A stretch of 64,000 nucleotides of DNA. It comes from a virus (taxonomy: Duplodnaviria > Caudoviricetes). A program made the translations under genes and the position numbers. Below, piece after piece: positions 1-64,000 of the stretch (positions are counted from its first letter, which is position 1; every line of letters begins with the position of its first letter). The stretch is taken from the IMG/VR virus record IMGVR_UViG_2974611114_000001, positions 32,001 through 96,000 of that record. The stretch is one strand, 5' to 3'. A model generated the notes under the pieces. The model was not told where the DNA came from and made no database searches. It saw nothing but the letters and a program-made list of their open reading frames with translations.

Positions 1-1103
1 GAAGATGCAGCTACTAGTATGCAACCTTTTGGCTCCTTGGCTACGTCCTGCATTATCCTCTCTCGTTCATCTAGATCTAGAACCTGCCCAGTTATTGAGT
101 ATACTGGAATACCTGCTTCTTGGAAGAACTCTTCTATCTTATTAATAAGCCAAGTTCTCTCAGAAGTTATAAGTATTTTATGCCCTAGCCTATAATAGAC
201 GTACGCCTTTTCCATAATGTGCTGAAAGAACTCTGGGTTTTCATAGACAGAGTTAGCTCTAGTTCCCCACGGTATATTTCTATTACCATCAATAGGTACA
301 TCTATAGTATAGGCATGGATAACAGGGTCAAGTACATTATCTTTTTCTGGCTTAATAATATTATACCCAAAATAGTCCTTGAACATTGCCTGTAGACCAT
401 CTTTGCGTTTTAATGTACCAGATAGCCCAATACGTATACGAGCTGCATTGGACTCTAGAAAGTTGGTAAATGTTGTTGCAACACAGTGATGCATTTCATC
501 TAATACAACTAATCCAAATTCTTCACTTAGCTCATTAGCCATCATATTCAGGGTTCTAATATTGCCTACAACTATGCTATGACCTACATAGTCCCGCTTA
601 CCATCTCCTATAATTCCTGGAGTAATACCAAACCATCTCTTTATCTCTTTAACCCACATTCCTAGCAGGTTAAGGTTATGCACAACAATTAAGGTTTTTT
701 GTTGTAAATGCCACATAACATAGAGAGCCCATATAGTCTTACCAAATCCAGGGTTACCGTGCATTATACACGTAGGTTCTCCATCACTTTCGAACTTTAG
801 GAATTCATCAAATGCTGCCTGTTGACCTGGGTACAGCTCAAAGCTGGGTTTAGGTATTTTGGCAGGAATGACAGCTCTCTTGTCTACTATAGTTACATTA
901 GGTATCTCTGCTAATAAATCCTTAACTCTAGTTGGTGGTATGCAGTGCACATCATTTACAGACCAAGCGTTCTGGAATCTTCTAGGGTACTGAGCATGTG
1001 GGTCTTGTATCTCATAATAGCATTGCTCTTTGCAGTATTCCCAGAACTCCTTTGAAACGGCACTAGTTTTAAACATGGCACGCTTTTTAATAACAACTTT
1101 CAT
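1..1103 (-). CDS. SF2 (DEAD-like) helicase, T5 D10-like, truncated by window edge
   Basis: ATG at 1103 overlaps the stop of the upstream ORF; minus-strand translation shows Walker A HGNPGFGKT, Walker B VLDEMHH and motif III GLSGT; syntenic with T5 D10 downstream of pol. Confidence 0.85.
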   Translation of the reverse strand, partial: MKVVIKKRAMFKTSAVSKEFWEYCKEQCYYEIQDPHAQYPRRFQNAWSVNDVHCIPPTRVKDLLAEIPNVTIVDKRAVIPAKIPKPSFELYPGQQAAFDEFLKFESDGEPTCIMHGNPGFGKTIWALYVMWHLQQKTLIVVHNLNLLGMWVKEIKRWFGITPGIIGDGKRDYVGHSIVVGNIRTLNMMANELSEEFGLVVLDEMHHCVATTFTNFLESNAARIRIGLSGTLKRKDGLQAMFKDYFGYNIIKPEKDNVLDPVIHAYTIDVPIDGNRNIPWGTRANSVYENPEFFQHIMEKAYVYYRLGHKILITSERTWLINKIEEFFQEAGIPVYSITGQVLDLDERERIMQDVAKEPKGCILVAAS

Positions 1104-1600
1104 AGTTTAACTCTATACCTCCTAGTTTCGGGATATTCTCTGTGCACATCAAAGACTACTAATGCTCCATTATAGTTAACTACAGAAATATACTTAGCTT
1201 CGCAGTCTGTTATAATGGGGGATAGACTACCCTTTACAAAGTTCTGATAAGTACCGTTAAACGTCTGATTAGATATACTTACTCTTTTAACTTCTATTGG
1301 GTAGAACTTAGTACGTCTGACTCTACGAATATCCCCATCGGGGGTTATAATATATTTAGCTCCAGATCTAATAAACTGACTAATCGTAGTTATGCGTTTC
1401 TGTAGGGGGTAAAGTTTATATGGCAACTTCATAGAGGAGAGTATTAATCTTCTCTTGGCATAGTTACCCGGAAGACTAGGCATATCAAAGACATACCTAG
1501 TTAAGTGGCTCTGTATAATTACAAAGCCATCTTCTGTAAACTTATCAACAAATCCACGCATAATGTATGCTGGTAGCTCTAAACCCTTACGCGACTTCAT
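1100..1600 (-). CDS. conserved T5-like hypothetical protein between pol and D10
   Basis: 166-aa ORF overlapping the pol stop and the helicase start. Confidence 0.7.
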   Translation of the reverse strand: MKSRKGLELPAYIMRGFVDKFTEDGFVIIQSHLTRYVFDMPSLPGNYAKRRLILSSMKLPYKLYPLQKRITTISQFIRSGAKYIITPDGDIRRVRRTKFYPIEVKRVSISNQTFNGTYQNFVKGSLSPIITDCEAKYISVVNYNGALVVFDVHREYPETRRYRVKL

Positions 1601-2418
1601 TTAGTTTAGGCAACCAAGGGAAATTTCCCTCTACTAAGAAATTCCACTCAGCCCTAAAATTATCACACCCCCAGATAATCTTCTTGAGCTCAGGGAACTG
1701 CTCCTCAATAGTTTCTAGATTACGCTTATTCTCTATGCTAGATACAATATCTTCGGCTCCGACTTCAGCTATACGCTCCATAACACTGCGCATTGTTGCT
1801 TCGAAGTCTGGATCCCCAATAACCGCAATAGCAGGGTGTTGACTACGTAATTTACCACAAGAGTAGTCTACGGATCCTCCTTCTTCTGAGTCCATGCCAA
1901 CACCGATAGGGCAACCTTTAATACTAAGACCCCTATCTTCTTGGATGTTCCTAATTAAGATCTCTGAATACTGATCAATTAGGTCTTCACGAACTATAGC
2001 TACCACGGAGTCATGCACCAACATAATGATTTGCATTTCCTTGAGCAGTCCTAATCTTTCGATCTCTAGATCTGCATGGATTGCTCCTAATAATAGTGAG
2101 TCAGATGAGGCCCCCTGAATAATAGCATTAAACCCTGAACGTACCTCACCAGAGGCAATACCTCTATCTTCTGAGTTGATATTTAATAGTCTACGCTTAC
2201 GACCATAGTGTGAATAAATAAATCCGAACTGCTTAATCTGCTCGTGTGATCTATCAATCCAACGTTTCAACTCTGTAAACTTGTTAAAGTAGTCTGCAAT
2301 ATACTCATTAGCTTTAGCTGGGGTACATGGCTCAAAAGGCTCTCCAGTTTTAGCAGATTGTTCGAGAAGCGCCTCGTTAACTGCCTCCGCTACCTTAGCT
2401 GGACCGCTCCCGTACAAG
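1587..2418 (-). CDS. polA: DNA polymerase family A, exon 2 (C-terminal)
   Basis: Continues motif B (LYGSG), NAIIQG, motif C VHDS; joins exon 1 in frame as GGG AT^C TTG TAC = G-I-L-Y. Confidence 0.93.
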
Positions 2419-3528
2419 CATGTTACTCCACTGTTTCCAGTGGCATGGACTATACCTTATACCTAAGACACTAGGATATTACCTAGTTTTACGATTACCA
2501 TTAATAACAATATCCTCATATAGAGCATATTTTCTATCTAATCTGCATGACTCTGCTGTATTGGCATACATATAGTGTAGTAAATCTACAGATTTATTAG
2601 TATTTAAAGTGATAGTAAATATGTTGGCTTTTTCATACGACTTGTATGTTACATTCACTACTTCACTTAATACTTTATCTAGCCAGATCATGTTGGGTTT
2701 CGAGATAGAGAATCCTGTGTATAGGGTTGCCGTTCTAGAATTTACATTTGAGAAAGACTCACTTATGGTACCGTCCCCATCAAATAATCCCCTTAAAAAG
2801 TCCCTTAAATACTTTCCGAACACTGATATATCTGGTATTACAGTGCTAAGCGTTTTATTGGGGACTATGGAGTACTTTTCTAAGTCTTTACACATTTCTC
2901 TAGAGGTGAATTCTATCGCTCGTCTCTTATACCCATTGCATTCTTGTATAGTAAACTCAGTACTATTTGTAAATGCAGCAAACTTCTCTAGGTGGCGAAC
3001 ATCTCCTTCTTGTAGCATCAGTCTAACTCTACCTCTCGTGTCCACACAGCCATCAGCGTAGAGAAACCCAAGCCAATAGGCTGACTCCTCTGTGAGGGAG
3101 GAAAAGCAACCATTATACACATACTTTGGTACTTTTCTTCCCCATCCTTCCTTTGCTATTAGCTTCTTTAGTTTCCACTCGGGTATTCCAAATACTTCTG
3201 CTATTTTCGCTCTAGTTAGTTTGTCTTTCTTAAGTTTATCGTAATTGTCTTTGTTGATTTCCATACCTTCCCCTTATAAAAGTTAATGGGTAGGTAATCG
3301 TTCTTAGGTATCTCGCCGTATTATGAGTAATACACCCATCGCAGCAGTATCTGTTCTAGATACTCTGTCAGTCTCTGAACCATTTGATTTTGTCCCCAAA
3401 ACCTCTGGCTGCGGATTAGCATGTCATAGTAATATGAGTTAGCGTCCCCGACAATTGAGCGAGTTATTCTCTATATTTATTCAGCTGAGACTAGATTACT
3501 CTAGATCGGAACCTTTTATTCTTGGTTA
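2419..3528 (-). mobile_element. group I self-splicing intron in DNA polymerase motif B
   Basis: Exon ends in U (UCGGGAU) and pairs with IGS GUUCCGA at 3512-3506; terminal G at 2419; P (AAUUGUCGGGGA ~3455), Q (AAUCCGCAGC ~3415), R (UCAGAGACUG ~3375), S (AAGGUAUAGUCC ~2455); 10-bp P8 (3311-3302 with 2468-2459) flanks the ORF; removal restores an 874-aa polymerase. Confidence 0.93.
2479..3264 (-). CDS. intron-encoded double-motif LAGLIDADG homing endonuclease with N-terminal HTH-like segment
   Basis: Motifs YWLGFLYADG and FLRGLFDGDG; lies in the P8 loop. Confidence 0.88.
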   Translation of the reverse strand: MEINKDNYDKLKKDKLTRAKIAEVFGIPEWKLKKLIAKEGWGRKVPKYVYNGCFSSLTEESAYWLGFLYADGCVDTRGRVRLMLQEGDVRHLEKFAAFTNSTEFTIQECNGYKRRAIEFTSREMCKDLEKYSIVPNKTLSTVIPDISVFGKYLRDFLRGLFDGDGTISESFSNVNSRTATLYTGFSISKPNMIWLDKVLSEVVNVTYKSYEKANIFTITLNTNKSVDLLHYMYANTAESCRLDRKYALYEDIVINGNRKTR

Positions 3529-5321
3529 ATCCCGAAGCTGATCGCCTTAGCTGCCTGTCTTAATGCTGGAAATAGTTTCTTGACTTCTCTTGGTTCACAA
3601 GGTAATTTAAATACCATATGTGCGATAGTTGCATGGAAGTCTGGGTAAGTATCGGGGTCTCTAGTCATATTGATAAAGACTTGTTGCATGTTCTTATCCC
3701 CTGACAGTACTGCTGCATAGTAAATTTCCGCAGTTGTCAAGTCATATGCAACTACTTTATACCCTGGAGGAGCATAGATACATCCCTTGATTATTGATTC
3801 ATCACGTGGAAGCTGTTGTAAGTTCATTTTACCAGAAGAACTTAAACGACCAGAGGTTGTTGTATGTAGGTGGAATCCGGTTCTAATCCTTCCATCACTA
3901 TCAATACTTTGTAAAACTTTCTCTACATACGTTGAGATTAGTTTAGTTGTTTTACGGATTTGCAGTAAAATATTAGCAATAGGATGTTGTTCTGCAATCT
4001 CCATTAGTGATTCCGCATCTGTAGATATAGCTCCTGCCTCTGTAAGCTTACCAGTAGGGGTTAGTCCTAGAATATCGAACAGAAGTACCCGTAGCTGAAC
4101 AACAGAGTTTGGATTAAACCGAGCACCTTGTTCCCTTTCTAGTATTTGTACCTCTTCAAATTCGTATAGCTTTCTCACGTATTCGTTTAACTTATCTGTG
4201 AGCAATTGGTGTGCTAAGTTAAGTCGCTGAACATTGATAGGTACACCACGATCCTCAACACGCTGTAAGAAGCGACAGCCTGGCATGATAATAGTCTGAT
4301 ACAATGATAAGAACTGAGGGTTTGCAACAATTTTCGGATAGAACTTATTGAAGATTCTTAGCGTAGCGTCTGTGTCCTTACTAGCATAAGGCCACATGAT
4401 ATCAAAAGGAATCAGATCATATGTAAAATCCGCCTTCTTAATTTTATGCTTCTTGCAATAATCTTCCTTGAATTTATCTAGCTCAAAGTCGTAGTCACCC
4501 ATATCTGTATAATTCATGGCTAATTGCTTCAAGCCATGAGTACCCTTACGCTCATCTAGAATATAATGAATAAGCATTGTATCGTGTAGACGGTTTTCAT
4601 CATATGCCTTCTCATATGAGAGACCGAAGTGATATGTATACATATGTTGGTCAAACTTTAAGTTATGGAATACTATAGGTCTATCTTTCTGGTCAAATAG
4701 AACTTGAATTTTGTGGGTAACTCGTTCAGAAATAACATCAGCGTCAATATATACACCTTGATACTCTTCATGGGAAATTGATAACCCTAGTACATAACAG
4801 TTTCTAGCATACAGACCAGAGGTCTCCGAGTCAAACGCTAAAGGTGTAGTTGCTGGATCTGTCATTGTCACAAGCATGTTAACATAATCAAATGCTTCTT
4901 GCTCATCTACTATAGGTCTATAATTTCCTGGCTTCGGTGCTGTTAACTTACCTGTAATTATCTTATCAATGTTACTAACAGTTTCCTCAAACACTGGACG
5001 CATTTCAGGCTTGAAGTGTAGTTGCGCTGGGCTAATACTTGGGATCCACCCAGCATACCCTTGATCTTCTACCAATTTACCAGTATAATCTGAAATACCC
5101 GTTCTTTTGGTAAAATGCTTAAAGGGATCTGCACCAATTAAGATAACAAAATCATAATCGTGTGGATTAAATGGATTTTGTGGTGTTCCGATAGTAATAT
5201 CTTTCTTATATACTTTCTTTACACTAACGTCCGTCATGTGAAATACGTCTAAATCTGGAATACCAAAGTGTCTAGAGTAATTAGTATTACTTGGACATTT
5301 ATCAACTAAAGCTATTTTCAT
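3529..5321 (-). CDS. polA: DNA polymerase family A, exon 1 (3'-5' exonuclease and polymerase N-part)
   Basis: ExoI FDSET, ExoII HNLKFD, ExoIII YASKD, TSGRLSS..NLQQLP, motif A YDLTTAE, motif B RQAAKAISFG. Confidence 0.93.
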
Positions 5322-5386
5322 ATTTTCTCCTTATGTTGGATGAGTACAATGTCAATATTCCTCCTACGAATCCAACTAATATTATA

Positions 5387-6268
5387 TCAAGAATTGAGCT
5401 CTTCCGCAACTAAAATATCTATTTTAGCTTGTAGTATCTCAATCTCTTCCGGGGTTAAGTCCCCTGGATCCTTTCCTACAGGTAAGAACTGATTAGCAAC
5501 TATAGGTATTAAATTAGTTTTATCTCTAATCATCTTACTTAATAGATTGGCACTATCATTACCAGATTTATCGTTATCTAGTAATATAACAACCACCCTA
5601 GTGCCTGCTAATTCAAAAGGCATTAGTTTATCTTGAACTGTCTTAAATGAGAACTGATGTGTACCAAATATACAAGATACATTGGTTAGCCCTTTGTCCT
5701 CTAGATTTAACATATCAAATATACCCTCTACTAATATTAGTACGGGTTCATTTACTCTCACAGGGAATACGGGTAGTGGTACCTCTCTCGGCTTAACCAA
5801 GTATTTTGGTTTAGCATCCCCAAGCATAGTTCTACCCAAGAAAGCTAGGATTCCCCCTTGTGGATTGGTTATAGGAAAAACTAGTCTATGTTCCCACTCA
5901 CTTTGTTGTGTAAAAGTGAAATACTTTTCGAACGTCTCTGCTCGTATACCCCTGTACTCCTCCTTGAACATTAGGGCGGATTCTGGAATTTGCTGTAAGG
6001 CGCTGGAAGTTGTTATTTCACGTATAATTCTACGAACCCTTGCAAGTTTTCCCGTAGATCTTTCTATTCCCTTATTGAAGTAATGGAATATGCTAGGGAT
6101 ACCCTTACCAAATCCACACGCTAGGCAATGCATTACACCCGTTTCTCTATCTATACGTAGAGATGGGTTTTCATCAACGTGATCAGGGTTAAGGCAGGGG
6201 ATAATTAAATCCCCTCCTGCTTCCGTAAAACTTATACCTTTTATTTCTAGTAGCTGTTCTACATTCAT
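5387..6268 (-). CDS. DNA primase (Zn finger + TOPRIM)
   Basis: CLNPDH...CLAC zinc motif, VEGIFD, LDND, KDPGD. Confidence 0.9.
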   Translation of the reverse strand: MNVEQLLEIKGISFTEAGGDLIIPCLNPDHVDENPSLRIDRETGVMHCLACGFGKGIPSIFHYFNKGIERSTGKLARVRRIIREITTSSALQQIPESALMFKEEYRGIRAETFEKYFTFTQQSEWEHRLVFPITNPQGGILAFLGRTMLGDAKPKYLVKPREVPLPVFPVRVNEPVLILVEGIFDMLNLEDKGLTNVSCIFGTHQFSFKTVQDKLMPFELAGTRVVVILLDNDKSGNDSANLLSKMIRDKTNLIPIVANQFLPVGKDPGDLTPEEIEILQAKIDILVAEELNS

Positions 6269-7770
6269 AAGTCTTGTGCTCCTTGTGGTACGCTAGGAGC
6301 TACTGTATCGGATTGCTTTCTACTTGAGCTTTTCTCTTTCTTAGGCTTATCACCGAATGACAGTGCAAATTCTGCTCCTATTTCACACATAACTTCTTCT
6401 TTAGATAACGTCTTAGTATTATCTATAACTAGGTTCTCCCAGTTTATAGGCTGAGTGAATACGCATGGGTCTAAGTTACGTACTTTAGTAGACTCATACT
6501 GTATTGCACCAGAGAAATCCCTCTCTCCCTCTGGTTTACCCTCTTGGTTTGGTATGCGTGCTGGGTTAAGAATCAGTGCTATATCACATGCGTCCAGTAT
6601 ACCTTTTGACATCCTAGCCTCACCAGACTTGTCTATCTGATAAGGTGATACTCCAGGCATCTCTAGCTCTACGCATGCTTCTTTGAACTCCTTAGCTACT
6701 GCCATCTGAGGAGTCCAGTCAAACCTGTCTGATTCTTTAACTCCCTCTTGCATAACCTGATTAAGGTAGTCTAATACTATTGTTCCTAATCTTTCTTCTC
6801 CATACTTAGATCTTAAAGTTCTAACATGCGCCTTTAGTCTAGGTATTGTTAGTTTAGGGTCATAAATTATAGGCATAGGAGTTATCTCTTCTAGAGTTAT
6901 TAGCTCAGATTCTAACTCAAATGCATCACTTACTTTCTGTACTTTGTACTTGCGCAGAAACTTCTCTACTAAATCAATTCCACCATCATGTAGTCTCCCC
7001 CTAGTTCTTAATAATTGCTCTACTTCCTCTGGTTCTAATGTGCCTTTTCTCATTCTGGATGCTGATACACCAGATAGTATAGCCATGTTTCTAGCAAATA
7101 TCTGATTACCAGGCATTTCTAATGTAAAGTACGGGTCTATAGTTCCCATAATATGATGCTTTACTTGAATGTTACTACACGTTATTGATTTACCAGACCC
7201 TCGGTAACCTCCTAGATACAATACCTCTCCTGGGGTTAGCCCTCCAGCGTACTGATCAAAGAAATCACTTATACCAAATGGTACAAAAATATTACCAGAT
7301 CCATGTTCTGGAAATAGAATAAAGCTTGAGGCTGTTTCTATCGCAGACGCAGTTCCTACTTCGTCCTCTATAATGCCTGCAAGGGAATTAACCCTTTCAA
7401 TAATTTCACCACTATCCAACTGAGTAATATCTTTGAGAACATTCTCCTCTATAAGATCTAGAGTCAAATCTTGAGTAAACTCATTAACTAAATATGTTAT
7501 AGATTCCTGGATAGGAACATCAGGTACTTGTGTCAAGTTCAAGACTGCAAGCGCTTGGGACAGTCTCACACTTCTATTTGTACTTAATGCTAACGTATCT
7601 AGGTTTGGAACATCCCCATGTTTCTGCTGATAATTCTGTATGGCGGCAAATATAGAAGAGAAAGAATCATTAAAGTATTTTTTATGTAAACGTGATATAG
7701 CATCCATAGCTACTGCTTTGTTGTCAGTAGTTAGTAGTTGCTTCAACACTATTGCTTGTACGTTATACAT
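6265..7770 (-). CDS. replicative DnaB-like helicase
   Basis: Walker A GYRGSGKS, TLEM, Walker B VLDYL; adjacent to primase. Confidence 0.88.
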   Translation of the reverse strand: MYNVQAIVLKQLLTTDNKAVAMDAISRLHKKYFNDSFSSIFAAIQNYQQKHGDVPNLDTLALSTNRSVRLSQALAVLNLTQVPDVPIQESITYLVNEFTQDLTLDLIEENVLKDITQLDSGEIIERVNSLAGIIEDEVGTASAIETASSFILFPEHGSGNIFVPFGISDFFDQYAGGLTPGEVLYLGGYRGSGKSITCSNIQVKHHIMGTIDPYFTLEMPGNQIFARNMAILSGVSASRMRKGTLEPEEVEQLLRTRGRLHDGGIDLVEKFLRKYKVQKVSDAFELESELITLEEITPMPIIYDPKLTIPRLKAHVRTLRSKYGEERLGTIVLDYLNQVMQEGVKESDRFDWTPQMAVAKEFKEACVELEMPGVSPYQIDKSGEARMSKGILDACDIALILNPARIPNQEGKPEGERDFSGAIQYESTKVRNLDPCVFTQPINWENLVIDNTKTLSKEEVMCEIGAEFALSFGDKPKKEKSSSRKQSDTVAPSVPQGAQDL

Positions 7771-7811
7771 ATTCTCCCTCTTATTCGCAATTTAGTGCGC
7801 CTTCCATATAA

Positions 7812-7845
7812 AAGAAAAGGGAGGAGAGCAAAGCCCTCCTCCCTT
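7812..7845 (-). terminator. intrinsic terminator after D5
   Basis: AAGGGAGGAGGGC-TTT-GCTCTCCTCCCTT followed by TTCTTTT on the minus strand. Confidence 0.75.
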
Positions 7846-7868
7846 AAGGTGATAATTACTAAAAGCTA

Positions 7869-8636
7869 TTATTTATTAGCTTCTTTAGCATCTAACTTAG
7901 CACGGCGAGCTGCACCTTTGTGGTCAACACAGTCACGTCCACGACGAGTAAGAGTACTACGAATACCACGTTCGTTCTTACCTAATTTTTCTGCTAACTC
8001 TGCAACGGTCATATTTTCAACATCTAAACCGTCAAACATGTCAACTGAAACTTTTTCTTTATGATCGCGCTGTGATGGTTGGGCATCTAGGCGACCTTCT
8101 TTAACTAAGCTCAGTGTTTTACCACGGATTTGAGCAACAGTCTTACCTAAAGTTTCAGCGATTTCTTCTAGGAACTTACCAGCAGAAGCTAAAGCAACGA
8201 TTTGATCTTCTTCTTCTGGTGTGAACTTACGAGGAGCCTTAGTAGCTTCTGTAGGCTTAACTTTTTCAGTTAATTGCAGAGCTAATACCTTACCTTGTAC
8301 TTGACGATAGTTGAACTTACCACCAGCGATAGCTGCTGCGATTTCACGGTAGGTTTTTTCGCCTTCGTTTGCATTCAGATAATCAACTAACTCAGCTTCC
8401 ATTTCAGGAGTCCATGGACTTTCTTTAGCATCAACTGCTAACTGAACTTTGTAGCCTAATTTACGCAGTTTAGAACTGATTTGACGAGCTGTTACAGCAC
8501 GTTCTGTTTCTTCTGCCATTTCGCCAGCGATAACAACAACTTGTTCTTGTGATACTTCATCAACACCAAGTGCGTTTGCTTTTGCTACTAAGATATCTGT
8601 ATTTGCTTCGTTCCACGTTAATTTTGCTTGACTCAT
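7869..8636 (-). CDS. T5 D5-like DNA-binding protein
   Basis: Repeated W/F-T-P-E HTH-like units, 255 aa, syntenic position. Confidence 0.8.
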   Translation of the reverse strand: MSQAKLTWNEANTDILVAKANALGVDEVSQEQVVVIAGEMAEETERAVTARQISSKLRKLGYKVQLAVDAKESPWTPEMEAELVDYLNANEGEKTYREIAAAIAGGKFNYRQVQGKVLALQLTEKVKPTEATKAPRKFTPEEEDQIVALASAGKFLEEIAETLGKTVAQIRGKTLSLVKEGRLDAQPSQRDHKEKVSVDMFDGLDVENMTVAELAEKLGKNERGIRSTLTRRGRDCVDHKGAARRAKLDAKEANK

Positions 8637-8640
8637 TATT

Positions 8641-9399
8641 TTATTCCTTTGTATACTTACTTATTAAGTTTTCAATAGTACCTATCTCGATACCATTGTT
8701 CTGGGCTTTAAGAAAAGAAGAAGAAGTACGTTTACTTTCATCTTCACATATCAAATATTTGACTTCTTTTGTTACACTTGACTTAACTGTGAATCCTAGG
8801 TTCTCAAGATAAGCCTTTGCATCATTTCGATTCTTGAAATCATTTAAAGAACCAGTGATGCTTACTGCAATACCTAATGTCTTGGAAGCTACCGCTGTAT
8901 TACCAGAAGTAGATGTAAATTTCCAAGGAAGAGCCATAATCTCTTTACCTGTTTCAGAACATTTCCAAGACTCTAGGTTCTCCCCAGCCTTACCGCCTAA
9001 GCTAGCATTAGCTAATTCAGTAACTCCGAGGGTAGCTTTCTCAGATGCTACATCTCCAATTAATGGGATGGATAAAGAAGCAAGTAATTGTGCCATCGAC
9101 ACAAATCCCTTTAACTTATCCAATTCTGCATCCAGTTTTGTACCTACTTTGTCTCCAAAGTTTGATACTAGAGTTTCCTTATCTAGAGCAAATAGCTCTG
9201 GAATACCAGAAAGATTTAGCTTTTCTAAAGTCTTCTCACCGAATCCTTTGAGCTTCATCTTCTTACAAAAGTGTTCTAGAGATTTAGAGTTTTGAGCAGG
9301 GCAGTTATTAGTGTTCCGACAGAACAGTTGAGCATTCACTAGCTCCAATTTTGAACCGCACTCTGGACAATACTCTGGTGCAACTATTTTCATTTGCAT
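8641..9399 (-). CDS. ligB: NAD+-dependent DNA ligase subunit B (Zn finger, HhH, BRCT)
   Basis: CPECGS...C..NCPAQ, KGFGEK and IPLIGD HhH motifs, BRCT ITGSL...SSVTK. Confidence 0.9.
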
Positions 9400-9577
9400 T
9401 TCCTCTTTCCGACTTTATGTAAATATTATATCAATAATTTTGGTACTTAGCAAGTAAAAATTTAAGTAACTTGCTAAGAGCCTACTCAATAAACCTTTCG
9501 TTTCCGAACAATATAACTATTATACATAAAATCTATGTGTACGTCAAGTAGATTTTAAAATTTGGGATCATATAACC

Positions 9578-9760
9578 TTAGTTATCGAGATTATCACACT
9601 CATCAATTATAATTAGATCTGCTTGTTCTCCACTATATGACTTACCTTCTTTATCTTGCCTATTTTTAGCATGATTTATTAAGTCTTGTAGTTCTTTATT
9701 CGTCATGCGTTTAGGTAGCATACCCGTTCGCTGTGCTCTAATCATAGACTCTCCCAACAA
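9578..9760 (-). CDS. small hypothetical protein between the ligase halves
   Basis: 60-aa ORF overlapping the ligA end. Confidence 0.45.
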   Translation of the reverse strand: MLGESMIRAQRTGMLPKRMTNKELQDLINHAKNRQDKEGKSYSGEQADLIIIDECDNLDN

Positions 9761-10736
9761 TCTTAGGAATCACACCACCTGCACGAATAACTCTAATCTG
9801 GCAACCTATTTCCAGATCTAAGGCGTTAATGAACTCAATATTATTTAATGTTGCTTTCTCAATCTTTGCATCATCAATAATAACTGGCTCAAACCAACCT
9901 ACAGGTGTTACTTTACCAGATTTACCAGTTTGCCATTTAACATCTAGTAATGTAGTTACTTCACCCTCTTCATCTTCTTTTTCAGCATATGCGCCTTTTG
10001 GAAATTTATTAGTGAAACCTGCCTGCCAGTATACAGTATTATCATTCTCACGAAATACTGTACCGTCAGTTATGATCTCACCAGAACACGCCATCATCTG
10101 AACTTCTGCTGTAAGTACAGTATCAAAACCTAATCGTTCTAAAAATAACATATCAGATCTAAAATCCTGAGTCAGCCCTTCTGGACGTTCACTACAGTTA
10201 ACACCATACGCTACGAATATTAGACCCCCTTCTTCTTTTCTCTCTAGGAACTCCTCAGAAGATTTTAGGTTAACTGCACCACTAGCATAGTTACGGATAT
10301 TTTCAACTTTCTTAGTTGGTACTACTTCACCACGAATTTGAATAATTTCAGGTAGTTCCCCGTCAAATGCGTAGTATAAGTTAGGCATTACCAACTTACC
10401 TGCTGTATGGGAACAATCCTTACCCATCTTACCGTTACCACGTGTGGTTGAATATGCGTACTTGCCCTGTAAATATACGTGAGTTACTGCACACCCATCT
10501 AGCTTAGGACTTTCTACAGCATCCTTTAGTACAGGCGATTTATCTCCACGACACGGGTAAAACTTTTGTAAGCTGTATACAGGAAATACTAATTTAATAT
10601 CGCCCTTGCTACCTATTTCTTCTTCTAGCTCTGGGTAATTAGCTACAATAGCATCGTACTCTTCGTTAGAGATTAAAGGATGTCCAGCATAGTAAGCTTC
10701 CTGACATTCCTTAATAAATTGTCTAGTATTACTCAT
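9738..10736 (-). CDS. ligA: NAD+-dependent DNA ligase subunit A (adenylation + OB)
   Basis: KLDG, TRGNG, RGE, DG, ATLNN, RAGGVIP; true start likely MSNTRQ at 10736 (TAATG coupling, GGAG RBS). Confidence 0.92.
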   Translation of the reverse strand: MSNTRQFIKECQEAYYAGHPLISNEEYDAIVANYPELEEEIGSKGDIKLVFPVYSLQKFYPCRGDKSPVLKDAVESPKLDGCAVTHVYLQGKYAYSTTRGNGKMGKDCSHTAGKLVMPNLYYAFDGELPEIIQIRGEVVPTKKVENIRNYASGAVNLKSSEEFLERKEEGGLIFVAYGVNCSERPEGLTQDFRSDMLFLERLGFDTVLTAEVQMMACSGEIITDGTVFRENDNTVYWQAGFTNKFPKGAYAEKEDEEGEVTTLLDVKWQTGKSGKVTPVGWFEPVIIDDAKIEKATLNNIEFINALDLEIGCQIRVIRAGGVIPKIVGRVYD

Positions 10737-11368
10737 TAATACCATTCTCCTTTGCCAACTTTGAATACTTGAAATACTGTTTCTGCCTCTGATACACCAT
10801 GGCATATTAACATATCACACAAATTATCCGCCCAACCATCATGTAGCATATTGAATACTGGGATATTATAAGACATAGCTACTGATACTGCTGTTGCTGT
10901 TCCACCTTTAGCCATGCCAAACTTATCTTCCGGAGCCCAGTATACTACAAAATCAGTAGGATCATCTAAATTATATCCTAGAACCTGTTGCATGTTCCTA
11001 CAGTGAGCATCCAATGCAAAACCATCCAACGTGTCACCGTATTTATGGTGTACATATACTAATGTTTCTAGTTCTTCCCTTAATAGACCATGTTTAGGCA
11101 CTACTTGACATAGTTCTGGGTCACCAAATTTTGCACCAAAATTAGGATTAGGAAGAAATATCTCGGCACATTCTTTATAAGGTAAGGCTGAATGTGGAGT
11201 TCTGCTACCTGTACTTGCCCCCTGTTGAAAAGCATAGTCCATTCCCTCAGCCCTTCCACTGCGTAGCTTTAATCCTAGAATAGTGTTTAATAAATATGCT
11301 AGGTATCGTGCTTCTCTTTGTTTATGTAAAGGAGCTTTACGACTTCCTATACCTGTGTATACTTTCAT
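10736..11368 (-). CDS. SLOG/DprA(Smf)-like protein
   Basis: YTGIGSR, RSGRAEGMD, RN..VLG, GGTATAV motifs. Confidence 0.75.
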   Translation of the reverse strand: MKVYTGIGSRKAPLHKQREARYLAYLLNTILGLKLRSGRAEGMDYAFQQGASTGSRTPHSALPYKECAEIFLPNPNFGAKFGDPELCQVVPKHGLLREELETLVYVHHKYGDTLDGFALDAHCRNMQQVLGYNLDDPTDFVVYWAPEDKFGMAKGGTATAVSVAMSYNIPVFNMLHDGWADNLCDMLICHGVSEAETVFQVFKVGKGEWY

Positions 11369-11447
11369 ATAATTACTCCCAATCTATTTATAAAATAATT
11401 ATATCAAAATATTTAGTAAACGTCAAGTAAAATAAAAGCCGAAGATG

Positions 11448-11888
11448 CTAATCCTCGGCTTTTTCTACTTCCTTTATTTCAACGTTATCAACGTGCTCTA
11501 ATACCTCTTGTAATAGTTCTGCCTTACTAAGACAAGTGGCTAATGCTTTAAATAACCTAGTTGTAGAGTCTAATGTAAAGGGTATACTGAACCCTCTAGA
11601 GGTCGGTCTCCACACATCTTCTAGATCTAGATACCAGTATCTAATTCCGAAATACGTGTTGCCTAAAAACTCGGATACGGTGAACCTAACTTGTTCACCG
11701 TATTTTTCCCAGAGAATATGATCAATTAGGTCAGTATTTCCACTAATATCCTGAAGAAATTCCCCCTCAGAGTTTAGTTGAGACACGAGCGTTGTTAACG
11801 GCAGTTCCGAGGTGTTCCACTTTAAAGATATGTGATACAGGCAGTACTCGGAATTGATCTTGTGCCCAGTTAAACACAAGAATCTCAT
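11448..11888 (-). CDS. PC4/p15-like ssDNA-binding protein (true start probably ~11786)
   Basis: TVSEFLG..YFGIRYWY...WRPT.RGFSIP signature. Confidence 0.75.
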   Translation of the reverse strand: MRFLCLTGHKINSEYCLYHISLKWNTSELPLTTLVSQLNSEGEFLQDISGNTDLIDHILWEKYGEQVRFTVSEFLGNTYFGIRYWYLDLEDVWRPTSRGFSIPFTLDSTTRLFKALATCLSKAELLQEVLEHVDNVEIKEVEKAED

Positions 11889-12102
11889 CTTCCCCCACTT
11901 TCATAGGTTTGCTAGTAGCTAGCTTATGAGCTACGTAAGGGGTTGAGAAATCAGTAGTACAAGCAAAGTGCGTAGTACCTTTAGCCTTGATTTTTCGATA
12001 GAAAACAAAAGCATCACCAAATTTAGTTAGTGCTTCTAAGATTTTCTCTTTCTTATTGGCTTCCGACTTCTCAAAACGGATTACTGGATTAATCATATAC
12101 AA
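11767..12102 (-). CDS. conserved T5-like hypothetical protein
   Basis: CTTDFSTPY and LVFNW..D.FR pattern; synteny. Confidence 0.7.
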   Translation of the reverse strand: MYMINPVIRFEKSEANKKEKILEALTKFGDAFVFYRKIKAKGTTHFACTTDFSTPYVAHKLATSKPMKVGEDEILVFNWAQDQFRVLPVSHIFKVEHLGTAVNNARVSTKL

Positions 12103-12116
12103 CTCTCCCTAGTTAA

Positions 12117-12563
12117 TTATGCAACATTTACTGTATTTAATACATCAGCTAAGTGCTGAGCAAATTTACCAGTTAATTTTTCAAACTGATCCATCTCAAG
12201 AGATGCTTCGTCGATACCTAATTTTCCAGTTAATACTGAGATTAACGCTGCCTGTGCTTCTGCCTTAGAAGTACGACCGCCCCCTTTAGATGTGGAAGCT
12301 GTTTTAGCAGTCTTTTTAGCCCCTTCTGGTTTCTTGAAGTAGCGACCAGCTTTTGCTAACTTCATACGAGCGCCTGCTACTGTTGCATCAGTGCCTTCAA
12401 CTGCCTCTGCTAGAGCTTCTGTAGTATACTTACCTTTCAGCTCATCATCAGTCGATTCATCGCTTGGGTTATTTTCACGGTGTGTTGCTACCATAGCCTC
12501 TAATGCTTCATCGTATTTATCAGCGATCATTGCAAAAGCTTCATCAGTCCATTCAAATGCCAT
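12117..12563 (-). CDS. T5 D3-like protein
   Basis: W-T-D-E start, GARMKL.KAG.Y, GGGRTSKAEAQ, KLTGK. Confidence 0.75.
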   Translation of the reverse strand: MAFEWTDEAFAMIADKYDEALEAMVATHRENNPSDESTDDELKGKYTTEALAEAVEGTDATVAGARMKLAKAGRYFKKPEGAKKTAKTASTSKGGGRTSKAEAQAALISVLTGKLGIDEASLEMDQFEKLTGKFAQHLADVLNTVNVA

Positions 12564-12636
12564 AATTTTTATATCCTCTTTTGTTTAATTGATATGAATA
12601 TTATATCTAATATTTAGTGAGTTGGCAAATACAATT

Positions 12637-12891
12637 TTAAATTAAGACCCAGTCTTGTGAACGTAGGTCTAATTCATAGATTGATTTGCGTGGTGTGGTT
12701 TTTGGAACATCCAGTAAAAGTGTTTCAGTATACGTTCCGTCAGGGTACACGGTGGTGTATACCCCTAGAACGTCTCCTTGGGAGTCTGGTCTAGCTACCT
12801 CTACACGGCTATTATTCTTTTCTGCTAATTTAATAGCAAATAATAGGCTTACTTTCTTAATCACTAAGCTACTTCCTTTTCTTATCATCAT
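12637..12891 (-). CDS. hypothetical protein
   Basis: 84-aa ORF coupled to D2. Confidence 0.55.
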   Translation of the reverse strand: MMIRKGSSLVIKKVSLLFAIKLAEKNNSRVEVARPDSQGDVLGVYTTVYPDGTYTETLLLDVPKTTPRKSIYELDLRSQDWVLI

Positions 12892-13588
12892 TTGCTTGTT
12901 TCTTAGCTTTCTCTAGTGCTGAGCTAAGAAGAGGATACGCGTCTTCTTTTGTCCACTTAAAACCTACTTTTGCTTGGTCAATCCCAAACTTATGTAGATG
13001 TTTTAAACTTCCTAAGTTCCATGAGTTTTGATGAACGTACTGTTGAGTTCCCTCATCTAGAAGATAAACGCGATAAACATCATCATTAATCTTCTTCATG
13101 ATCTCCCCAAAGCATTGGTATGCGGATACCCATACTTTTTCACCAACTTCGAACTCGAAAGACATAGCCGCCTCTGGAACTAGTGGAGGATTAAGCTCAA
13201 AAGGCTTATCTGGCGGAGCCGATTGAGCCGATCTAAGGTCTGCTCCTACGCTCTCCAAAAACTCTTTAACTTTACTAGAAGATCTATATACTGCACTTGC
13301 AATCTCAGCCAATGATTGACCATTAAGACTACGTTCAATAATATCTGTAGCCTCTACTCCCTCAATCGGCTTTCCGCGTTTCTGGGCACGCATACGCTTA
13401 TCAAGTTCTTTATTAGCCTGCCACTCCTCAATCAGTTTTTCCATTTGAGGATTGGAACTAACTTTGACACCGGATCTACCTAAAATATCTCTCGCACCTA
13501 CTTTTGTACCACCATTCTCTAGCCATTCAATAGCTTCTTTAAACAGAGAATCTGGAATCATATGTGCGTGTTTTCTTGATCTAGCCAT
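12869..13588 (-). CDS. T5 D2-like protein
   Basis: Start MARSRK with GGAG RBS; HTH (SLAEIAS.VYRS), GEKVW motif; synteny. Confidence 0.75.
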   Translation of the reverse strand: MARSRKHAHMIPDSLFKEAIEWLENGGTKVGARDILGRSGVKVSSNPQMEKLIEEWQANKELDKRMRAQKRGKPIEGVEATDIIERSLNGQSLAEIASAVYRSSSKVKEFLESVGADLRSAQSAPPDKPFELNPPLVPEAAMSFEFEVGEKVWVSAYQCFGEIMKKINDDVYRVYLLDEGTQQYVHQNSWNLGSLKHLHKFGIDQAKVGFKWTKEDAYPLLSSALEKAKKQANDDKKRK

Positions 13589-13925
13589 TAACTGACTCTC
13601 CATCAACAACGGATTTAACATAGTTCACTATTGTATCGCAGTGACACCTTTTCTTTGGTTTGCAGAAACATCCAAGAACTATATGCTTTCCATTAGAGTT
13701 TCTGTAGTCCTCTATAATAGTATTTACTGCCATAGCAAACTCAGGGTCTAACTCTAATGATCTAAAGAAGTAGTTCTCATATTCGTCGCATACTCTATCT
13801 CTATCTAAAGAATGCTCCATATGAAAAGGATTACCTAACACTGATAAATCCTTACCTACTCCTGCATAATAGTTGGGTCTGCCACAATAGTGAGTACATT
13901 GTCTAGCTAACCCTGCAAATATCAT
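13581..13925 (-). CDS. DUF4326-like protein
   Basis: Y.GRP...S.LGNPF, LGCFCKP...CHCD. Confidence 0.75.
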   Translation of the reverse strand: MIFAGLARQCTHYCGRPNYYAGVGKDLSVLGNPFHMEHSLDRDRVCDEYENYFFRSLELDPEFAMAVNTIIEDYRNSNGKHIVLGCFCKPKKRCHCDTIVNYVKSVVDGESVNG

Positions 13926-13957
13926 TTAATTTATTCCTTATTCAGAATTTAAATATA

Positions 13958-14206
13958 TTATATTACTTTATAAGGATCTTTGCAAATAGAATTTTCATGT
14001 ATTTCCGATAGTTCTTTATACCGCTTCTCTAGAACTAATGTTATCATCTTCTGCAATCTGACTGTTCTTCTATGCTCTAACCAAGATATGGGGTCAGGTA
14101 GTAACATCAAGGCTGGTGGAACGACCCTACAGATAGGTCGTTCATCTCTTTCCTCGACGTATTTCTTGGCTGGTGGCTTAGCATATACTTTCTTCCATCT
14201 ACCCAT
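13958..14206 (-). CDS. conserved T5-like hypothetical protein
   Basis: Likely start MGRWKK; overlaps the obp stop. Confidence 0.6.
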   Translation of the reverse strand: MGRWKKVYAKPPAKKYVEERDERPICRVVPPALMLLPDPISWLEHRRTVRLQKMITLVLEKRYKELSEIHENSICKDPYKVI

Positions 14207-16976
14207 CTCCAAGCTCCAAATCAGCAATACCCTCATAGTACTTCTGCTTCTCTTCGATAGTCATAAATGCTACAGGTAACTGGATACCTTCTATTCTGCA
14301 GTACGTTCTGTACCAGTCTACAATATTAGTAGTATCCATATCTTTACCGATACCCATCATTGTTAAGTACATTCTAGCATATTTAGGAGATGCACTATTA
14401 CCAGTTCTAATAAAGAATTCCCTTTTATGGGATTTCATAGCCTCTACGAATGGGACTATTGTCTTTTCAGAACACCTAGTAATTGGCTCCCAGAAAATGT
14501 CTTGAACCTTATGGAAGAACCCAGCTCGTTCGTGTGGCTTTTCAGTAACGTATTGTTCTACTAATTCTCTGGTTAGCTCATTGATGTTGTCCAACTTATA
14601 GTACTGTAATAGTAACATCTTTTCAGAATACGCATCATTATGTCGTAATGGTGTGTAATCAGGAGTAGAAGACATAATAGCATCCACACGTTGATTAAAG
14701 TACTCAGTACTAGCGCTCTCTATACCTCCCCAGCTTTCCGTAAATATATCAATAGTTGCACCTTGATCTAATAAATAGAATCTTAACGTTGATTGATAGT
14801 TTTTACTCTCTATCTCCCTACGTCTGGCGTATAGCTGTTGACTTCTATCAATCCATCCCTCATCAGCATTATATTGCTCAGAACCTGCAACAAATCCAGC
14901 AACACCAGGATTAGTATACATATAGATTGACATTGCACCACGATCTCGCCTGATAGCTTGCATTCTCATGTTTGGTGAGTGATTGGCTGTATTAGTTATT
15001 ACAAATACGTTATCAAAGTAATTAAAGTCAACACCACTAGTTACCGATGGACTACATAATAGGGCATCAATCCCCTGATCAATTAACTCTTGGTTAGTTA
15101 AATCTAGGATTCTTCTAATATCGGGATCCTCTGTAGATGAGGAGTGGACTTCTTTAACATTCGCCCCTGTTGCCGCTCGTAGGGCTATGCCCTTTTCGGC
15201 TAACTGGGCGGGACCGGAGTCTGATACTAATATTGACTTCTCACCCATCTCTAGAGATGTTTGCAGAGCTGTCCATATAGACTTTTCGTCAGGAAACTCA
15301 TATACTTGAGCACCCTCCAGCATTCTTCTATGGTGATTGTAATAATAAATAGGTTTGGCGAAGCCAATTAGAGCACCATAAGCCTCAATCGTTTCTGCAC
15401 TAATATCACCATCCGATAGAACAACATAGTCTGCTGCCAGTAGTAGTTCTCGTAACGTTTCGATGCATGCCCTACGTTGCTTTACGACCGGCGCAAATAA
15501 TAGGTCATTCATAACAGCGTCTGCTTCATCAATAAACACGAAGTTAACTCTATCGGTGAATGTTGCGAACTTATGTATGGAATGAATAGTAGTTGACATT
15601 CTATCAATACCACCACGTTTAAAGTTTAGCATGTCTGCCGTCTTACAATATTGACCTGCACCGAATTTAGCTGCGTTAGATGCTACCAGTGAACGGGTGT
15701 TCGTTACTGCTAGGAACCCCCCTTTAACTAACCCCTTATTAAGCCAATTAATAATTGCAGTTGTCTTACCAGTACCTAAAGATGCTTTAACGAATGTCAT
15801 ACTATTAGGTGGCGGGATTTCCCGAAGTTTTAAGTACTTTTCCGCCTCGTTGCTATCAGTTTTCAGGGCGTACAAAGGCACTCCCTTTAGATTACCTTCA
15901 GGGATTTTTCTAGCTGAATTGTTAACGAATGCTTTTAATGCTTGACGTCTACCATTATTAAAGTAATCTTGAACAGAACGTCTGTTATCTTTAGTACTTA
16001 CATACTCCTCAAGATATGGACGAATTTCTCTCTCTAGCCAAGCTAGATCAACGCCCTCTTCTAATGCTCTATGGTAGAGTTTAGGAATAATACGAAGATA
16101 TACACCATCTTCTGCTTCTTCAAGCTCTCTGATAGTATCCTCTATTTTTTCTGATGTAGATTTTTTTCCTTTAATAGAATCTAATAATGACAAAAATTCC
16201 TCTTTAAATTCACCACGAGTTGACTCATAGTCTGGTGCATTATGTGGAAGATTAATCTTCGAACCCTCAACACGCACCAATCTTGGAATTCTACGTTCTA
16301 GGAAAGGATCTACCATGCCATCCTCAAAGATAGGATCAGCGAAGTAATGTGGTTGTACTGCTGAATAGTACGCTAAGTCAATAAGGTCGGAACCATACTT
16401 TTGGCGTGACGATTCGTTGACAGTCGAAAATATAAACTTCAACTGCCCTTGTGTAACTGGAATATTGCTTTCTAGAATTAAGTGAATACGAATCCCTGGC
16501 TTTATGCCAGCAGAAGATGATGCATGAACAATAAAGCCTGCATCCAATGGAAACATATCCTCACTTATATTATTAAGCATCTTTATAGCAAACTTTGCTT
16601 GACCTACCAAATCGAAATGATCAATATCTTCAGGCAAGGGGAAGTCGTCCACGTCAATAGCTACTACATGGCTTCGCTCTGTTAAATCAAAGTTTACTCT
16701 ACGTCTATAAATAGCATTCTTAGAACCAGTACATTTACCGCGAACGGCTAATAGGTACGGATTCCTAGTGAGGGTGTGTAAAAGATCCTCCATCTCGACT
16801 AAGTCTTCTGGATATACCTCATCAACAACATTATACTGAATAGCCATAGATGCTGGCTTGCCTTCTGGATGTTCTTTATTGAATCGTTTACAGAATACTA
16901 AATCTGTATCCTTTTCATACTCACCAGTGGCTTTATTCAGACGATAGCCCTCATGTCCCTTTAAAATAGTGAACAT
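14199..16976 (-). CDS. obp: replication origin-binding protein (UL9-like SF2 helicase with N-terminal primase-like region)
   Basis: AIDVDD/RIH N-domain, KASLGTGKT, FIDEAD, TSGVDF, Q.IRR.R. Confidence 0.88.
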   Translation of the reverse strand: MFTILKGHEGYRLNKATGEYEKDTDLVFCKRFNKEHPEGKPASMAIQYNVVDEVYPEDLVEMEDLLHTLTRNPYLLAVRGKCTGSKNAIYRRRVNFDLTERSHVVAIDVDDFPLPEDIDHFDLVGQAKFAIKMLNNISEDMFPLDAGFIVHASSSAGIKPGIRIHLILESNIPVTQGQLKFIFSTVNESSRQKYGSDLIDLAYYSAVQPHYFADPIFEDGMVDPFLERRIPRLVRVEGSKINLPHNAPDYESTRGEFKEEFLSLLDSIKGKKSTSEKIEDTIRELEEAEDGVYLRIIPKLYHRALEEGVDLAWLEREIRPYLEEYVSTKDNRRSVQDYFNNGRRQALKAFVNNSARKIPEGNLKGVPLYALKTDSNEAEKYLKLREIPPPNSMTFVKASLGTGKTTAIINWLNKGLVKGGFLAVTNTRSLVASNAAKFGAGQYCKTADMLNFKRGGIDRMSTTIHSIHKFATFTDRVNFVFIDEADAVMNDLLFAPVVKQRRACIETLRELLLAADYVVLSDGDISAETIEAYGALIGFAKPIYYYNHHRRMLEGAQVYEFPDEKSIWTALQTSLEMGEKSILVSDSGPAQLAEKGIALRAATGANVKEVHSSSTEDPDIRRILDLTNQELIDQGIDALLCSPSVTSGVDFNYFDNVFVITNTANHSPNMRMQAIRRDRGAMSIYMYTNPGVAGFVAGSEQYNADEGWIDRSQQLYARRREIESKNYQSTLRFYLLDQGATIDIFTESWGGIESASTEYFNQRVDAIMSSTPDYTPLRHNDAYSEKMLLLQYYKLDNINELTRELVEQYVTEKPHERAGFFHKVQDIFWEPITRCSEKTIVPFVEAMKSHKREFFIRTGNSASPKYARMYLTMMGIGKDMDTTNIVDWYRTYCRIEGIQLPVAFMTIEEKQKYYEGIADLELGDG

Positions 16977-17044
16977 GCTACTATAACTCCTTTGTTATAA
17001 ATTTTAGATACAATTATACTATATAGAATTACCACTTGTCAATT

Positions 17045-17737
17045 GCATTTTTCACGGCTAAGGCTTCCGGTGGCACAAGTGCTCGGGTTCCCCTTATCTT
17101 ACTCCTGCAACTTCTAGTTAATAATAAACAGATTCCATAACTACCTCTTACGCCATTGTGCTAGGGAGAGTGTTCCACGTAAGCCCCATCGTTGCATCGA
17201 TTCTTTAAGTTTCATTATGTTCACTGCTAGTACAGACGTTTTCTCAAAATAGAGAATTACTCCGAAGCTATAAACTTATATCACCATTCATTGTATTACT
17301 TCAAAACCATAATGCGGCAAGGTTACGAATGCTAACAGCCAGTTGAATCATAATAACCGCCCCACGATATCAGATAACCCGCTAAGGCATACGTGGCTCG
17401 GGACCCCTTTCCTCCGAGGAGGCATTAAGCGCCGTAGTTACTAAGTTCAATATCCGACTTTTTTCAGGCTCGAGGCAGTAGGGCATACATCTCTGATTAA
17501 GGCATCGAATGCCATATGTACCGCACGCGGGATCACACCGCACCTACTCTGTTAGCTTTGAATTGTCATAATACGAATAATGTTACAGGTTCATAGTCAT
17601 CGGAGACAAAAGTCTCCGACTAAGGCAGAAATCTACCTCAATATAATAAGAGACCCAACGAACCGTACTCTATCGAGTATCTCTAAGGGCACTCTAGGAA
17701 TACCCTTAGAGATCGGGGATCCCTCCCCTCACTCGAT
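17045..17737 (-). ncRNA. candidate large structured ncRNA (~690 nt)
   Basis: No ORF in the track; consensus promoter just upstream; many hairpins with G-U pairs and a long-range helix; 3' end uncertain. Confidence 0.6.
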
Positions 17738-17743
17738 ATAAAT

Positions 17744-17772
17744 ATTATATCAAATATTTAAAAATTTGTCAA
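17744..17772 (-). promoter_or_regulatory. sigma70 consensus promoter
   Basis: TTGACA-17bp-TATAAT. Confidence 0.85.
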
Positions 17773-17796
17773 GAATACTTTATAAAATCGCATCGA

Positions 17797-18435
17797 CTAA
17801 CGGCGTACAACACGTAATGTACCGATTAGACCATTATCAATAGCAAACCCAAGAATCTCATCCAACGTCGAATCTTTAAGCTCAACATGGAATGCACTAG
17901 AATTTGCGCTACTGATGCAAATACCTACCATTTCTTTATAGAGATCAGAATCCTCCCCGTAAGTCTCCGATACATAATCAAGGGCATTCAAAAGCACTTC
18001 ATTTTTAAAACGTCGCATTGCTGGGCAATCTTCATTAGTAAGACCCGCTAATAGGTTACGACCAACAATGTTTAAGAGATTTTCATCTCCTAGCACTTCG
18101 CTAGTGTCGCATTCAACAATGTTACGTAAGGAAAAGTCAATAGATGCCTCATCGTATGCAAGTATATGACCAGTACATGCAAAAATTAACGAGTTGATAA
18201 CCCTAAACCCTGGAGTTAATATCATCTCTACCAGCATATTTGCTAGAATACCGTCCGCCACAAACATACTTTCTGTTAAAGTCTTAGATACTCTAGGGGT
18301 AAATAGCATTGGGTATTCTTTATGGATGCATTTGAGCACGTAAAGCAGATCTACTTTACCAATCCCTGCATCAATCCAGTTGCCATCAGCAACATAACCC
18401 ATCTGTACACTATCAATAATCTTTACTAAGTACAT
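17797..18435 (-). CDS. hypothetical protein
   Basis: 212 aa, GAGG RBS, own promoter TTGACT..TATAAT at ~18470-18498. Confidence 0.7.
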   Translation of the reverse strand: MYLVKIIDSVQMGYVADGNWIDAGIGKVDLLYVLKCIHKEYPMLFTPRVSKTLTESMFVADGILANMLVEMILTPGFRVINSLIFACTGHILAYDEASIDFSLRNIVECDTSEVLGDENLLNIVGRNLLAGLTNEDCPAMRRFKNEVLLNALDYVSETYGEDSDLYKEMVGICISSANSSAFHVELKDSTLDEILGFAIDNGLIGTLRVVRR

Positions 18436-18506
18436 ATTAATTTCCTCTATTTGTTAATAATATGGGAATATTATATCAATATTCCCATGAATAGTCAAAT
18501 AAAATT

Positions 18507-20372
18507 TTACTGGATCTTACCGCTACGCACATCTGCATGCTTAACCCTACCCATAACCTCATGTTGCTTACCTGGGTTAAATGGTCTAGCACCTGGGTTA
18601 CCTAAGTATCCACATACCCTTCGTGTAATTTCAAGAGTGTTAGTATCGTGGTTACCACAAGCTGGGCATTCAAACCCATTCTCACTGGCTATGGCTTCGC
18701 CAATAAAACCACATTCACTACAGGTGTCAACAGGAGTATTAATACCAAAGTAATGAACCTTACTAGCAGCATAGTCAATTACCCACTCTAAAGCATCTAA
18801 GAATCGCTTCATATCTGGTAACTCTACATAAGCAATGCAACCACCACTAGCAATAGAAGTAAAGTTAGATTCATAATCAAATTTGACATCAGGAGCCACC
18901 TTTCTAGCAACATCTAAATGATGCGAGTTAGTATAGTAACCTTTCTCGAATAGCCAAGAATACTCAGGAAATTTATTAGCATCCAACTGGTTGAAACGAT
19001 TACATAATGACTCACTAGGAGTTGCATACAAACTGAAGCCAATACCTGTATTAGCCTTTTCAATATCACACGCCTCACGTATGTATAAAAGAACTTGCTT
19101 AACGAATTCGATACATTCAGAGCTCATAGTATCTACATTTTTACCGAACATTGCTTGCAACATCTCATGGCAACCAATATAACCTACGGAAATGGATGCA
19201 CGATCCTTAAAATGGTCAAATACTAAGTCCTTTGCATTCAGTCGCATACCAAAAGCCCCTGACATGTATAAGATAGGAGCAGCTTCTGCTCTTACTTTCT
19301 TAAGGTGATCCATTCTCCAATAGCATGCATTAATAGCCAGTTCTACCCGCTCTTCTAAAATGTCGAAGAAAGTATCAACATCTCCTTCTGACTCAATAGC
19401 GATTCTAGGTAGGTTTATGCTAACAACACCTAAATTATTACGACCTGCTGTCTCACCATCTTTATTGGCAGCTAAGAAACTTCTACAACCCATACTTACT
19501 TTATAGTCACCAGTAACTTCAACAACCTTATCATATGATATGTAGTCAGGATACATGCGTTCACTAGTACATTTAATAGCTAGCTTCTTAATATCGTAGT
19601 TAGGGTCACCGGGTTTCATATTAAGTCCAGGTTTAAGTACATATACTAATTTGGGAAATATAGCAGTATGTTTACCATTCCCTAATCCAGCCATTCTAGT
19701 ATTTAGGATAGCTTTCTGTATCATTCTAGCTTCCCAAGAAGTACCTAACCCAAATCCTAGAGTAACAAAAGGGCTTTGACCATTTGAGTTAAAGAGTGTA
19801 TTGATCTCATACTCCAAACTCTGCATAGCATCTTTAACTTCCTTCTCTACCATCTCAGTTGCCATTACAGCAGATTTAGCAACATCCCCTTTCAACCACT
19901 TCATTGCAAATGATAGCGCCTTATTATATGACGCCCTGACATACGGAGCATATATTTCATCAATTCTATCAATAGATGTTCCTCCATATTGGTGACTTGA
20001 CACCTGAGCTAAAATCTGTGCGGTCACAGCCACAGCTGTATCTAGAGACTTAGGAGTTGTAATATCAGCATTCCCTACTCGCATACCATCCCTTAGCATC
20101 CCTTCTAAATCTACCAAACAGCAATTAGTGTAGCCCATAGCAGAGTAGTCAGCGTCATGGAAGTGGATGTCTCCAGAGTTATGTGCTTCTAGGATATCTT
20201 CAGGTAGCATTTCTTCTAGTAATGCCTTACATACTTCACCCGCCAACATATCACGTTGAGTGGCTAGTCGTTCAGAAGGCTTATTAGCATTATTAAACCG
20301 TAAATCATCTTCCGCTGTGTTAGAGATTATATCTCTAGAGTTGTTCATCATACTTTTTAATTTTTCAGTCAT
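18507..20372 (-). CDS. nrdD: anaerobic ribonucleotide reductase (class III)
   Basis: HFHD, TNCCL, MGCRSFL, ATPSESLC, CxxC/CxxC, RRVCGYL glycyl-radical loop; start MTEKL after GGAGG. Confidence 0.95.
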   Translation of the reverse strand: MTEKLKSMMNNSRDIISNTAEDDLRFNNANKPSERLATQRDMLAGEVCKALLEEMLPEDILEAHNSGDIHFHDADYSAMGYTNCCLVDLEGMLRDGMRVGNADITTPKSLDTAVAVTAQILAQVSSHQYGGTSIDRIDEIYAPYVRASYNKALSFAMKWLKGDVAKSAVMATEMVEKEVKDAMQSLEYEINTLFNSNGQSPFVTLGFGLGTSWEARMIQKAILNTRMAGLGNGKHTAIFPKLVYVLKPGLNMKPGDPNYDIKKLAIKCTSERMYPDYISYDKVVEVTGDYKVSMGCRSFLAANKDGETAGRNNLGVVSINLPRIAIESEGDVDTFFDILEERVELAINACYWRMDHLKKVRAEAAPILYMSGAFGMRLNAKDLVFDHFKDRASISVGYIGCHEMLQAMFGKNVDTMSSECIEFVKQVLLYIREACDIEKANTGIGFSLYATPSESLCNRFNQLDANKFPEYSWLFEKGYYTNSHHLDVARKVAPDVKFDYESNFTSIASGGCIAYVELPDMKRFLDALEWVIDYAASKVHYFGINTPVDTCSECGFIGEAIASENGFECPACGNHDTNTLEITRRVCGYLGNPGARPFNPGKQHEVMGRVKHADVRSGKIQ

Positions 20373-20576
20373 TGTTTCTCCTCCGATATATTGATACATT
20401 ATACCAAATCTGTACGTCTATGTCAACTAAAATTTATTTATTCTTCCAGCGATAACAAAATATTAACAAAATTTTATTTGACAAGCTGAAAATTATATGA
20501 TATACGCACGTATGCGCGCTCGCGCGTTATAATAAAAGAAAGGATTCGATCTTTCAGGTAGTTTTAAAAATTGTAC

Positions 20577-20605
20577 TTGCAATTTATGTGTAAATGTTAT
20601 ATAAT
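20577..20605 (+). promoter_or_regulatory. sigma70-type early promoter at the strand divergence
   Basis: TTGCAA...TATAAT; a divergent TTGACA..TATAAT lies on the minus strand at ~20426. Confidence 0.7.
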
Positions 20606-20671
20606 ATTAAGTAAATGGGAGAACCTCAATCCTAATTTATGGATTCGAGACCTTAAACGGAGAGGTAATGC

Positions 20672-21400
20672 ATGGCTAAAAAGAGTAAGAAGTCAAGTAA
20701 GAGAAACCCTGTTAGTACAGATAATATCCACGATATTGGTTTGCCAGCGTCTAGTAAGGTGCTGAAACCACGTAACGAGGAGCAAAAGTCTTATATTAAT
20801 AAAATAAAGAATAATACTATCACAGTAGCTACCGGAGACCCTGGAACTGGCAAAACCTTTATCCCAGCAGTACTAGCAGCTATAGAACTTTTAAAGGGTA
20901 AATCTTCTGATTTCGAAAAGCTTATTTTAATTCGACCCAATGAGCCACTAGGTAAATCTTTGGGTATGCTACCTGGTACACTAGAGGAGAAGCTAGAACC
21001 TTGGTTAGTACCGATAGCGGATGGCATATCTTGGTACGCGGGGGAAACTTACTACAAGTACTGTATACGCTCAGGTAAGATAGATTACTTAGCAGTAGAG
21101 CATGCTAGGGGGCGAACTTTTAATAATGCATTCGTTATTGTTGACGAAGCACAAAACATTGGCGTAGAAGCTATGAAAGCTCTAGTAACTAGAGCAGGTT
21201 TAGACTGTAGGTTAGTTATCTGTGGTGATATTGCTCAAGTAGATATCAATAAGAAAGACTCTGGATTAGCCATGTTGATGCGTCTTAAAGAGAAGTATGG
21301 TAGTGCAGTTCCGTTTACACATATTGAGCTGATAGAGAACGTAAGATCCCCTGAATCAGCTCAATTCGTTAAAATATTTAAAGAAGAAGGATTAATGTAA
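20672..21400 (+). CDS. phoH: PhoH-like ATPase
   Basis: GDPGTGKT, LPGTLEEK, RGRTF, DEAQN, CGDIAQ. Confidence 0.95.
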   Translation: MAKKSKKSSKRNPVSTDNIHDIGLPASSKVLKPRNEEQKSYINKIKNNTITVATGDPGTGKTFIPAVLAAIELLKGKSSDFEKLILIRPNEPLGKSLGMLPGTLEEKLEPWLVPIADGISWYAGETYYKYCIRSGKIDYLAVEHARGRTFNNAFVIVDEAQNIGVEAMKALVTRAGLDCRLVICGDIAQVDINKKDSGLAMLMRLKEKYGSAVPFTHIELIENVRSPESAQFVKIFKEEGLM

Positions 21401-21606
21401 TGTCTAATGTTATTGCTATTAAAACTGACTTATCACCAAGAACACGATACGTTTTGGAGAAGTGGAATAAAGTAATTGCTTTCTTTCCAAATAATAGAGA
21501 TATACATGCAATAGCAGTAAAATTAATACAAGAACATCCCTCTGCAACCATTAGACAGTTGTTAGATGTACTAAATAAAATTGCAGAGAAAAGAAAAGAC
21601 AACTAA
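21400..21606 (+). CDS. hypothetical protein
   Basis: Coupled to phoH. Confidence 0.6.
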   Translation: MSNVIAIKTDLSPRTRYVLEKWNKVIAFFPNNRDIHAIAVKLIQEHPSATIRQLLDVLNKIAEKRKDN

Positions 21607-21611
21607 TACAA

Positions 21612-21640
21612 AATGCCGAGCCTAGTGTTCGGCATTTTTT
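21612..21640 (+). terminator. intrinsic terminator
   Basis: ATGCCGAGC-CTAGT-GTTCGGCAT + T tract. Confidence 0.75.
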
Positions 21641-21666
21641 ACCTCTAAAGTTATTAAGGAGAACTT

Positions 21667-24600
21667 ATGGACTTGACAAGATTTTTGAAGCCTGAACAGC
21701 CTCAGACACAACTATATAATATTAAAAACGTAAGAAAGCGTGATGGCTCTATTGAAGAATTTGATGAGAGAAAATTACTAGGGTGGGCGTCCTGGGCGTG
21801 TAAGGGGAAAGAAGATCTTTATTCCAGATTAGTGAAAATGGTACTAAGAACGGAAGCTCGTGAGTACATCTATACCGATGAACTACAGGATATGTTAATT
21901 AGCGCAGCGGACAGCTTAATTGTATCAGAGCCTGAGTACGATGATGTTGCTAAACAATTGCTACTAGCTAAGATGCGTAAACAGGTATTTCAGTCAGATA
22001 GATTCCAGCCCCCAGGACTTCGCCAGTGGGCTGACTACTTGGCAGAAGCAGGTGCATGGCAGAAGATCACATGGTTTACGGACAGCGAGTGGGATCAATT
22101 AGAAGAAGCAATTGATCATTCTAGGGATGAAGATTTTACCTATGGAGGGTTAAAACAGTTCTTCGATAAGTATGCACGACGCAATGTAGAGCTAGAAGAA
22201 ATATACGAAACTCCTCAGTTTATGTATATGGGCATGGCAATGGCAATGGGTCAAACAGATGATTGGTCTATTCAGCAAATTATTGACTTATACGATGCAT
22301 TTAGCACCTTTAAGATTAACGTGCCAACACCACCTATGATTGGTCTACGCTCAGGTGACAATGGATTTGCATCTTGCTGTCTAGTAGAATCTGGAGATAC
22401 ATTAGATTCCCTAGATGCATCAGAGCATGTTGTGTTTAAGATGGTTGCAGCTAGAGCAGGTATTGGGCATAAGCTAACAACTAGATCTGTAGCAGACCCT
22501 GTTCGTAACGGATCGTTTTATCATATGGGTAAGATACCTTACCTACGCCATGCATTTGCTAGCTGTGCAAGTAATACACAACAATCACGTGGCGGTTCAA
22601 TGAATACTAATATCGCTATGTTTGATCCTGAAGTAATGACTATCCTGTCAGGTAAGTCACAGCGTTCAGACGCAGAGAGTCGTTTAGATAAAATTGATTA
22701 TACATTACAGGTTAACGGATTCTTATTAGAAAGAGCTTTAAAGAAGCAAGACATTACATTAATGTCTTACCTATACGCCCCAGAAGTGTACGAGGCATTC
22801 TATAGTAAGGATCTAAGTACGTTTGTAAAGGCATATGAAGCAGCAGAAAAGCGTCTATCTACTAAGACCAGAAGAACACGAGATGGACACTCAGTTCCTT
22901 TATGTCCTACTATTAGTGCTATGGAAGTATTAAATCATGCATTAAAAATTCGTATGGAAGTAGGTAGGGTTTATTTACAGTTTGTAGATAATACAAATGC
23001 TCATTCTAACTTTGACGAACCTATCACCATGACTAATCTATGTGTTGCACCAGAAACACGCATACTAACTAGTATTGGATACCAAACTATTAAGGATGTG
23101 CAGGATTCTGAAGTAACACTGTGGAACGGTCAAGAGTGGTCAAATACTGTAGTACGTAAGACAGGTGAAAATCAGCCACTACTAAATATAGAGTTTTCGG
23201 ATGGTAGTAGTATTAGAGCAACCCCATATCACAAATTCTATACCCCAACAGCGGGACGACGCGCGGATAGGGTGAAGTCTGTAAAGGATAAGTTAATAGA
23301 GGTTAGAGCTAAAGACTTAACTATAGGTATGAAAATGCCTAAGTTTGACCTACCAGTAATTACCGGCAGTAAAGAACTTACCAGTCCTTGGGCTAATGGA
23401 TTCTTCACAGGGGATGGTACTGTACAGCAGAATGGATCAGGAAAGCAGTACCATAAACTTTATTTCTATGAAGATAAGCGGGATCTGGTAGACAAGTGTG
23501 ATGCAGAGCTTAGCGCCGGACACCACGCAGATAATATGTCAGCTTATATGGTTAAGGGGTTAGAAAGTAAATTTTTCGTACCATCTGCTGAGTACACTAT
23601 TCAATCTAGAATTAAGTGGTTAGAGGGCTTACTTGATGCTGACGGGTGCTTGCAATCCAATGGTCCTACCCCCTCAGTAGTACTAAGCTCAGTAAATAAG
23701 CAATTTTTAGAGCAGGTAAGGGAGACGTTAGCCTCTTTAGGAGTATCCTCTAAGTTCTCCACCACTCGAAGCGCAGGACCACGTATGTTGCCAGACGGTA
23801 GAGGTGGGCACAAAGAATACCATACACAGGAAGTTCACAGGATTACTATATCATCCACTGGGTACTGGCAGTTATATGATCAGGGGTTGAGATTACACAA
23901 ACATAGTGATACACTAGGCAGACCAAATAGACCAGCATCGCAGTATGTAACCGTTACGAGTATAGAAGATGGTGGGGTAGCAGATACATTTTGCTTCACT
24001 GAACCCTTACTAAACTTGGGAGTATTCAATGGTATACTGGCAGGAAACTGTGTTGAAATCAATCAGCCTACTTACTGGTTCGATCATATCATAGACCTGT
24101 ATAACACTAATGAGGATATTAAACCTGGAGAACAGGGTGAGGTTTCTCTGTGTAACTTAGCAGGTATCACATTAGGTAAAGTCAAAACTCTAGAAGAGTG
24201 GGAATCGGTTTGTTACTTAGTGCTTAAGTTTGTGGACACTATCATTGATATTCAAGACTACGCGTTCCCTCAAATGGCTATAACCGCCAAGAAGCGTAGA
24301 AACGTGGGTATTGGTGTTATGAACGCAGCAGGTGCTATGGCAGAGCTAGGACTTCAATATGTAGGTGAGGAAGCAAGAAATTGGCTACATAAAGAAATGG
24401 AGAAGCATGCCTACTTCCTGCATAAAGCATCTGTTAGGTTGGCAAAAGAACGAGGTGCAGCAGATTGGTTCAAATATACTTTACCTGCTAAGGGTGTTTT
24501 AGTAATAGATACCTATAAGAAAACTGTAGACGAATTAGTATCAGTAGGCTTAGAACTAGACTGGGAGTCGCTGAGAGCAGACATTATAAAATATGGTATG

Positions 24601-25035
24601 CGTAATAGCGTACTATCTGCTCAGATGCCAGGGGAATCCAGCTCAGTAGTTACAGGGTCAACCAATAGCCTAGATCCAATTAGAGCTTTAGTAACTGTTA
24701 AAGGTAGTGGTACTAGTAAGGTTAAATGTGTAGCTCCAGGAGCCACTGACCCTAGTATCAGTAAACACTACATCACAGCATTCAACGTTCCTAAGGAAGA
24801 GTGGGTTAAGTTTAATGCTGTTGCACAGAAGTTCTTCAATCAGGCTATGAGCTTCAACGAATATTACAGATTCTCGGATTACCCAGATGGCAAAATACCA
24901 ATGGCAGCAGTGCTTAAAAACGTACTATTGGCATATAAGTATGGAATGAAGTCTATTTACTATGCCTGGTTTGATGATGATAACGGCGGTTCAGTACACC
25001 AACAAGGCTGTTCTAGTGGTGGCTGTTCTATTTAA
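21667..25035 (+). CDS. nrdA: class Ia ribonucleotide reductase alpha subunit containing an intein
   Basis: ATP cone (RKRDG), ETPQ, PTP, SCC, SRGG, NLC-intein-CVEI, CNL, KSIYY, C-terminal CSSGGC. Confidence 0.95.
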   Translation: MDLTRFLKPEQPQTQLYNIKNVRKRDGSIEEFDERKLLGWASWACKGKEDLYSRLVKMVLRTEAREYIYTDELQDMLISAADSLIVSEPEYDDVAKQLLLAKMRKQVFQSDRFQPPGLRQWADYLAEAGAWQKITWFTDSEWDQLEEAIDHSRDEDFTYGGLKQFFDKYARRNVELEEIYETPQFMYMGMAMAMGQTDDWSIQQIIDLYDAFSTFKINVPTPPMIGLRSGDNGFASCCLVESGDTLDSLDASEHVVFKMVAARAGIGHKLTTRSVADPVRNGSFYHMGKIPYLRHAFASCASNTQQSRGGSMNTNIAMFDPEVMTILSGKSQRSDAESRLDKIDYTLQVNGFLLERALKKQDITLMSYLYAPEVYEAFYSKDLSTFVKAYEAAEKRLSTKTRRTRDGHSVPLCPTISAMEVLNHALKIRMEVGRVYLQFVDNTNAHSNFDEPITMTNLCVAPETRILTSIGYQTIKDVQDSEVTLWNGQEWSNTVVRKTGENQPLLNIEFSDGSSIRATPYHKFYTPTAGRRADRVKSVKDKLIEVRAKDLTIGMKMPKFDLPVITGSKELTSPWANGFFTGDGTVQQNGSGKQYHKLYFYEDKRDLVDKCDAELSAGHHADNMSAYMVKGLESKFFVPSAEYTIQSRIKWLEGLLDADGCLQSNGPTPSVVLSSVNKQFLEQVRETLASLGVSSKFSTTRSAGPRMLPDGRGGHKEYHTQEVHRITISSTGYWQLYDQGLRLHKHSDTLGRPNRPASQYVTVTSIEDGGVADTFCFTEPLLNLGVFNGILAGNCVEINQPTYWFDHIIDLYNTNEDIKPGEQGEVSLCNLAGITLGKVKTLEEWESVCYLVLKFVDTIIDIQDYAFPQMAITAKKRRNVGIGVMNAAGAMAELGLQYVGEEARNWLHKEMEKHAYFLHKASVRLAKERGAADWFKYTLPAKGVLVIDTYKKTVDELVSVGLELDWESLRADIIKYGMRNSVLSAQMPGESSSVVTGSTNSLDPIRALVTVKGSGTSKVKCVAPGATDPSISKHYITAFNVPKEEWVKFNAVAQKFFNQAMSFNEYYRFSDYPDGKIPMAAVLKNVLLAYKYGMKSIYYAWFDDDNGGSVHQQGCSSGGCSI
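23041..24048 (+). mobile_element. intein (336 aa) with LAGLIDADG endonuclease
   Basis: Starts C (CVAPET), block B TPYHKF, WANGFFTGDG and WLEGLLDADG, ends GILAGN|C; excision restores TNLCVEI. Confidence 0.93.
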
Positions 25036-25101
25036 TTATTTTATTTGACAAAGGACTCCCATTATTATATAATATATGCATATATTAATGGGAGACTAAA
25101 T

Positions 25102-25437
25102 ATGCGAAGATTAGAAGAGATAAACGATAGAATCGACGAACTAGAGAAAGAGATTCGTGATTTAAATAAGGAAGCAGAGCGTATTAGGGACAACTGTACC
25201 CACTCTGATGGTGAAGAAGTTTCCTTAAGTTTTGAAGGATACTCGCCATTAGCAGGCGGTGAAGTAGAGAGCTTCTCTGTTAAGTGCCTAACCTGTGGAT
25301 TTTGCACACAATATCATGGGATTTCTGATCTACTTCGTAACAGACCAGATCTAGTAGAGGATGCACTAAGCTTACTAAGGTCTCACGTATTAAATAAGGA
25401 AAATACCTATGCAAGACGAACTAATAAGAAAGTTTGA
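25102..25437 (+). CDS. coiled-coil + Zn-ribbon hypothetical protein
   Basis: Start MRRLEE after GGAG; promoter TTGACA-17-TATAAT at 25045; CxH...CxxC. Confidence 0.7.
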   Translation: MRRLEEINDRIDELEKEIRDLNKEAERIRDNCTHSDGEEVSLSFEGYSPLAGGEVESFSVKCLTCGFCTQYHGISDLLRNRPDLVEDALSLLRSHVLNKENTYARRTNKKV

Positions 25438-25762
25438 AGAAGTACGAAAAGCGCTAGATGAAAATGAGAAAGAGAGAATACACTTACACGAGAAGCTATA
25501 TAATCTAAATAATTCTTGTAAGCATGAAGGGGAAGCAGATGTGCAGATGCTAGCTCACACATATGAGGGTGGTATTGCAAAGTTTATTCCTATATGCTCT
25601 ATTTGCGGAAACCCAATTAATGGATATCCTATAGAATCAAATCCATTAACACTGCAAGAGCTAGTAATACAGTTTCCAGACTTAATTGATAAAGCGGTTT
25701 CCAAGATAAAAGAGGCAGAAAGAGAATTACGTAAAGCAGAATTAGCGTTTTATGGCAACTAA
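25409..25762 (+). CDS. coiled-coil + Zn-ribbon hypothetical protein (paralog of the previous gene)
   Basis: CKH...CSICG, PDL motif. Confidence 0.7.
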   Translation: MQDELIRKFEEVRKALDENEKERIHLHEKLYNLNNSCKHEGEADVQMLAHTYEGGIAKFIPICSICGNPINGYPIESNPLTLQELVIQFPDLIDKAVSKIKEAERELRKAELAFYGN

Positions 25763-25772
25763 GGAGTAATAA

Positions 25773-26876
25773 ATGTCAACACTATTAAACTTATCAAAAG
25801 ACCCTAACGACGCCACACTATTTCTAGGGGAGGAACTAGGGCTATCTGATTACATTCAGATGGCACACCCACAGCTAAATGAATTAACATTGCTTCAAAG
25901 ATCGCAGTATTGGATTGAGACAGAGGTATTAATGTCAAATGATAGAAAGCAGTGGGGTACGATTCATCCTAACTTCCAGCGTATTACTCTAGATAATCTA
26001 TCCTGGCAAACAATGACAGATACTTTTGTATCCAGAGCACCAGAACAAGTACTACTGCCATTAGTATCTAGACCAGAATTGGAATCCATGATTAAGTGGT
26101 GGTCTATCTTTGAAGAGATCCATAGTCGTGCGTATTCTAATATTATTCAGAACGTGGTTCCTTTACCAGAAGATTATATCGCTAATATTATGCGAGACTT
26201 CACTGCACTAGGTCGTATTGAAGATACTATTAAGTTCTTTGATGAATTAAATGTACTATCACTTAAATTCCAGTTAGGAGATAGAAGCCCAGTATTAGTG
26301 GACGAGTTAAGATCCACAATTCTACGTGCATATGTAAGAATCTATGCATTAGAGGCAATTCAGTTTTATGCGTCCTTTGCGTGTACATTTGCATTGGCAG
26401 AGGAAGATATTCTACCCGGAATCGCCAGTAACTTGAAGCTTATTGCTAGAGATGAGGCTTTACATACCAAAATGAGTAAAGCTGTAATTGACATTCTAGT
26501 AAAGCAATTACCAGACTGGATGGTAAATAAAGCTTTCGAAGAAGCCCCAGCAGTATTACTAGACGTATTAAACAGAGAAAAGGAATGGGGTAACTATATC
26601 TTCCGTGGTGGAGTGACACTGCCTAAGTTAGACTCAGAAAGACTGCAAGCGTACCTAGACTATATTGGTGGGCTGGCATTTGGTCTTATTGGTATTAGTA
26701 TTCCCTCATCTATGAACCATGTTAAAGAAGATCCTCTTTTATTTATGAACGACTATTTAGACACAGGGCACTTCCAAGTAGCACCTCAGGAAGCAAGTGT
26801 AGATAAGTATCGTGTAGCCCAAACAGTGGCTGCCTCAGATGAGGAACTATCTGAGTTAGGAGATTTCTTACTTTGA
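25773..26876 (+). CDS. nrdB: ribonucleotide reductase beta subunit
   Basis: W..EV, EEIHSRAY, LEAIQFYASF, RDEALH, APQE. Confidence 0.95.
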   Translation: MSTLLNLSKDPNDATLFLGEELGLSDYIQMAHPQLNELTLLQRSQYWIETEVLMSNDRKQWGTIHPNFQRITLDNLSWQTMTDTFVSRAPEQVLLPLVSRPELESMIKWWSIFEEIHSRAYSNIIQNVVPLPEDYIANIMRDFTALGRIEDTIKFFDELNVLSLKFQLGDRSPVLVDELRSTILRAYVRIYALEAIQFYASFACTFALAEEDILPGIASNLKLIARDEALHTKMSKAVIDILVKQLPDWMVNKAFEEAPAVLLDVLNREKEWGNYIFRGGVTLPKLDSERLQAYLDYIGGLAFGLIGISIPSSMNHVKEDPLLFMNDYLDTGHFQVAPQEASVDKYRVAQTVAASDEELSELGDFLL

Positions 26877-27412
26877 TTTCATTACACTTTGCAGTAGGTA
26901 GTGCAGGAGAGTTTGGGCTAAATGGGAAGCTGCCTTGGGGCAGTATTCCCAAAGAGCTAGAAACCTTTTGGAAGGGTCTCAAGTCTGAAAAGCCCAATCA
27001 TATAGTTATGGGTAGAAACACGTTTAATTCACTGCCTAAGGCAGTAATTGATAGACTTAAAGAGCTATCAGCACTGAAGGTAGTAGATCTGGAACGTGAA
27101 CTAACACCAAAAGAAAACACAAAATTGTTATACGATACATTAACTTCTCTAGGTGGAAAAGTGGCTGTTATTGGTGGAGCATTTATTCTTAATACCATAC
27201 TCACGAATATGATAGAATTAGTAGATAAGATGTATATATCAGTAATGCACCTGTCAATGGTTAATCCTAGAACTATGTCCTATGAGCCAATGAAAGCTGA
27301 TACATATCTAGATATGGCTCAACTAAACTTTATATTCGATAATCTAGCACATAGACGAACTATAGTTGAGGTAGACTCAGAATTCACATCAATGATTATG
27401 GAGATGCAATAA
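26873..27412 (+). CDS. folA: dihydrofolate reductase
   Basis: G.NGKLPW, VMGRNTF.SLP, VIGG. Confidence 0.88.
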   Translation: MISLHFAVGSAGEFGLNGKLPWGSIPKELETFWKGLKSEKPNHIVMGRNTFNSLPKAVIDRLKELSALKVVDLERELTPKENTKLLYDTLTSLGGKVAVIGGAFILNTILTNMIELVDKMYISVMHLSMVNPRTMSYEPMKADTYLDMAQLNFIFDNLAHRRTIVEVDSEFTSMIMEMQ

Positions 27413-28282
27413 ATGAAACAGTACCTAGAATTAGCTCAACGCATTATAGATTCTGGTGAGTGGATAGAGAATAAACGAACTGGCGTTCGTTGCAAAACTG
27501 TTATAGATGCATCACTAGAATATGATGTAGGTGCAGGAGAGCTCCCTTTACTAACAACACGTAAAATGTACCCCAACGCAGCTATCGCTGAATTATTAGG
27601 ATATTTACGTGGATACAGCAATGCCAATCAGTTTGCTGAGATAGGGTGTAATACTTGGCACGCAAATTCTAATGAAAACCAAGCTTGGTTAGAAAACCCC
27701 AATCGACAAGGACATGGAGATATGGGTAGGGTATACGGAGTACAGGGTAGGGAATGGAGATCATATGATCCCAATATATCACCTGATTATAAGACCACTG
27801 ACCAGTTACTTAAAGTCTATAACAATCTAAAGAAAGGTATAGACGATAGGGGAGAAATAATCACATTCTGGAATCCTGGGGAATTTGATCAGGGTTGCCT
27901 ACGCCCATGTATGCATACCCATAACTTCTCTATTCTAGGAGACAGACTATTCTTAACTTCCTATCAACGAAGCTGTGATGTGCCTCTAGGATTAGCGTTT
28001 AATATGGTACAATGCTATACATTACTTGACATTATGAGTAGAGTAACTGGCATTAAAGCAGGGAAAGCTTACCATAAAATTATAAATGCTCATATTTATG
28101 AAAATCAGATTCCTACAATTATGGAACAGTTAGCTAGAACCCCTTCTAATATCCAACCTGGGTTAGTAATATCAGACAGAATACAAACATTGGATGATGT
28201 ACTATATAAAGCAACTACTGACGATTTTCAAATAGTTAATTATGTTCCACAGCCAGCAATTAGGCACCCATTTACAGTCTAA
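27413..28282 (+). CDS. thyA: thymidylate synthase
   Basis: RTG, PLLTTRK, YG.Q.R, LRPC, QRSCD, FN, HIYEN. Confidence 0.96.
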   Translation: MKQYLELAQRIIDSGEWIENKRTGVRCKTVIDASLEYDVGAGELPLLTTRKMYPNAAIAELLGYLRGYSNANQFAEIGCNTWHANSNENQAWLENPNRQGHGDMGRVYGVQGREWRSYDPNISPDYKTTDQLLKVYNNLKKGIDDRGEIITFWNPGEFDQGCLRPCMHTHNFSILGDRLFLTSYQRSCDVPLGLAFNMVQCYTLLDIMSRVTGIKAGKAYHKIINAHIYENQIPTIMEQLARTPSNIQPGLVISDRIQTLDDVLYKATTDDFQIVNYVPQPAIRHPFTV

Positions 28283-28382
28283 ACTATTATAATAGCCCGA
28301 AAGGGCTATTATCTCAAATATTTTAGTTGACATCTTGTAGAATATTTGAGATAATATTTACTAAATAAACACGGAGATACAA

Positions 28383-28856
28383 ATGTTAGAAATATATACA
28401 GATGGGGGATGTCACGGAAACCCTGGAGTAGGTGCATGGGCATTTGTAGTATATGATGCACTAGGGCATAAGATAGGTACAAAGTCTAACTACGCAGAGG
28501 AGATCACTACTAATATTAGGATGGAAATGCAGGCAATCCTAGAGGCGTTAAAGTTTGTAAATAAGCATAAAAAGAAATGCGAGATATTAACAGACTCAAA
28601 ATTCTCTATTGACGCTATAACAAAATGGTTGCCTGGGTGGAAACGTAGAGGTTGGAAGAAGGCAAGTGGCGAACCTGTAGCCAACCAAGACCTATGGGAA
28701 CTAATAGACAGAGAACTTCAGCAATATTTTAATAACAATAAAATTACAGTATCCCTAACTCATGTTAAAGGGCACTCAGGTATACAAGGAAATGAAGAAG
28801 CTGATGAGCTTACTCAAATCCGAATCTCAGATAGAGAGCTAGATCTGCGAATGTAA
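28383..28856 (+). CDS. rnhA: ribonuclease HI
   Basis: YTDGGC.GNPG, TN.RME, TDS, VKGHSG..GNE.AD. Confidence 0.96.
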   Translation: MLEIYTDGGCHGNPGVGAWAFVVYDALGHKIGTKSNYAEEITTNIRMEMQAILEALKFVNKHKKKCEILTDSKFSIDAITKWLPGWKRRGWKKASGEPVANQDLWELIDRELQQYFNNNKITVSLTHVKGHSGIQGNEEADELTQIRISDRELDLRM

Positions 28857-28989
28857 ATAATTTAAAATTTTAGTTGCAAAACTTCTAAAAAGAACGTATA
28901 ATATATCTTATAAATTGAGTTAACAGTCAAATGTATTTTAATGACCTATTTGCAGATAGGTCTCCAAACAACTAAAAGGAAACTAAATA

Positions 28990-29340
28990 ATGGCTAAGAA
29001 ACCACAAGCGAACGTAGAAGTTAAAGTAGATGCTAAAGTTCTGGCAACGCAAAAACGCCGTGAACAGCGTATCGCACGCCATATGAAGAAGCATGAGAAC
29101 GATGCCCAAACGGCTAATGCCCCTAAAGAGGGAGCTATCCGTAAAGCTCCTAAAGTTAAGGGTAACTTCCCTGCCAAAAAGCACTGGGTATATGATGCTA
29201 CTGGTGCTAAAACAGAGTTTTCTTCTTCATCTAAGGATGCCCCAAATAAAGAGATTTGGGAAATCTCTAAGGAAAATGCCTTAGAAGATCGCAAAAAGAA
29301 AGGAACACGTCGTGGAAAGAAATCTGGTAGCAAAGCATGA
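28990..29340 (+). CDS. basic hypothetical protein
   Basis: AAGG RBS, promoter at ~28874, K/R-rich. Confidence 0.7.
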   Translation: MAKKPQANVEVKVDAKVLATQKRREQRIARHMKKHENDAQTANAPKEGAIRKAPKVKGNFPAKKHWVYDATGAKTEFSSSSKDAPNKEIWEISKENALEDRKKKGTRRGKKSGSKA

Positions 29341-29506
29341 CTTTAACAAGGGCGGTGCACACCGCTCTCTAAAAGACTATGCTAGAGAACGTCCCAATAT
29401 TTTAGATTGTTGGGACGAGTATGAAGATATGGTAGATGAAGCCTACCATTATGAGCTAGACAATAAAGTAGATCCTCTAGGGGATCTATCAAAGATTCTA
29501 CTTTGA
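29312..29506 (+). CDS. small conserved phage protein (NLVAKHDFN type)
   Basis: N-terminal NLVAKHDFNKGG.H motif. Confidence 0.55.
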   Translation: MERNLVAKHDFNKGGAHRSLKDYARERPNILDCWDEYEDMVDEAYHYELDNKVDPLGDLSKILL

Positions 29507-29536
29507 TAGATTTCTTACTTTAACTTAGGAGCAGTA

Positions 29537-30295
29537 ATGAAACAGTTAGCATTATTAGGTTTAGATATCGAAACGTTATCACGACCAAAGGAGGCAGCTT
29601 TAGATGGTAAGGTTGTAAACATGACATCTTTTGCATTTGTGTTAATGACACCACAAGGTGAGGTGGCTACACTATATGTACGTCTCCCAGCTAATTTACA
29701 AACACTTCGCGGATACCATGTAGATTTTAATACACTGGAATGGTGGTTAGATAGTGAGATGATCTCCGAACCTGTGCGTGACGCACAAAGAGCAGGCTGG
29801 ACACTAGAAGAACCTGTTGGTATGCTCATGTATAACGGTACTATGGGGGATGTAGTGACTTTAACTACAGAAACCCATGATCTAGATTACCTTATAAATA
29901 CCTTTATTAAGCAAGTATCTAAGGTTCGTAAGGAATATGGAAAGATTCATGCTGTAGGAAACGGACCGGACTTCGATATGGTTATCTACGAAGCCTTCAT
30001 GGCATCCGAGTTCCCTAAACTTGATTGTATGCCGTACCATTTTAGTGAGGTTGGTAGCTCTAGAACTCTAAAAGCGTTAGCACGAGCTAATATGGAAGAG
30101 TGTGAATACTTCGCTCTAGAAAAAGAAGCGGAGGCAGGTGCTAATTCAGCGGCTAGTTTCATTATGAGAGAGATGGCAATTAAAGTATCTTCTGATTTTA
30201 TGGCTAAATTAGCATTTGTACCTAACTGGCACGACGCATTATTCGATAGCCTAAATGAAACAATCTTCAACCACTTAATTATTGAAAAATTGTAA
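29537..30295 (+). CDS. DEDDh 3'-5' exonuclease-like protein
   Basis: LDIETL, GNGPDFD, HDALFDS. Confidence 0.75.
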   Translation: MKQLALLGLDIETLSRPKEAALDGKVVNMTSFAFVLMTPQGEVATLYVRLPANLQTLRGYHVDFNTLEWWLDSEMISEPVRDAQRAGWTLEEPVGMLMYNGTMGDVVTLTTETHDLDYLINTFIKQVSKVRKEYGKIHAVGNGPDFDMVIYEAFMASEFPKLDCMPYHFSEVGSSRTLKALARANMEECEYFALEKEAEAGANSAASFIMREMAIKVSSDFMAKLAFVPNWHDALFDSLNETIFNHLIIEKL

Positions 30296-30359
30296 TTGAC
30301 ATAACGCTTAAATTAACGTATAATATCTTTATAAATTAAACAAACAGAGGAACTAAAAT

Positions 30360-30650
30360 ATGGAAGATTTAACCAAACAAGAAATCGAACAGGCAATGTC
30401 GGATATGTCAGTAGAGGAGCGAGCACACTTTGAACAGCACCTACAAAACTTAAAGGCATTAAAGCGCCGTACAGAACGAGCTATGCTGGGTAGTAAGCAC
30501 CCAAAACAGCGCAGAACTGTAACTATCACTCAAGTTAGTGATCGTTTTTCTGGGTTAACTAAAATTTATAAATTCTTAGCTCGTGCAGTTCCGTCAATTG
30601 ATACAAGCAATACTACTATGTTGCGAGTTGCAGAGTCCTACGGACTATAA
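30360..30650 (+). CDS. hypothetical protein
   Basis: Promoter TTGACA..TATAAT at 30296, GAGG RBS, downstream hairpin. Confidence 0.7.
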   Translation: MEDLTKQEIEQAMSDMSVEERAHFEQHLQNLKALKRRTERAMLGSKHPKQRRTVTITQVSDRFSGLTKIYKFLARAVPSIDTSNTTMLRVAESYGL

Positions 30651-30716
30651 ATTAGCATTAGGGGATTCTTTGGAGTCCCCTCTACTAAGGGAACACCTTT
30701 AGTAGAGGAGGGTATA

Positions 30717-31148
30717 ATGCTAACAACAAATATGGCATTTCTTATAGGCACGCTACTACTTAATGCGCCTGGTCTAGTAAATGATGAAGTACATTGTTTA
30801 ACAGAAAATATCTATTATGAAGCTAGGGCGGAACCGCTAGACGGACTATACGCGGTAGCAGAAGTAACCTATAATAGAGTACATAGTCCAGTCTTTAAAA
30901 AAGATACGGCATGTGGTGTTATTTATCAGCCATATCAATTTGCATGGACTAGGAGTAAGTATCCTATTAGAGAGCCAGCCATGTGGGAAAGATCACAAAA
31001 AGTAGCATTATCTTATTACTACTTTGGAAAGTGGGTAAAGCCAGTTGTACCAGAAGCACTCTTTTTCCATAGCGGTAAACCACTAGGATACCATAGTAGG
31101 CTGACCTATTTAAAACAGATAGGCGGGCACAAATTTTACTCACTTTAA
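30717..31148 (+). CDS. cell wall hydrolase SleB/Hydrolase_2
   Basis: CL.ENIYYEAR.E, V..NRV, QF.W, IGGH.FY. Confidence 0.9.
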   Translation: MLTTNMAFLIGTLLLNAPGLVNDEVHCLTENIYYEARAEPLDGLYAVAEVTYNRVHSPVFKKDTACGVIYQPYQFAWTRSKYPIREPAMWERSQKVALSYYYFGKWVKPVVPEALFFHSGKPLGYHSRLTYLKQIGGHKFYSL

Positions 31149-31160
31149 GGAGACATAAGT

Positions 31161-32006
31161 ATGTCTAAGGAAAAGCAATTCGCCCCTGTACCAGAGCAGG
31201 AAGATTTATATAGGGAGCTATCCAGAATTGTTGAGATATTTAAAGTATCTAAAGGCGAACTACGACCACATTTTATGTTATCTGGTGCATCAGGGTCAGG
31301 AAAATCATTTCTTATACAAGCACTGGCATCCATAGCAAAAGTTGGTTTTCTTGAAATTAACGCAGCTCAGCTAACTAAAGAAGGCGTGTCTGGAAATAGC
31401 TTATCAAAGGCACTTAGTCCCCTTAGAGAGCGAGCTGGTAAACCTACAATAGTATTTGTTGATGAATTTGACAAACTGTTCATCTCTGGTAATACTAATA
31501 GTGAATTAGCCCATGAAAGTACTAATGGGGTTCAAAACGAGTTTCTAAAAATTCTAGAATCGGAAACTACTTCTGTATTTGGGGACTATGGCAAGTATGT
31601 AGAAGTTCCAACAAATAATGTTTTATATGTATTTGCAGGAGCATTCAATGGTGCCGAAAATCTGACGCTAGACAAGTTACGGGATATGGGAATTAAGACA
31701 GAGTTTCTAGGTCGTGTTGGGTTGATATATAATACTACCAAAATATCGTTGTCTAGTATGTTAAACTTCTTAACAGAAAATACACTACTAGACAAATATT
31801 TGAGTATCTTTCCTGAAGTAGATAAGCAGGAAGTAATAGATACTTTAATCCCTATCGTTAAAGATCAGTATGAGGAAAATACTCTTGGTCTTAGAATGAT
31901 AAACACCCTAATAACTAAATATTTTGTTAGTGAAGGTAAAATGACTCAGGGCAGTACTGATGAAGCCCCTGTATTACACCGAACACTTAAATTTGGAGCC
32001 AAATAA
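31161..32006 (+). CDS. ClpX-like AAA+ ATPase lacking Zn domain and IGF loop
   Basis: GASGSGKS, AAQLTKEGVSG, FVDEFDKL, GVQNEFLKILE, AGAF, G..TEFLGR, LGLR. Confidence 0.8.
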   Translation: MSKEKQFAPVPEQEDLYRELSRIVEIFKVSKGELRPHFMLSGASGSGKSFLIQALASIAKVGFLEINAAQLTKEGVSGNSLSKALSPLRERAGKPTIVFVDEFDKLFISGNTNSELAHESTNGVQNEFLKILESETTSVFGDYGKYVEVPTNNVLYVFAGAFNGAENLTLDKLRDMGIKTEFLGRVGLIYNTTKISLSSMLNFLTENTLLDKYLSIFPEVDKQEVIDTLIPIVKDQYEENTLGLRMINTLITKYFVSEGKMTQGSTDEAPVLHRTLKFGAK

Positions 32007-32428
32007 TGGAAGGTAATATGTTAGACTTTCTTCGGGCTGAAATTGCACAGGCACGATTAAAGAAAGATACTGAATGGGTCACAGTTGTATCTACTGCTGT
32101 ATCTGAGCTACAGTATCAGTTTGGTGATTTTGTAACTAAAGATCAACTAATTAAATACGCAAAAGCTCAGATTAGCGCCCTAGAAAAGGCTAAATTAAAA
32201 GCTAAAGAGCGTAAAATTGATGCAGAGATTAAAATGCCAGAACTTCAGCAAAAGTTATACGACATGATACTGCCACCACAGTTAACATACGATGATCTAC
32301 TAGAAGTACTTGTTGACTCTACAGGTGACACGTTAGGAACGCATATGAAGTTCCTAAAAGAACACTATAATGGTCAGTATGATGGTAAGATCGCAAAACA
32401 AGCTATTCTGGACTTCATGAGCATCTAA
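32006..32428 (+). CDS. YqeY/GatB-domain protein
   Basis: LPPQLT..., G.HMKFLKE.Y.GQYDGK. Confidence 0.8.
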   Translation: MEGNMLDFLRAEIAQARLKKDTEWVTVVSTAVSELQYQFGDFVTKDQLIKYAKAQISALEKAKLKAKERKIDAEIKMPELQQKLYDMILPPQLTYDDLLEVLVDSTGDTLGTHMKFLKEHYNGQYDGKIAKQAILDFMSI

Positions 32429-32441
32429 TTTAAAATTTTAG

Positions 32442-32470
32442 TTGCTAAATGCTAAAAACTTTGATATAAT
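32442..32470 (+). promoter_or_regulatory. T5-type early promoter
   Basis: TTGCTA-17-TATAAT; the same TTG(A/C)NN-17-TATAAT-ATWT pattern recurs at ~28328, 28874, 33735, 36128, 38297, 39342, 41536, 44508, 48653, 49199, 50857, 53691, 58678. Confidence 0.8.
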
Positions 32471-32476
32471 ATTTAT

Positions 32477-33200
32477 ATTAAATCGGAACACGGATTATTA
32501 ATAATTCTAATAGTACGATTTCAGGGTACAGCAGGCAGACTATGCTGGTAATATAAGTACATTGTGCTAATTACGAATAGAATCTGTGGGTTTCACTATC
32601 ATAGTGTATAATTTGGCTCTTAACCACCCCGTAAACTCTACCCTTGCATTTTACTACGGTTTAATGCAGAAGAAAGTAAGTATCTTGGTACAAGAGGCGT
32701 AGACACAGGATCGCGGTGCAAATCCGTTAAGTTATCTGCATAAAAGAAGCAACGAAATCTACTCGTCTGGGTTCAACTCCCAGTAACAGATAATAAGGTA
32801 CTAAGAGAAAACAACGAATAAGTATACTAGGTCGCGAACTACTATACTGAGTCCCTAATACTAAATTAGGAAATGTGGAGCTGATCACTTCCCATTTCGG
32901 GATATACTACCTCATGGGGCACCAATATTAATAGCGGAACCCATACGCTTCCTAGGCACGTAAGGGATAAGTCATGACACCCTGCCTATGATGGAATATT
33001 GGAGAAAGTGGTAGTGTAATCCCGAAATGGGTGTGTCGAACTCACTTATGTTGTAACCCTGTTAATATATGAGAGTGTTTACGGGAGTATATTAATAAGA
33101 ACAAGATAACTGGGGCTTATATATTAAGCATCGCTGGCACTACGAACAGTATCCAGGTCTGACCAGGAGACGCTGTTAATGAAGAAAGCCAAAACCCATT
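32477..33200 (+). ncRNA. candidate large structured ncRNA (~720 nt)
   Basis: No ORF; promoter directly upstream; more than 10 helices including long-range pairings and two T-loop hairpins. Confidence 0.7.
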
Positions 33201-33242
33201 ACTTAATTATCAGAGATAACCTATTAATTCGGAGATAAAGCA

Positions 33243-33575
33243 ATGAATTGTCTAACAAATAGAGACGTTAGAGTAATACTAGAAACATTACCATTATACT
33301 TTAAAACAAGATTAGATAGCTCAGTGGATTGTCATACTGAACTTGCAAAGGCTCTAGGGGAGTCCAGATTTGAAGCCAAAGCAAAGCTATATCAGTTCCT
33401 ATACTCGTATAATGGAGTAGCCCAACTTTTATGGGTACGTAAACCTTACGTAGCGCTACATATTATGGCTACTGAATTATCCAATCTAAAAGGAACAACA
33501 ATTAAAGAAGAGCTAGATCAGGCAGAAGTAAAGGCAGCTATAAAACTTAATATGCCAGAACGCTTCTGTCAGTAA
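33243..33575 (+). CDS. hypothetical protein
   Basis: GGAG RBS, 110 aa. Confidence 0.7.
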   Translation: MNCLTNRDVRVILETLPLYFKTRLDSSVDCHTELAKALGESRFEAKAKLYQFLYSYNGVAQLLWVRKPYVALHIMATELSNLKGTTIKEELDQAEVKAAIKLNMPERFCQ

Positions 33576-33639
33576 AGTATTCCCTACTACCTTAGGGAAC
33601 CGTAGAGCTGGGACATCTCTTTAATCTGTCCTACACTAT

Positions 33640-33715
33640 GCGCCCTTAGCTCAGTGGATAGAGCAATAGCCTTCTAAGCTATGGGTCGTAGGTTCGAATC
33701 CTACAGGGCGTACCA
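33640..33715 (+). tRNA. tRNA-Arg(UCU)
   Basis: Cloverleaf, anticodon loop CT-TCT-AA, encoded CCA. Confidence 0.95.
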
Positions 33716-33788
33716 TAAAACTTTATAATTTTACTTGCTAAATGCTTACAATTATAATATAATATTTATTATAAAGTTTAAGGAAAAG

Positions 33789-34045
33789 AATAAATAAAAA
33801 TCTACTTTTGGAGATAGTAAAAGTCACTGCGAAGTTACGGGTGTTTACAAGAGCACTGCGGGAGAGCCTAATAGTAATAGGGCAACCAATTCCACACCAG
33901 CTATGGTTCTCTGTATCTTAGGGCAGAGGGAATTCCTAACCGAAAGGTAACTATTCAGGGGGCGATCAGGTAAACTATACTATCTTAGTAGCTGGTTACT
34001 ACTACGGGCAACTTGTAAGTCGCAAAAGTAGATTCTTTATTTATT
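33789..34045 (+). ncRNA. candidate structured ncRNA (~255 nt)
   Basis: Own promoter (33735-33763); terminal helix AATCTACTTTTG/CAAAAGTAGATT and inner helices. Confidence 0.6.
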
Positions 34046-34050
34046 TTTAT

Positions 34051-34135
34051 GCAGGATTAGTCTAGCGGCAATGACAGGAGACTGTAAATCTCCGCCTCTC
34101 GGGGTTCCGTGGTTCGAGTCCACGATCCTGCACCA
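34051..34135 (+). tRNA. tRNA-Tyr(GUA)
   Basis: CT-GTA-AA loop, long variable arm, CCA. Confidence 0.95.
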
Positions 34136-34212
34136 ACTTGTAAGTCGGGGAATAACGTCCGCAATCAATGAAGTAATAATTTCATTCTGTGCACTCCCCG
34201 ACAATGTATTAT

Positions 34213-34290
34213 ATCGTAGTGGACAAATTGGTAAAGTCACTACCCTTTCAAGGTAGATCTCTGGGGGTTCAAGTCCCCTCTACGATGCCA
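34213..34290 (+). tRNA. tRNA-Glu(UUC)
   Basis: CT-TTC-AA loop, CCA. Confidence 0.9.
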
Positions 34291-34455
34291 TTTTAGTAAT
34301 ACTTTAGTCGGTAGGGCTTTCAACAATTCATATACTCTAAGTATTACTAGTAAATAAAGCAACAAGTACGCTCTTAGGTACACTTTATACGCGAATAAGG
34401 GTTAGTAGTAGCGTGTACAAACGAGTAGCCCTGAAACACCCAAAGTTGCTTTTAT

Positions 34456-34531
34456 ACTTCGATAGCTTAGTAGGTAGAGCACTCGGCTGATAACTGAGAG
34501 GTCACTGGTTCGATCCCAGTTCGAAGTACCA
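34456..34531 (+). tRNA. tRNA-Ile(GAU)
   Basis: CT-GAT-AA loop, CCA. Confidence 0.93.
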
Positions 34532-34554
34532 TTTTAACTTATCTAGGAGTTACT

Positions 34555-34902
34555 ATGTTAGATAATATATTTGCTGGAGACTTTAAAAACATTCGTGACG
34601 TGGAAAGTGAGTTCGAACTACCTACTGGTATGTTAGAAGACATTACTATTATATACGCAGTATATAACCAACCACAGTATGAGGGGTACGCAGAAGTATA
34701 CTTTAAAGATAATTTAACAGGTCTTTATTATGAAGTTCACGGTAGTCACTGCTCATGCTACGGTCTAGAAAATCAATGGAGTCCGGAGCTTATTGGGGAT
34801 AAAGACGCATTCCTAGCCTACGCCAATCGTGTAGAGGTTATGACAGCGCAAAAAGATTATTATTTTGAGGGACATGTTCCTTTAATACAAATTATAGGGT
34901 AG
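34555..34902 (+). CDS. conserved phage hypothetical protein
   Basis: YEG.A...YEVHGSHCSCYGLE.QW motif; stop lies inside tRNA-Asn. Confidence 0.75.
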   Translation: MLDNIFAGDFKNIRDVESEFELPTGMLEDITIIYAVYNQPQYEGYAEVYFKDNLTGLYYEVHGSHCSCYGLENQWSPELIGDKDAFLAYANRVEVMTAQKDYYFEGHVPLIQIIG

Positions 34903-34981
34903 TTAGCCAAGCGGTTTGGCGGTGGACTGTTAATCCATGTTCGAAAGAACGACGCAGGTTCGAATCCTGCACTGCCCGCCA
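34897..34981 (+). tRNA. tRNA-Asn(GUU) with long variable arm
   Basis: CT-GTT-AA loop, GTTC-GAAA-GAAC variable arm, GCCA. Confidence 0.9.
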
Positions 34982-34987
34982 GTTAAT

Positions 34988-35064
34988 TGCGAGTTAGAAG
35001 TTCTGGTGAACTCTCTGGTCTCATAAGCCAGCTTAGGTAGGTTCGATTCCTGCACTCGCTACCA
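34988..35064 (+). tRNA. tRNA-fMet(CAU)
   Basis: CAT anticodon, 1:72 mismatch (U:U), ACCA. Confidence 0.85.
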
Positions 35065-35081
35065 ATTACTGAGGTAACAGT

Positions 35082-35429
35082 ATGTTTCCACTATTATTAT
35101 GGTTGGATGATTTAAGAGACCCAAAAGACTTTACTGATACAGACGTATTTAAAAAGGTTATTTGGGCGAAAACCTTTAGCGAAGCACTATCAGCTTTAGA
35201 TGGCTGTAGTGATAATATTACCCATATCTCACTAGATAATGACCTAGGCGAAGATAAGGAAGGGAATGATGTACTAAATTTTGTGGAAGAACTCCTTCAT
35301 AGTGGAGAGTTGCCAAATCTAAGAGAAGTATATGTACACTCCCACAACCCCTCCGCGGTTGACAAGATGATGTTAGCAAAGCAGAGTCTTAGTAACTACG
35401 GAGTATTATTAATACAAAATAAGGCTTAA
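35082..35429 (+). CDS. cyclic-phosphate-processing Receiver-domain protein
   Basis: LWLDD.R.P, ISLDNDLG, G.D, VHS.NP pattern. Confidence 0.75.
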   Translation: MFPLLLWLDDLRDPKDFTDTDVFKKVIWAKTFSEALSALDGCSDNITHISLDNDLGEDKEGNDVLNFVEELLHSGELPNLREVYVHSHNPSAVDKMMLAKQSLSNYGVLLIQNKA

Positions 35430-35430
35430 T

Positions 35431-35823
35431 ATGTATCTTATAACAGACCACCCACTCTTAAAGCGTAAAGTAAGTAAAGTATACACGTCTAAAAAGACTG
35501 GTACTCAATTTGTCTATGATCAAGATAACAAATCAGTGTCTATTAAGGATTTAATTGCTCTTGGAATAGATTTTAAATTGTCTGAAATCCGACCAACAAC
35601 TACTACTAAGAGCAGTGCTAGGGTGAGCTCAAAGGTAGATGGTTTGATAGATAAGTTAGTCGATGCCTTAGTAGATGATTCAGGTAATGTTAAAGTTAAC
35701 TCAAAGGTAGACGATTTGATAGACGATTTGGTCGATGCCTTAGTAGACGATTTGGTAGAAACAAAGACAACCCACAAACCAACGTTTTGGGAACGAATTA
35801 AAAAATTATTTAAGCGTGCGTAA
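35431..35823 (+). CDS. hypothetical protein with internal acidic repeat
   Basis: SKVD.LID.LVDALVDD twice. Confidence 0.7.
   Translation: MYLITDHPLLKRKVSKVYTSKKTGTQFVYDQDNKSVSIKDLIALGIDFKLSEIRPTTTTKSSARVSSKVDGLIDKLVDALVDDSGNVKVNSKVDDLIDDLVDALVDDLVETKTTHKPTFWERIKKLFKRA
35628..35760 (+). repeat. intragenic tandem duplication (72-bp period)
   Basis: CTCAAAGGTAGA...GTCGATGCCTTAGTAGA at 35628 and 35700. Confidence 0.8.
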
Positions 35824-35889
35824 GATAGTGGCTATTCGGTCGGGCTTCCAACCCGTACAGCGAGGGTTCGAGTCCCTCCGCCCGCACCA
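35814..35889 (+). tRNA. tRNA-Gly(UCC)
   Basis: CT-TCC-AA loop, CCA; one acceptor mismatch. Confidence 0.88.
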
Positions 35890-35905
35890 AATTTAAGGCA
35901 GTATT

Positions 35906-36118
35906 ATGCAGAAAAGTAGAGCTAAAATATCACTGTTACGGATGCCAGTTATACTAGAGTCTCCTAATATTTTAGTCATGGAAATCCCTGAAAGAACAAC
36001 TCGTAAGCAATTAGTTATTGTAGATAGGGAAGTATTTGATATAACACCTACTTTTGAGCAAGTACCTGTTAAGGAAGTGCTACTGCATACTTTTGATAGC
36101 TTATGCATTTTAGATTAA
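35906..36118 (+). CDS. hypothetical protein
   Basis: 70-aa ORF with RBS. Confidence 0.55.
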   Translation: MQKSRAKISLLRMPVILESPNILVMEIPERTTRKQLVIVDREVFDITPTFEQVPVKEVLLHTFDSLCILD

Positions 36119-36186
36119 AAATTTACTTGCCAAAACGCTAAATTTCAATTATAATATATCTATAAATTGAAATGAGGAAATAATAA

Positions 36187-36372
36187 ATGACTTTTAGACC
36201 CTATTCAGATGGTAGTTGTAATGTAGCAGTTCAAATAGGCGATGGTATTGTTGAGCATATTAAAGTACCAAAACCGGTATATGATTACATCTTACAGCTT
36301 GAAAACGCCGTTCGTGATGAAACTGGTTATGTAAGGTCTAAATTGAAAGAAATTTATCCATCACGATTCTAA
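36187..36372 (+). CDS. hypothetical protein
   Basis: Promoter at 36128, GAGG RBS. Confidence 0.65.
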   Translation: MTFRPYSDGSCNVAVQIGDGIVEHIKVPKPVYDYILQLENAVRDETGYVRSKLKEIYPSRF

Positions 36373-36375
36373 TAA

Positions 36376-36452
36376 GCACCTATCGTCTAGTTCGGTTAGG
36401 ACACTTGCCTTTCACGCAAGTAACATGGGTTCAAATCCCATTAGGTGTACCA
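36376..36452 (+). tRNA. tRNA-Glu(UUC), second copy
   Basis: CT-TTC-AC loop, CCA. Confidence 0.92.
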
Positions 36453-36458
36453 ACTTAC

Positions 36459-36537
36459 GGGGATTGGGAATGCTTGGGGTGTTCACCTCGCTTGCACCGA
36501 GGATATCAGGAGGGTTCGAATCCCTCAATCTCCACCA
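36459..36537 (+). tRNA. tRNA-Ala(UGC)
   Basis: CT-TGC-AC loop, G3:U70, CCA. Confidence 0.92.
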
Positions 36538-36555
36538 ATTAAAGAGTAGTTAGCT

Positions 36556-36807
36556 ATGATGAAATTATCGAGTTCAAAAGCTTTGGATAGCTTTCTCCTA
36601 AATAAAGGATACATATTCATAGGCAGAGCAGCTACATGTAGTGGCAAGACTTACTCAGTGTGGGCGTATCCCAATACAGATAATATAATGGAGAACGCTA
36701 GAACCTCCTGTGCTATTGAAGGGCACGCACTTTCAGAATCTGAATTTGAAAAAGTAAAACACCTATCAGATAAATTGGAGGCATTAGATTGTGCACATAC
36801 TTTTTAA
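36556..36807 (+). CDS. hypothetical protein
   Basis: ORF track, in operon. Confidence 0.6.
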   Translation: MMKLSSSKALDSFLLNKGYIFIGRAATCSGKTYSVWAYPNTDNIMENARTSCAIEGHALSESEFEKVKHLSDKLEALDCAHTF

Positions 36808-37148
36808 ACTGGATGGGTGTGGTTAATGTAGGGTGGTATGAAGATAATAACGTACCATTTACAGAGGTAGAAGTAGAGTCTACACTCACCCCTGGAACCT
36901 TCTATACAAAAAGGGAATATGCTACTTATTATTGCTGTGGTAGAATAGACGTAGATGATGACACCACGTTTGGTAGTGAGATAAGCGTACCTGTAATGGA
37001 CGCAGAATCCTGGAATTCGTTTAGTGATTTTTTATGGGATTTAGAAACAGAAAATCCTATCTATGATCTTAAAGAGCTAGAAAGGCTATACACCGAGTCT
37101 ACTGGATTAAAGATCAACTGGTTTAAAGAACAAACGTGTGTAGCATAG
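36789..37148 (+). CDS. hypothetical protein
   Basis: ORF track, in operon. Confidence 0.65.
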   Translation: MCTYFLNWMGVVNVGWYEDNNVPFTEVEVESTLTPGTFYTKREYATYYCCGRIDVDDDTTFGSEISVPVMDAESWNSFSDFLWDLETENPIYDLKELERLYTESTGLKINWFKEQTCVA

Positions 37149-37159
37149 GATTAGTTACC

Positions 37160-37451
37160 CTATGTAAAGCATGACAGGGCTGAGTAGGCTTACTAGCAAG
37201 CTCCAGCCGACGCCTTAAGTGGCATGCTAGCCTCATTAAACAGTCTAACTAACTAAGTGGGAGAAGAGGGTAGCCCACCTTTAATTAACTTAGTTGATTA
37301 AAGTATGTGTGCAAGAACTAGAACCACCCGCCAAAAGAATGCGATTCTACATACTAGATTAGATGGGACTTGGTTTACCCTGAGGATTGGCGATCCAATA
37401 TAGCATAAAAGTTCGATAGGTATATGCTAGTAATACCTACGGCACACATAG
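37160..37451 (+). ncRNA. candidate structured ncRNA (~290 nt)
   Basis: Nested terminal helices CTATGT/ACATAG and GTAGG.TTACTAGCA/TGCTAGTAA.CCTAC. Confidence 0.6.
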
Positions 37452-37477
37452 CTTTAATCAACTATAAGGAACCTACT

Positions 37478-37735
37478 ATGTATGATGAAGAATTGAAAGA
37501 AAGAGCTAGGAAAGTAGTTGAAGAGCTATTTAGTGGTAGCCTTAAACCACAAGTATTCACGCAGCCAAAAGGCATGTGCAAAGTATGTGGAGAGGAACGA
37601 GTAGAGGATCTACTATATCACGGAGCTGGTAAAGGGGCTTTAATCTACTTACCTTGCCGACATTCAGTTCATTTTGCTGATGGTAAACCAGAGGTATGGG
37701 AAGATTCAGAGGGCAATGAAGTAGAGATTAAATAG
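37478..37735 (+). CDS. Zn-finger hypothetical protein
   Basis: Start MYDEEL after AAGGA; CKVC...C.H. Confidence 0.65.
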   Translation: MYDEELKERARKVVEELFSGSLKPQVFTQPKGMCKVCGEERVEDLLYHGAGKGALIYLPCRHSVHFADGKPEVWEDSEGNEVEIK

Positions 37736-37811
37736 CCGAGGTGACGGAATAGGCATACGTACTGTGCTTAAAACGCAGGTTCTGCGGGTTCGATCCCCGC
37801 CCTCGGCACCA
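37735..37811 (+). tRNA. tRNA-Leu(UAA), short variable loop
   Basis: CT-TAA-AA loop, CCA. Confidence 0.9.
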
Positions 37812-37816
37812 AATTT

Positions 37817-37894
37817 GGGACTATGGCGGAATTGGCATACGCGCTAGTTTTAGGTACTAGTACCTTGGGAGTTCGACTCTCCCTAGTCCCACCA
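37817..37894 (+). tRNA. tRNA-Leu(UAG), short variable loop
   Basis: TT-TAG-GT loop, CCA. Confidence 0.9.
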
Positions 37895-37901
37895 AATTTA
37901 T

Positions 37902-37993
37902 AGAAGAACAAACCTATTGGAGAGGGGAGCTACTTGGAAAGTAGCTGAGTGTCGAAAGACGCCTTGTGGGTTCGACTCCCACTTCTTCTGCCA
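37902..37993 (+). tRNA. tRNA-Ser(GGA)
   Basis: TT-GGA-AA loop, long variable arm, GCCA. Confidence 0.9.
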
Positions 37994-38072
37994 AAATTAT
38001 AGCTAAGCTAGAGGTAAGCAAGTATCTGTTAAATACTTATTAAGGGACTGCTAATTCCCCCTTATTTATTAT

Positions 38073-38199
38073 AGTCATCGCGGATGTGGTGTAATCCGAT
38101 TCGGGAGAGGGTACTGATACGGAGTTCGAATCTCCGCGCTAAGATGGGTCTGGGTAAATCCGCACCGAATGATGGGGTTCAATTCCTCAATGACTACCA
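38073..38199 (+). ncRNA. tRNA-like RNA with an extra T-arm in place of the anticodon loop
   Basis: Acceptor AGTCAT/ATGACT + ACCA, D-like arm CGGAT/ATCCG, ATTCGG/CCGAAT stem enclosing CGGAG-TTCGAAT-CTCCG, terminal T-arm. Confidence 0.7.
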
Positions 38200-38204
38200 A
38201 TTTT

Positions 38205-38280
38205 GCCAGTATAGCTCAGTAGGTAGAGCAGTCGCCTTGTAAGCGTCAGGTCATGGGTTCAATTCCTATTGCTGGCACCA
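38205..38280 (+). tRNA. tRNA-Thr(UGU)
   Basis: CT-TGT-AA loop, CCA. Confidence 0.93.
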
Positions 38281-38345
38281 ATTTTAAAAATTTAGTTGCC
38301 AAGTTACCCAATTTATTATATAATATATTTATAAATTAAAGATAT

Positions 38346-38421
38346 AGGGGTTTATTATAATGGCTATTATGCAGGTCTCCAAAACCTTGCGATGTGGGTT
38401 CGATTCCTACAACCTCTGCCA
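38346..38421 (+). tRNA. tRNA-Trp(CCA)
   Basis: CT-CCA-AA loop, GCCA. Confidence 0.92.
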
Positions 38422-38440
38422 AATTTAAAGGAACGACAGT

Positions 38441-38611
38441 ATGAAAGTTGATAAGATTTTACGATGCAAGAAGTGCGGAGATCAGCACCACTTTACACAT
38501 CGAGGGGAGTTCTGGATGTGTAAGTGTAACTCTATTGGTTTCGATGCTGGAGATTCCTATTACTGTCGTTGGTTAGGTGATACTAAGCTGTTTGATTGGA
38601 TTAAGAAATGA
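38441..38611 (+). CDS. small Cys-rich protein (not in ORF track)
   Basis: MKVDKILRCKKCGD...CKC..IGFD.G after AAGGA RBS. Confidence 0.6.
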   Translation: MKVDKILRCKKCGDQHHFTHRGEFWMCKCNSIGFDAGDSYYCRWLGDTKLFDWIKK

Positions 38612-38790
38612 TTTTGCTAACTGGAAGAGTACGGGCAATAGTACAGTATCCTTGTGGAGACATTAGAGAAATACTATTACCAAATATAGTATCGGGGTAC
38701 ACACACGAAGAGCTACATAAATACCTGGATACCGTAGAAACTACTCTAGATATAGTTATTATTGATTGGGAGATTATTGACGATGAGTAG
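38608..38790 (+). CDS. hypothetical protein
   Basis: ATGA coupling. Confidence 0.6.
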   Translation: MILLTGRVRAIVQYPCGDIREILLPNIVSGYTHEELHKYLDTVETTLDIVIIDWEIIDDE

Positions 38791-39076
38791 CCAGCTAAGG
38801 TTTAAAATAGTAGTAGAGTATATGTCTGGTGACTCTTTTGGATCTAGTTTAGAATCTGACGAAATTCCGTATGAGTGGAGTAACTTATCAGAGTGCCAGA
38901 AAGCACTAGATATAATTCTAGAAACTACTAAAAGCCGGTCAGACTTTACAATTATGCTACCTCTAGATGATGGGTCAATGCATCAATTCTCTAACTTCTG
39001 GAATGCGGGCTATTTTGAAAGCCTGCATTCTTTGGAAATTAAACTAGTAGGTGTTGGGGAGAAAATATATGTATAA
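38783..39076 (+). CDS. hypothetical protein
   Basis: Start MSSQLR after GGAG. Confidence 0.65.
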   Translation: MSSQLRFKIVVEYMSGDSFGSSLESDEIPYEWSNLSECQKALDIILETTKSRSDFTIMLPLDDGSMHQFSNFWNAGYFESLHSLEIKLVGVGEKIYV

Positions 39077-39332
39077 TAAAGAAGAAGATCAAACGATCGC
39101 TAACCTTATTGATATGCGCATTCGTCAACAGGTACAGAACGCGATTAAAGTGTCGGAACCGGAGCGTATTGGTGGTAAACTAGTAGTAACTATCTCAGTA
39201 GACGCAAAATTAGCAAGTAAGGTTTACGAAGCATTAAACGATTTAGTAGGTAAGCTAGAATACATTGAGATTGACTCTAGTTCAGATACTACATTATTTA
39301 AAGTAAGACCAGTAATCAATAAATTTATTTAA
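39069..39332 (+). CDS. hypothetical protein
   Basis: Start MYNKEE after GGAG. Confidence 0.65.
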   Translation: MYNKEEDQTIANLIDMRIRQQVQNAIKVSEPERIGGKLVVTISVDAKLASKVYEALNDLVGKLEYIEIDSSSDTTLFKVRPVINKFI

Positions 39333-39402
39333 AATTTCACTTGCAAAACTCCTTAAAATCTAATATAATATATTTATAGTTTGAAGTTAGGGAGTTTTTC
39401 AA

Positions 39403-39924
39403 ATGAATGTTTTAGATGTCCTTAAAAGTAAAGGCGTTACAGATAGTCATAAAGTTTGGTTAGATCTAGAAGGAAATAAGGCAACTTTTCCACTGTTTGC
39501 AACAGATGGTAGATTGGTTGGATTTCAGCAGTATACACCAGATGCTCCTAAAAAGCATAAAGAGCCTAGTAAGGCAAGATATTTTACTTGGAGTTCTGAG
39601 CCAGCATTATGGGGTCTAGACACTGTAAACCCTAATGACACTTTAGTGTTTGTAACGGAAGCAGTATTTAGAGCTACCGCACTACAAAGACTCGGCGTCA
39701 ACGCCGTATCTGCTTTAGGCTCTAGTATGCACAAACCATTACTGAGATTATTAAATAATCACCAAACATATAAGTTTGTTTGGGTAGGTGATCCAGATAA
39801 TGCAGGTGCTAAGTTATGTAAGAAGTTTAAGCACGGTGGTATGCAGTCTCCTAAAGACTTAGATGATATGTCAGACACTGAACTGCTTATGTTTAGTAAA
39901 GTATTACTAGATAATTATAGATAA
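39403..39924 (+). CDS. stand-alone TOPRIM/primase-like protein
   Basis: G.LVGFQQY.P, VTEAVF, SALGS, GDPD.AG, KDL.D. Confidence 0.8.
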   Translation: MNVLDVLKSKGVTDSHKVWLDLEGNKATFPLFATDGRLVGFQQYTPDAPKKHKEPSKARYFTWSSEPALWGLDTVNPNDTLVFVTEAVFRATALQRLGVNAVSALGSSMHKPLLRLLNNHQTYKFVWVGDPDNAGAKLCKKFKHGGMQSPKDLDDMSDTELLMFSKVLLDNYR

Positions 39925-39933
39925 AAGAATAAC

Positions 39934-40011
39934 GGGATGTTAGCTCAATTGGTCTAGAGCACTCGCCTTTTAAGCGATAGGTTCGGAGTTCGAGTCTCCG
40001 ACATCCCACCA
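39934..40011 (+). tRNA. tRNA-Lys(UUU)
   Basis: CT-TTT-AA loop, CCA. Confidence 0.93.
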
Positions 40012-40017
40012 AATTAC

Positions 40018-40094
40018 GGGGCATTAACTCAGTTGGTTAGAGTAGCAGACTCTTAATCTGAATGTCGTAGGTTCGAATCCTACATGCCCCACCA
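40018..40094 (+). tRNA. tRNA-Lys(CUU)
   Basis: CT-CTT-AA loop, CCA. Confidence 0.93.
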
Positions 40095-40112
40095 AATAAT
40101 AGGAAATAGCTA

Positions 40113-40508
40113 ATGAAAACTAAACAACATGTCGGTACTTTCTTTCTCCACGTTATTGTAGAGATTGCCTTAATGAAGGGCTGGGATTTCGATAGTATTA
40201 AAAGTCCTGAAGAGTACCTAGAATCTTATAATGAAAGTACTAAAGACATGGTTTTGTATAAGTTAAGAAATAGCAGCGCAAAACTAACCGTACACAACGC
40301 TATTGAACTGATTAATGGTACTATTAGTGATGAGTCCTTGGAGTTTTTCAACTCGTTATATAAGGTGATCCTAGAGTCTACACCAGAGGTTTTATATGAC
40401 CCGCATTATGTAGTGTTCGTATCAATGCATTCAGGCTCTAGTGATTATTTTACTGTTAGCATGTTGCAAGACGTTATTAAAATTAGCCCCTTTAGCTCAG
40501 AAGAGTAG
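40113..40508 (+). CDS. hypothetical protein
   Basis: AGGA RBS; stop inside the next tRNA. Confidence 0.65.
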   Translation: MKTKQHVGTFFLHVIVEIALMKGWDFDSIKSPEEYLESYNESTKDMVLYKLRNSSAKLTVHNAIELINGTISDESLEFFNSLYKVILESTPEVLYDPHYVVFVSMHSGSSDYFTVSMLQDVIKISPFSSEE

Positions 40509-40562
40509 AGCACCCGACTCATAATCGGTAGGTCGCTGGTTCGATCCCAGCAAGGGGCACCA
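40486..40562 (+). tRNA. tRNA-CAU, probably Ile2 (lysidine type); elongator Met not excluded
   Basis: CT-CAT-AA loop; GCCCC/GGGGC acceptor and GCTGG T-stem resemble bacterial Ile2. Confidence 0.85.
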
Positions 40563-40577
40563 AATTATCAATAAACT

Positions 40578-40982
40578 ATGAGGTATATTATGCCAGACTA
40601 TCTAGGGGCTAAACAGTCCATTAATAAAATGAGTAAAGCAGCTTTAGAATTAGCAGAGTGTATGTATCCTCTACTAGAAGAAGCGCATAACCGTAAACCA
40701 AACGCAGGGTTTGATGCTAAGCTCTTAAAGTTAAAAGAATTAGCGTCCCAGCTAAAATTCTATGAAGAAGTAGATAAAGAAGTATCCATGTATACTCTAG
40801 AGTACGGCGGAGAAGTATTGTACATTGCTATTAGAGGTGATGACATGGTCGTTCATTCTAGTATGTTAAAGCATCTATGGGAAGATAGAGAATCCTTTGA
40901 ATTCGATAAGTATTATTCCTGTAAGGTTAATGAATACTTCTTAGACCCATCTGTGCTTGATAATAAGGTGCGTATCTGGTAA
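40578..40982 (+). CDS. hypothetical protein
   Basis: ORF track; GAGG RBS suggests start at MPDYL. Confidence 0.65.
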   Translation: MRYIMPDYLGAKQSINKMSKAALELAECMYPLLEEAHNRKPNAGFDAKLLKLKELASQLKFYEEVDKEVSMYTLEYGGEVLYIAIRGDDMVVHSSMLKHLWEDRESFEFDKYYSCKVNEYFLDPSVLDNKVRIW

Positions 40983-41190
40983 ATATTTAAGGGCAATTAT
41001 GAGTAGTTCAGGGGTTATTTTAATTAGTATTCTTACTGTGCTATGTATATTATCAGCAGTAATATACTCTGCTATCGTAGCAAATATACTAACAGGGTAT
41101 TCCCCAACGGAAGATATAAAGAGTACGTACTCTAAGGCGGTTAGTTCAGCCACTAATAAGTCTTGGAGTACTAAGAGGGAGTTGGTGTAG
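40957..41190 (+). CDS. small membrane protein
   Basis: Hydrophobic segment VILISILTVLCILSAVIYSAIVANIL; start uncertain. Confidence 0.5.
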   Translation: MIIRCVSGKYLRAIMSSSGVILISILTVLCILSAVIYSAIVANILTGYSPTEDIKSTYSKAVSSATNKSWSTKRELV

Positions 41191-41250
41191 TCGGTAGCAC
41201 TCCAGTCTTTGACACTGGCATCACAGGTTCGAGTCCTGTACTCCCTGCCA
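41176..41250 (+). tRNA. tRNA-Gln(UUG)
   Basis: CT-TTG-AC loop, GCCA. Confidence 0.93.
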
Positions 41251-41261
41251 ATTTTACTATA

Positions 41262-41355
41262 GGAAGAATAACCCTAAAGGTAAGGGAACTGTTTGCTAAA
41301 CAGTCAGTAGCTGATGAAAGTCGGTGTGTGGGTTCAAATCCCACTTCTTCCTCCA
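41262..41355 (+). tRNA. tRNA-Ser(GCU)
   Basis: TT-GCT-AA loop, long variable arm, CCA. Confidence 0.9.
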
Positions 41356-41584
41356 ATCTTATAGGTAGGATATGAAAAGTGTAGTATATATCGCTAAAAA
41401 TAAGTCAACTGGTAATCTAATATTTATAAGACCAGGAGAATACTACCCACAATATGAATATGAGTTAATATATTCCATGTCAGCAGAGCAGGCTATGCAG
41501 TTGGTTATAGATAGTCAAAAAGATTAAAATTGTATTTGCAAAACTCTCAATTTCTTGATATAATATTTATTAGAAATTGAGAGA

Positions 41585-41804
41585 AAGATGTACTTAAGAA
41601 TCAAGCCCTATATCGTTCAGTTTAGGTATTGGACTTAAGATAACGAAAGGTTTAGATAGTAATTCTAGAAAAAACTACTTAACCGACGATGAAGCCTGTA
41701 TATTAAATGTGAGTCATGATCACACTATAAATTACAGCGCCTACGTTTGTAGGACTTGTTCAAGCATTGTCTTGATGAAGGGGCTTGATTCTTAAATACA
41801 TTTT
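41585..41804 (+). ncRNA. candidate ncRNA (~220 nt) with long closing stem
   Basis: Promoter 41536-41564; AAGATGTACTTAAGAATCAAGCCC pairs with GGGCTTGATTCTTAAATACATTTT. Confidence 0.6.
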
Positions 41805-41805
41805 T

Positions 41806-41880
41806 GGTACTATAGTATAACGGCAATTATAACGGTCTGTCGCACCGAAGATCGGGGTTCGATTCCCCGTAGTACCGCCA
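41806..41880 (+). tRNA. tRNA-Asp(GUC)
   Basis: CT-GTC-GC loop, GCCA. Confidence 0.92.
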
Positions 41881-41910
41881 ATCAACTAGAAAGTATGGAG
41901 AGTATATCAT

Positions 41911-42480
41911 ATGGAAGGGTTTACCCCTATACCAGAACACCCAGAGTACTTAGTATCAGATAGTGGGGGCATATATTCTACTATTAGTAATAGATTACTA
42001 CGTCCAACAGTTGATGGTGCAGGGTACCTACACTTCGCTGTACGACTAGACACAAGGAAGTATAAATGGTTACGAGTTCATAGGGTTGTATGTAGGGTGT
42101 TTGGTAACCTGCCAAGTCTCGACTCCACTCTGGAAGTAGACCACATAAACAGGAATAAATTAGATAACCGAGCAGTCAATTTAAATGCCCTAACCCCTGA
42201 AGAGCATATAAGTAAGACCCTAACTGATAAAGGGCTAAAGCCTGGAACAAAACTATGCTCATGTGGCATTCCTATCTCAACTAGAAACAATACGTGCTTT
42301 GCGTGTGCGCACAATAAGGGCTCACATATAACTATAGAGGATATTATTTATTGGGTAACAAACTACTCGTGGAGTAGAGCCTCTAGAGAGTTGGGAATAT
42401 CCGACAACGGATTACGTAAAAAGTACCGATCACTTACTGGAAAAGACCCTAAAAGTATAAAGTACGATTTTTCTAAGTAG
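41911..42480 (+). CDS. free-standing HNH homing endonuclease (NUMOD4-like N-term, HNH, Zn/HTH C-term)
   Basis: Y.VSD.G.I.S, VHRVV, VDHINRNKLDN...NL, C.C...C..C, RELGISDNGLRK. Confidence 0.9.
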   Translation: MEGFTPIPEHPEYLVSDSGGIYSTISNRLLRPTVDGAGYLHFAVRLDTRKYKWLRVHRVVCRVFGNLPSLDSTLEVDHINRNKLDNRAVNLNALTPEEHISKTLTDKGLKPGTKLCSCGIPISTRNNTCFACAHNKGSHITIEDIIYWVTNYSWSRASRELGISDNGLRKKYRSLTGKDPKSIKYDFSK

Positions 42481-42602
42481 GTTAAATCCTACATCAGAGA
42501 CCAAATTATAGTGTAATTAGCTTATAGCTACTGAATAGTCCTAAGGTAGCACGGCAAAGCAGTCGCCCGTTCGATGTCAGGCTTGGAAACGCTTGGTACA
42601 CG

Positions 42603-42645
42603 TAGGGAGTCCGATGTGTAGGTTCAAATCCTACATCAGAGACCA
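42603..42645 (+). pseudogene. 3' half of a tRNA (Pro-like) lacking its 5' half; second remnant at 42477-42504
   Basis: GTAGG-TTCAAAT-CCTAC ATCAGAG ACCA with no complementary CTCTGAT 5' strand nearby. Confidence 0.65.
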
Positions 42646-42651
42646 AATTAA

Positions 42652-42744
42652 GGAGGAATGGCAGAGATGGATTATTGCACCTGACTTGAAATCAGACGGG
42701 TCTAGCGATAGGCTCCAGGGGTTCGAATCCCCTTTCCTCCTCCA
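42652..42744 (+). tRNA. tRNA-Ser(UGA)
   Basis: CT-TGA-AA loop, long variable arm, CCA. Confidence 0.93.
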
Positions 42745-42767
42745 AATTAATTAAAGAGAATAGCGCG

Positions 42768-43223
42768 ATGAAAAATCTAGAAGTGAAAGTAACGCATCTT
42801 GTAGATAACTGGGATTGCGATGATTGTGGGTGTACTATGGAAGAGGGTTGGAAAGTAGTAAGTCCTACCCACCCAGAATTAGACGTTACTATGACACCAT
42901 CAGCATTTTGCTATGATGGTGAGGGATATACAGTTGGTGATCTAATTAAGCACTGGATGTCAAAGGGTATTACCCCTACTGGCATTAATGTATTGGGATT
43001 ACCATTCCATGATTATGAGTTTTTACCATTAGTAGTACCAGAAGCATTTAAGAATACAACTTACATGCTAGATGGTGAAGAATTTACCGACCATGAGCAA
43101 CAAATATGTGATGCTGGTTTAATACAGGAATTCCTATCTAAGGTGTACAAGTTACCAGTCAACCTAGTAACTAGTAGTAAAGATATCTCCACCAATTTTA
43201 ACGAAGAACTAGAGGTTATTTAA
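42768..43223 (+). CDS. hypothetical protein
   Basis: 151 aa, CDDCG motif. Confidence 0.65.
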   Translation: MKNLEVKVTHLVDNWDCDDCGCTMEEGWKVVSPTHPELDVTMTPSAFCYDGEGYTVGDLIKHWMSKGITPTGINVLGLPFHDYEFLPLVVPEAFKNTTYMLDGEEFTDHEQQICDAGLIQEFLSKVYKLPVNLVTSSKDISTNFNEELEVI

Positions 43224-43226
43224 TAA

Positions 43227-43619
43227 ATGAAACGCTTAAGAGCAATTATGTCGGCAATTGTACTATCATCAGTAATATTATTAACTGGGTGTCCTGCGGA
43301 CTCTGATGTAGCATCTCATAACCTAAGTAAGTCCTCAGATAACTTTGAAGTACAACGAAGAATTGTGTTTTACAATGGCATTACTGGAGATTACATGCTG
43401 ACCATTGAGGGTTTATGTACTCGAGATAATACCAGTACTGAACATGTTCTAGGCGTAGTCTGCAAGGTAGGTGATGGGCAATATAAAAAGCATCTGCTTG
43501 GGCTATCAGATAACGTTACTTTCTTTATGGAACAGGTTGACCCAGTATCTGTAAGTAAATACCATTATAGAGTTGTATTTAAACCATCTGTAATTATTCC
43601 AGATATTGATATTCGTTAA
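43227..43619 (+). CDS. lipoprotein
   Basis: Lipobox LLTGC; NFEV.RRIVFYNGIT, GLSDNVT conserved phage lipoprotein pattern. Confidence 0.8.
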   Translation: MKRLRAIMSAIVLSSVILLTGCPADSDVASHNLSKSSDNFEVQRRIVFYNGITGDYMLTIEGLCTRDNTSTEHVLGVVCKVGDGQYKKHLLGLSDNVTFFMEQVDPVSVSKYHYRVVFKPSVIIPDIDIR

Positions 43620-43628
43620 TATAGTAAA

Positions 43629-43703
43629 GCACCTTTAGCTGAGATGGATTAGCACTAGCCTGAAGAGCCTGGGAGGTTGGATCGTTACCAACAGGGTGCA
43701 CCA
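43629..43703 (+). tRNA. tRNA-Phe(GAA), atypical
   Basis: CT-GAA-GA loop, weak anticodon stem, T-loop ATCGTTA, CCA. Confidence 0.8.
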
Positions 43704-43761
43704 AATTAATACTGTAGACGCTATCGTCTACATTTAAGAATCTTACAGTAGGGTTCTTAAA

Positions 43762-43839
43762 TGTGTCGGTAGCATAGTTGGATAATGCCCCTGATTGTGA
43801 TTCAGGAATACGCGGGTTCGAATCCCGTCCGTCACCCCA
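43762..43839 (+). tRNA. tRNA-His(GUG), U at -1
   Basis: TT-GTG-AT loop, C73-CCA. Confidence 0.9.
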
Positions 43840-43855
43840 AATTTTAGGAGATAGT

Positions 43856-44056
43856 ATGTCTGATGTACATTTTAACGTAGCACACGAGAAGTTTCGAGAT
43901 GGAATGGTTAAAGTTACATACTCTGCTGTTACAGATGGTGTAGTCGTATATAGTAATAGGCTTATTTGTTATTACAATCATTTAACTAATGACCATATTT
44001 ACAAAGTGTGTGTTGCTAGGATGCGCAAGATATTAAGAATTACTAGCAAAAGCTAG
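43856..44056 (+). CDS. hypothetical protein
   Basis: Start MSDVHF after AGGAG. Confidence 0.6.
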   Translation: MSDVHFNVAHEKFRDGMVKVTYSAVTDGVVVYSNRLICYYNHLTNDHIYKVCVARMRKILRITSKS

Positions 44057-44115
44057 AATGCCCAGTAGGTGGCTTACCTACATACTACTAATAGTAATAA
44101 ATAGGAATAGTAATT

Positions 44116-44388
44116 ATGGAATTTGTATTAAAGTTAGTTCGTAGTTTTTCAGATGAAGAGGCGAAGCTTAACACAGCAGTAGAGGGTCAATATCGTATAT
44201 TTGAAACCACTACGTATATCCCCTTAGGTAGCAGACCTGAAATCTTAAAAGGTAGATCTATCACCGGCATAGAGAATGTATCAGCAGTTATTAGAACAGG
44301 CGATGGGGATATTGTAATTTATCGAGAAGTAAGCGCATATCTGCTAAATGAAGATGGTAAAACCATCCAAATCATTAATAGACCGTAG
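44116..44388 (+). CDS. hypothetical protein
   Basis: AGGA RBS; AYLLNEDGKTI C-terminal motif. Confidence 0.7.
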   Translation: MEFVLKLVRSFSDEEAKLNTAVEGQYRIFETTTYIPLGSRPEILKGRSITGIENVSAVIRTGDGDIVIYREVSAYLLNEDGKTIQIINRP

Positions 44389-44400
44389 AATTCATACATA

Positions 44401-44430
44401 AGGGATTGCAGAGATGCAGTCCCTTTTTTG
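44401..44430 (+). terminator. intrinsic terminator closing the tRNA cluster
   Basis: AGGGATTGCA-GAGA-TGCAGTCCCT + T tract. Confidence 0.85.
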
Positions 44431-44561
44431 TACACGTAACAAATTAATTATGCAGTATATCCTTACTGGTAAGGCGCGGGGAAATACTTACAATATAAAA
44501 ATTTTTATTGACCTCGTGGCATAATTATAGTATAATATCTATATAATAAAGGAGGATTATT

Positions 44562-44858
44562 ATGATTATTTATTTATTAATAATGCTCTGGGCACTTGTA
44601 GGACTATTTAATACGTATGTGGTATTTAGAAGCCTTTCAGCAAAGGATATTATATGCATACGTTATTGGTTGTACAATTCATGGAAACGTAATCATAAGA
44701 CTATGCTTAGTATAAGCGAGTACGAGGAGACTAAGATTATAAAGCCATATTTAATGTTTAAATTACAGGTATACTGTGCCGGAGCCATGCTAGGGATGTT
44801 CTCATACGTACTTAGTGACACTTTGAGAGGGATTTGTTCTTATGAAAATATTATCTGA
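44562..44858 (+). CDS. membrane hypothetical protein
   Basis: Promoter at 44508, GGAGG RBS, N-terminal TM. Confidence 0.65.
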   Translation: MIIYLLIMLWALVGLFNTYVVFRSLSAKDIICIRYWLYNSWKRNHKTMLSISEYEETKIIKPYLMFKLQVYCAGAMLGMFSYVLSDTLRGICSYENII

Positions 44859-45267
44859 GTACATGGACTTTTACGACTTACAACATAGGTTTGGTAAGTC
44901 TGATAGAATTTGGGAAAGGAATAGTGATCGGTACCTACTAGACGCAGATAGTCAATATGTAGAGCCAGCGACTGCTTATATTAAATATCTAGATAACTGG
45001 TATGAGCTTCAAGGGAGTACTCTTATACACATGGTAGATATAAACCCTATTCTAGAAGCTCCAGACACTTTGACCAAATTAGTAGATGTAGCCCCGATAG
45101 TTGTAGTAATACCAAACGTAGGTTCACAACATATAGTATATATTAATCCACCAGTATATAAGCAGACAGCCATTCTAAATTTTATAGAGAATAATGCTGT
45201 TCGTATGCATAAGGAAATAGAAATGTTCCTTATACGTAAAGGAGCAATACGTGGGAATACTAATTGA
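44842..45267 (+). CDS. hypothetical protein
   Basis: MKILS...DFYD start, coupled. Confidence 0.65.
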   Translation: MKILSEYMDFYDLQHRFGKSDRIWERNSDRYLLDADSQYVEPATAYIKYLDNWYELQGSTLIHMVDINPILEAPDTLTKLVDVAPIVVVIPNVGSQHIVYINPPVYKQTAILNFIENNAVRMHKEIEMFLIRKGAIRGNTN

Positions 45268-45661
45268 TTTTCTAAAAAGGAATATAGCGCCTACCATAGC
45301 TGTGCTTATTATAGGGTTTGGTCTTATTCAAGTTATGTATTACCAAAATAAAACTATTAATGCATTGGAGAGCCAAGCAGTGATGCTGGCTAAGGATAAC
45401 AAAGGATTGCAAGCATCATTGTCTGAGCTTCACTCTAGAATGGATATTATGGCAGGTGATATTAATAACATAGTAATAAATAGACAAGCTTCACAGACAC
45501 TTCGCGAAGCGGAATCATCTAAAATAGAATCAGCTAGAGGTAGAGAACATATACTTATTGCAAAACCAACTTTATCGGCAAAAGCTATAGAACGAGCCGT
45601 GAATCAAACCGGAAAGGAGATATCATGTCTAACTGGAGACGAGTCGTCTTGTCATCAATGA
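45251..45661 (+). CDS. i-spanin (Rz-like)
   Basis: N-terminal TM, coiled coil, GREH...AKP, C-terminal Cys. Confidence 0.75.
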   Translation: MGILIDFLKRNIAPTIAVLIIGFGLIQVMYYQNKTINALESQAVMLAKDNKGLQASLSELHSRMDIMAGDINNIVINRQASQTLREAESSKIESARGREHILIAKPTLSAKAIERAVNQTGKEISCLTGDESSCHQ

Positions 45662-45939
45662 TCGTGCTGGGGCTTGTGGGATGCTCTAGCGAACCTTACA
45701 TACCACCACCTAAGATTATAGAAATTTCCAAGCCTATTATAGCACTGCCTAAGCCGGTAGAGTATTGTTCAGTACGCAATTTATCTATTCAGGTTGTTGA
45801 TAATAGAGCATATATAGCTATACCTTATTCTGACTATATTGACTACTCTAAATGCACAAGAGACTATGTAAGATACTTAAAAGATATTAATAATACAGTA
45901 TGCTACTATACAAATAATAAAGGGGAAAATTGTAAATGA
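45625..45939 (+). CDS. o-spanin (Rz1-like lipoprotein)
   Basis: Lipobox LVGC, Pro-rich linker, overlaps i-spanin. Confidence 0.75.
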   Translation: MSNWRRVVLSSMIVLGLVGCSSEPYIPPPKIIEISKPIIALPKPVEYCSVRNLSIQVVDNRAYIAIPYSDYIDYSKCTRDYVRYLKDINNTVCYYTNNKGENCK

Positions 45940-46682
45940 TTTTATTGGGACTTACTGGAGACGCTGGTGTTGGTAAAGACACGGTAGCCCAGCTGTTAAA
46001 GGAAGCGGGAGAGAATGTACACTTCCAGGTTGAGCGTATAGGTTTTGGTGACGCGTTATACGGATTAGCGTCAAAACTATCCGGTATACCTATTGAGTAT
46101 ATGCAAAATAGGGAATACAAGGAAGAAAAAGTCCATATGTGCTTTACAGAGCAAAGTCTCATAGATGCTAGCGACTACTGGGACGAGATTGGTATTGGAA
46201 GCTACGGCGATTTCCCGTATTGCATCTCTGAGTGGGTACATAACGATCTACTGCCTAAGTTCGGGGAGCCTAATATTCTTCCAGACGCAGTCTACTCGTT
46301 TTATTTATCACCACGTGAGTTATTACAGCTAACTGGTACAGAACTTGGTAGAGATAGAGTGGACACAGACCTGTGGCTTAATTTAGTAGACCAAAAGATA
46401 AGCTCAGCCTGCTCAGATGTAATAATTATCACTGATGTTCGTTTTCCTAATGAAATTGAATACGTTAAAAGTAGTGGTGGAGAGATAGTACAGATAGTTA
46501 GTAGTGTTAAAAAGTTTGCTACCAAAAGTACAAACCATCCTAGTGCTCAGAAACTAGATTACTATGATATTAAAATTGATAATACATTTGAGGGGTTAGA
46601 TAAGTTAGCCTTTACCTTATCAACAGAACTGTATCCGACCCTGCCTTTACGATTTGTAGATAGCTTACTAGAGGAGCGCTAA
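45936..46682 (+). CDS. dnk: deoxynucleoside monophosphate kinase
   Basis: GDAGVGKDT, SPRELLQLTGTE, ITDVRFPNE. Confidence 0.92.
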   Translation: MILLGLTGDAGVGKDTVAQLLKEAGENVHFQVERIGFGDALYGLASKLSGIPIEYMQNREYKEEKVHMCFTEQSLIDASDYWDEIGIGSYGDFPYCISEWVHNDLLPKFGEPNILPDAVYSFYLSPRELLQLTGTELGRDRVDTDLWLNLVDQKISSACSDVIIITDVRFPNEIEYVKSSGGEIVQIVSSVKKFATKSTNHPSAQKLDYYDIKIDNTFEGLDKLAFTLSTELYPTLPLRFVDSLLEER

Positions 46683-46683
46683 T

Positions 46684-47277
46684 ATGTTTGAAGACGAAGA
46701 AGGAATCATCTCATTGAAACAACCAGTACTTACCGCACAGGTAGGTTCCACAGTGTATAATTATCATATGGATGAGCCTATTGGTGATCCCTCTAACTAT
46801 AGAGATCTAATTACTGTACTTAGCATGGCTACCGAAGCAGACGTTATTAATCTGTATATCAACGGACCTGGGGGCGATCTTAGCACTACGATGCAGTTAT
46901 GCAATGCTATTGCGTCATCTAGTGCTACTGTTGTTGGGCATTTGCAGGGATCTGCGTGTTCAGGTCATGCGTTCATTTTCTTAGCATGCCACGAATGGGT
47001 AGTGTACCCAGTATCTTACGTAATGTTGCATACCTCAACTGGTGGTACTTACGGAACTGGTAATAATAACCATGCAGCTATCGCTAACCTAGATCAAATT
47101 ATGTCAGCATTAATGGACTACTTTGTAGTTCCCTTTATGAGTAAAGAGGAGGTTGAGCAGAGGATCTTTACCTATAAAGACGATGTATATTTTTCAGGAG
47201 AGGACTTATCTACTCGCTTAGATAAGTTATCTAAGTATAGACAGGCAGCCATCAAAGAATACATGGAATCTAATTAG
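46684..47277 (+). CDS. clpP: ClpP-like protease
   Basis: LYINGPGG, GSACS, VMLH. Confidence 0.85.
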   Translation: MFEDEEGIISLKQPVLTAQVGSTVYNYHMDEPIGDPSNYRDLITVLSMATEADVINLYINGPGGDLSTTMQLCNAIASSSATVVGHLQGSACSGHAFIFLACHEWVVYPVSYVMLHTSTGGTYGTGNNNHAAIANLDQIMSALMDYFVVPFMSKEEVEQRIFTYKDDVYFSGEDLSTRLDKLSKYRQAAIKEYMESN

Positions 47278-47284
47278 TTGTATA

Positions 47285-47317
47285 AAGCCACCCTGATACT
47301 TCAAGGTGGCTTTTTTG
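47285..47317 (+). terminator. intrinsic terminator
   Basis: AAGCCACC...GGTGGCTT + T tract. Confidence 0.8.
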
Positions 47318-47436
47318 TTGGAAATAGAAAATATACTTGACAATTGTATGATAATATGCTAGGGAAGAATTATAATATTTACTTGTAAAATGCGTGCGCT
47401 TCTGGTATAATAGTAGTATCAGGAGGTGAGAAATTT

Positions 47437-48093
47437 GTGGACAATCTAATAAAACTGCTAACGCTCCTATTTAGTCAAATTAGTAATCCAAAGGATTTGT
47501 TACGTAATAGTGCCACGTTGTTGATCGGTACTCTCATATTTATATTAGTAGAGTACCATGCCGAGATAGGGGAGTATATGTCAAACTTCTCTTCTTCAAA
47601 GATAATCGCTGAACAACAGCTACTAAGGGAAGCTAAGTTTCCAGAAGTTGCTACGGAAAAGGCTCAAGCACTATATTTGCAAACTAGAGCTGATGCGGTA
47701 TTTGTTTACAAATATGAACCTACCGCTGTTAATGACTATCAGAAGATAATCTATTGGGAGAGTGCTATACCGCTACCTAAAGAGGATTATGAACTAAAAC
47801 CGGTCGACAAAACTAGCAATCTATATATGGAGCAGTTAGCGGGGATAAACTACGTAGTTTCATCCCCAGAAGAGCGAGTCTATTTTAAAGGATCAGATAT
47901 ACCAGCATTTAAAAATGTAGAGTTCAGCTACGTGTATACTTGTCCGTTTTTTAATTTAGATAATATATATTCCGGCTACATTGGTATAGCCTGGAGAGAG
48001 ATACCAGCAGACAAGGAGCACATGGAAGATTTAGAGAATTATCTATATAGAGTGTGCTCAACACCTGCAAGAGCCCTAGGCAGGGCTTTATAG
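47437..48093 (+). CDS. holin (T4 T / T5 type)
   Basis: Single N-terminal TM, periplasmic domain YTCPFFNLDNIYSGYIGIAW. Confidence 0.9.
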   Translation: MDNLIKLLTLLFSQISNPKDLLRNSATLLIGTLIFILVEYHAEIGEYMSNFSSSKIIAEQQLLREAKFPEVATEKAQALYLQTRADAVFVYKYEPTAVNDYQKIIYWESAIPLPKEDYELKPVDKTSNLYMEQLAGINYVVSSPEERVYFKGSDIPAFKNVEFSYVYTCPFFNLDNIYSGYIGIAWREIPADKEHMEDLENYLYRVCSTPARALGRAL

Positions 48094-48101
48094 GAGATAC
48101 T

Positions 48102-48608
48102 ATGGAGACGAGAGGATTACCTTGGTTAGTTGAGGGGTATAAACTACTAGGGATACATGAAGCAACTAAAGATGGTGGTGCTGAGGTAGATAAACTGTGG
48201 AAAGACTTTAAGATGGGTGGTCTAATGGGCAGTCCAACAACTATACCATGGTGCTCTGGGTTTGTTGGCGGTACGCTAACCAGAGCAGGGCTACCTACTA
48301 CCAGCACCAGTCAATACAATAAAGCTAGTTCTCAGTACTGGCTAGGTTATGGAACCAAATTGAGTAAGCCAGCTTTTGGGTGTATAGTAGTGTTTAAGTA
48401 CCCTAACGGTAACGGTCATGTTGGGTATGTAGTAGGTAAAACCTCAAGTGGGTTATTATTAGTATTAGGTGGTAATCAAAGCGATATGGTATGCGTAAAA
48501 GCATTCAAAACCGGACTAATACAAGGATACGTATTCCCAGAAGGTAACTACACTATAGATTATGACCTACCAATAGGTGATGCAGAGTTAGTGGGATCAA
48601 CTAGATAA
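48102..48608 (+). CDS. endolysin, NlpC/P60 (TIGR02594-like) peptidase
   Basis: PWCSGFV, GCIVVF, GHVGYV, LGGNQSD.V; follows the holin. Confidence 0.85.
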   Translation: METRGLPWLVEGYKLLGIHEATKDGGAEVDKLWKDFKMGGLMGSPTTIPWCSGFVGGTLTRAGLPTTSTSQYNKASSQYWLGYGTKLSKPAFGCIVVFKYPNGNGHVGYVVGKTSSGLLLVLGGNQSDMVCVKAFKTGLIQGYVFPEGNYTIDYDLPIGDAELVGSTR

Positions 48609-48613
48609 TAATA

Positions 48614-48648
48614 AAGGGAACTATCGAAAGGTAGTTCCCTTTTCTTTT
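48614..48648 (+). terminator. intrinsic terminator
   Basis: AAGGGAACTATC-GAAA-GGTAGTTCCCTT + T tract. Confidence 0.85.
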
Positions 48649-48712
48649 TAGTTGACAAATACTACGATTTTTGATATAATATTTATATAAATTGATAAGA
48701 AAGGATTATTTT

Positions 48713-48907
48713 ATGAAGAAGTTCCGTATTAGTCACTACTTCTCTGGCTACGTTAGAGGTACATGTCATATTGAGGTTGACGCAGAGAGTCTAGAAGAAG
48801 CGCAAAGGATGTCGGAAGACCTCGGCGTTATAGATGCAGATGTGTTTGATCTTGCTAGAAGTGACGCAGAGATTGAAGATACTATGGTAGTGGAGATCGA
48901 AAAATGA
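48713..48907 (+). CDS. hypothetical protein
   Basis: Start MKKFRI after AGGA. Confidence 0.6.
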   Translation: MKKFRISHYFSGYVRGTCHIEVDAESLEEAQRMSEDLGVIDADVFDLARSDAEIEDTMVVEIEK

Positions 48908-49261
48908 AAACTAAACTTATTGGTTGGTACAATTCAATGAGCACAGATACTAAAGCTATGATCTGGTTTATTATAATCACATTACCAGTAATACTGGTCA
49001 TAGGGGTGTTAGGTGCCTAACTCACTAGTATTAGTAATATCAATGCTATTATCTGTAGCCCTAGGAATGGGTGTTAGTATAGCTATTCATGTTGGTCTTA
49101 GTATAGAAATATGCCTAGTATTACTGGTTATATCAGGGCTATTAGGTATGAGCACCTATAGATTACACCAAATATGGTAAATGCGTTAAAAAATGTACTT
49201 GCCAACTTACTAAAATTTTAGTATAATATATGTATAAATTGCGAGATAGGAGATCAAAAGA

Positions 49262-49675
49262 ATGTCCAGTCGCTACTACGAGCAAATGTGTGAATTTTTA
49301 CGCATTAGCCCGTCAGAACTAGATAATTATTTAAAACACGAACCGGAAAAATTACAGAGTAAAATAGACCGCAAACTTAATAGAGGTACTAAAACAGTGG
49401 CAAGTAAGAAGAGAACCCGCAGAGATATCTCAAACTATATTAGTGAGCGTATTGGTGCAGATCTTACTATTGAAAAGCTACCATTACCTACACTAGAAGC
49501 TGTTGAGGATTGCGCTAAAGTAAAAGGAAAGTTTACCAAAGTTGAAGTGCCTACTGGTAGACTGAAACAACCATACATTGATGCACTTAAAACAATGTTT
49601 GGCAAAGATCTAGAGTTTAGTTCCATTACTGTAAAGTCAATGACTGAACTGTTAACTGCATTTAATAACCTATGA
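49262..49675 (+). CDS. conserved T5-like early hypothetical protein
   Basis: PTGRLKQPYI motif; promoter at 49199. Confidence 0.75.
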   Translation: MSSRYYEQMCEFLRISPSELDNYLKHEPEKLQSKIDRKLNRGTKTVASKKRTRRDISNYISERIGADLTIEKLPLPTLEAVEDCAKVKGKFTKVEVPTGRLKQPYIDALKTMFGKDLEFSSITVKSMTELLTAFNNL

Positions 49676-49690
49676 AGCAGGAGAGGCTCT

Positions 49691-50503
49691 ATGCAACAAA
49701 TTAATACTAGGAACTTTATAGGTATCAAACACAATGATACTCTTAATGTACCTACAGATGCAAAATTATTCTTCGTTGGGGATATCCATGGTCATTATGA
49801 TCACTTAATGAAAGCGTTGCATAAAGCAGATTTTGACTTTGATAAAGATTTCCTAGTCTCAGTAGGAGATCTTATTGACCGAGGTCCGAATAGTGCTAGA
49901 GTTGTGATGCTCATCGGAGAGAGGTGGTTTCATCCAGTAATGGGTAATCATGACTTCTTCCCAGTTGTGGATGACTATGTAAATTGGATGGGTAATGGTG
50001 GTACCTGGGCTTTAGATTATCCAGACCCAGATAGCAATGGGCTTGATCCTATACTTTTAAGGAAACTAACTAGCCTACCCCTAACTAAAACTGTTACATA
50101 TGGAGACCTAAGATTTGGGGTAAGCCATGCAGGTATCCCTAAGTTTTTTAAATTCTGGAGAGACTACGCTACCCAGGACTACATTGACTTGCCAACAGAC
50201 TGGGATGGTATTGTTCAAATGCTTACAGAAGCCGTTAATGATCCTTTGTTGCATAGGGAATTAGTAATGACTATGTTATGGGATCGCACAGTACGTAGAG
50301 ACTCTGATAGGGGACTTACATTCCCAAGTATTACAGGTGTAGACTACACTATTCATGGGCACACCTATTCCAAAGATAGACTAAATATAGGTAATAGAGT
50401 ATATTTAGATACTGGTTGTGGGTGGAAAGATGGCAACTTAACTGTAACTAGAGCTAACGCGGATGGTACATTTACTGATTTCTTAGTACCTACTAAGGAG
50501 TAA
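49691..50503 (+). CDS. Ser/Thr protein phosphatase (metallophosphoesterase)
   Basis: GDIHG, GDLIDRG, GNHD, HAG, HGHT, DTG. Confidence 0.92.
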   Translation: MQQINTRNFIGIKHNDTLNVPTDAKLFFVGDIHGHYDHLMKALHKADFDFDKDFLVSVGDLIDRGPNSARVVMLIGERWFHPVMGNHDFFPVVDDYVNWMGNGGTWALDYPDPDSNGLDPILLRKLTSLPLTKTVTYGDLRFGVSHAGIPKFFKFWRDYATQDYIDLPTDWDGIVQMLTEAVNDPLLHRELVMTMLWDRTVRRDSDRGLTFPSITGVDYTIHGHTYSKDRLNIGNRVYLDTGCGWKDGNLTVTRANADGTFTDFLVPTKE

Positions 50504-50655
50504 TTTATGCGTAGTAAATTTGGGGTTAAGATTATACCGTTAGGTGCTCCTTCCTGGGTTAACTGGTACTCCAGTATAGCAGAACTAGAAAAGGCTATTA
50601 AAGATATTGACGTAGCATATACAGTTTATTTGTGTACACCTAAAAAGGATCAAAC

Positions 50656-50856
50656 ATGGAAAAGGGGCATAAAGTAGTAGTTAACCGCCATGACATAGGA
50701 TGGGGTACACTTACTTGGGTAAATTCTTTTTATACTGAAAAAGAAGCCAAAGACTGGATATCAGATATGGAAGTGGAAGATTACGAACGCGAAAAGAACT
50801 TGAAAGGTACATCTAATACTTATTATACATATACATATATTCCTTTAGAAAAGTAG
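50656..50856 (+). CDS. hypothetical protein
   Basis: AAGGA RBS. Confidence 0.6.
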   Translation: MEKGHKVVVNRHDIGWGTLTWVNSFYTEKEAKDWISDMEVEDYEREKNLKGTSNTYYTYTYIPLEK

Positions 50857-50914
50857 TTGCAAAGTTGCGATATTCTTGATATAATATGTTTATAAATTGA
50901 AATGAGGAATAATT

Positions 50915-51190
50915 ATGAAAAAACTAAGTTCAGCTATGCAAGATTTAAAATTAGATAAGAAAGAGATGTGTAACACTTTACTTATCCTAATGGGCATGGA
51001 TATCGCAGAGTTCCATTCTCAGTTTATGAAGATGAGTATCGCAACTCTTAACGTTATGTACGAACAATTAACTCAAAACGCTGTAGCACATGCTGAAGCT
51101 CGTCGCCAAGAGCGATTTGCTAAAGAACACTTAGCAGTTGCAGAGCGACGAATCGCATCTCTAGAGCGCTCATTACAAAAAAGGAAATAA
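50915..51190 (+). CDS. coiled-coil hypothetical protein
   Basis: Promoter at 50857, GAGG RBS. Confidence 0.7.
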   Translation: MKKLSSAMQDLKLDKKEMCNTLLILMGMDIAEFHSQFMKMSIATLNVMYEQLTQNAVAHAEARRQERFAKEHLAVAERRIASLERSLQKRK

Positions 51191-51191
51191 T

Positions 51192-51485
51192 ATGATTTTA
51201 GAGTCAGTTGTAGGATTATTAGTAGTATCTGTACTTGGCAATATTGGTTTAGGTATTGCTTACAAAGGGGTGCAGAACCGTTTACTACGTTATGCTGAAA
51301 ATACAAAAGAAGCAATTAGAAACTTGGATGCTAAGATTCTAGAGACGGAGGAGAATCTAATCCTACGTGAAGAGGAATTAATTGCCCAAATTCATCATGC
51401 TATTGCTACTACTCCAATGAAGCAAACAGACAGAATCCAACTAATTTCACGTATTAAAAGGATTCAAGATGGGACTGATAAATAA
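51192..51485 (+). CDS. membrane-anchored coiled-coil protein
   Basis: N-terminal TM. Confidence 0.65.
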   Translation: MILESVVGLLVVSVLGNIGLGIAYKGVQNRLLRYAENTKEAIRNLDAKILETEENLILREEELIAQIHHAIATTPMKQTDRIQLISRIKRIQDGTDK

Positions 51486-51759
51486 ATTATTTGGTAAGCC
51501 CACACCACCAGATCCTTTAACGCTTAGATCTGGTGGGTATAGTTTATCCTCCTATTTTGGTATTGAAGCATTGAGAGTGCCAATATGGGCTAAGCACTGG
51601 AGTGTGGATCATAAAGGGTCGTTGGTAGTATGGGAAACTACACCTATGTATGATGATTGCTTAATGGAATTTGAAGCTGAAGGTAAATGCCTGCACTTAC
51701 TAATGCTAGACAAAGATAATATATTAACTACAGCTAAAGGAGCATTATATAATGTCTAA
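51469..51759 (+). CDS. hypothetical protein
   Basis: YFG..L.VP.WA...VD..G pattern. Confidence 0.65.
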   Translation: MGLINKLFGKPTPPDPLTLRSGGYSLSSYFGIEALRVPIWAKHWSVDHKGSLVVWETTPMYDDCLMEFEAEGKCLHLLMLDKDNILTTAKGALYNV

Positions 51760-51940
51760 TAAAGTAACACTAGAACTAGAGGAATCGACCATTGATTTAG
51801 TAATGGTTGCTATTGCTGAAATGAGTACATCAGGTACAGAGTTCACTTCCGCTGAACGATTACATGCACTTATGGATTTAAATGAAGCTATGGATAACGC
51901 AAAGTTTGCTATGGCTAATAAGGTAGATACAAGTGAGTAA
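51752..51940 (+). CDS. hypothetical protein
   Basis: AGGAG RBS. Confidence 0.6.
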   Translation: MSNKVTLELEESTIDLVMVAIAEMSTSGTEFTSAERLHALMDLNEAMDNAKFAMANKVDTSE

Positions 51941-52086
51941 ACAAATAACAATAACTTTACTACAATCTGATGTAGAAACCTTTCTTGTATGGGCTAACTC
52001 TATGTTCTTATATGACATTGACGAAGATGAGGCAGAAGCCTTAACCAAGTTAGCCGATGCACTTACAAGCGAACTGGAGAAATTAG

Positions 52087-52422
52087 ATGATTAATTTAAA
52101 TTTAACATACGAAGAAGCAGAAGAACTACAAAAGGCATTAGTGCCAATCATTAAAAAGGCTGGCGAAGGTGACTTACCAATAGTAAAGATAGCATCTAGA
52201 CTAGGGGCAGCCTTAATTGAGGAATGGAACCCAGGAACCTCACTCATGCCCCTTCACGTTCCGGTAATTATCAATTTACAAGGTAGTATGATAAAAGCTA
52301 TTAGAACATCATTAGCTGATAGTTATCATCCCAAATTCCAGGAAGTAACGTATACCCTAGTAAATGGTCTAGATGTTACTACCGTGTTAGATACAAGCAA
52401 ATTCTCGTGGAGACGACTATAA
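52087..52422 (+). CDS. hypothetical protein
   Basis: GGAG RBS. Confidence 0.65.
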   Translation: MINLNLTYEEAEELQKALVPIIKKAGEGDLPIVKIASRLGAALIEEWNPGTSLMPLHVPVIINLQGSMIKAIRTSLADSYHPKFQEVTYTLVNGLDVTTVLDTSKFSWRRL

Positions 52423-52423
52423 T

Positions 52424-52840
52424 ATGAAAGAGTTACTTCTTGCTAAAGGGTATGTTCAAGGAACAAAAACAACTGCACTATTTGAAGAAGCATTTATTAA
52501 TATGGATGGATCGTTAGATATTGCATTCTTTAATTTTGTTCATGATACTACCTATACAGCAAAAGCTTTGCGCGGGGCGTTAAAAGAATTGGGCGTTACG
52601 CCCCTTTACCTGGGTAAAGGAGAAGAATCCACTAAGGAGATCTCCGAAATGTATACTTTCGGAGCGCATGCAAACGCTAAAATGTGGATTATTGATTTAT
52701 ATAATAAGTTTGGCAAAGTCTTTTCTAGAGGTTCTGTTCTGGGTTGGATTGCAAGACAACGCCCAGAAAAGTCAGCAGGATCTTTCTCACCTCTAGGAAT
52801 GGCACACATTCCAAGTGTGAATGAGACGGAAGCGATTTGA
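52424..52840 (+). CDS. conserved T5-like early hypothetical protein
   Basis: ORF track, coupled. Confidence 0.65.
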   Translation: MKELLLAKGYVQGTKTTALFEEAFINMDGSLDIAFFNFVHDTTYTAKALRGALKELGVTPLYLGKGEESTKEISEMYTFGAHANAKMWIIDLYNKFGKVFSRGSVLGWIARQRPEKSAGSFSPLGMAHIPSVNETEAI

Positions 52841-53313
52841 CACAAGATGAGATAAGAAAGCTAGGTAGAGAGTCTAGAGAAGATGCCTTTATTGACATGA
52901 TGCTAGATTTCCCTGCCTTTAGGTTTACTAAGCGAGATGGTAGCCTTAACCTTAGGAAGATTAACCAACTAGATGTTGGGTATAGGCAACTAGCTAAAAA
53001 TGCTTGGTTTGTTCAACGGGCATTAAAAGTACATGATAGGGTATACGGGTACTATAATGTAGAGTATGAAAGAATGGATGTCCCAGTAGCGATATTCTGT
53101 AATGTTCATGAAGGCATGTTTCTACAAACCCCTAAAGCCCACCTAGCTGGCAGTGGTTGCCCTGAATGTGCTAAGACCTTAGTAGATAGAGAAACAGAGC
53201 TAGGTACATTTAAGGTACCTTTTCCATTCCACTATTATAGGATAGAGGATAACTTAGTTATTTTCTATAATGCAAAGAACGAGGAGTATGTACCAGAGGG
53301 TCAAACCCTCTAG
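52837..53313 (+). CDS. DUF723-like Zn-finger protein
   Basis: VH...Y.Y..V.Y......V.I.C..H.G.F.QTP..HL.G.GCP.C. Confidence 0.75.
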   Translation: MTQDEIRKLGRESREDAFIDMMLDFPAFRFTKRDGSLNLRKINQLDVGYRQLAKNAWFVQRALKVHDRVYGYYNVEYERMDVPVAIFCNVHEGMFLQTPKAHLAGSGCPECAKTLVDRETELGTFKVPFPFHYYRIEDNLVIFYNAKNEEYVPEGQTL

Positions 53314-53379
53314 AACTACTAACAATATGAAAAATGACATACATGCTGTTATTTTATTTGTATTATTAATATTCCTAAT

Positions 53380-53634
53380 TTGTTTAATAATATAAGGAGT
53401 TATATGAATGCCGTGCTTTTAGTTATTAGCTGTGTATTTTTGCTAATCTTAGGATTAGGCTTTATGGTGGTTGCTGATATAGCCTCTAAGGTAGTGTATA
53501 GTCACGTTCTAAGGTATAGAACTCGTGGGTTCTACTCAGCACTAGTGCAACCATGTGTATGGGTAGCTACTATTGCTGTATTAGTCTCTATTACACATCC
53601 AATACTTCTAGGGATAATGACCCTACTACTGTAA
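53380..53634 (+). CDS. membrane protein
   Basis: Two hydrophobic segments; start likely MNAVL. Confidence 0.6.
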   Translation: MFNNIRSYMNAVLLVISCVFLLILGLGFMVVADIASKVVYSHVLRYRTRGFYSALVQPCVWVATIAVLVSITHPILLGIMTLLL

Positions 53635-53751
53635 TGTTTCAGCCCAGTGAGATTTCTCGTTTCACTGGGCTTTCTCGTTTAAAATACTATTTGACAATTT
53701 ACATGTTATTTAGTATAATATATTTATAAATTGAATAAAAGGAGTAAATAA

Positions 53752-54093
53752 GTGAGAGCTTTATTAAATGCTTTAGAAGAGGCAGTAGCAAGGCAAGCCC
53801 TCTATAAGAGCAATATGGGTTTACGGTATAATGAGAAGTCTAATAAAGCCATTGAACTTGCGGATAATATGTCTGAAGCATTGTTTCTAGTTAACTCTTT
53901 AGTTATTAAAGGTAGTAGAGTACGGCAGGCACTGGTAAATAGATTAACATATCTATATAAGGTTAGAGCACTTACTGCAAAGTCAAAACACAAAGCTAAA
54001 GGTACTACTAAAGCACTAGGAGCAGCTAAAATGCTTACTAGTATTAATGCAGATATTGTTGAATTAGAAGAATTACTTATAGGGATAAACTAA
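53752..54093 (+). CDS. hypothetical protein
   Basis: Promoter at 53691, AGGAG RBS, GTG start. Confidence 0.7.
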   Translation: MRALLNALEEAVARQALYKSNMGLRYNEKSNKAIELADNMSEALFLVNSLVIKGSRVRQALVNRLTYLYKVRALTAKSKHKAKGTTKALGAAKMLTSINADIVELEELLIGIN

Positions 54094-54094
54094 G

Positions 54095-54427
54095 ATGGAA
54101 GAACATTTAAAGTATATGCTAAAGCAGTCCTTCTCAGTATTTAAGGACTTAAGCTCTCAAGAGTTCATGTCTTGTCTAGATAAGTCTAGTGTAGCTGGCA
54201 CTGTACTAGTAGGTAGAATGAGTATAGTATCTGCTGGTTTATATGATGCTATAATGGAAGAAAATTCCTTATCAGTATTAAAAGCACTCAACACTATTGA
54301 AAAACTTGCTATACTAGCAGAACACGCAGACGCCACTAATGTAGATTTTGAATACATTACATATTGCATTAAGAATGGTACAGAGTTTGATGCAAATATT
54401 GCAATTGGTCAACGAACTGGAGTATAA
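54095..54427 (+). CDS. hypothetical protein
   Basis: Coupled ORF. Confidence 0.65.
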   Translation: MEEHLKYMLKQSFSVFKDLSSQEFMSCLDKSSVAGTVLVGRMSIVSAGLYDAIMEENSLSVLKALNTIEKLAILAEHADATNVDFEYITYCIKNGTEFDANIAIGQRTGV

Positions 54428-54518
54428 TAAATGAATATTGTAGAGATGTACGTTGTAGTTTACTCACTAACCCAACTTTGGGCTAATCAAGACAACTTCA
54501 TAGCGTGGTTACTAACAA

Positions 54519-54704
54519 ATGATAATTAAACTACCAACAAATAAGCTAGGGATTCTAGATCATTTCCCTATAGCAGTAATACAAACACTAAAGTTACAGA
54601 AGGGGATGCTTACATTAAATGTTATGCCCAGCAGACGTTGTAAGTTAAACCAATTGGAAGAGTATATTACTAAAGTTGGGGGTGTTATATGTACATTGCA
54701 CTAG
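54519..54704 (+). CDS. hypothetical protein
   Basis: ORF track. Confidence 0.5.
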   Translation: MIIKLPTNKLGILDHFPIAVIQTLKLQKGMLTLNVMPSRRCKLNQLEEYITKVGGVICTLH

Positions 54705-55030
54705 CATTCATTGCATTCATTGCCGGTTGGCTTGCGCTAGACTGGATAGACGATAATGTTAAGGGTAAGCTAACTAAGTTAGTGCTAGGAGTAGTAATTA
54801 TTTGTAGTTATATTTTCATACTAGACTATATAACTAATATACATGATAGGAATACTATTCGCGAAGCGCTACTGGGGGATGGGTGTAAAACAACTAACCA
54901 AGTAGTAGACAAACCTGTTATAGAAAAGATAGGTAATGAATATTTTATAACCAATGATACAGAGCAGTTATTTGAATATCAGTGCAACTCGAGAAACCAA
55001 TATTTGAAGAGCCCTAATTTGGAACAGTAA
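54689..55030 (+). CDS. two-TM membrane protein
   Basis: Two N-terminal hydrophobic helices. Confidence 0.65.
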   Translation: MYIALAFIAFIAGWLALDWIDDNVKGKLTKLVLGVVIICSYIFILDYITNIHDRNTIREALLGDGCKTTNQVVDKPVIEKIGNEYFITNDTEQLFEYQCNSRNQYLKSPNLEQ

Positions 55031-55078
55031 TCCCCAGTTATACAAAGCCACCAATAAGGGGCTTATTTTAGGAGTAAT

Positions 55079-55594
55079 ATGAAAGACTTTCACACAACTA
55101 AACGAGTTTTCCTAAACTCAGAAGATACATCAGATTTAGCATCTGCAAGTTTTCTAGCAGAGTCCATTGATGGCTCATTCAATGCAAAGTTCGTGGTATC
55201 TTATGGCAATAGACAAATCATACTACACTCTAATCTACTTAATCAGATATCACCAGAGCGATCTTCAGTACTGTTTTATAATAAGATGAAGCTATTGGTG
55301 ACTAAACTAGATGATTTCATTGCTAGAGCTAAGGTAACATACCATACTAAAAGTTACGGTGTAGTTATCCCACTAGGTAATGATGAGGAAGCCACTTCAT
55401 CTAGTATTAACTACCAAGAATTTGAGGGTAAATCTGCCCTAATATCTATAACTGATTGCGTTAATAAATTAGTAGTATTAGATATAGTTAACTGCGATTC
55501 GGATGATCGTGTAGATGAACAATTCTCTAGAGTTATAGCACTAAGCAACTTTATCCACGAATTCTTAACTGAGCTAGAGGAAAACATATTATGA
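55079..55594 (+). CDS. conserved T5-like hypothetical protein
   Basis: AGGAG RBS; RVFLN..., ISITDC. Confidence 0.7.
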   Translation: MKDFHTTKRVFLNSEDTSDLASASFLAESIDGSFNAKFVVSYGNRQIILHSNLLNQISPERSSVLFYNKMKLLVTKLDDFIARAKVTYHTKSYGVVIPLGNDEEATSSSINYQEFEGKSALISITDCVNKLVVLDIVNCDSDDRVDEQFSRVIALSNFIHEFLTELEENIL

Positions 55595-55887
55595 AAAGAG
55601 TAATACTATTCCCTAGAGCGTATCCAGAACCATTCATAGCCTTTTACGAAGGTAAAGGTAATAAGAAGATCCATTTTAAAGACATAAAGTCACTAGACAT
55701 AGAAATAGATGAAGCAGGTATCTATATAATCCTAGATGGGAAGCAGGAAGCACTACTAGCGGATAGATACGGTACTATCAGAGGAATTGACTTTATTTTA
55801 ACACCAGAGGGTGAAGAACTATATCATGAACTGCAAGAAACATTAGGACAACTTAACTCAGTAGTAGGAGTGTATAATTATGATTAA
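55591..55887 (+). CDS. hypothetical protein
   Basis: Coupled ORF. Confidence 0.65.
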   Translation: MKRVILFPRAYPEPFIAFYEGKGNKKIHFKDIKSLDIEIDEAGIYIILDGKQEALLADRYGTIRGIDFILTPEGEELYHELQETLGQLNSVVGVYNYD

Positions 55888-56269
55888 ATTTGAGCAGTAT
55901 AAAGAGCTGTTTGAGATTATGGAAGCCTCCGGAAAGTTTAGATTCTCATTAAGTTCCGGAGATGGTGGATTAACATTTTTAGTTCGTATTATTAATAGCG
56001 CAGATACTGTAGTAGCTAAGTTAGAGGAAAAGTTCATTTACACAATCAATGAACTTGGAGATAGTGAGCTCCCTAGAATCTTTATAGGTGAGGACAACAT
56101 AGCTAGAATTGGAAAGGGCATGTACTCTCTCACTTTACCAGTAGCATTTAAAGCAGTCTGTGATGCCTGTCCAAGATGTAACGGATACGGTAATACATAT
56201 GGGCTAGTAGGTGGAAAAGTAGATTTTACAACATGCACAGAATGTAATGGAACAGGAGTAAAGAAATGA
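55880..56269 (+). CDS. protein with DnaJ-type CxxCxGxG zinc motifs
   Basis: CPRCNGYG and CTECNGTG. Confidence 0.7.
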   Translation: MIKFEQYKELFEIMEASGKFRFSLSSGDGGLTFLVRIINSADTVVAKLEEKFIYTINELGDSELPRIFIGEDNIARIGKGMYSLTLPVAFKAVCDACPRCNGYGNTYGLVGGKVDFTTCTECNGTGVKK

Positions 56270-56595
56270 TTACTAAAGTACGTAAGATATTAAACCCAGA
56301 AGTTTATATATTTGGAAAACCAGCATCACTATACGCGTGCGACAAGGGCGATCTATACGTCTCTTTAAAGCAAGATATCCTAGATGAATTAGGCATTAAT
56401 CTGTGTAGTCACAATAAAACACTGCACGTAGTTGATATAGAACATCGAGATATGACTAGAACCTATAGCAAGAAGAAACACTACCTTATTCACGGGTTTA
56501 ATCTTACAGAAGTATGTAATACACTACGTAAGGCAGGTACTAAAACCCAAATTGAAGTTGCTAACTTTCTAGAAGAGATTATTAGAGATAAGTAA
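56266..56595 (+). CDS. hypothetical protein
   Basis: Coupled ORF. Confidence 0.65.
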   Translation: MITKVRKILNPEVYIFGKPASLYACDKGDLYVSLKQDILDELGINLCSHNKTLHVVDIEHRDMTRTYSKKKHYLIHGFNLTEVCNTLRKAGTKTQIEVANFLEEIIRDK

Positions 56596-57054
56596 ATGAA
56601 GCCACATATCTATAGTAAGCTCTTAAACGAACTTACACAAACAGCAAGGGTATACAAAGACACTCAACAGCTCAGAGCACAGTTAGGCAGTACTCTAAGT
56701 AAGTATATTGAAGTTGAACACAATACAGGGGCTCACTTAATGTTAGAGGTAACAAAGTTAGACACTAATCTAGATATTAAAGGAGCGAAGGCATCCTTAT
56801 ATAAAGCAAAAGATGGAACTTTATACATTAGAGTACCATTTACAGATATCATTAACCCAGAGGATAAAACAACACTACTATCTGTATATCCAGACGTTGT
56901 AGGCATCTATACTACTCGCTACTTTGGAGGGGATAAATTCATAGAGTACCACGAAGCATATGAGTTACAGAGCGTTATAGACGCTGTGTGTATTTATACA
57001 AAGGACAAGGAATTAGCAAATTTTCTTTCAATATTAAGAGATATAGTAGAATGA
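56596..57054 (+). CDS. hypothetical protein
   Basis: LVNEL-type N-domain (L.NEL...A..Y..TQQLR) fused to a domain resembling the previous gene. Confidence 0.65.
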   Translation: MKPHIYSKLLNELTQTARVYKDTQQLRAQLGSTLSKYIEVEHNTGAHLMLEVTKLDTNLDIKGAKASLYKAKDGTLYIRVPFTDIINPEDKTTLLSVYPDVVGIYTTRYFGGDKFIEYHEAYELQSVIDAVCIYTKDKELANFLSILRDIVE

Positions 57055-57207
57055 AAGTAATGGAAATCAGGTCTGATATATTAATTAAGTCTCATACGCA
57101 GTAACTTATAAAGTAAGCTTTATAGAGTGATTATTGCGGATTTTGCCTAGGGGCAGATTTCGCGGAATTGGGCAGTAACAATATTAAACAATATAAAGGA
57201 GAGCACA

Positions 57208-57606
57208 ATGGAAACTAAAATGTTAGGTAAATCAAAACTTGAAAATGCAGTATTAGATGCAATTATCGAAGACTCAGCCAAGCTAGAGAAGCAATTAGAT
57301 TTCTTTGCCGCTGTAGAAGATTATTCTGAAGAAGATTATGAGATGGGTGAAAAATTAAAACAGGAGGTAATAGAGGGACTTAACCAAATAGACCAGATTA
57401 AAACACACTTAAGATCCCTATTACAGGAAGTTCGTTATGATATAGAGAATGTAGAAATTGATGAATATGTAAACCATAAGTGTGATTTTATTCCTTACTA
57501 CACTACAGAGACATGGAAGGGACTAGAACCTGGAGATGGCGTTAGAACTACTTATTCGCAATGCCCATTATGTGGTGAAAAGAAATTAACTGAGAAGATT
57601 ATCTAA
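57208..57606 (+). CDS. coiled-coil + Zn-ribbon hypothetical protein
   Basis: AGGAG RBS; H.C...CPLCG. Confidence 0.7.
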   Translation: METKMLGKSKLENAVLDAIIEDSAKLEKQLDFFAAVEDYSEEDYEMGEKLKQEVIEGLNQIDQIKTHLRSLLQEVRYDIENVEIDEYVNHKCDFIPYYTTETWKGLEPGDGVRTTYSQCPLCGEKKLTEKII

Positions 57607-57666
57607 TCAGATTAAATTGGGGTGGGTTTAGCGAAGCTAGTCTCACCAAACTGACTAGGAGACGAA

Positions 57667-58650
57667 ATGAGAGTACCATTAAACATTTTTCTACAAAGAG
57701 AGAATGTATTAGGCAATGAGCACCTATTCCAAAAGGCATGGAATGAATTTAAAATGCTAGATGGAATGAAAGTTTCAGAAATGAATGACAGACAGAAAGC
57801 TCTAGTACTTATATTTACTAAACGTACTATTGATGAAGGGGGAGTGATTAAACGAGCTGTACACCAGATAGCTATACATACTTTAGCATACTTAAAGGTT
57901 ACAGATTCAGTAGGTATAACAGCTAAGATATACAAGGTAAACATTATAGAAGATATCGAATGTAAGTTAGAACAGACAATATTCCCAAAAAGTGAAGCAC
58001 CATTCATCTGCTCTATATTAAATTTAGATAAGGGGTTTGTGCCGCTAGAGTACCATAATGGAAAGAAACAATATCGCATATACTATCATAAGAAGCAGTT
58101 TATGGTATCTGTTAGAGATCCTGATGATACTAAATTACCATATGCCTCTGTTGATTACCCTAATGATAACTATGCAGAGGTATATAAACAAGTAATTCTT
58201 AAAGCCAAAAAACTACCAGTATCTACTTCAGATACTACCTGTACACAACCAGTGTGGGCAGCTATCTACGCTCTAGCAGATAGGGTAGGTGATCATCTAA
58301 TAGCTAAGCCTAATAGTGGAGTAGAGTTTAATATACCAATAGATTCTATCCTACCCCTTAATAAGAAGTACTCAGAAGTACCACTAGAAGGGTCTATAGG
58401 TTTTGAAAGTGTAGTAACCACCTACCACATTGCCGAAGCAATTTCGCAATGGGCATTCAGAATAGCAACAAACCAAGCTACAGATAATGACTTAGATGCA
58501 CAATCTGTACAGTGTCCAGTATTCAAAGCCACATGCAAAAAGGTATACCTAGACGTACCAAAAATAGAAACTAGAGAATGTACTAACTCTCGCAGTTTTC
58601 CTTCGCATTCACTGTCACTCATCATGGACGAGTACTTAAACATTAACTAA
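57667..58650 (+). CDS. hypothetical protein (last early gene before the non-coding region)
   Basis: 327 aa, AGGAG RBS. Confidence 0.75.
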   Translation: MRVPLNIFLQRENVLGNEHLFQKAWNEFKMLDGMKVSEMNDRQKALVLIFTKRTIDEGGVIKRAVHQIAIHTLAYLKVTDSVGITAKIYKVNIIEDIECKLEQTIFPKSEAPFICSILNLDKGFVPLEYHNGKKQYRIYYHKKQFMVSVRDPDDTKLPYASVDYPNDNYAEVYKQVILKAKKLPVSTSDTTCTQPVWAAIYALADRVGDHLIAKPNSGVEFNIPIDSILPLNKKYSEVPLEGSIGFESVVTTYHIAEAISQWAFRIATNQATDNDLDAQSVQCPVFKATCKKVYLDVPKIETRECTNSRSFPSHSLSLIMDEYLNIN

Positions 58651-58747
58651 TTACATACCCTAGAAAATAAAATCTTGTTGACAAATATTTTAGAGCATGT
58701 TATAATTAAACCATGATTTGAGAAATTTCAAAGAATGTAGTTTAATT

Positions 58748-58848
58748 GGAGAGGGTGTAAGTACGCTGTACGAACACCAGAGGCGACGGAGGTTTAAGGA
58801 GGAGGAGCCAGATGGTGCTTCGTGCAAGGCGTATTCCACACCCTCTCC
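58748..58848 (+). ncRNA. candidate hairpin sRNA with GGA/SD-rich loop
   Basis: Promoter TTGACA-17-TATAAT at 58678-58706; long imperfect hairpin GGAGAGGGTGT/ACACCCTCTCC; no ORF. Confidence 0.55.
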
Positions 58849-59213
58849 TCCATGTGTATAAGATATAAATGGTTTTTAAGTATTTTAAGTTAATATAACA
58901 AACAATAACGCATGGTGGGGGAAGTTGTAACTATTAAAAGAGTACAAAGAAAATCTTTAATGAAAAGAACGAGGTAGGAGGGTTATTTAATAGTAAAGAT
59001 TTATTAATGAAAAGATTTGGTAACATAGTTTTATTCGCCAGAACTGCCTCCCCATTTTTCCGCTAGACAACTCCCCAATCCATTTCTAGCGATAATGAAA
59101 TACGTTATTCAGCCTCTAGAATAGTGGATAAAAAGATACTTTTCTCCCTATTCCCACCCCTTAATGCCTTCTAGTAATATTAGTAGGCATCTCACCTTAT
59201 TATTACCAGCTAA

Positions 59214-59475
59214 CCTATTAATCCCCATTACCCGCCAATCTATTATCAGACAATCTATTAATCCCCATTAGCAGCCAATCGTCACAGTTTTGCTTAAAGC
59301 ACATTTGTGACAAACCCAGTGTGAAGACCCGAATTAGACACCAATCCCAAAAATATTATCATATAGTAATTTCTTCCTAGCTATGAACTAAATGAGTAGC
59401 TCTATGATTTTATAGTCCATAATTTCTCTCTAGCTATAAACTAAATGCCCACATCAGTAGCTATATGATTTTATA
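59214..59475. repeat. two pairs of imperfect direct repeats
   Basis: CTATTAATCCCCATTA..GCCAATC at ~59215/59255; TAATTTCT..CTAGCTAT.AACTAAATG...AGTAGCT.TATGATTTTATA at ~59367/59421. Confidence 0.75.
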
Positions 59476-60335
59476 ATTATAATCATGAGACCATAAGAAA
59501 ATTGTCTCTATTTTGCCGGTGGCACGTTTGAGACGGGCTGCCACCCCCGTAAATTTTTGTCAAGCCTTTCCCTAGTGTTTTGCAAATAATTTTTTAGGCA
59601 CAGGGCGGTTATAGATCAGGGGGGTTTCGCTCTAAGAGCGAGTTCCTACAAAACAGCCCCACCCCCTCCTTAAATAGCAGTAAATCCTTCCACAGTAGCC
59701 CACAATTCCCACTAAAAATGTCAAAGATTGCAAAAGTCTGTAAAATTCTCCCAGAATCCCCACAATGCCTGCAAATAAAATCCTACAGATGCAATAGCTT
59801 GCAAATCTCTGCAAATCCTATCCAAAGTCGCTCTCATACAACTCCCAATCTATTTCTAGCATTAAAATCCCCCAATTATACTTATTATAGCTAAATAAAC
59901 CTTACCAGCTAAAATCCCCCATTCCGCTTCGCGAATACTCAGCTAAACAGTTCTAGCTAACAATTACTAGTTTAACCCTCCTATAATACAGCCACGCATA
60001 AATTCTACAACATAAAATTTAACTTAGGCAATCACATTCCCAAAACTAATTTTGTATATAAAGATTCTTGGTAATACCCCACTTAGTTAGTTATACGCCA
60101 GCTAGACAGATCAGCTGGTGGCTTTGAGAATCTTCCCCCTGTTGTCGCGAGTTTTGCTTTGAAGCAAGTTTCGCGAATTTGGGGTGAGGAAGAAAAAATT
60201 TCTCACAAAAATAAAAACACGTTTCGGATTTCCCAGAATAAAAAGTCCACACGTAATATTTTTGAAAAAACGAAGTCGATTACGCACATAGGCGCAGGGA
60301 AGAGGTGTTACTGAGAAGCATTCTCACCTGCGAGG

Positions 60336-60408
60336 GGTTATCATTACTCTAGCTGAATGCGTCTAATTCGTATATGCGAGTGGTTATCATTACTCTAGCT
60401 GAATGCGT
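60336..60408. repeat. 27-bp direct repeat
   Basis: GGTTATCATTACTCTAGCTGAATGCGT at 60336 and 60382. Confidence 0.85.
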
Positions 60409-60421
60409 ATTATTTGCGCTT

Positions 60422-60547
60422 GATAGTGAGAAACACTATCAATTAGACTTATCCACAGTTATATAATTAACTATATAACGCTGAAACGATTCAGTTTGAG
60501 TTATCAACAAGTTATCCACAGGTTATAACTACTGTATATAATTACAG
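60422..60547. promoter_or_regulatory. cluster of host-regulator boxes: Fur-like, DnaA x2-3, LexA
   Basis: GATAGTGAGAAACACTATC (60422, 15/19 to Fur consensus); TTATCCACA at 60449 and 60512, TTATCAACA at 60501; CTGTATATAATTACAG at 60532. Confidence 0.65.
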
Positions 60548-60660
60548 GGTCACTATATAGGGTAATATTTTGGTATAGGGATATTTGCGCGTATACGGCA
60601 TTTTGAGGGGTTTTAAGGGTGGGAGTGATACTAAAGTATGGGGTAGAGTGGTGGGGCAAA

Positions 60661-60700
60661 TAAAAAATAACGCCCCGTTATAGTCATGAGGCGTTATTAT
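60661..60700 (-). terminator. terminator of the pre-early unit
   Basis: AATAACGCC...GGCGTTATT followed by a T tract on the minus strand. Confidence 0.7.
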
Positions 60701-60774
60701 CAGTCAACGCAAGGGATTTTACATATTATCGTAAAATATTTTTAGTGCCTTTCTATACAGCCCAATCAGGGGTA

Positions 60775-61140
60775 TTATGCACAATAAGCCCCACAAGCCG
60801 TATCAGATTTAACAGTAGGCTTGTGTAGTGTTACGTTGATAAACACACGCGCCACCTTGAAGCTATCCCCAATAGGTAACACCTTAACAGCATACTGATA
60901 TTCAGTGCAACCGACTGTATAGACAAAGCTGTCTATTAATCCTTCATTAGCTTCTAGAGCGGTGCTGATAGCTGTTATCATGCGTAGTGGTGCATGGTTA
61001 GGTTTAACTTCAGCGCAATCTAAAAGCCCATCTAGTAAAGATATTGCTCTAGCTGGATTGTTAACAAAAACGTCCGCACTAGCTGAAATCTCTACTAGGC
61101 TATTGTTTACGATCAGTTGAATCGATTGATAGTGTCTCAT
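60775..61140 (-). CDS. pre-early hypothetical protein
   Basis: 121 aa, ATGA coupling. Confidence 0.65.
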   Translation of the reverse strand: MRHYQSIQLIVNNSLVEISASADVFVNNPARAISLLDGLLDCAEVKPNHAPLRMITAISTALEANEGLIDSFVYTVGCTEYQYAVKVLPIGDSFKVARVFINVTLHKPTVKSDTACGAYCA

Positions 61141-61496
61141 AGCACTGTCTCCGCGCAGTCTTTAAGGTGTAGGGTTGTGTTACCGTCCTTAGAAATGATA
61201 GTAAGCTCCGCACCCTCGAAATTAACGTAGCCGTCCACTCGTTTAGTATCGGCGACTATCATAGAGTTTTTGCCAACAAAAACATAAGGTGATTGCTCCC
61301 CTATAAACACGTCCTTATGATACACGCCTTTAAAAGACGTTTCAACAACAAAAGCACCATTGATGCCGTATACATTGGCTAGTTGCGTGCTATCGCTAGT
61401 AACTGCTTTACATACTGTTAAATTAAGTGGCTTAGTGTCACTCATTGCACTAGCAGAAAATAGACATAGTGCCAATGGAAATAGAAAAAGTTTCAT
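61137..61496 (-). CDS. pre-early secreted/periplasmic protein
   Basis: Signal peptide MKLFLFPLALCLFSASA. Confidence 0.7.
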   Translation of the reverse strand: MKLFLFPLALCLFSASAMSDTKPLNLTVCKAVTSDSTQLANVYGINGAFVVETSFKGVYHKDVFIGEQSPYVFVGKNSMIVADTKRVDGYVNFEGAELTIISKDGNTTLHLKDCAETVL

Positions 61497-61548
61497 TAGT
61501 AAATCCCCCTAAAGCGGTAGCCCTTGAAAGCTACCGCCGATTGTGTTA

Positions 61549-62034
61549 TTAGTGGAAAGAAATAGGATCTTCGCCAGCGCTCGATTCCTCATACAGTGGC
61601 ATCACACCATTATCGGATAGCTCCAAGCCCTCTAGAAAGTGTTTGCAATACATATTCCAGTGACCGATACCCGTAAACACCGCATCAATAAATTGTAGTG
61701 CAAACACAGGGGCGGAGCTATCACTTTCTTTTAGTTTAGCAACTACGAGCATCTCATCAAATGGCTTTAATAAGTTATCGCTTGCCATCTCGCCCAATGC
61801 TTTATAAGCTCGTTCAACGATATCGCGGGGCACGCTATCAAACAGGACACGAGCATCTACAACCAGATCACCGCTTTCAATACTTGCCACAATATCAGCA
61901 AATTTGAAAGCACAATCAATGCTAGGAGCATCTTGCTTAACTGGTAATGCTAGAATGATATCCGCGCCAGCTTGAGTTAAATAGCCCTTAGATACAGCGG
62001 TAGTAATATAACGGGTAAATTTTGGATTAGACAT
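61549..62034 (-). CDS. pre-early hypothetical protein (paralog A)
   Basis: PKFTRYI..AV..G N-terminus. Confidence 0.75.
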   Translation of the reverse strand: MSNPKFTRYITTAVSKGYLTQAGADIILALPVKQDAPSIDCAFKFADIVASIESGDLVVDARVLFDSVPRDIVERAYKALGEMASDNLLKPFDEMLVVAKLKESDSSAPVFALQFIDAVFTGIGHWNMYCKHFLEGLELSDNGVMPLYEESSAGEDPISFH

Positions 62035-62123
62035 AATATAGACACCTTATTTTGATAGGGGCGACCTATTCGCCCCGTAATGGTTAATATGCTACTAACT
62101 ACTAGTTGTTGTCAACCTATTAT

Positions 62124-62678
62124 TTAGAATACAGCAGGATAAAGGGGCTCTTTGTCTAGCTCGCAGTTTTCTTCATAGTCTGGCTCACTGCCCATAAGTA
62201 CGCATAGGGTAAAGGTTTCCTCCCCACTTAATAGCTCAGGACGAAATAGCCCGTTAGTAATAAACACAACATTGAGCCAGTCAAACACTTTAGGGGCTTT
62301 ATCTACTACGATAGAATTTTGGCGCTCTTTAGATAATACGGTTTCATCGCCCGCAACTGCTGATAGTCGTTTAACCGCGTTATCAACCGCTTTATCACTA
62401 ACACTAGCAATCAGCACATCTAAATTAATAGCAGTAGGATCACTCTCTAGTACATCTTTTAATTTACCCCAGTTTAGGGAACAATCGAGGCTAGGAAAAT
62501 CCTGAATACAGTCAAACTTAGCATTAAACGGTACTACTTGCGGATAGCGGTTAACAAGCCCCGCAATCTGATTAACCCCATCAATTGAGATAAGCCCGCG
62601 ATCAACTGCTACGGCTAAGTAACGCGCAAATTTAGGCATAGTAGCAGATAATTTAATTACTTGTTTCATAATAGACAC
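62124..62678 (-). CDS. pre-early hypothetical protein (paralog B)
   Basis: PKFARYL..AV..G N-terminus; start likely MKQVI. Confidence 0.75.
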   Translation of the reverse strand: MSIMKQVIKLSATMPKFARYLAVAVDRGLISIDGVNQIAGLVNRYPQVVPFNAKFDCIQDFPSLDCSLNWGKLKDVLESDPTAINLDVLIASVSDKAVDNAVKRLSAVAGDETVLSKERQNSIVVDKAPKVFDWLNVVFITNGLFRPELLSGEETFTLCVLMGSEPDYEENCELDKEPLYPAVF

Positions 62679-62845
62679 CTTGTTTTAATAGGCGCATTCT
62701 AGCGCCTAGTTTAATTTAATAGTTCCAATATTGCGACCAATCAAAGGTTATAAACTTGTAAAATATAACAAGCCCTAGTATAGTTACAATATATAGCGTT
62801 GGTTTTGTACCTTTAGCAAAGTTTACTAATATATTTATTAGTTGT

Positions 62846-63241
62846 TCAATCAGTGCCCCCTATATCGCCCCACAGGCGAAGTTTTATTCCTAGTGCGCCG
62901 TTTTGTAGTATTACAAAATTGCCACAAGTGAAAAGATACTCTATATCCTTAACGCTGTCAATAGGAAAACTTTCACCTTGGAACGTTGCAAAAGTAATAG
63001 CGTTTTCATTGCCTATCGCTTCAATGATATCTAACAGGTGCGCTACAATACTTTCGTTAACTACCGTAGACGCTCGACCGTATATCACCGTGACTGATTC
63101 ACCACGTTTAATAGTTCCTAGCTGGTAGCCCTCTAGTACACTAAATAATTGCCCCGTCAGGGATAGCCGAGGCAATAGATAGAATGGTTTACCGTCACGA
63201 TTTACCTTAACGCGAAAACGTTCTAGCGTAAATCGTGCCAT
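62846..63241 (-). CDS. pre-early hypothetical protein
   Basis: GAGGAG RBS. Confidence 0.7.
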   Translation of the reverse strand: MARFTLERFRVKVNRDGKPFYLLPRLSLTGQLFSVLEGYQLGTIKRGESVTVIYGRASTVVNESIVAHLLDIIEAIGNENAITFATFQGESFPIDSVKDIEYLFTCGNFVILQNGALGIKLRLWGDIGGTD

Positions 63242-63246
63242 TATTT

Positions 63247-63999
63247 TTACTCCTCTCCCTTAGTTAATAGGTTGCTAAGTTGAGCGCTAGGCACACCTTT
63301 CACAACATCGTCAATCAGTTTAGGGATATCTAAACCGCGTAACAACTCATAAGACGCTGAATTTACAGCGCTTTCAGCTAATGCCATAGCTACCTTATTA
63401 TCGTTTGCAAAGTTTTGCACCACTAATAAGAAAAGATTAGCAACTACTAAATGCCCTAACTCAGTTTGAGCATAACCGCGCACCATTAAAGGCAAGGATT
63501 TAGCCATAACAGCGCCTAATTGCTGGTTTACAGTGCGCCCCGCTTCTAGCTTTCCAGCTTGGATTGCGCTATCTTTGTTTTGCTCGATAATTTGTGCTAG
63601 TGATAGTTTCATTGTGTTATTTCCTGTTTTAGTAACGGATTGATTTGGAATAGATTTTGCCTGTAATAGTCTCTCATCATCGGAGCTAGGGAAAATCAGG
63701 TTATTGTTTGGTAATAGTACGCCCACAGAATGCAAGTCTGATAAGCCACGGGGATCATTAAATGATCTGCTTTCTAGTATCCCACACGCTCTAGACACGC
63801 CTGAATAGTAGCTACACCCTATATCACGTAGGTAGCTATCAGGAAGATCTAGGCTTGCCCATCTAGCAGTTAGTTGATCTCTAAACAGTTTGCCAGATAG
63901 CTCATTGCTTACATTACCGCTAAATTGCGCCAGTTGTTGTAAAATTGGCGTGCCTATATAACCGCCTAATGCAAAGAAATTAATTCCTTTGTCACTAAT
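63247..63999 (-). CDS. pre-early protein, N-terminus beyond the window edge
   Basis: Frame stays open from 63999 (ISDKGINFFALGG...) to the stop at 63247; C-terminal EAGR..N...PLMVRGY domain recalls T5-like pre-early proteins. Confidence 0.75.
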   Translation of the reverse strand: MSDKGINFFALGGYIGTPILQQLAQFSGNVSNELSGKLFRDQLTARWASLDLPDSYLRDIGCSYYSGVSRACGILESRSFNDPRGLSDLHSVGVLLPNNNLIFPSSDDERLLQAKSIPNQSVTKTGNNTMKLSLAQIIEQNKDSAIQAGKLEAGRTVNQQLGAVMAKSLPLMVRGYAQTELGHLVVANLFLLVVQNFANDNKVAMALAESAVNSASYELLRGLDIPKLIDDVVKGVPSAQLSNLLTKGEE

Positions 64000-64000
64000 T

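Follow-up and report, generated by a model that had tools for sequence, protein, structure and literature searches.

The window analysed here, a stretch of 64,000 nucleotides, belongs to a T5-like phage of Proteus (Novosibvirus, Stubb-like) and contains an 820-bp gap (16977-17796) next to the start codon of obp, which encodes an origin-binding-type helicase. Residues 391-536 of the predicted protein match the Pfam family Herpes_ori_bp (PF02399, 26.8 bits), and the sequence is 66% identical to that of T5 Obp. We know of no target for the initiator-like D2/Obp helicase. T5 Obp has been described as the bipolar helicase D2, with a proposed role in initiation (PMC3632103). When the gap was compared to sequence databases using BLAST in distant mode, eight Novosibvirus records (Stubb, RP7, PL1 and others) were found with 98.7-99.4% identity, and beyond close Proteus phages there was no match of note and no lactococcal phage. 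In the Stubb record, the gap is situated between a hypothetical gene and a gene annotated as "replication origin binding protein", and three doubtful small ORFs are placed inside it; the small ORFs annotated in the gap of Stubb and RP7 had no PHROG family. The first-pass annotation of the window had called the gap gene-free, which was borne out, with zero ORFs of at least 60 aa in 16977-17796. The features of the region are listed below, with RNA positions given as 17738 minus the window coordinate and the predicted +1 at ~17737.

17744..17772, minus strand: promoter P1, with TTGACA (17772-17767), a 17-nt spacer and a TG-extended TATAAT (17749-17744); 12/12 consensus match
17672..17737, minus strand: 5'-terminal hairpin domain (RNA 1-66), with a closing stem (1-7/60-66), a small GGGGA/UCCCC hairpin and a 16-bp hairpin with two U-G pairs
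17654..17667, minus strand: short conserved island UACGGUUCGUUGGG (RNA 71-84)
17599..17640, minus strand: two adjacent hairpins before the rod (RNA 98-117 and 118-139)
17519..17596, minus strand: 5' strand of the rod helix (RNA 142-219), long and irregular; duplex z -4.7 versus 300 shuffles, rod retained in the centroid
17357..17401, minus strand: conserved module (RNA 337-381), with an outer helix, the hairpin GCCU-UAGC-GGGU and a 3' bulge; the 8-mer CUUAGCGG is at 17386-17379
17268..17319, minus strand: 3' strand of the rod helix (RNA 419-470), where the strongly conserved part ends
17241..17256, minus strand: small hairpin just past the rod, UUCUC-UAUUUU-GAGAA
17045..17267, minus strand: variable 3' spacer (RNA 471-693), with 4% of sites different from Stubb and SNPs that break predicted pairs
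17013..17042, minus strand: promoter P2, TTGACA-18-TATAAT, 12/12 consensus match, ~30 nt ahead of the obp start
14199..16976, minus strand: obp, encoding a 925-aa UL9-like origin-binding-type helicase, homologue of T5 D2; start codon at 16976

Both promoters proposed in the first-pass annotation were recovered, a perfect minus-strand TTGACA-17-TATAAT at 17772-17744 with +1 at ~17737, and a separate promoter for obp at 17042-17013, each matching the consensus at 12 of 12 positions. The promoter context TGnTATAATATTTATAT is shared with other phages, as it is also found ahead of the T5, PR1 and Shivani leaders. The pairings that had been drawn by eye in the same annotation are likewise present and are used in minimum-free-energy folds, namely the closing stem AUCGAGU (17737-17731) with ACUCGAU (17678-17672), the 16-bp hairpin with two U-G pairs that it encloses on the minus strand (16-nt arms, 88% complementary), the hairpin GUCGGAGAC-UUUU-GUCUCCGAU (17620-17599), the hairpin GGCAU-UCG-AUGCC and the long-range pairing of GCUAACAG with CUGUUAGC. 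The long hairpin of the Proteus RNA begins no more than ~10 nt from +1, and one beginning at +1 is also predicted in T5, L007 (a second Tequintavirus/Epseptimavirus-like type), Klebsiella and PR1 leaders. The island UACGGUUCGUUGGG has counterparts at the same distance from +1 in PR1 (CGGUUCGUGGGG) and in T5-type lineages (UACGGAACAGUUCGG), a weak resemblance judged by eye.

Further into the RNA, an irregular rod of ~45 bp closes a core of ~330 nt. The small hairpin just past the rod has a T5 counterpart at the same position, CUAUUC-UUUCU-GAAUAG, and part of the flank of the motif module (17381-17410) recurs in the 3' spacer at 17057-17095. Neither a terminator nor a recognisable processing site was found after the rod, and the window holds no terminator between the RNA and obp. 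The minus strand folds better than shuffled sequences (z -2.72) and the plus strand does not (z -0.69); the folding stability of the core by itself is unremarkable (z -1.34).

The initial annotation had described a structured non-coding RNA of ~690 nt. A folded minus-strand RNA is indeed encoded, but the selected part is shorter, ~470 nt (17737-17268), since the variation seen between Proteus phages at RNA positions 471-693 (17267-17045) resembles that of neutral sequence, and SNPs there break the predicted pairs. Between the window phage and Stubb, only 1 of 470 sites differs in RNA 1-470, compared to 4.0% of the sites in the 3' 223 nt, 7.7% of all positions and 20% of third codon positions in obp, 35% of third positions in the ribonucleotide reductase gene, and 8.9% of third positions in the upstream ORF. 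Among six Proteus phages, the changes in the rod mostly keep pairing (A-U to G-U three times, G-U to A-U once), and a further change disrupts a pair that belongs to one of two alternative inner pairings. In the 3' strand of the rod, the SNPs at 17296 and 17271 retain pairing as G-U, and the SNP at 17626, in the adjacent hairpins ahead of the rod, turns a G-U pair into A-U. In the same six phages, 11 SNPs fall in the 3' part, and several of these disrupt pairs of the predicted fold.

Ahead of obp, 480-760 nt of sequence that begins with a promoter and is free of ORFs is found in Proteus phages, the Providencia phages PR1 and PSTCR5, T5 and its relatives, the L007 type, Klebsiella phages, and L068 and L069, which are further lineages from IMG/VR. 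The lineages have in common an early promoter, a hairpin at +1, a ~45-bp irregular rod closing a core of ~330 nt and one CU-UAGC-GG hairpin, and across the seven lineages the element was never found away from obp. The Proteus RNA lies on the obp sense strand, between the early sigma-70 promoter and obp, without a conserved ORF. Conserved small ORFs had been put forward at the outset as an alternative account of the gap; these were looked for, and none is conserved between the leader types. The three T5 GenBank records annotate nothing at the leader apart from obp, a terminator and the early promoter T5P32. The Proteus element is, with high confidence, a version of an unannotated structured RNA that at least seven T5-like lineages carry ahead of obp.

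Two further groups were considered as carriers and set aside. T5-like phages of Vibrio have a promoter-headed ORF-free gap of ~640-860 bp upstream of obp, but these gaps lack CTTAGCGG and the covariation term of their alignment is positive (unfavourable). The L029/L074 lineage, with 49% Obp identity, has only an AT-rich 370-bp gap at this place.

Each 6-13-kb locus contains exactly one copy of the 8-mer CTTAGCGG, as does the whole 64-kb window, and the copy is always on the obp sense strand, within the gap and 299-352 nt from the predicted +1; the motif is absent from window positions 32477-33200. The chance of finding it in a dinucleotide-shuffled Proteus leader is 0.012, and 0.0013 in the positional window, with corresponding values of 0.009 and 0.001 for shuffled PR1 leaders. 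Allowing one mismatch, no enrichment of the motif was seen (28 found versus 34 expected). In the Proteus RNA, the single copy of CUUAGCGG forms the hairpin xxCU-UAGC-GGxx, which is enclosed by an outer helix and accompanied by a 3' bulge of 6-9 nt. When the 52 nt around the motif were folded without constraints, the same outer helix, hairpin and 6-9-nt 3' bulge were obtained in 8 of 10 lineage representatives, with outer helices of wholly different sequence between lineages. The stem pair beside C-G is G-C, C-G (Proteus) or A-U (L069). L012, which is of the T5 type, departs from T5 at two pairs of the outer helix of the module, each with a double compensatory change.

The rod was assessed as a duplex between the segments from m-215 to m-135 and from m+45 to m+125, where m is the motif, with z scores calculated against shuffles. 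Values of -4.7 for Proteus, -3.5 for PR1, -3.9 for T5, -4.7 for L007, -5.4 for L068, -4.0 for L069 and -3.0 for PSTCR5 were obtained, and -0.9 for Klebsiella. For 48 control anchors within the obp coding sequence, the mean z was 0.0 (sd 1.0), and none was at or below -3.5.

Sequence conservation of the element follows a pattern that differs within and between lineages. Within a type of the T5 group, the core diverges by 1-5% compared to 4-11% for obp, and between types 54-62% of the core is different. Cores of the T5 type and the L007 type are 33-60% identical, although their flanks are 85-100% identical. A nhmmer comparison of the Proteus gap with the other obp-upstream regions detected no sequence homology between lineages. 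Given the near-identity within a type and the replacement of the core between types inside conserved flanks, the RNA is, as judged from sequence comparison, organised in discrete types that appear frozen internally and replaced between types, with the predicted fold retained.

Covariation was evaluated using 16 leaders that represent the T5, L007 and Klebsiella types, for which RNAalifold gave a structure of 98 pairs. Across these leaders, 96.7% of the cells are paired, compared to 88.1% in shuffles and 37-48% when the partners were slid. Changes on both sides were found for 33 of the 98 pairs, compared to 18.5 +/- 1.8 in shuffles (0 of 500 reached 33) and 7-11 with slid partners; the structure was derived from the same alignment, which favours it, but the excess of double changes is nonetheless large. 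In the long-range helix closing the core, G-C, A-U and U-A occur at one position, with T5 itself carrying a G-U intermediate. G-U cells outnumber A-C cells by 312 to 10 on the sense strand of the T5-group alignment, and the fold energy of the alignment is -62.8 kcal/mol for the sense and -44.7 for the antisense strand. Because of the G-U pairs and the compensatory changes, the structure is placed at the RNA level. An alignment across T5-like phages had been called for when the gap was first described, with conservation of the palindromes as DNA alone named as an outcome that would speak against an RNA; the comparison instead gave compensatory changes in 33 of the 98 pairs and the strong preference for G-U over A-C. 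The view of the gap as encoding a promoter-driven, minus-strand, highly structured non-coding RNA is thereby supported, there being no conserved ORFs.

A covariance-model search, also suggested at that stage, showed that the gap matches no Rfam family, with GOLLD, ROOL, OLE, raiA, 6S and group I/II introns included in the search. Among the Rfam 15 models, only tRNAs reached threshold in the window; nothing in the gap scored better than E = 1.7 in a search up to E 10, all hits being far below gathering, and the T5, PR1 and Klebsiella loci gave no credible match. We also built a covariance model of our own (R1) from the T5-group module and unstructured flanks (effective number of sequences 2.9), which found PR1 at E = 5 and missed the Proteus site even with filters off. 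The model was over-fitted to the flank sequence and was for this reason not used to decide membership, which, as R1 missed the Proteus site, rests on position, motif and architecture. The locus encodes a large structured RNA without an Rfam family and without annotation in the three T5 records or in the ~60 T5-like records searched, and a search of the accessible literature found no publication on an obp leader RNA.

The leader is represented in RNA-seq and RIP-seq libraries made from T5-infected cells. In two T5 studies, the upstream contig ends at or just past the annotated terminator, and a new contig begins 35-55 nt past the predicted +1 and continues uninterrupted into obp, these being assembled contigs from which a single transcript, true 5' and 3' ends, strand and abundance cannot be read. 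In one T5 library, adapter sequence abuts both contig ends. Positions 2490-2545 of L024 were uncovered in two T5 runs, which in assembled contigs proves nothing.

The relation of the RNA to obp differs from the one first proposed. As obp has a promoter of its own in the window, the RNA had been offered as one that might stand alone. This is not supported, since no terminator precedes obp and leader and obp share one T5 contig, and as a general property it is contradicted by relatives in which the RNA is the sole obp leader. P2 is absent in T5, Klebsiella phages and PR1, and a P2-like site is found in L068; in T5 and in the Klebsiella and Providencia relatives, the element is the only leader between promoter and obp. 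The minus strand of 17737-17268 very probably encodes the Novosibvirus version of a family-wide structured RNA that forms the 5' part of an early transcript entering obp.

Regarding its function, several explanations can be set against each other. As the main rival to the origin-type reading described further below, the element could be a regulatory 5' leader that acts in cis on obp only, as a platform on which Obp or another phage or host protein would set translation, stability or read-through, in the manner of autogenous control. This agrees with its being the only promoter-to-obp leader, without a terminator, in T5, Klebsiella and Providencia phages, and with the T5 contigs that start 35-55 nt past +1 and go straight into obp after an upstream contig ending at the annotated terminator. 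A 5'-terminal hairpin is furthermore a classic mRNA stabiliser, and gp32 and gp43 of T4 repress their own mRNAs via RNA operators. Nevertheless, we consider such a role somewhat unlikely, as the second promoter in Proteus and L068 bypasses the leader, the distance between motif and start codon varies from 170 to 410 nt over the lineages, and no structure sequestering the Shine-Dalgarno sequence or the start codon is conserved across lineages; the Shine-Dalgarno-proximal pairing predicted in T5 is invariant and hence uninformative, and it is lost in Klebsiella, L068 and L069. The 330-nt core also far exceeds known translational operators, and near-identity within types combined with no similarity between types would be unusual for a simple leader. 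That same size, together with the compact closed-end fold and the very strong conservation within types, would suit a stable RNA acting in trans, in which a ~470-nt core is processed out and serves as a scaffold, as a decoy directed at a defence system or host factor, or as a large ornate RNA like RNAX, GOLLD or ROOL. The variable spacer and P2 uncouple the RNA from obp in Proteus phages, and the fast turnover of the core among related phages would be compatible with an arms race. We nonetheless regard a trans-acting RNA as improbable, considering that no terminator or recognisable processing site follows the rod, that the element stays with obp in all seven lineages, that it matches no Rfam family and that the T5 contigs are unbroken between core and obp (contigs being weak evidence).

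A purely DNA-level element, i.e. a protein-bound origin or operator in which the RNA structure would be a by-product of inverted repeats in the DNA, is highly improbable. In its favour, the site adjoins a gene annotated as encoding a replication origin-binding protein, and the heptamer AACAGTT is present three times in the T5 leader; however, the paired segments are nested and up to 340 nt apart, G-U prevails over A-C on the sense strand, which also folds better than the antisense strand, the helices swap sequence entirely between lineages yet stay complementary, and there are neither iterons nor an AT-rich region. We give hardly any credence to the element being without function, as spacer or decayed sequence that lies behind a promoter by chance. 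The 3' 220 nt do behave like a neutral spacer and the folding z score of the core alone is modest, but a single difference in 470 nt, compared to 9-35% at neighbouring third codon positions, and an architecture that is conserved and compensated across seven lineages argue against it.

By analogy, we tentatively favour, at less than even confidence, the element being a type-specific cis-acting RNA of a replication-initiation locus, comparable to the PE1-T transcript of the lactococcal c2 phages, which is a precedent for the origin or R-loop role also raised in the first-pass annotation. Transcription from P1 through the non-coding region would give an RNA that has to adopt its fold for replication to begin at this place, and the RNA may act by priming, by R-loop formation or by recruiting the adjacent Obp helicase, while P2 would separately supply obp mRNA. 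Links to origin firing or to binding by Obp are what we infer here, in addition to the promoter, strand, fold, conservation pattern and T5 leader-obp contig observed above. The origin-type reading fits the layout of P1 and P2 in Proteus, the behaviour as types, the site directly upstream of an initiator-like helicase at 48-51% of the linear genome (50-51% in Stubb and 48.6% in T5) and a weak co-segregation with Obp. With respect to the latter, a segment of Obp around residues 358-418 co-segregates weakly with the RNA type, an association that could be plain linkage. To our knowledge, the T5 replication origin has never been mapped to sequence; Bourguignon et al. in 1976 reportedly placed the first-round origin near the centre of the T5 genome.

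Several observations count against this origin-type reading. No AT-rich unwinding element was found in the gap, which has a GC content of 0.44-0.475, above that of its flanks. Iterons and tandem repeats were likewise not found, Tandem Repeats Finder giving only the AT repeat of the promoter, and no antisense (plus-strand) promoter-like site was found inside 17045-17737. P2 is missing in most lineages, where the RNA is the 5' UTR of obp, and T5-like phages have their own primase. Also, T5 showed a strand bias in a recombitron study, which suggests that its replication is predominantly unidirectional and proceeds from one end of the genome (PMC10055335).

A more specific form of the origin-type reading, which we put forward as a speculation with a minor share of our confidence, is that the element is the RNA half of the T5-family origin, i.e. 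an origin transcript that is folded and type-specific, lies midway along the linear genome, works with the adjacent Obp/D2 and co-evolves with Obp residues ~358-418. If this is true, an RNA-protein pair would determine replicon specificity when T5-like phages co-infect a cell. The covarying core of ~330 nt beside obp, ultra-conserved within a lineage and replaced between lineages, is in any case a candidate for the T5 origin or for control of the initiator. It would represent a new class of large structured RNA in hundreds of sequenced T5-like phages, many of which are used in therapy or biocontrol, and it accounts for the spurious small "hypothetical proteins" called in the gap.

The element can be compared to several characterized systems. 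Origins that are RNA-primed or activated by transcription include ColE1 with its RNA II, the R-loop origins oriF and oriG of T4 and the primary origin of T7, and RNA II, at ~550 nt, must fold correctly. As in these origins, transcription from a strong promoter enters several hundred nucleotides of non-coding sequence next to replication functions. The Proteus element differs from RNA II in having no antisense promoter of RNA I type, expected within the first ~110 nt, and from all of these origins in having no AT-rich unwinding element downstream and no sequence or Rfam similarity. Unlike iteron-type DNA origins, the Proteus gap has neither repeated boxes nor an AT-rich element, and its GC content exceeds that of the flanks.

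The operators of T4 genes 32 and 43 span tens of nucleotides, with the ribosome-binding site lying partly within them. Like these operators, the obp-leader RNA is a structured element of the 5' leader in the mRNA of a replication protein; in contrast, its core of ~330 nt lies 60-400 nt from the Shine-Dalgarno sequence, no sequestering pairing is conserved, and P2 bypasses the leader. With GOLLD, ROOL, OLE, raiA and the T5 RNAX, the element has in common a length of several hundred nucleotides, an intricate covarying fold, a phage-borne location and the lack of an assigned function, but the obp-leader RNA is always coupled to obp, not to tRNA clusters, and has no Rfam match up to E 10.

The system that we consider closest in layout is that of the lactococcal c2 phages (Ceduovirus), in which a non-coding region flanked by the first two early promoters serves as the ori (PMC7150918). 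The ori occurs in types (c2, bIL67 and 923) that are highly conserved internally and have no significant similarity to each other. Its transcript PE1-T matters through its length and its structure, the latter being critical, and is proposed to initiate replication by a transcription-mediated route (PMC7150918). The Proteus element has no sequence relation to PE1-T, it is found directly upstream of a UL9-like initiator gene, and most of its relatives lack the second promoter. While ori activity has been demonstrated for c2, the Proteus element is a candidate by its layout and type pattern, being a region that is also bounded by two promoters (P1 and P2) and that comes in types conserved within and unrelated between one another.

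In Obp, the UL9-like origin-binding-type helicase homologous to T5 D2, the divergence of one short segment was found to follow the type of leader RNA, i.e. the discrete sequence type of the structured RNA upstream of obp. The ratio of between-type to within-type divergence was 4.0–4.4 in this segment, compared to 1.3–1.9 in the adjoining Obp windows. The segment is hypervariable, and the Walker A motif comes just after it. It is located as follows:

Obp residues ~358–418, hypervariable segment: T5 locus (L024) ~4075–4255; window ~15720–15900

The leaders of several Tequintavirus members are altered at their 5′ end, by either a duplication or an insertion:

L003 and L036 (Shivani type), 2845–3000
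L006 and L025, ~2412–2510
L035

In some Tequintavirus leaders the promoter and first hairpin are duplicated, giving a leader length of 611 nt, and others carry an insertion of ~100 nt directly 3′ of the first hairpin (leader ~590 nt). Insertions are thus tolerated at the 5′ end of these leaders and not in the core, the ~330 nt closed by an irregular rod. In Salmonella phage Shivani (L003), an HNH homing endonuclease gene (2392–2844) lies directly upstream of the leader promoter; homing-driven gene conversion could have contributed to the mosaic of conserved flanks and replaced core. The Proteus phage genomes of this group are mosaic: in the anaerobic ribonucleotide reductase gene (window 18507–20399), 13.6% of all sites and 35% of third positions differ from those of the close relative Stubb, far above the 4.7% of the neighbouring ORF.

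In a single T5 RIP-seq library, adapter sequence adjoins RNA ends at L024 positions 2433, the terminator, and 2546. The latter falls within the 3′ arm of the +1 hairpin and might reflect 5′ hairpin processing, e.g. by RNase III.

Repeats were also seen elsewhere upstream of obp. In the Proteus window, 17057–17095 partially repeats 17381–17410 in direct orientation (AAGGGGnnCCCGAGCnAC...UGCC), so that the flank of the motif module recurs in degenerate form shortly upstream of P2, the second promoter before obp. The gap preceding obp in the Vibrio T5-like phage PG07 (L039, ~1950–2130) contains a ~70-nt unit (GACTATCACTTTGTAGCCTCAATCCTCGGATTG...) twice in tandem. In the IMG/VR lineages L068 and L069, the 3′ bulge adjoining the conserved hairpin of the module reads CCUCCUUAA or UCUCCUUAG and, in a likeness absent from other lineages, resembles the anti-Shine-Dalgarno tail of 16S rRNA.

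Follow-up and report, generated by a model that had tools for sequence, protein, structure and literature searches.

A large structured RNA at the head of a Proteus phage tRNA cluster is a probable Novosibvirus ortholog of bacteriophage T5 RNAX

Introduction

GOLLD and ROOL are large phage-encoded RNAs which adjoin tRNA genes and carry tRNA-like inserts in their variable regions. To our knowledge, no function has been assigned to either of them. The window analyzed here, a stretch of 64,000 nucleotides from a virus of the Caudoviricetes (IMG/VR record IMGVR_UViG_2974611114_000001, positions 32,001 to 96,000), contains a gap without conserved open reading frames at the head of a tRNA cluster. 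Does this gap encode an RNA of the GOLLD or ROOL type, a new class of RNA, or no functional product? A sequence-only reading had postulated a promoter-driven, densely paired large non-coding RNA of the plus strand, either a divergent GOLLD/ROOL member or a new class in T5-like phages. We confirmed that the gap encodes a real folded non-coding RNA of about 720 nt on the plus strand. The RNA from position 32477 to about 33200 is probably the Novosibvirus (Proteus phage) ortholog of the large, modular structured T5 RNAX.

Results and Discussion

Genomic Locus and Promoter

The gap extends from position 32429 to 33242 (814 bp; 815 bp in the sequence-only reading) and is flanked by open reading frames at 32006–32428 and 33243–33575. 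The proposed promoter was found close to its left end at 32442–32470 on the plus strand. It is a sigma-70 early promoter of the sequence TTGCTA-17-TATAAT with an extended −10 TG, which scored 10/12 with the TG, and transcription is predicted to start near 32477. Providencia phages have conserved the −10 element together with the initial bases of the transcript. Similar T5-type promoters occur in hundreds of Demerecviridae records, and in T5 itself the annotated promoter P16-17 opens the syntenic gap. No terminator-like site was detected from the promoter to position 33700. Seven relatives keep the sequence from the start site to 33199 and diverge past about 33200. The plus-strand RNA thus delimited (32477–33200, about 724 nt) has the conserved sequence end GAAGAAAGCCAAAACCCAU.

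The upstream neighbor (32006–32428, plus strand) encodes a YqeY-like stand-alone protein annotated as "tRNA amidotransferase". It matched phrog_1460 at 2.6e-32, its profile matched B. subtilis YqeY (PDB 1ng6) at 1.3e-5, and PF09424 (YqeY) matched three of five homologues with a best value of 1.5e-5. The downstream frame (33243–33575, plus strand) codes for 110 amino acids of an unknown family, with no match in Pfam or PHROG, and lies between the RNA and tRNA-Arg only in the window and in phage RP7. Stubb, VTCCBPA139, PL1, and Proteus phage 1 lack this frame, and their RNA tail directly adjoins the trailer (window 33577–33639). The conserved downstream neighbor of the RNA is tRNA-Arg(UCU) at 33640–33715 on the plus strand, the first tRNA of the cluster.

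Selection on the RNA Structure

Covariation was determined for eight Proteus and Providencia phage sequences, the window included, in which 94.9% of the cells are paired. Both sides had changed in 25 of 163 pairs, compared to 10.0 ± 2.2 in shuffled alignments (0 of 500 reached 25) and 3–5 in slid controls; these sequences represent two lineages, Proteus and Providencia, plus a small variation within Proteus, and they are the same ones from which the structure was derived. In the window itself the 163 consensus pairs comprise 148 Watson-Crick pairs, 15 G-U pairs, and no A-C pair, which fits an RNA of the plus strand. Both results agree with the postulated promoter-driven, densely paired RNA heading the tRNA cluster. 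Folding energy, the further comparison with shuffled controls that the earlier reading had put forward, gave z = −2.6 for the plus strand. The minus strand gave practically the same value (z = −2.5), and this measure, which does not tell the strands apart, is weak evidence when taken alone. Blocks of 20–40 nt are invariant across genera with an overall identity of 62–72%. The region of about 32590–32810, a large share of the 5' domain, aligns poorly between Proteus and Providencia phages. Altogether, the data support that the structure of the window RNA is under selection.

All helices listed by the sequence-only reading were present at the coordinates which it had given. The local helices 32683/32798, TTATCTG/CAGATAA, CCAATATT/AATATTGG, and the approximately 20-bp helix 32891/33011 were part of the minimum free energy or consensus fold, as was the T-arm at 32767–32783, and several of them covary. 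The proposed long-range interactions did not survive comparison with the relatives. Neither 32628/33077 nor 32612/33187 is preserved in Providencia phages. The crossing pair 32523/33049 needs C33057, a base found only in the window and replaced by A in seven of seven relatives; a second point against it is its competition with the covariation-supported core helix described below.

Architecture of the 5' Domain

Two neighboring hairpins at 32529–32574 are located near the 5' end, CAGCA/UGCUG (32529–32547) and GUAAU/AUUAC with an inner hairpin (32548–32574). These helices 4 and 5 contain one and four pairs changed on both sides, respectively. The 20-mer 32528–32547 is identical in the RNAX of the Pectobacterium phage DU_PP_V.

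A variable tRNA-like module follows at 32683–32806. Its outer helix (32683/32798) and inner helix (TTATCTG/CAGATAA) enclose a canonical T-arm, CTGGG-TTCAACT-CCCAG, at 32767–32783 as well as a 7-nt-loop hairpin, CGG-UGCAAAU-CCG. Both T-loop hairpins of the earlier reading lie in this module. The module resembles a tRNA T-arm/acceptor minihelix in its 5-bp stem with a UUCAACU loop, in the G-C pair which closes this loop, and in its nesting within an acceptor-like helix. In contrast to a tRNA, it contains neither a D arm nor an anticodon arm, and three extra nucleotides separate the T stem from the 3' acceptor-like strand. Neither ARAGORN nor Rfam RF00005 called a tRNA within 32477–33200. The T-arm stem shows compensatory changes in VTCCBPA139 (CTGGG/CCCAG to CTAGG/CCTAG), and in PL1 this place is taken by another T-arm module. 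Across the family, one canonical T-arm per RNAX was found in 12 of 13 variants at differing positions, with 0.037 expected by chance; the exception is a 114-kb Salmonella-phage-type contig (L018), in which no T-arm was detected.

The hairpin at 32821–32848 (helix 16) has a covarying stem with two pairs changed on both sides and an invariant 8-nt loop, GUCGCGAA (32831–32838). This loop is identical between Proteus and Providencia phages and contains the palindrome UCGCGA (32832–32837). The next hairpin, CCUAAU-ACUAA-AUUAGG at 32854–32870 (helix 17), reads CCAAGU/ACUUGG in Providencia phages, corresponding to two compensatory pairs. It is followed by a long branched hairpin at 32883–33037 (helices 18–22) with an invariant base formed by GA(U)CAC/GUGUC and CCCAUUUCGGGAU/AUCCCGAAAUGGG. 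Its distal branches include CCAAUAUU/AAUAUUGG, which covaries within Proteus phages. The segment 32902–33005 aligned to a DU_PP_V segment 3' of the core with a score of 43 versus 24 ± 3.4 for the null, and tentatively a part of the 3' domain may have moved inside the long hairpin. Alignments of the long-hairpin domain to the 3' domains of T5, TrudiRoth, and a Klebsiella phage did not rise above shuffled controls.

Core Helix and 3' Closing Region

The family-wide element is the core helix at 33041–33114 (helix 23), in which 33041–33054 pairs with 33101–33114. Its strands CUCA-C-UUAU-G-UUGU and ACAA-G-AUAA-C-UGGG form 14 positions including a C·C and a G·G mismatch. The slot inside the helix is occupied by a plain hairpin at about 33061–33096 in the window. 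This helix covaries throughout the family (T5, TrudiRoth, Klebsiella phage, and DU_PP_V). Two core motifs were found in 39 and 38 of 41 loci, respectively, and each occurs once in the window, where none is expected by chance.

Directly 3' of the core helix, the hairpin GCUUA-UAUAU-UAAGC (33115–33129) is invariant in the Proteus/Providencia set. Its counterparts elsewhere in the family are compensatory, with GCUUUUA/UAAAAGC in T5, GGUUC/GAACC in the Klebsiella phage, and GCGUA/UACGC in DU_PP_V. The 3' closing region (33136–33199) is formed by pairing of GGC (33136–33138) with GCC (33188–33190) and ends in the tail GAAGAAAGCCAAAACCCAU (33181–33199). An optional hairpin at 33143–33179 is missing in Stubb, VTCCBPA139, PL1, and Proteus phage 1; all eight sequences retain the tail. 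A related GCYWAAACC motif is present in T5, TrudiRoth, and DU_PP_V.

Comparison with Known RNA Families

A search of the whole window with Rfam at the gathering threshold gave no GOLLD or ROOL match. At E ≤ 10 the region 32350–33350 yielded solely a chance miRNA match (E = 5.7), and the Providencia and Epseptimavirus homologues yielded only tRNAs at E ≤ 1. Detectable membership in GOLLD or ROOL, the first of the two classes proposed by the sequence-only reading, is thereby ruled out. The likeness to these RNAs consists in size and setting only. The host range is different, as the family of the window RNA occurs in enterobacterial T5-like phages. A permuted RNase P RNA had also been considered because of a motif resemblance. 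This candidate was dropped, since no RNase P model matched at E ≤ 10 in the window or at E ≤ 1 in its relatives and the segment GAUAACUGGGGCUUA contributes to the core helix as well as to a local hairpin, where it shows no P4-type pairing.

An annotated counterpart was found in T5. The T5 record lists a 719-nt misc_RNA, rnaX/RNAX (T5s08; 40848–41566), with the description "stable RNA with unknown functions". It is located downstream of the YqeY-like gene, annotated as "tRNA amidotransferase", and upstream of tRNA-Arg(UCU). The annotation RNAX also appears in the GenBank records of DT57C and DT571/2. A block of 0.7–1.3 kb without open reading frames occupies the same position between both genes in Proteus, Providencia, T5, Epseptimavirus, and Pectobacterium phages. 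In the Klebsiella phage the RNAX block follows the endolysin gene, and no tRNA-Arg was seen within the stretch examined.

In order to compare the window with other genera, a covariance model of the core (R1), which comprises the mismatch-bearing helix, the next hairpin, and UCGCUG, was built from 11 sequences of T5, Epseptimavirus, Klebsiella, and Pectobacterium phages; Proteus and Providencia sequences were left out. This model matched window positions 33019–33145 end to end (model positions 1–165) with 61.9 bits and E = 4e-14. RNAX is present as a single copy in the 104-kb genome. The window RNA displays the fixed genomic position, a core recognized by a model from other genera, and a block free of open reading frames with structural selection. 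No tRNA look-alike is clamped in its core helix. Providencia and L018-type variants lack this feature as well, and it thus does not define the family as a whole.

The window RNA and T5 RNAX share the genomic slot, the early promoter, the strand logic, and the size (about 724 versus 719 nt), as well as the core helix with its G·G mismatch, the hairpin after the core, and an AAACC-type closing motif. They differ in their remaining domains. The 5' domain comprises about 560 nt in the window and about 40 nt in T5, whereas the roughly 500-nt 3' domain of T5 is absent from the Proteus/Providencia form. A clamped tRNA look-alike occupies the slot in T5 and a plain hairpin that of the Proteus/Providencia form, and the T-arm module is located in the 5' domain of the latter but elsewhere in T5. 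In TrudiRoth the T5-type slot insert reaches 29.3 bits as a tRNA in Rfam. The RNA of the Providencia phages (Priunavirus PSTCR5 and PR1) is collinear with that of the window over its full length, with a shared domain order, 62–72% identity, and compensatory changes. It differs in having its own T-arm module (GAGG-UUCGAUU-CCUC), a long hairpin whose distal branch is shorter, and the poorly alignable region 32590–32810. Judged by these sequence comparisons, the window RNA already belongs to an annotated family and hence is not a wholly new class; of the original proposal, a large RNA of T5-like phages remained. Rfam contains no family for RNAX, and our literature search found neither a paper on RNAX nor a published structure or function.

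Expression of the T5 Homologue

T5 RNAX was covered by contigs from RNA libraries in four studies, which indicates presence only and not level, strand, or start. In two RIP-seq studies, T5 contigs carried adapter sequence at one discrete end located 36 nt before tRNA-Arg; a discrete stable transcript cannot be read from these contigs, which are assembled and also bridge the upstream gene. The corresponding runs appear to belong to studies of defence-associated reverse transcriptases using T5 infection. The main text of PMC12483538 contains no mention of "T5 RNA" or "T5 transcript". It reports the tRNA-rich region of T5 as a hotspot of viable deletions (PMC12483538), and RNAX may therefore be dispensable in the laboratory.

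Possible Function

The analysis shows the homology of the window RNA to RNAX, its strand and its promoter, as well as selection on its structure and the swapping of modules. The foremost functional candidate, no more than a guess, is an RNA scaffold which is processed, acts in trans, and is tied to tRNA biology. The strong early sigma-70 promoter would transcribe the RNA as the first element of the tRNA operon, and processing would release it, as no terminator precedes the next open reading frame and tRNA-Arg. The invariant part of the RNA is the 14-position helix with its non-Watson-Crick G·G and C·C and the variable slot on top, followed by the covarying hairpin and a closing helix with the AAACC motif at its end. 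A stable scaffold of this kind could present the T-arm or tRNA-like surface and the conserved loops to a partner, a proposal that we regard as possible but by no means probable. Such a partner might be an enzyme of host tRNA handling, a defence nuclease that targets tRNAs, or the YqeY-like protein of the phage, and the scaffold would protect or tune the phage tRNA supply. The L018 variant without a T-arm counts against this function. The same holds for the gene order of the Klebsiella phage, where the YqeY-like gene is not adjacent to RNAX; in Novosibvirus, Priunavirus, T5, and Epseptimavirus it precedes RNAX directly or almost directly.

Alternatively, the RNA could be a cis-acting leader of the tRNA operon which serves in antitermination, in shielding of the 5' end, or as an entry platform for RNase E or RNase P and has no function once cut off. 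This would agree with its fixed position between a strong promoter, which it directly follows, and the first tRNA, with the lack of a terminator in this interval, and with the T5 RNA end mapped just upstream of tRNA-Arg. Nevertheless, a multi-domain structure of 0.7–1.3 kb with invariant loops is maintained, and known cis-acting antitermination RNAs (put, EAR elements) are far smaller than RNAX. Furthermore, many promoters lie within the T5 tRNA cluster itself, the window and RP7 gained an open reading frame between RNA and tRNA-Arg with the RNA undisturbed, and the T5 record names a stable RNA. A cis-acting leader is thus an unlikely explanation.

Quite unlikely would be a third class of giant phage RNA which acts as a tRNA-related machine. 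It might be an RNA-only complex similar to ROOL and GOLLD or a ribonucleoprotein with the YqeY-like tRNA-binding protein. Host tRNA enzymes or tRNA-cleaving defence nucleases would then dock onto its swappable T-arm or tRNA-like parts or be decoyed by them, and the fast module swapping between close relatives would be the footprint of an arms race. An "ornate" multimer composed solely of RNA and self-assembled via loop-loop contacts, as for GOLLD and ROOL, appears improbable. Size, phage origin, tRNA neighborhood, and tRNA-like inserts in the family are shared, and the palindromic loop on the covarying stem of helix 16 could kiss itself. However, neither Rfam model matched even at the permissive threshold, and the palindromic loop was not seen in T5-type sequences inspected by eye.

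It is very improbable that the locus represents non-functional debris of decayed tRNA genes and homing-endonuclease recombination scars, transcribed only through the upstream promoter. The exchange of the T-arm module between PL1 and the window, the open reading frames and hairpins which come and go around the RNA, and the homing-endonuclease genes annotated in or next to the block in some relatives would be in line with decay. Decay does not account for compensatory changes far above controls, for the long invariant blocks at such low overall identity, or for a core recognizable across subfamilies. Finally, a protein-coding role can be practically dismissed, because the two small frames which alone occur in the gap (38 amino acids, plus strand; 53 amino acids, minus strand) have no match in Pfam or PHROG and are interrupted by stops in Providencia phages that still keep the RNA structure, and VTCCBPA139 carries a frameshift in the 53-amino-acid frame, whose place is taken by other sequence in PL1, although hypothetical proteins are annotated there in RP7 and Stubb.

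Regardless of its function, RNAX is among the largest conserved structured RNAs of well-studied enterobacterial phages. The Proteus/Providencia form shows which parts are indispensable, namely the mismatch-bearing core helix, the next hairpin, the AAACC closing motif, and a few invariant loops. The 5' and 3' domains can be swapped, as can the T-arm module and the tRNA look-alike. This form offers a minimal construct for structural work and clear sites to mutate in a tractable phage-host pair. T5-like phages would have an additional, RNA-based means of securing translation if the proposed trans-acting scaffold interacts with tRNA enzymes or with tRNA nucleases directed against phages.

Distribution

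The IMG/VR scans gave isolate genomes for the most part. A metagenome scan with the core motif returned 12 loci, none of which represented new Proteus-type RNAX diversity. They derived mostly from known T5-like phages and included two chance matches (L045 and L052) and one new Epseptimavirus-like fragment (L050).

Identification of the RNA

The window derives from a T5-like Proteus phage (Demerecviridae, Novosibvirus) with a parent record of 104,329 bp that is rated complete; its RNA region is 99.6% identical to that of phage RP7. Between the ORFs 32006-32428 and 33243-33575 lies a gap of 814 bp without any ORF of at least 60 aa. At its start a promoter was found on the + strand (TTGCTA-17-TATAAT with TG before the -10 element, 32442-32470). 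The tRNA cluster of 22 genes begins at 33640 with tRNA-Arg(UCU). The ORF-poor, promoter-led gap at the head of the cluster that had been described in the sequence-only reading is thus confirmed. A sequence scan revealed no terminator-like site between the promoter and 33700. Two small inner ORFs (38 and 53 aa) matched no Pfam or PHROG family, and in relatives they are interrupted by frameshifts or stops or have been replaced.

The product of 32006-32428 (phrog_1460), annotated as 'tRNA amidotransferase', consists of a single YqeY-like domain: PF09424 was detected in three of five homologues, and the family profile matches PDB entry 1ng6 at 1.3e-5. YqeY is the tail domain with which GatB binds tRNA. 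The gene at 31161-32006, two genes upstream of the RNA, encodes an AAA+ ATPase (PF00004, 4.7e-15) whose homologue in phage Stubb is annotated as an ATP-dependent Clp protease subunit.

Rfam searches gave no match to the RNA at the gathering threshold; a search of the RNA region at E≤10 was likewise negative, and the homologues yielded only tRNAs. Therefore, no GOLLD, ROOL, OLE, RNase P RNA or tmRNA is detectable, and these candidates were rejected. Syntenic blocks were then collected with the upstream protein as search handle. The corresponding place in E. coli phage TrudiRoth holds a large ORF-free block of 924 nt and that in Pectobacterium phage DU_PP_V one of ~1 kb, and a search with the TrudiRoth block yielded a ~1.3 kb block in a Klebsiella phage. 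In the T5 reference record this block is the misc_RNA rnaX (T5s08; 40848..41566, 719 nt), "RNAX, stable RNA with unknown functions", which directly follows the "tRNA amidotransferase" gene and is flanked by promoter P16-17 and tRNA-Arg; the DT57C and DT571/2 records carry the same annotation. Synteny led to this annotated block, and the RNA of the window is a rearranged variant of RNAX, annotated in GenBank and essentially uncharacterised. No Rfam family exists for RNAX, and we found no paper on it in the literature. The earlier proposal is correct in part: the large RNA is real, and its assignment to GOLLD/ROOL or to a new class is abandoned.

Two motifs common to all blocks occurred in 39 and 38 of the 41 fetched loci and once each in the window, where none is expected by chance. 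A covariance model was built from 11 T5, Epseptimavirus, Klebsiella and Pectobacterium sequences, leaving out Proteus and Providencia. It matched window 33019-33145 over the full model length (61.9 bits, E = 4e-14) and also found the copies of Stubb, PL1, PSTCR5 and PR1. RNAX is present in one copy per genome. The YqeY-like gene adjoins it in most genera examined, though not in the Klebsiella phage.

Structural Selection

Folding energy was mildly unusual (z = -2.6 on the + strand and -2.5 on the - strand) and did not separate the strands. Unlike folding energy, the comparison of relatives was decisive for a fold beyond chance. The stretch is retained in eight Proteus phage records at 96-99.6% identity, and the Providencia phages PSTCR5 and PR1 possess a collinear gap of ~745 nt at 62-72% identity. 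RNAalifold on 8 sequences gave a consensus of 163 pairs with 94.9% of cells paired. Changes on both sides were observed for 25 pairs, compared with 10.0±2.2 in column shuffles (0/500 reached 25) and 3-5 with the partners shifted by 1-3 columns, and the covariation score was 0.164 versus 0.096. This covariation in the syntenic gaps bears out the predicted structured RNA. Examples are CCUAAU/AUUAGG to CCAAGU/ACUUGG, CUGGG/CCCAG to CUAGG/CCUAG, GUAAU/AUUAC to another complementary pair in the Providencia phages, and, among Proteus phages, the series CCAAUAUU/AAUAUUGG to CCAACAUU/GAUGUUGG to CCAACGUU/GACGUUGG. In the window the consensus comprises 148 Watson-Crick, 15 G-U and 0 A-C pairs. This makeup fits an RNA read from the + strand.

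Every helix listed in the sequence-only reading was found at the coordinates given there. Not all of them are conserved: the proposed long-range pairs 32628/33077 and 32612/33187 are not kept in the Providencia phages, and the crossing pair 32523/33049 overlaps the well-supported core helix and needs C33057, which occurs in the window only and is A in all seven relatives. The local helices 32489/32581 and 32511/32561 appear in the single-sequence MFE, and the consensus favours competing alternatives.

Architecture

The core helix of the family comprises 14 positions on the + strand (33041-33054 with 33101-33114 in the window; CUCA-C-UUAU-G-UUGU / ACAA-G-AUAA-C-UGGG). Both 4-bp end segments, the outer and the inner one, covary from genus to genus, reading AUCA...UAGU with ACUG...UGGU in T5 and CUGA...UGAU with AUCA...UCGG in TrudiRoth; the Klebsiella phage has UAGC with GCUA. 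In DU_PP_V even the central UUAU/AUAA is replaced by CAC/GUG. All of them retain the G·G opposition, and all but DU_PP_V the C·C opposition. The variable slot capped by this helix is occupied by a tRNA look-alike in T5-type phages (that of TrudiRoth scores 29 bits against Rfam tRNA), by a long-arm one in locus L047, and by unrelated hairpins in the window, the Providencia phages and the 114-kb Salmonella-phage-type contig L018. A hairpin at 33115-33129 (+), covarying across genera, follows the core, and then UCGCUG, a closing helix and an AAACC-type motif.

Promoter and core are separated by ~40 nt in T5 and by up to ~560 nt in the window. Of the window's 5' domain, the first hairpin (its 20-mer is identical in DU_PP_V) and the block GAAUAGAAUCUGUG recur in Epseptimavirus and Pectobacterium phages; the remainder occurs only in the Proteus/Providencia lineage. 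The ~500-nt 3' domain of T5 has no counterpart in the window after 33200. The long-hairpin segment 32902-33005 aligns with a DU_PP_V segment on the 3' side of the core (score 43 versus 24±3.4 shuffled), which suggests domain reshuffling; no alignment of it to T5, TrudiRoth or the Klebsiella phage exceeded background.

A module at 32683-32806 (+) bears a canonical T-arm (CUGGG-UUCAACU-CCCAG, 32767-32783), and different T-arm modules replace it in PL1 and the Providencia phages. Opposite the double-hairpin module at window ~32703-32806, PL1 carries ACGG-UUCGAUU-CCGU and then ...GGAGCA, and the Providencia module likewise ends in GGAGCA. The shared ending next to differing T-arm segments points to cassette-like exchange. 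Exactly one T-arm, at differing positions, lies inside RNAX in 12 of 13 variants (0.037 expected by chance), L018 being the sole variant without one.

The 3' limit was set by comparison with relatives. In Stubb, VTCCBPA139, PL1 and Proteus phage 1 the tail ...GAAGAAAGCCAAAACCCAU is kept and runs straight into the trailer corresponding to window 33577-33639. Consequently, the hairpin 33143-33179 is optional, and ORF 33243-33575, absent from these four phages, was either inserted in the window and RP7 or deleted in the others. This ORF (110 aa, no Pfam or PHROG match) lies between the RNA tail and the pre-tRNA-Arg trailer only in the window and RP7. In VTCCBPA139 the tail motif AAACCCAUUAAU, opposite window 33190-33200, is tandemly duplicated.

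Expression of the T5 Homologue

The expression data comprise assembled contigs from RNA libraries of T5-infected cells and concern the T5 homologue only. RNAX is covered by RNA-seq and RIP-seq contigs in four studies. In two of RIP-seq type, Illumina adapter is attached where contigs stop and start, at position 3668 of the T5 locus L039 (T5 record ~40884). This position precedes tRNA-Arg by 36 nt and falls in a run of U at the base of a 3' hairpin (UUAAGAGCUUUU...AGAGUUCUUAA) conserved in T5, TrudiRoth and DU_PP_V. It is a hint that the T5 RNA has a discrete end there, probably a processing or termination site. Contigs also bridge the upstream gene; level, strand and start of the RNA are not readable from them.

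Possible Function

The comparison shows RNAX to be a conserved RNA of the + strand that lies close to its promoter, is under selection for structure and combines an invariant core with exchangeable modules. Because no terminator precedes the ORF and tRNA-Arg, release of the RNA would require processing of the operon transcript. The near-universal mobile T-arm, the tRNA-gene setting and the frequent YqeY-like neighbour suggest a link with tRNA biology. We tentatively prefer a trans-acting scaffold with tRNA-like and further conserved surfaces that a partner may recognise; such a partner could be a host tRNA enzyme, a defence nuclease that cleaves tRNAs, or the YqeY-like protein of the phage. 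A purely cis-acting leader of the operon appears unlikely. Somewhat less probable still is an ornate RNA that self-assembles as ROOL and GOLLD do, to which the sole lead is the invariant palindromic loop UCGCGA (32832-37), whose stem covaries. That the block is debris left by recombination is highly improbable and fits the covariation poorly. Any function of RNAX may be conditional, since large deletions in the tRNA-rich region of T5 are reported to be tolerated (PMC12483538).

In the T5 tRNA cluster (28-34 kb) seven more small 'stable' or 'tRNA-like' RNAs are annotated, their function unassigned in the record (RNAI, RNAIII, RNAIV, RNA1, RNA2, RNA2H and RNA3). Comparable non-tRNA structured spacers were noted from the sequence of the window at 33789-34045, 37160-37451 and other places.

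What the first reader, a model, noticed from the sequence alone, without database searches (positions are those of the whole stretch)
32477..43762. The tRNA cluster appears to double as a multi-ncRNA operon: closed-end structured RNAs alternate with tRNAs
Seen: at least seven non-tRNA segments closed by a terminal helix (33789-34045, 34145-34202, 34293-34349, 34355-34452, 37160-37451, 41585-41804, 42511-42600), plus the 720-nt RNA and a double-T-arm RNA. Three end within a few nt of a tRNA 5' end (Tyr, Ile, Asp), so RNase P cleavage would also make their 3' ends. RNA-linked proteins sit in or beside the same region (YqeY, cyclic-phosphate Receiver domain, DEDDh exonuclease, stand-alone TOPRIM). 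Inference: a phage RNA arsenal (decoys for anticodon nucleases or toxins, RNAP or ribosome modulators) matured by host tRNA processing. This is my best candidate for an undescribed system. T5 is known to make some uncharacterised stable RNAs, so partial prior description is possible.
Basis: inference. Interest (0 to 1): 0.78.

Follow-up and report, generated by a model that had tools for sequence, protein, structure and literature searches.

The report
T5-type stable RNAs among phage tRNAs
The tRNA gene cluster of this T5-like Proteus phage does carry several conserved, folded non-tRNA RNA genes between its tRNAs, but this layout (RNAX, RNA2, RNA2H and others) has been annotated in phage T5 for about twenty years, and the function of these RNAs is still unknown.

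Summary
The window is a Novosibvirus (T5-like, Demerecviridae) Proteus phage.

**What held up.**
- The ~730-nt RNA (32477-33206) is a divergent homologue of T5 "RNAX".
- The double-T-arm RNA (38072-38199) belongs to the T5 "RNA2" tRNA-like family.
- The 37149-37465 RNA is shared with Providencia phages and probably relates to T5 "RNA2H".
- Two promoter-driven RNAs (33785-34048 and 41584-41805) are 95-99% conserved but found only in Novosibvirus. Each is closed by a ~25-bp helix that ends 0-2 nt before a tRNA.

**What did not.**
- Three small spacer hairpins vary between relatives and are probably processing or insulating structures.
- 42511-42600 is not conserved, not structured, and is debris from an HNH-endonuclease rearrangement that destroyed tRNA-Pro.
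- 43629-43700 is a divergent tRNA-Phe.

**Prior knowledge.** GenBank records of T5 and Salmonella phage 5 already annotate eight such "stable RNAs with unknown functions" within or at the head of the tRNA cluster. T4 has the analogous RNAC and RNAD. This scan has also met RNAX and RNA2 many times on other T5-like genomes.

**Verdict.** The multi-ncRNA operon idea is right but not new. The decoy/arsenal function is untested, and RNA2's missing anticodon loop argues against it. Maturation by RNase P is inferred from geometry only.

The parts
32442..32470 (+). sigma70-type promoter (TTGCTA, 17 nt spacer, TG-extended TATAAT) driving the large RNA; predicted start about 32477
   Evidence: The promoter and the first transcribed bases are near-invariant in Novosibvirus and Priunavirus. 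It has the same layout as T5 promoter P16-17 in front of rnaX.
32477..33206 (+). RNAX-like large structured RNA (~730 nt), with no conserved ORF
   Evidence: 96-99.6% identical in Novosibvirus and ~70% in Providencia phages, with indels that are not multiples of 3. 27 base pairs carry compensatory changes, against 14.3+-2.5 in shuffles (0/500) and 3-5 in slid controls. nhmmer links it to T5-group RNAX (E 1e-6 to 2e-8). No Rfam family matches.
32764..32784 (+). T-arm module inside the large RNA (GGTTCRAnTCC loop, 5-bp stem)
   Evidence: The loop is conserved while the stem changes in step between phages: CTGGG/CCCAG, CTAGG/CCTAG, TACGG/CCGTA, GAGG/CCTC. Relaxed ARAGORN calls a low-scoring tRNA-like element just upstream, at 32646-32736, around the first T-arm-like hairpin.
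33243..33575 (+). 110-aa ORF inserted between the RNAX-like core and its conserved 3' tail (33578-33639)
   Evidence: Present only in the window and RP7. Contigs of a relative join 33201 directly to 33579. No Pfam or PHROG match.
33735..33763 (+). sigma70-type promoter in front of the 257-nt RNA
   Evidence: 22 nt from the -10 element to the start of the helix.
33785..34048 (+). ~260-nt multibranched RNA closed by a ~26-bp helix that ends 2 nt before tRNA-Tyr; seen only in Novosibvirus
   Evidence: z = -3.4; inverted repeat I3. Mean column identity is 99% across six phages, and 1-nt indels exclude a coding reading. G-U pairs and a GAAA loop fit the + strand. Covariance model R2 finds no relative in 10 other Demerecviridae genomes, nhmmer finds none, and IMG/VR holds only Stubb.
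34144..34203 (+). 58-nt GC-clamped hairpin in the Tyr-Glu spacer
   Evidence: z = -4.6. Present in Stubb, VTCCBPA139 and RP7. It is replaced by an unrelated, longer spacer (~150 nt between Tyr and Glu) in Proteus phage 1 and PL1.
34293..34349 (+). 57-nt AU-rich hairpin in the Glu-Ile spacer
   Evidence: z = -2.6; 87-100% identical in relatives.
34355..34452 (+). 98-nt spacer element closed by an 8-bp helix that ends 3 nt before tRNA-Ile
   Evidence: z = -1.1, not significant. 88-100% identical, with only one-sided changes.
37149..37465 (+). ~320-nt structured RNA (probable RNA2H relative) upstream of ORF 37478-37735
   Evidence: Homologue in Providencia phage PSTCR5 (nhmmer E 7.7e-26) and in PR1. 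Alignment A3 shows conserved blocks, and 7 pairs carry compensatory changes. A 66-nt block matches the 5' end of phage 5 RNA2H and the ~14 nt just upstream of it (E 0.004). GTTGATTAAAG (37294-37304) can pair either with 37281-37291 or with 37452-37462, which lies beside the RBS.
38072..38199 (+). RNA2-type tRNA-like RNA: acceptor stem, D-like arm, anticodon-like stem carrying a ~60-nt module with a second T-arm, terminal T-arm, encoded CCA
   Evidence: An HMM built from the Novosibvirus and Priunavirus copies (window's included) hits phage 5 RNA2 (E 2.9e-9) and the EH2, Kamaji and polluks copies. Invariant motifs lie in the same order in all ten copies. Stems covary: anticodon-like stem 46/46 cells paired in 6 variants, inner T stem 50/50 in 7 variants, terminal T stem 48/50 in 8 variants.
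41536..41564 (+). sigma70-type promoter (TTGCAA, 17 nt spacer, TG-extended TATAAT) in front of the 220-nt RNA
41584..41805 (+). ~220-nt multibranched RNA closed by a 25-bp helix that abuts tRNA-Asp (41806); seen only in Novosibvirus
   Evidence: z = -6.1; inverted repeat I2. 95-98% identical. One pair varies as T-A, A-T and G-T, and the helix mismatch in the window is a proper pair in all relatives. Covariance model R1 finds only trivial short hairpins in five other genera. No paralogue in the phage's own genome.
42481..42651 (+). Rearranged remnant, not an RNA gene: two copies of the 3' end of tRNA-Pro (42484-42508 and 42626-42650) flank 117 nt of unrelated sequence, downstream of the HNH endonuclease ORF 41911-42480
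   Evidence: z = +1.5. Only the last ~34 nt are shared with relatives, which carry an intact tRNA-Pro here. HNH_3 domain.
43629..43700 (+). Divergent tRNA-Phe (GAA) with an aberrant T-loop, missed by ARAGORN at default settings
   Evidence: Rfam tRNA 38.3 bits against a cut-off of 29. nhmmer matches T5-group tRNA-Phe (E 5e-22). Relaxed ARAGORN calls it.
43713..43764 (+). Two leader hairpins in front of tRNA-His; the second (43730-43764) runs into the tRNA's 5' end
   Evidence: I4.

Best explanation
The region is a T5-type early tRNA island. Several sigma70 promoters drive polycistronic transcripts in which tRNAs, small ORFs and non-tRNA structured RNA genes alternate.

**What the non-tRNA RNAs are**
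- Five are genuine RNA genes: an RNAX homologue, an RNA2-type tRNA mimic, a probable RNA2H relative, and two Novosibvirus-specific RNAs of ~260 and ~220 nt.
- The small spacer hairpins most likely only insulate or stabilise neighbouring tRNA precursors.
- The 42511-42600 segment is homing-endonuclease debris.

**How they are most likely made (inferred, not shown)**
1. The three promoter-proximal RNAs start at the promoter.
2. Host tRNA-processing enzymes cut them free. RNase P cleavage at the 5' end of the downstream tRNA leaves the upstream RNA ending at the foot of its closing helix. That helix then shields it from 3' exonucleases.
3. The ~25-bp closing helices are also long enough to be RNase III substrates.
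4. The T-arm and acceptor-like modules in RNAX and RNA2 give them a tRNA-like way into the same machinery (RNase P, the CCA-adding enzyme, T-loop modification enzymes).

**What they do**
- Their function is unknown.
- Sequence constraint is as strong in loops as in stems, and RNA2's genomic neighbours change from phage to phage. Both favour independent, trans-acting RNAs that bind a host or phage partner over mere cis-acting leaders.
- They are accessory: T5 lacking four of them is viable.
For: **Shown here**
- Promoters lie directly upstream of three of the RNAs.
- Closing helices are the longest distant inverted repeats in the region and end 0-3 nt from tRNA 5' ends.
- Folding is significantly better than in shuffles for four elements.
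- Identity is higher than in flanking CDSs and even than in tRNA-Arg.
- 1-nt indels exclude a coding reading.
- Covariation supports the large RNA, the RNA2-type mimic and the 37149-37465 RNA.
- Homology to T5-group RNAX, RNA2 and, weakly, RNA2H.
- Synteny matches T5: a PHROG-1460 gene, then a promoter, then the large RNA, then tRNA-Arg(UCU).
- RNA2 homologues sit beside different genes in different phages, which argues for an independent gene.

**From records and papers**
- T5 and phage 5 annotate these RNAs as 'stable RNA with unknown functions', with RNAX and RNA III ending exactly where tRNA-Arg and tRNA-His begin.
- T4 RNAC and RNAD are detected by Northern blot and have unknown function (PMC9697503).
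- The T5Mos deletion 30661-38625 is viable (PMC11464382). It covers RNA2H, RNAIV, RNA2 and RNA3 (coordinates).
Against: - No expression or end-mapping data exist for this phage. The RNA-library contigs that hold a relative span whole genes and promoters, so they may be DNA or read-through transcripts.
- The two Novosibvirus-specific RNAs are so conserved (95-99%) that almost no covariation can be read. Their structures rest on thermodynamics plus one covarying pair.
- Such high identity could also come from recent recombination sweeps driven by the homing endonucleases of the region.
- The 98-nt and 57-nt elements fold no better, or barely better, than shuffles.
- A helix that abuts the tRNA 5' end might hinder RNase P rather than help it.
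- A model built from T5-group copies alone did not find the window's RNA2 copy. The link is transitive, through closer relatives.
Confidence: 0.72

Rival explanations
1. Cis-acting leaders only. The structured segments are not genes for trans-acting RNAs. They are 5' leaders and spacers that protect the polycistronic tRNA transcripts from 5'-end-dependent decay, keep tRNA folding units apart, set the order of processing, or (for 37149-37465) regulate translation of the downstream ORF.
For: - Three of them are the first element behind a promoter and directly precede a tRNA.
- The small hairpins vary between relatives, as spacers do.
- 37149-37465 has two mutually exclusive pairings, one beside the RBS of the next ORF, and both are conserved across genera.
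- Internal promoters are themselves embedded in inverted repeats (I1, I21, I25).
Against: - 260 nt at 99% identity, loops included, is far more constraint than a protective stem needs.
- RNA2 homologues keep their structure while their neighbours change.
- RNAX tolerates an ORF inserted between it and tRNA-Arg.
- T5's annotators call these RNAs stable species.
Confidence: 0.2
2. The RNAs are decoys or inhibitors aimed at host defences or core machinery, such as anticodon nucleases, toxins, RNA polymerase or ribosomes.
For: - The tRNA islands of T5-like phages do serve counter-defence. T5 tRNA-Lys neutralises PARIS (PMC11464382), and the retron Eco2 cuts host and T5 tRNAs (PMC12916289).
- A cREC_REC RNA-repair-associated domain lies within the island.
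- The RNAs are dispensable on laboratory hosts, as accessory genes are.
Against: - No resemblance to any host RNA or known decoy was found.
- The tRNA mimic lacks an anticodon loop.
- There is no Rfam match to 6S, tmRNA, RNase P RNA or any other family.
- The 220-nt RNA is multibranched rather than 6S-like.
- The published counter-defence activities all map to true tRNAs.
Confidence: 0.12
3. Decay products. The segments are eroded tRNA genes and recombination scars with no function of their own.
For: - This is true for 42481-42651.
- RNAX carries tRNA-like pieces that annotation pipelines call pseudo-tRNAs.
- RNA2 has a tRNA body.
- The region is rich in HNH endonucleases that reshuffle it.
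Against: - The five main RNAs are more conserved than the protein genes around them.
- They show compensatory changes.
- Invariant 20-nt blocks persist across genera.
- The RNA2 module is the best-conserved part of that RNA across the T5-like genera sampled.
Confidence: 0.06

Closest known systems
Phage T5 / Salmonella phage 5 rnaX (RNAX, 'stable RNA with unknown functions'; AY543070.1 40848-41566, AJ604531.1 12898-13682)
   Same: - Same place and order: PHROG-1460/T5.081-like gene, strong promoter, ORF-free 0.7-0.8 kb RNA, tRNA-Arg(UCU).
- Shared sequence blocks at the 5' end.
- A shared long helix with symmetric mismatches (CACTTATGT.GTAAC ... GATAACTG).
- Embedded T-arm or tRNA-like module.
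- Absent from Rfam.
   Different: - Only two blocks (~250 nt) align.
- The window and the Providencia phages carry a ~360-nt domain between these blocks, closed by an invariant 13-bp helix (32891-32903 / 33019-33031), that T5 lacks at that position.
- T5 has ~450 nt after the second block, where the window has ~100.
- In the window an ORF separates the RNA from tRNA-Arg.
Phage T5 rna2 (RNA2, 'tRNA-like stable RNA with unknown functions'; AY543070.1 32959-33083)
   Same: - Same size (~125 nt).
- Same cloverleaf, with the anticodon loop replaced by a module that carries a second T-arm.
- Same invariant motifs (GAGGGT, GTTCGAWT, GTAANTCCGCA, TGAT).
- All stems covary.
   Different: - The window's copy has a 4-nt insertion in the module and encodes its own CCA.
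- It lies between tRNA-Ser and tRNA-Thr rather than between ORFs.
- It is detectable from T5-group copies only through intermediate relatives.
Phage T5 rna2H (RNA2H, 172 nt)
   Same: A shared ~66-nt block (TTAGTT.A.TAA.GTAT ... CTAG.AC..GC.GCCAA.AAG), non-coding, inside the tRNA island.
   Different: - The window's RNA is about twice as long.
- It has no strong promoter immediately upstream and is followed by an ORF, not by tRNA-Ala.
- Homology is weak (E 0.004).
Phage T4 RNAC and RNAD (species 1 and 2 RNAs of the T4 tRNA cluster)
   Same: Small stable RNAs encoded in a phage tRNA cluster, co-transcribed and processed with the tRNAs, of unknown function (PMC9697503; their location and processing are from my own knowledge of Fukada & Abelson 1980).
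   Different: An unrelated phage family. No sequence comparison was made here.
GOLLD and ROOL large ornate RNAs
   Same: Large (600-800+ nt), elaborately folded RNAs of phages and prophages, 'often near tRNA islands', sometimes with tRNAs in a linker, of unknown function (bioRxiv 10.1101/2024.12.08.627333). RNAX shares this setting.
   Different: No match to either Rfam model even at E <= 10. No evidence of multimer or cage formation.

Membership tests
T5-type RNAX | Sequence homology to annotated rnaX | tested here: met
   An HMM of the window plus Priunavirus copies hits RNAX of phage 5, T5, SE19, KKP_3711 and IME260 (E 2e-8 to 3e-7). The 5' block hits phage 5 (E 1.6e-6), DU_PP_V (9.5e-5), and KKP_3711 and IME260 (0.002-0.003). 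Only about a third of the RNA aligns.
T5-type RNAX | Position: own early promoter, head of the tRNA island, upstream of tRNA-Arg(UCU), downstream of a T5.081-like gene | tested here: met
   In the window and RP7 a 110-aa ORF is inserted before tRNA-Arg.
T5-type RNAX | Long ORF-free RNA with conserved secondary structure | tested here: met
   27 compensatory pairs against 14.3+-2.5 in shuffles, and 93.9% of cells paired against 35-39% in slid controls.
T5-type RNAX | Accumulates as a stable RNA in infected cells | not testable with these tools
   The RNA-library contigs cannot separate RNA from DNA or show ends.
T5 RNA2 tRNA-like RNA | Sequence homology | tested here: met
   A Novosibvirus/Priunavirus HMM that includes the window's copy hits phage 5 RNA2 at E 2.9e-9. 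The T5-group HMM hits the Priunavirus, Proteus phage 1, Stubb and PL1 copies (E 6e-9 to 2.5e-4) but not the window's copy directly. The window's copy is 85% identical to PL1's.
T5 RNA2 tRNA-like RNA | tRNA body whose anticodon loop is replaced by a module with a second T-arm, with covarying stems | tested here: met
T5 RNA2H | Sequence homology over the RNA | tested here: inconclusive
   One 66-nt block, spanning the 5' end of RNA2H and the ~14 nt just upstream of it, at E 0.004-0.02.
T5 RNA2H | Promoter, then RNA, then tRNA | tested here: not met
   No strong promoter lies directly upstream, and an ORF follows.
6S RNA (proposed for 41584-41805) | Match to the Rfam 6S model, and a rod-like fold with a central bubble | tested here: not met
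   No hit at E <= 5. The MFE and centroid folds are multibranched.
GOLLD / ROOL | Match to the Rfam models | tested here: not met
RNase P RNA (considered for the large RNA because of GAAGAAAGCC and GGCTTAT motifs) | Match to any Rfam RNase P model, with the conserved regions in the right order | tested here: not met
   No hit at E <= 10. The motif order is reversed relative to the P4-forming regions (my own reading).
tRNA (43629-43700) | Cloverleaf above the Rfam threshold, and homology to tRNA-Phe | tested here: met
   38.3 bits against a cut-off of 29; E 5e-22 to T5-group tRNA-Phe.

The most novel reading that the evidence does not exclude
The two Novosibvirus-specific RNAs (33785-34048 and 41584-41805) have no counterpart in T5's annotation, in Rfam, or in ten other Demerecviridae genomes searched. 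In the most novel reading they are new trans-acting phage RNAs that bind and neutralise a host factor or defence protein specific to Proteus. Together with RNAX and RNA2, this would make the T5-family tRNA island a reservoir of functional RNAs that turns over between genera.
Probability: 0.15. Interest if true: 0.7.

Novelty: new member of a known kind. Interest (0 to 1): 0.38.

Why it matters
T5-like phages are classic models and common therapy candidates, yet a substantial part of their tRNA island encodes RNAs whose function nobody knows. This window adds three things.
- The set of RNAs turns over between genera. RNAX and RNA2 are kept, and RNA2H probably is. No RNA I, III or IV counterpart was detected. 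Two new RNAs appear.
- The RNAs are under stronger constraint than the proteins around them.
- The 'closing helix abutting a tRNA' design recurs four times.

That gives concrete, cheap targets for Northern blots, end mapping and deletion. Phage tRNA islands have just been shown to be counter-defence loci through their true tRNAs, so the timing is good. The principle itself is not new.

Tried and rejected
**RNA family searches**
- Rfam at gathering thresholds and at E <= 5 or 10 found only tRNAs.
- A resemblance of two motifs in the large RNA to RNase P conserved regions was considered and dropped: no model hit and the wrong order.

**Wider sequence collections**
- IMG/VR scans with conserved 20-21-mers returned only phages already in hand.
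- The one metagenome hit (L013) shares only the 21-mer, so it is a chance match.
- Covariance models R1 and R2, for the 220-nt and 260-nt RNAs, found nothing real in 5 and 10 other Demerecviridae genomes. Both models are nearly single-sequence, so distant relatives could be missed.
- Single-sequence nhmmer of phage 5 RNA I, III, IV, RNA1 and RNA3 against the window found nothing.

**RNA sequencing runs**
- Four metatranscriptome runs from one study hold a close relative as contigs that cross promoters and genes, so expression is not shown.
- In the two low-depth runs the deepest contig covers 33884-34377.
- One contig stops at 32473, beside the predicted start of the large RNA.
- Adapter sequence joins on at 33818 and 37981.
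- With one study and contigs only, these are no more than hints.

**Other elements**
- 40983-41175 is as conserved as the RNAs but encodes a small membrane protein.
- A borderline RNA2-model hit at 42560-42635 (E 0.07) is explained by the tRNA-Pro T-arm remnant.
- The open literature held here has nothing on RNAX.

Full report
**Identity of the window.** The region 32477-43762 is 82-85% covered at 93-95% identity by Proteus phages 1, 2, M4H10_20 and VTCCBPA139. It is 77-78% covered at ~90% by Stubb and PL1. All are Novosibvirus, Demerecviridae, that is, T5-like phages. The window belongs to a complete 104,329-bp virus record. ARAGORN finds 22 tRNAs between 33640 and 43839. Rfam adds a weak tRNA at 43629-43700 and nothing else, even at E <= 5.

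**The observation.**
- Fold energies beat dinucleotide shuffles clearly for four segments: 41585-41804 (z -6.1), 34145-34202 (-4.6), 33789-34045 (-3.4) and 34293-34349 (-2.6).
- They are marginal for 32477-33242 (-2.0) and 37160-37451 (-1.7).
- They fail for 34355-34452 (-1.1) and 42511-42600 (+1.5).
- Strong sigma70-type promoters lie just upstream of the large RNA, the 257-nt RNA and the 220-nt RNA.
- The helices end 2, 3 and 0 nt before tRNA-Tyr, tRNA-Ile and tRNA-Asp, and a further hairpin runs into tRNA-His.

**Conservation.** Across seven loci from relatives:

| Element | Identity |
|---|---|
| Large RNA | 96-99.6% |
| 257-nt RNA | 98-99% |
| 220-nt RNA | 95-98% |
| Flanking protein genes | 78-95% |
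| tRNA-Arg | 78-91% |

- One-nucleotide indels inside the 257-nt RNA rule out the short ORFs that some records annotate there.
- The 58-nt hairpin is missing from two relatives, which carry an unrelated, longer spacer instead.
- Only the last fifth of 42481-42651 is shared.

**Prior description.** GenBank AJ604531.1 (Salmonella phage 5, tRNA gene region) and AY543070.1 (T5) annotate eight non-tRNA RNAs within or at the head of the tRNA cluster: RNAX (719-785 nt), RNA I, RNA III, RNA IV, RNA2H, and the tRNA-like RNA1, RNA2 and RNA3. All are labelled stable RNAs with unknown functions. RNAX follows promoter P16-17 and ends exactly where tRNA-Arg begins. RNA III ends where tRNA-His begins. RNA2H follows promoter P13b and precedes tRNA-Ala. 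So the idea that the tRNA cluster doubles as an ncRNA operon matured with the tRNAs is about twenty years old for T5. It is older for T4, whose RNAC and RNAD are still of unknown function (PMC9697503). Earlier agents of this scan reached the same identification of RNAX and RNA2 on many other T5-like genomes. I reached it independently from the GenBank annotation.

**The large RNA.**
- Providencia phages PSTCR5 and PR1 (Priunavirus) have a ~740-nt gene-free gap at the same place that is ~70% identical to the window.
- The six-sequence alignment shows invariant blocks of up to 24 nt between variable stretches, with indels that are not multiples of 3.
- On the RNAalifold structure, 27 of 141 pairs carry changes on both sides. 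Shuffles give 14.3+-2.5 (0 of 500 reach 27) and slid controls give 3-5. 93.9% of cells are paired against 35-39% in the slid controls. Only two or three independent lineages are present, so this is good but not overwhelming.
- An HMM of this alignment hits RNAX of phage 5, T5, SE19, KKP_3711 and IME260, and more weakly the Pectobacterium phage DU_PP_V. The hits fall in two blocks: one at the 5' end, and one forming a long helix with symmetric mismatches whose tip is a plain hairpin in the window but a tRNA-like insert in T5.
- Every genus examined has a 0.7-1.3 kb unannotated gap there, followed by tRNA-Arg.
- RNAX sequence matches 526 phage records.
- The window's version has a different domain order or content. 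About 360 nt, including a T-arm with covarying stems and a domain closed by an invariant 13-bp helix, lie between the two shared blocks.
- In the window and RP7 a 110-aa ORF of unknown family is inserted between the conserved core (up to about 33206) and a conserved 62-nt tail (33578-33639) that elsewhere follows directly.

**The double-T-arm RNA (38072-38199).**
- The element is 99% identical in RP7, 85% in PL1 and ~73% in the Providencia phages.
- Aligned with phage 5 RNA2 and with copies from polluks, EH2 and the Serratia phage Kamaji, all ten share the same motifs in the same order.
- HMM searches link the two groups in both directions at E 1e-11 to 2.5e-4. The T5-group model does not reach the window's own copy, which has a 4-nt insertion, so its membership is transitive.
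- Motif-anchored extraction shows the anticodon-like stem paired in 46/46 cells with 6 different sequences, the inner T stem in 50/50 with 7, the terminal T stem in 48/50 with 8, and the acceptor stem in 61/70 with 8.
- It is a tRNA body whose anticodon loop is replaced by a ~45-60-nt module containing a second T-arm. In the window it ends in an encoded CCA.
- Its neighbours differ from phage to phage, being tRNAs in some and ORFs or promoters in others. That marks it as an independent gene.
- It has no anticodon loop, so it is a poor candidate for an anticodon-nuclease decoy.

**The 37149-37465 RNA.**
- It has clear homologues in PSTCR5 (E 7.7e-26) and PR1, again as conserved blocks between covarying hairpins, with 7 compensatory pairs.
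- A 66-nt block matches the 5' end of phage 5 RNA2H and the ~14 nt just upstream of it at E 0.004. Homology is probable but not firm, and the context differs.
- The true start of the next ORF is 37478, not 37424.
- An 11-nt segment (37294-37304) can pair either locally or with a near-identical copy of its partner at 37452-37462, 4 nt upstream of the RBS. Both are conserved across genera. This hints at a cis-regulatory role.

**The 260-nt and 220-nt RNAs.**
- These are the only parts without a known counterpart. nhmmer, covariance models and k-mer scans find them only in Novosibvirus.
- They are non-coding and sit on the + strand, as shown by the promoter, G-U pairs and a GAAA loop.
- They are extremely conserved, at 99% and 98% mean column identity, loops included.
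- That leaves almost no covariation to read: one pair in the 220-nt RNA varies as T-A, A-T and G-T, and the single mismatch in the window's closing helix is a proper pair in all relatives.
- The 220-nt RNA is multibranched and does not match Rfam 6S.
- I rate them likely real RNA genes (about 0.65) of unknown function.

**What is not an RNA gene.**
- 42481-42651 lies behind an HNH endonuclease ORF. That ORF has replaced a small gene and the 5' two-thirds of tRNA-Pro.
- The last 25 nt of tRNA-Pro plus its trailer occur twice (42484-42508 and 42626-42650), around 117 nt of unrelated sequence. This phage therefore appears to lack tRNA-Pro.
- 43629-43700 is a divergent tRNA-Phe.
- 40983-41175 is as conserved as the RNAs but encodes a small membrane protein.

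**Mechanism.**
- Shown: promoters, helices, adjacency, conservation, covariation, homology.
- Inferred: RNase P cleavage at the downstream tRNA defines the 3' end at the foot of the closing helix. The ~25-bp helices may also be RNase III stalks, as in rRNA precursors. The T-arm and acceptor modules engage tRNA enzymes.
- Function is unknown.
- Loop-level constraint and the mobility of RNA2 favour trans action. The alternative pairing at 37149-37465 and the variable small hairpins favour cis roles for those elements.
- The RNAs are accessory. The viable T5Mos deletion 30661-38625 (PMC11464382) covers RNA2H, RNAIV, RNA2 and RNA3.
- Published counter-defence by these islands maps to true tRNAs.

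**Expression.** Four metatranscriptome runs from one study hold a close relative, but as contigs that cross genes and promoters. They cannot show transcription, ends or strand.

cREC_REC and Toprim are confirmed. 'YqeY' rests only on a PHROG label. The DEDDh exonuclease was not examined.

**Verdict.** Three RNAs are new members of T5 families, two are candidate genus-specific additions, and the arsenal function is speculation.

Noticed in passing
window 41911-42651: An HNH endonuclease ORF has replaced a small gene and most of tRNA-Pro. The 3' 25 nt of tRNA-Pro plus its trailer are duplicated (42484-42508 and 42626-42650) around 117 nt of unrelated sequence. This phage appears to lack tRNA-Pro, which all its relatives encode. 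In phage 5 an HNH endonuclease gene also sits directly upstream of tRNA-Pro.
   Followed up: partly
window 33243-33575: A 110-aa ORF with no Pfam or PHROG match is inserted inside the RNAX-like locus, between its conserved core and its conserved 62-nt tail. It is present only in this phage and RP7. Enterobacter phage KKP_3711 also has a CDS between RNAX and tRNA-Arg.
   Followed up: partly
window 33718-33779, 39331-39412, 41544-41583: Three internal promoters are each embedded in an inverted repeat (12-33 nt arms), with one arm upstream of or inside the promoter and the other at the start of the transcript. In read-through RNA from upstream these would form hairpins across the promoter, possibly as processing or termination signals.
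   Followed up: no
window 37281-37304 and 37452-37462: Two near-identical 11-mers compete for the same complementary segment. The downstream copy lies 4 nt from the RBS of ORF 37478-37735. Both are conserved in Providencia phages, which suggests a possible translational switch.
   Followed up: partly
window 43629-43700: tRNA-Phe (GAA) has a non-canonical T-loop (ATCGTTA instead of TTCRANY) yet is 97-100% conserved. ARAGORN misses it at default settings.
   Followed up: partly
window 33640-33715: tRNA-Arg(UCU) is only 78-91% identical among Novosibviruses, less conserved than the non-coding RNAs on either side of it.
   Followed up: no
window 35082-35429: A 115-aa protein is a stand-alone cREC_REC (cyclic-phosphate processing receiver) domain (E 4e-18), sitting between tRNA-Met and tRNA-Gly. 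This domain is associated with RNA repair.
   Followed up: no
window 40999-41175: A small hydrophobic protein gene (annotated 'membrane protein' in Stubb) is 96-98% conserved and overlaps the start of tRNA-Gln.
   Followed up: no
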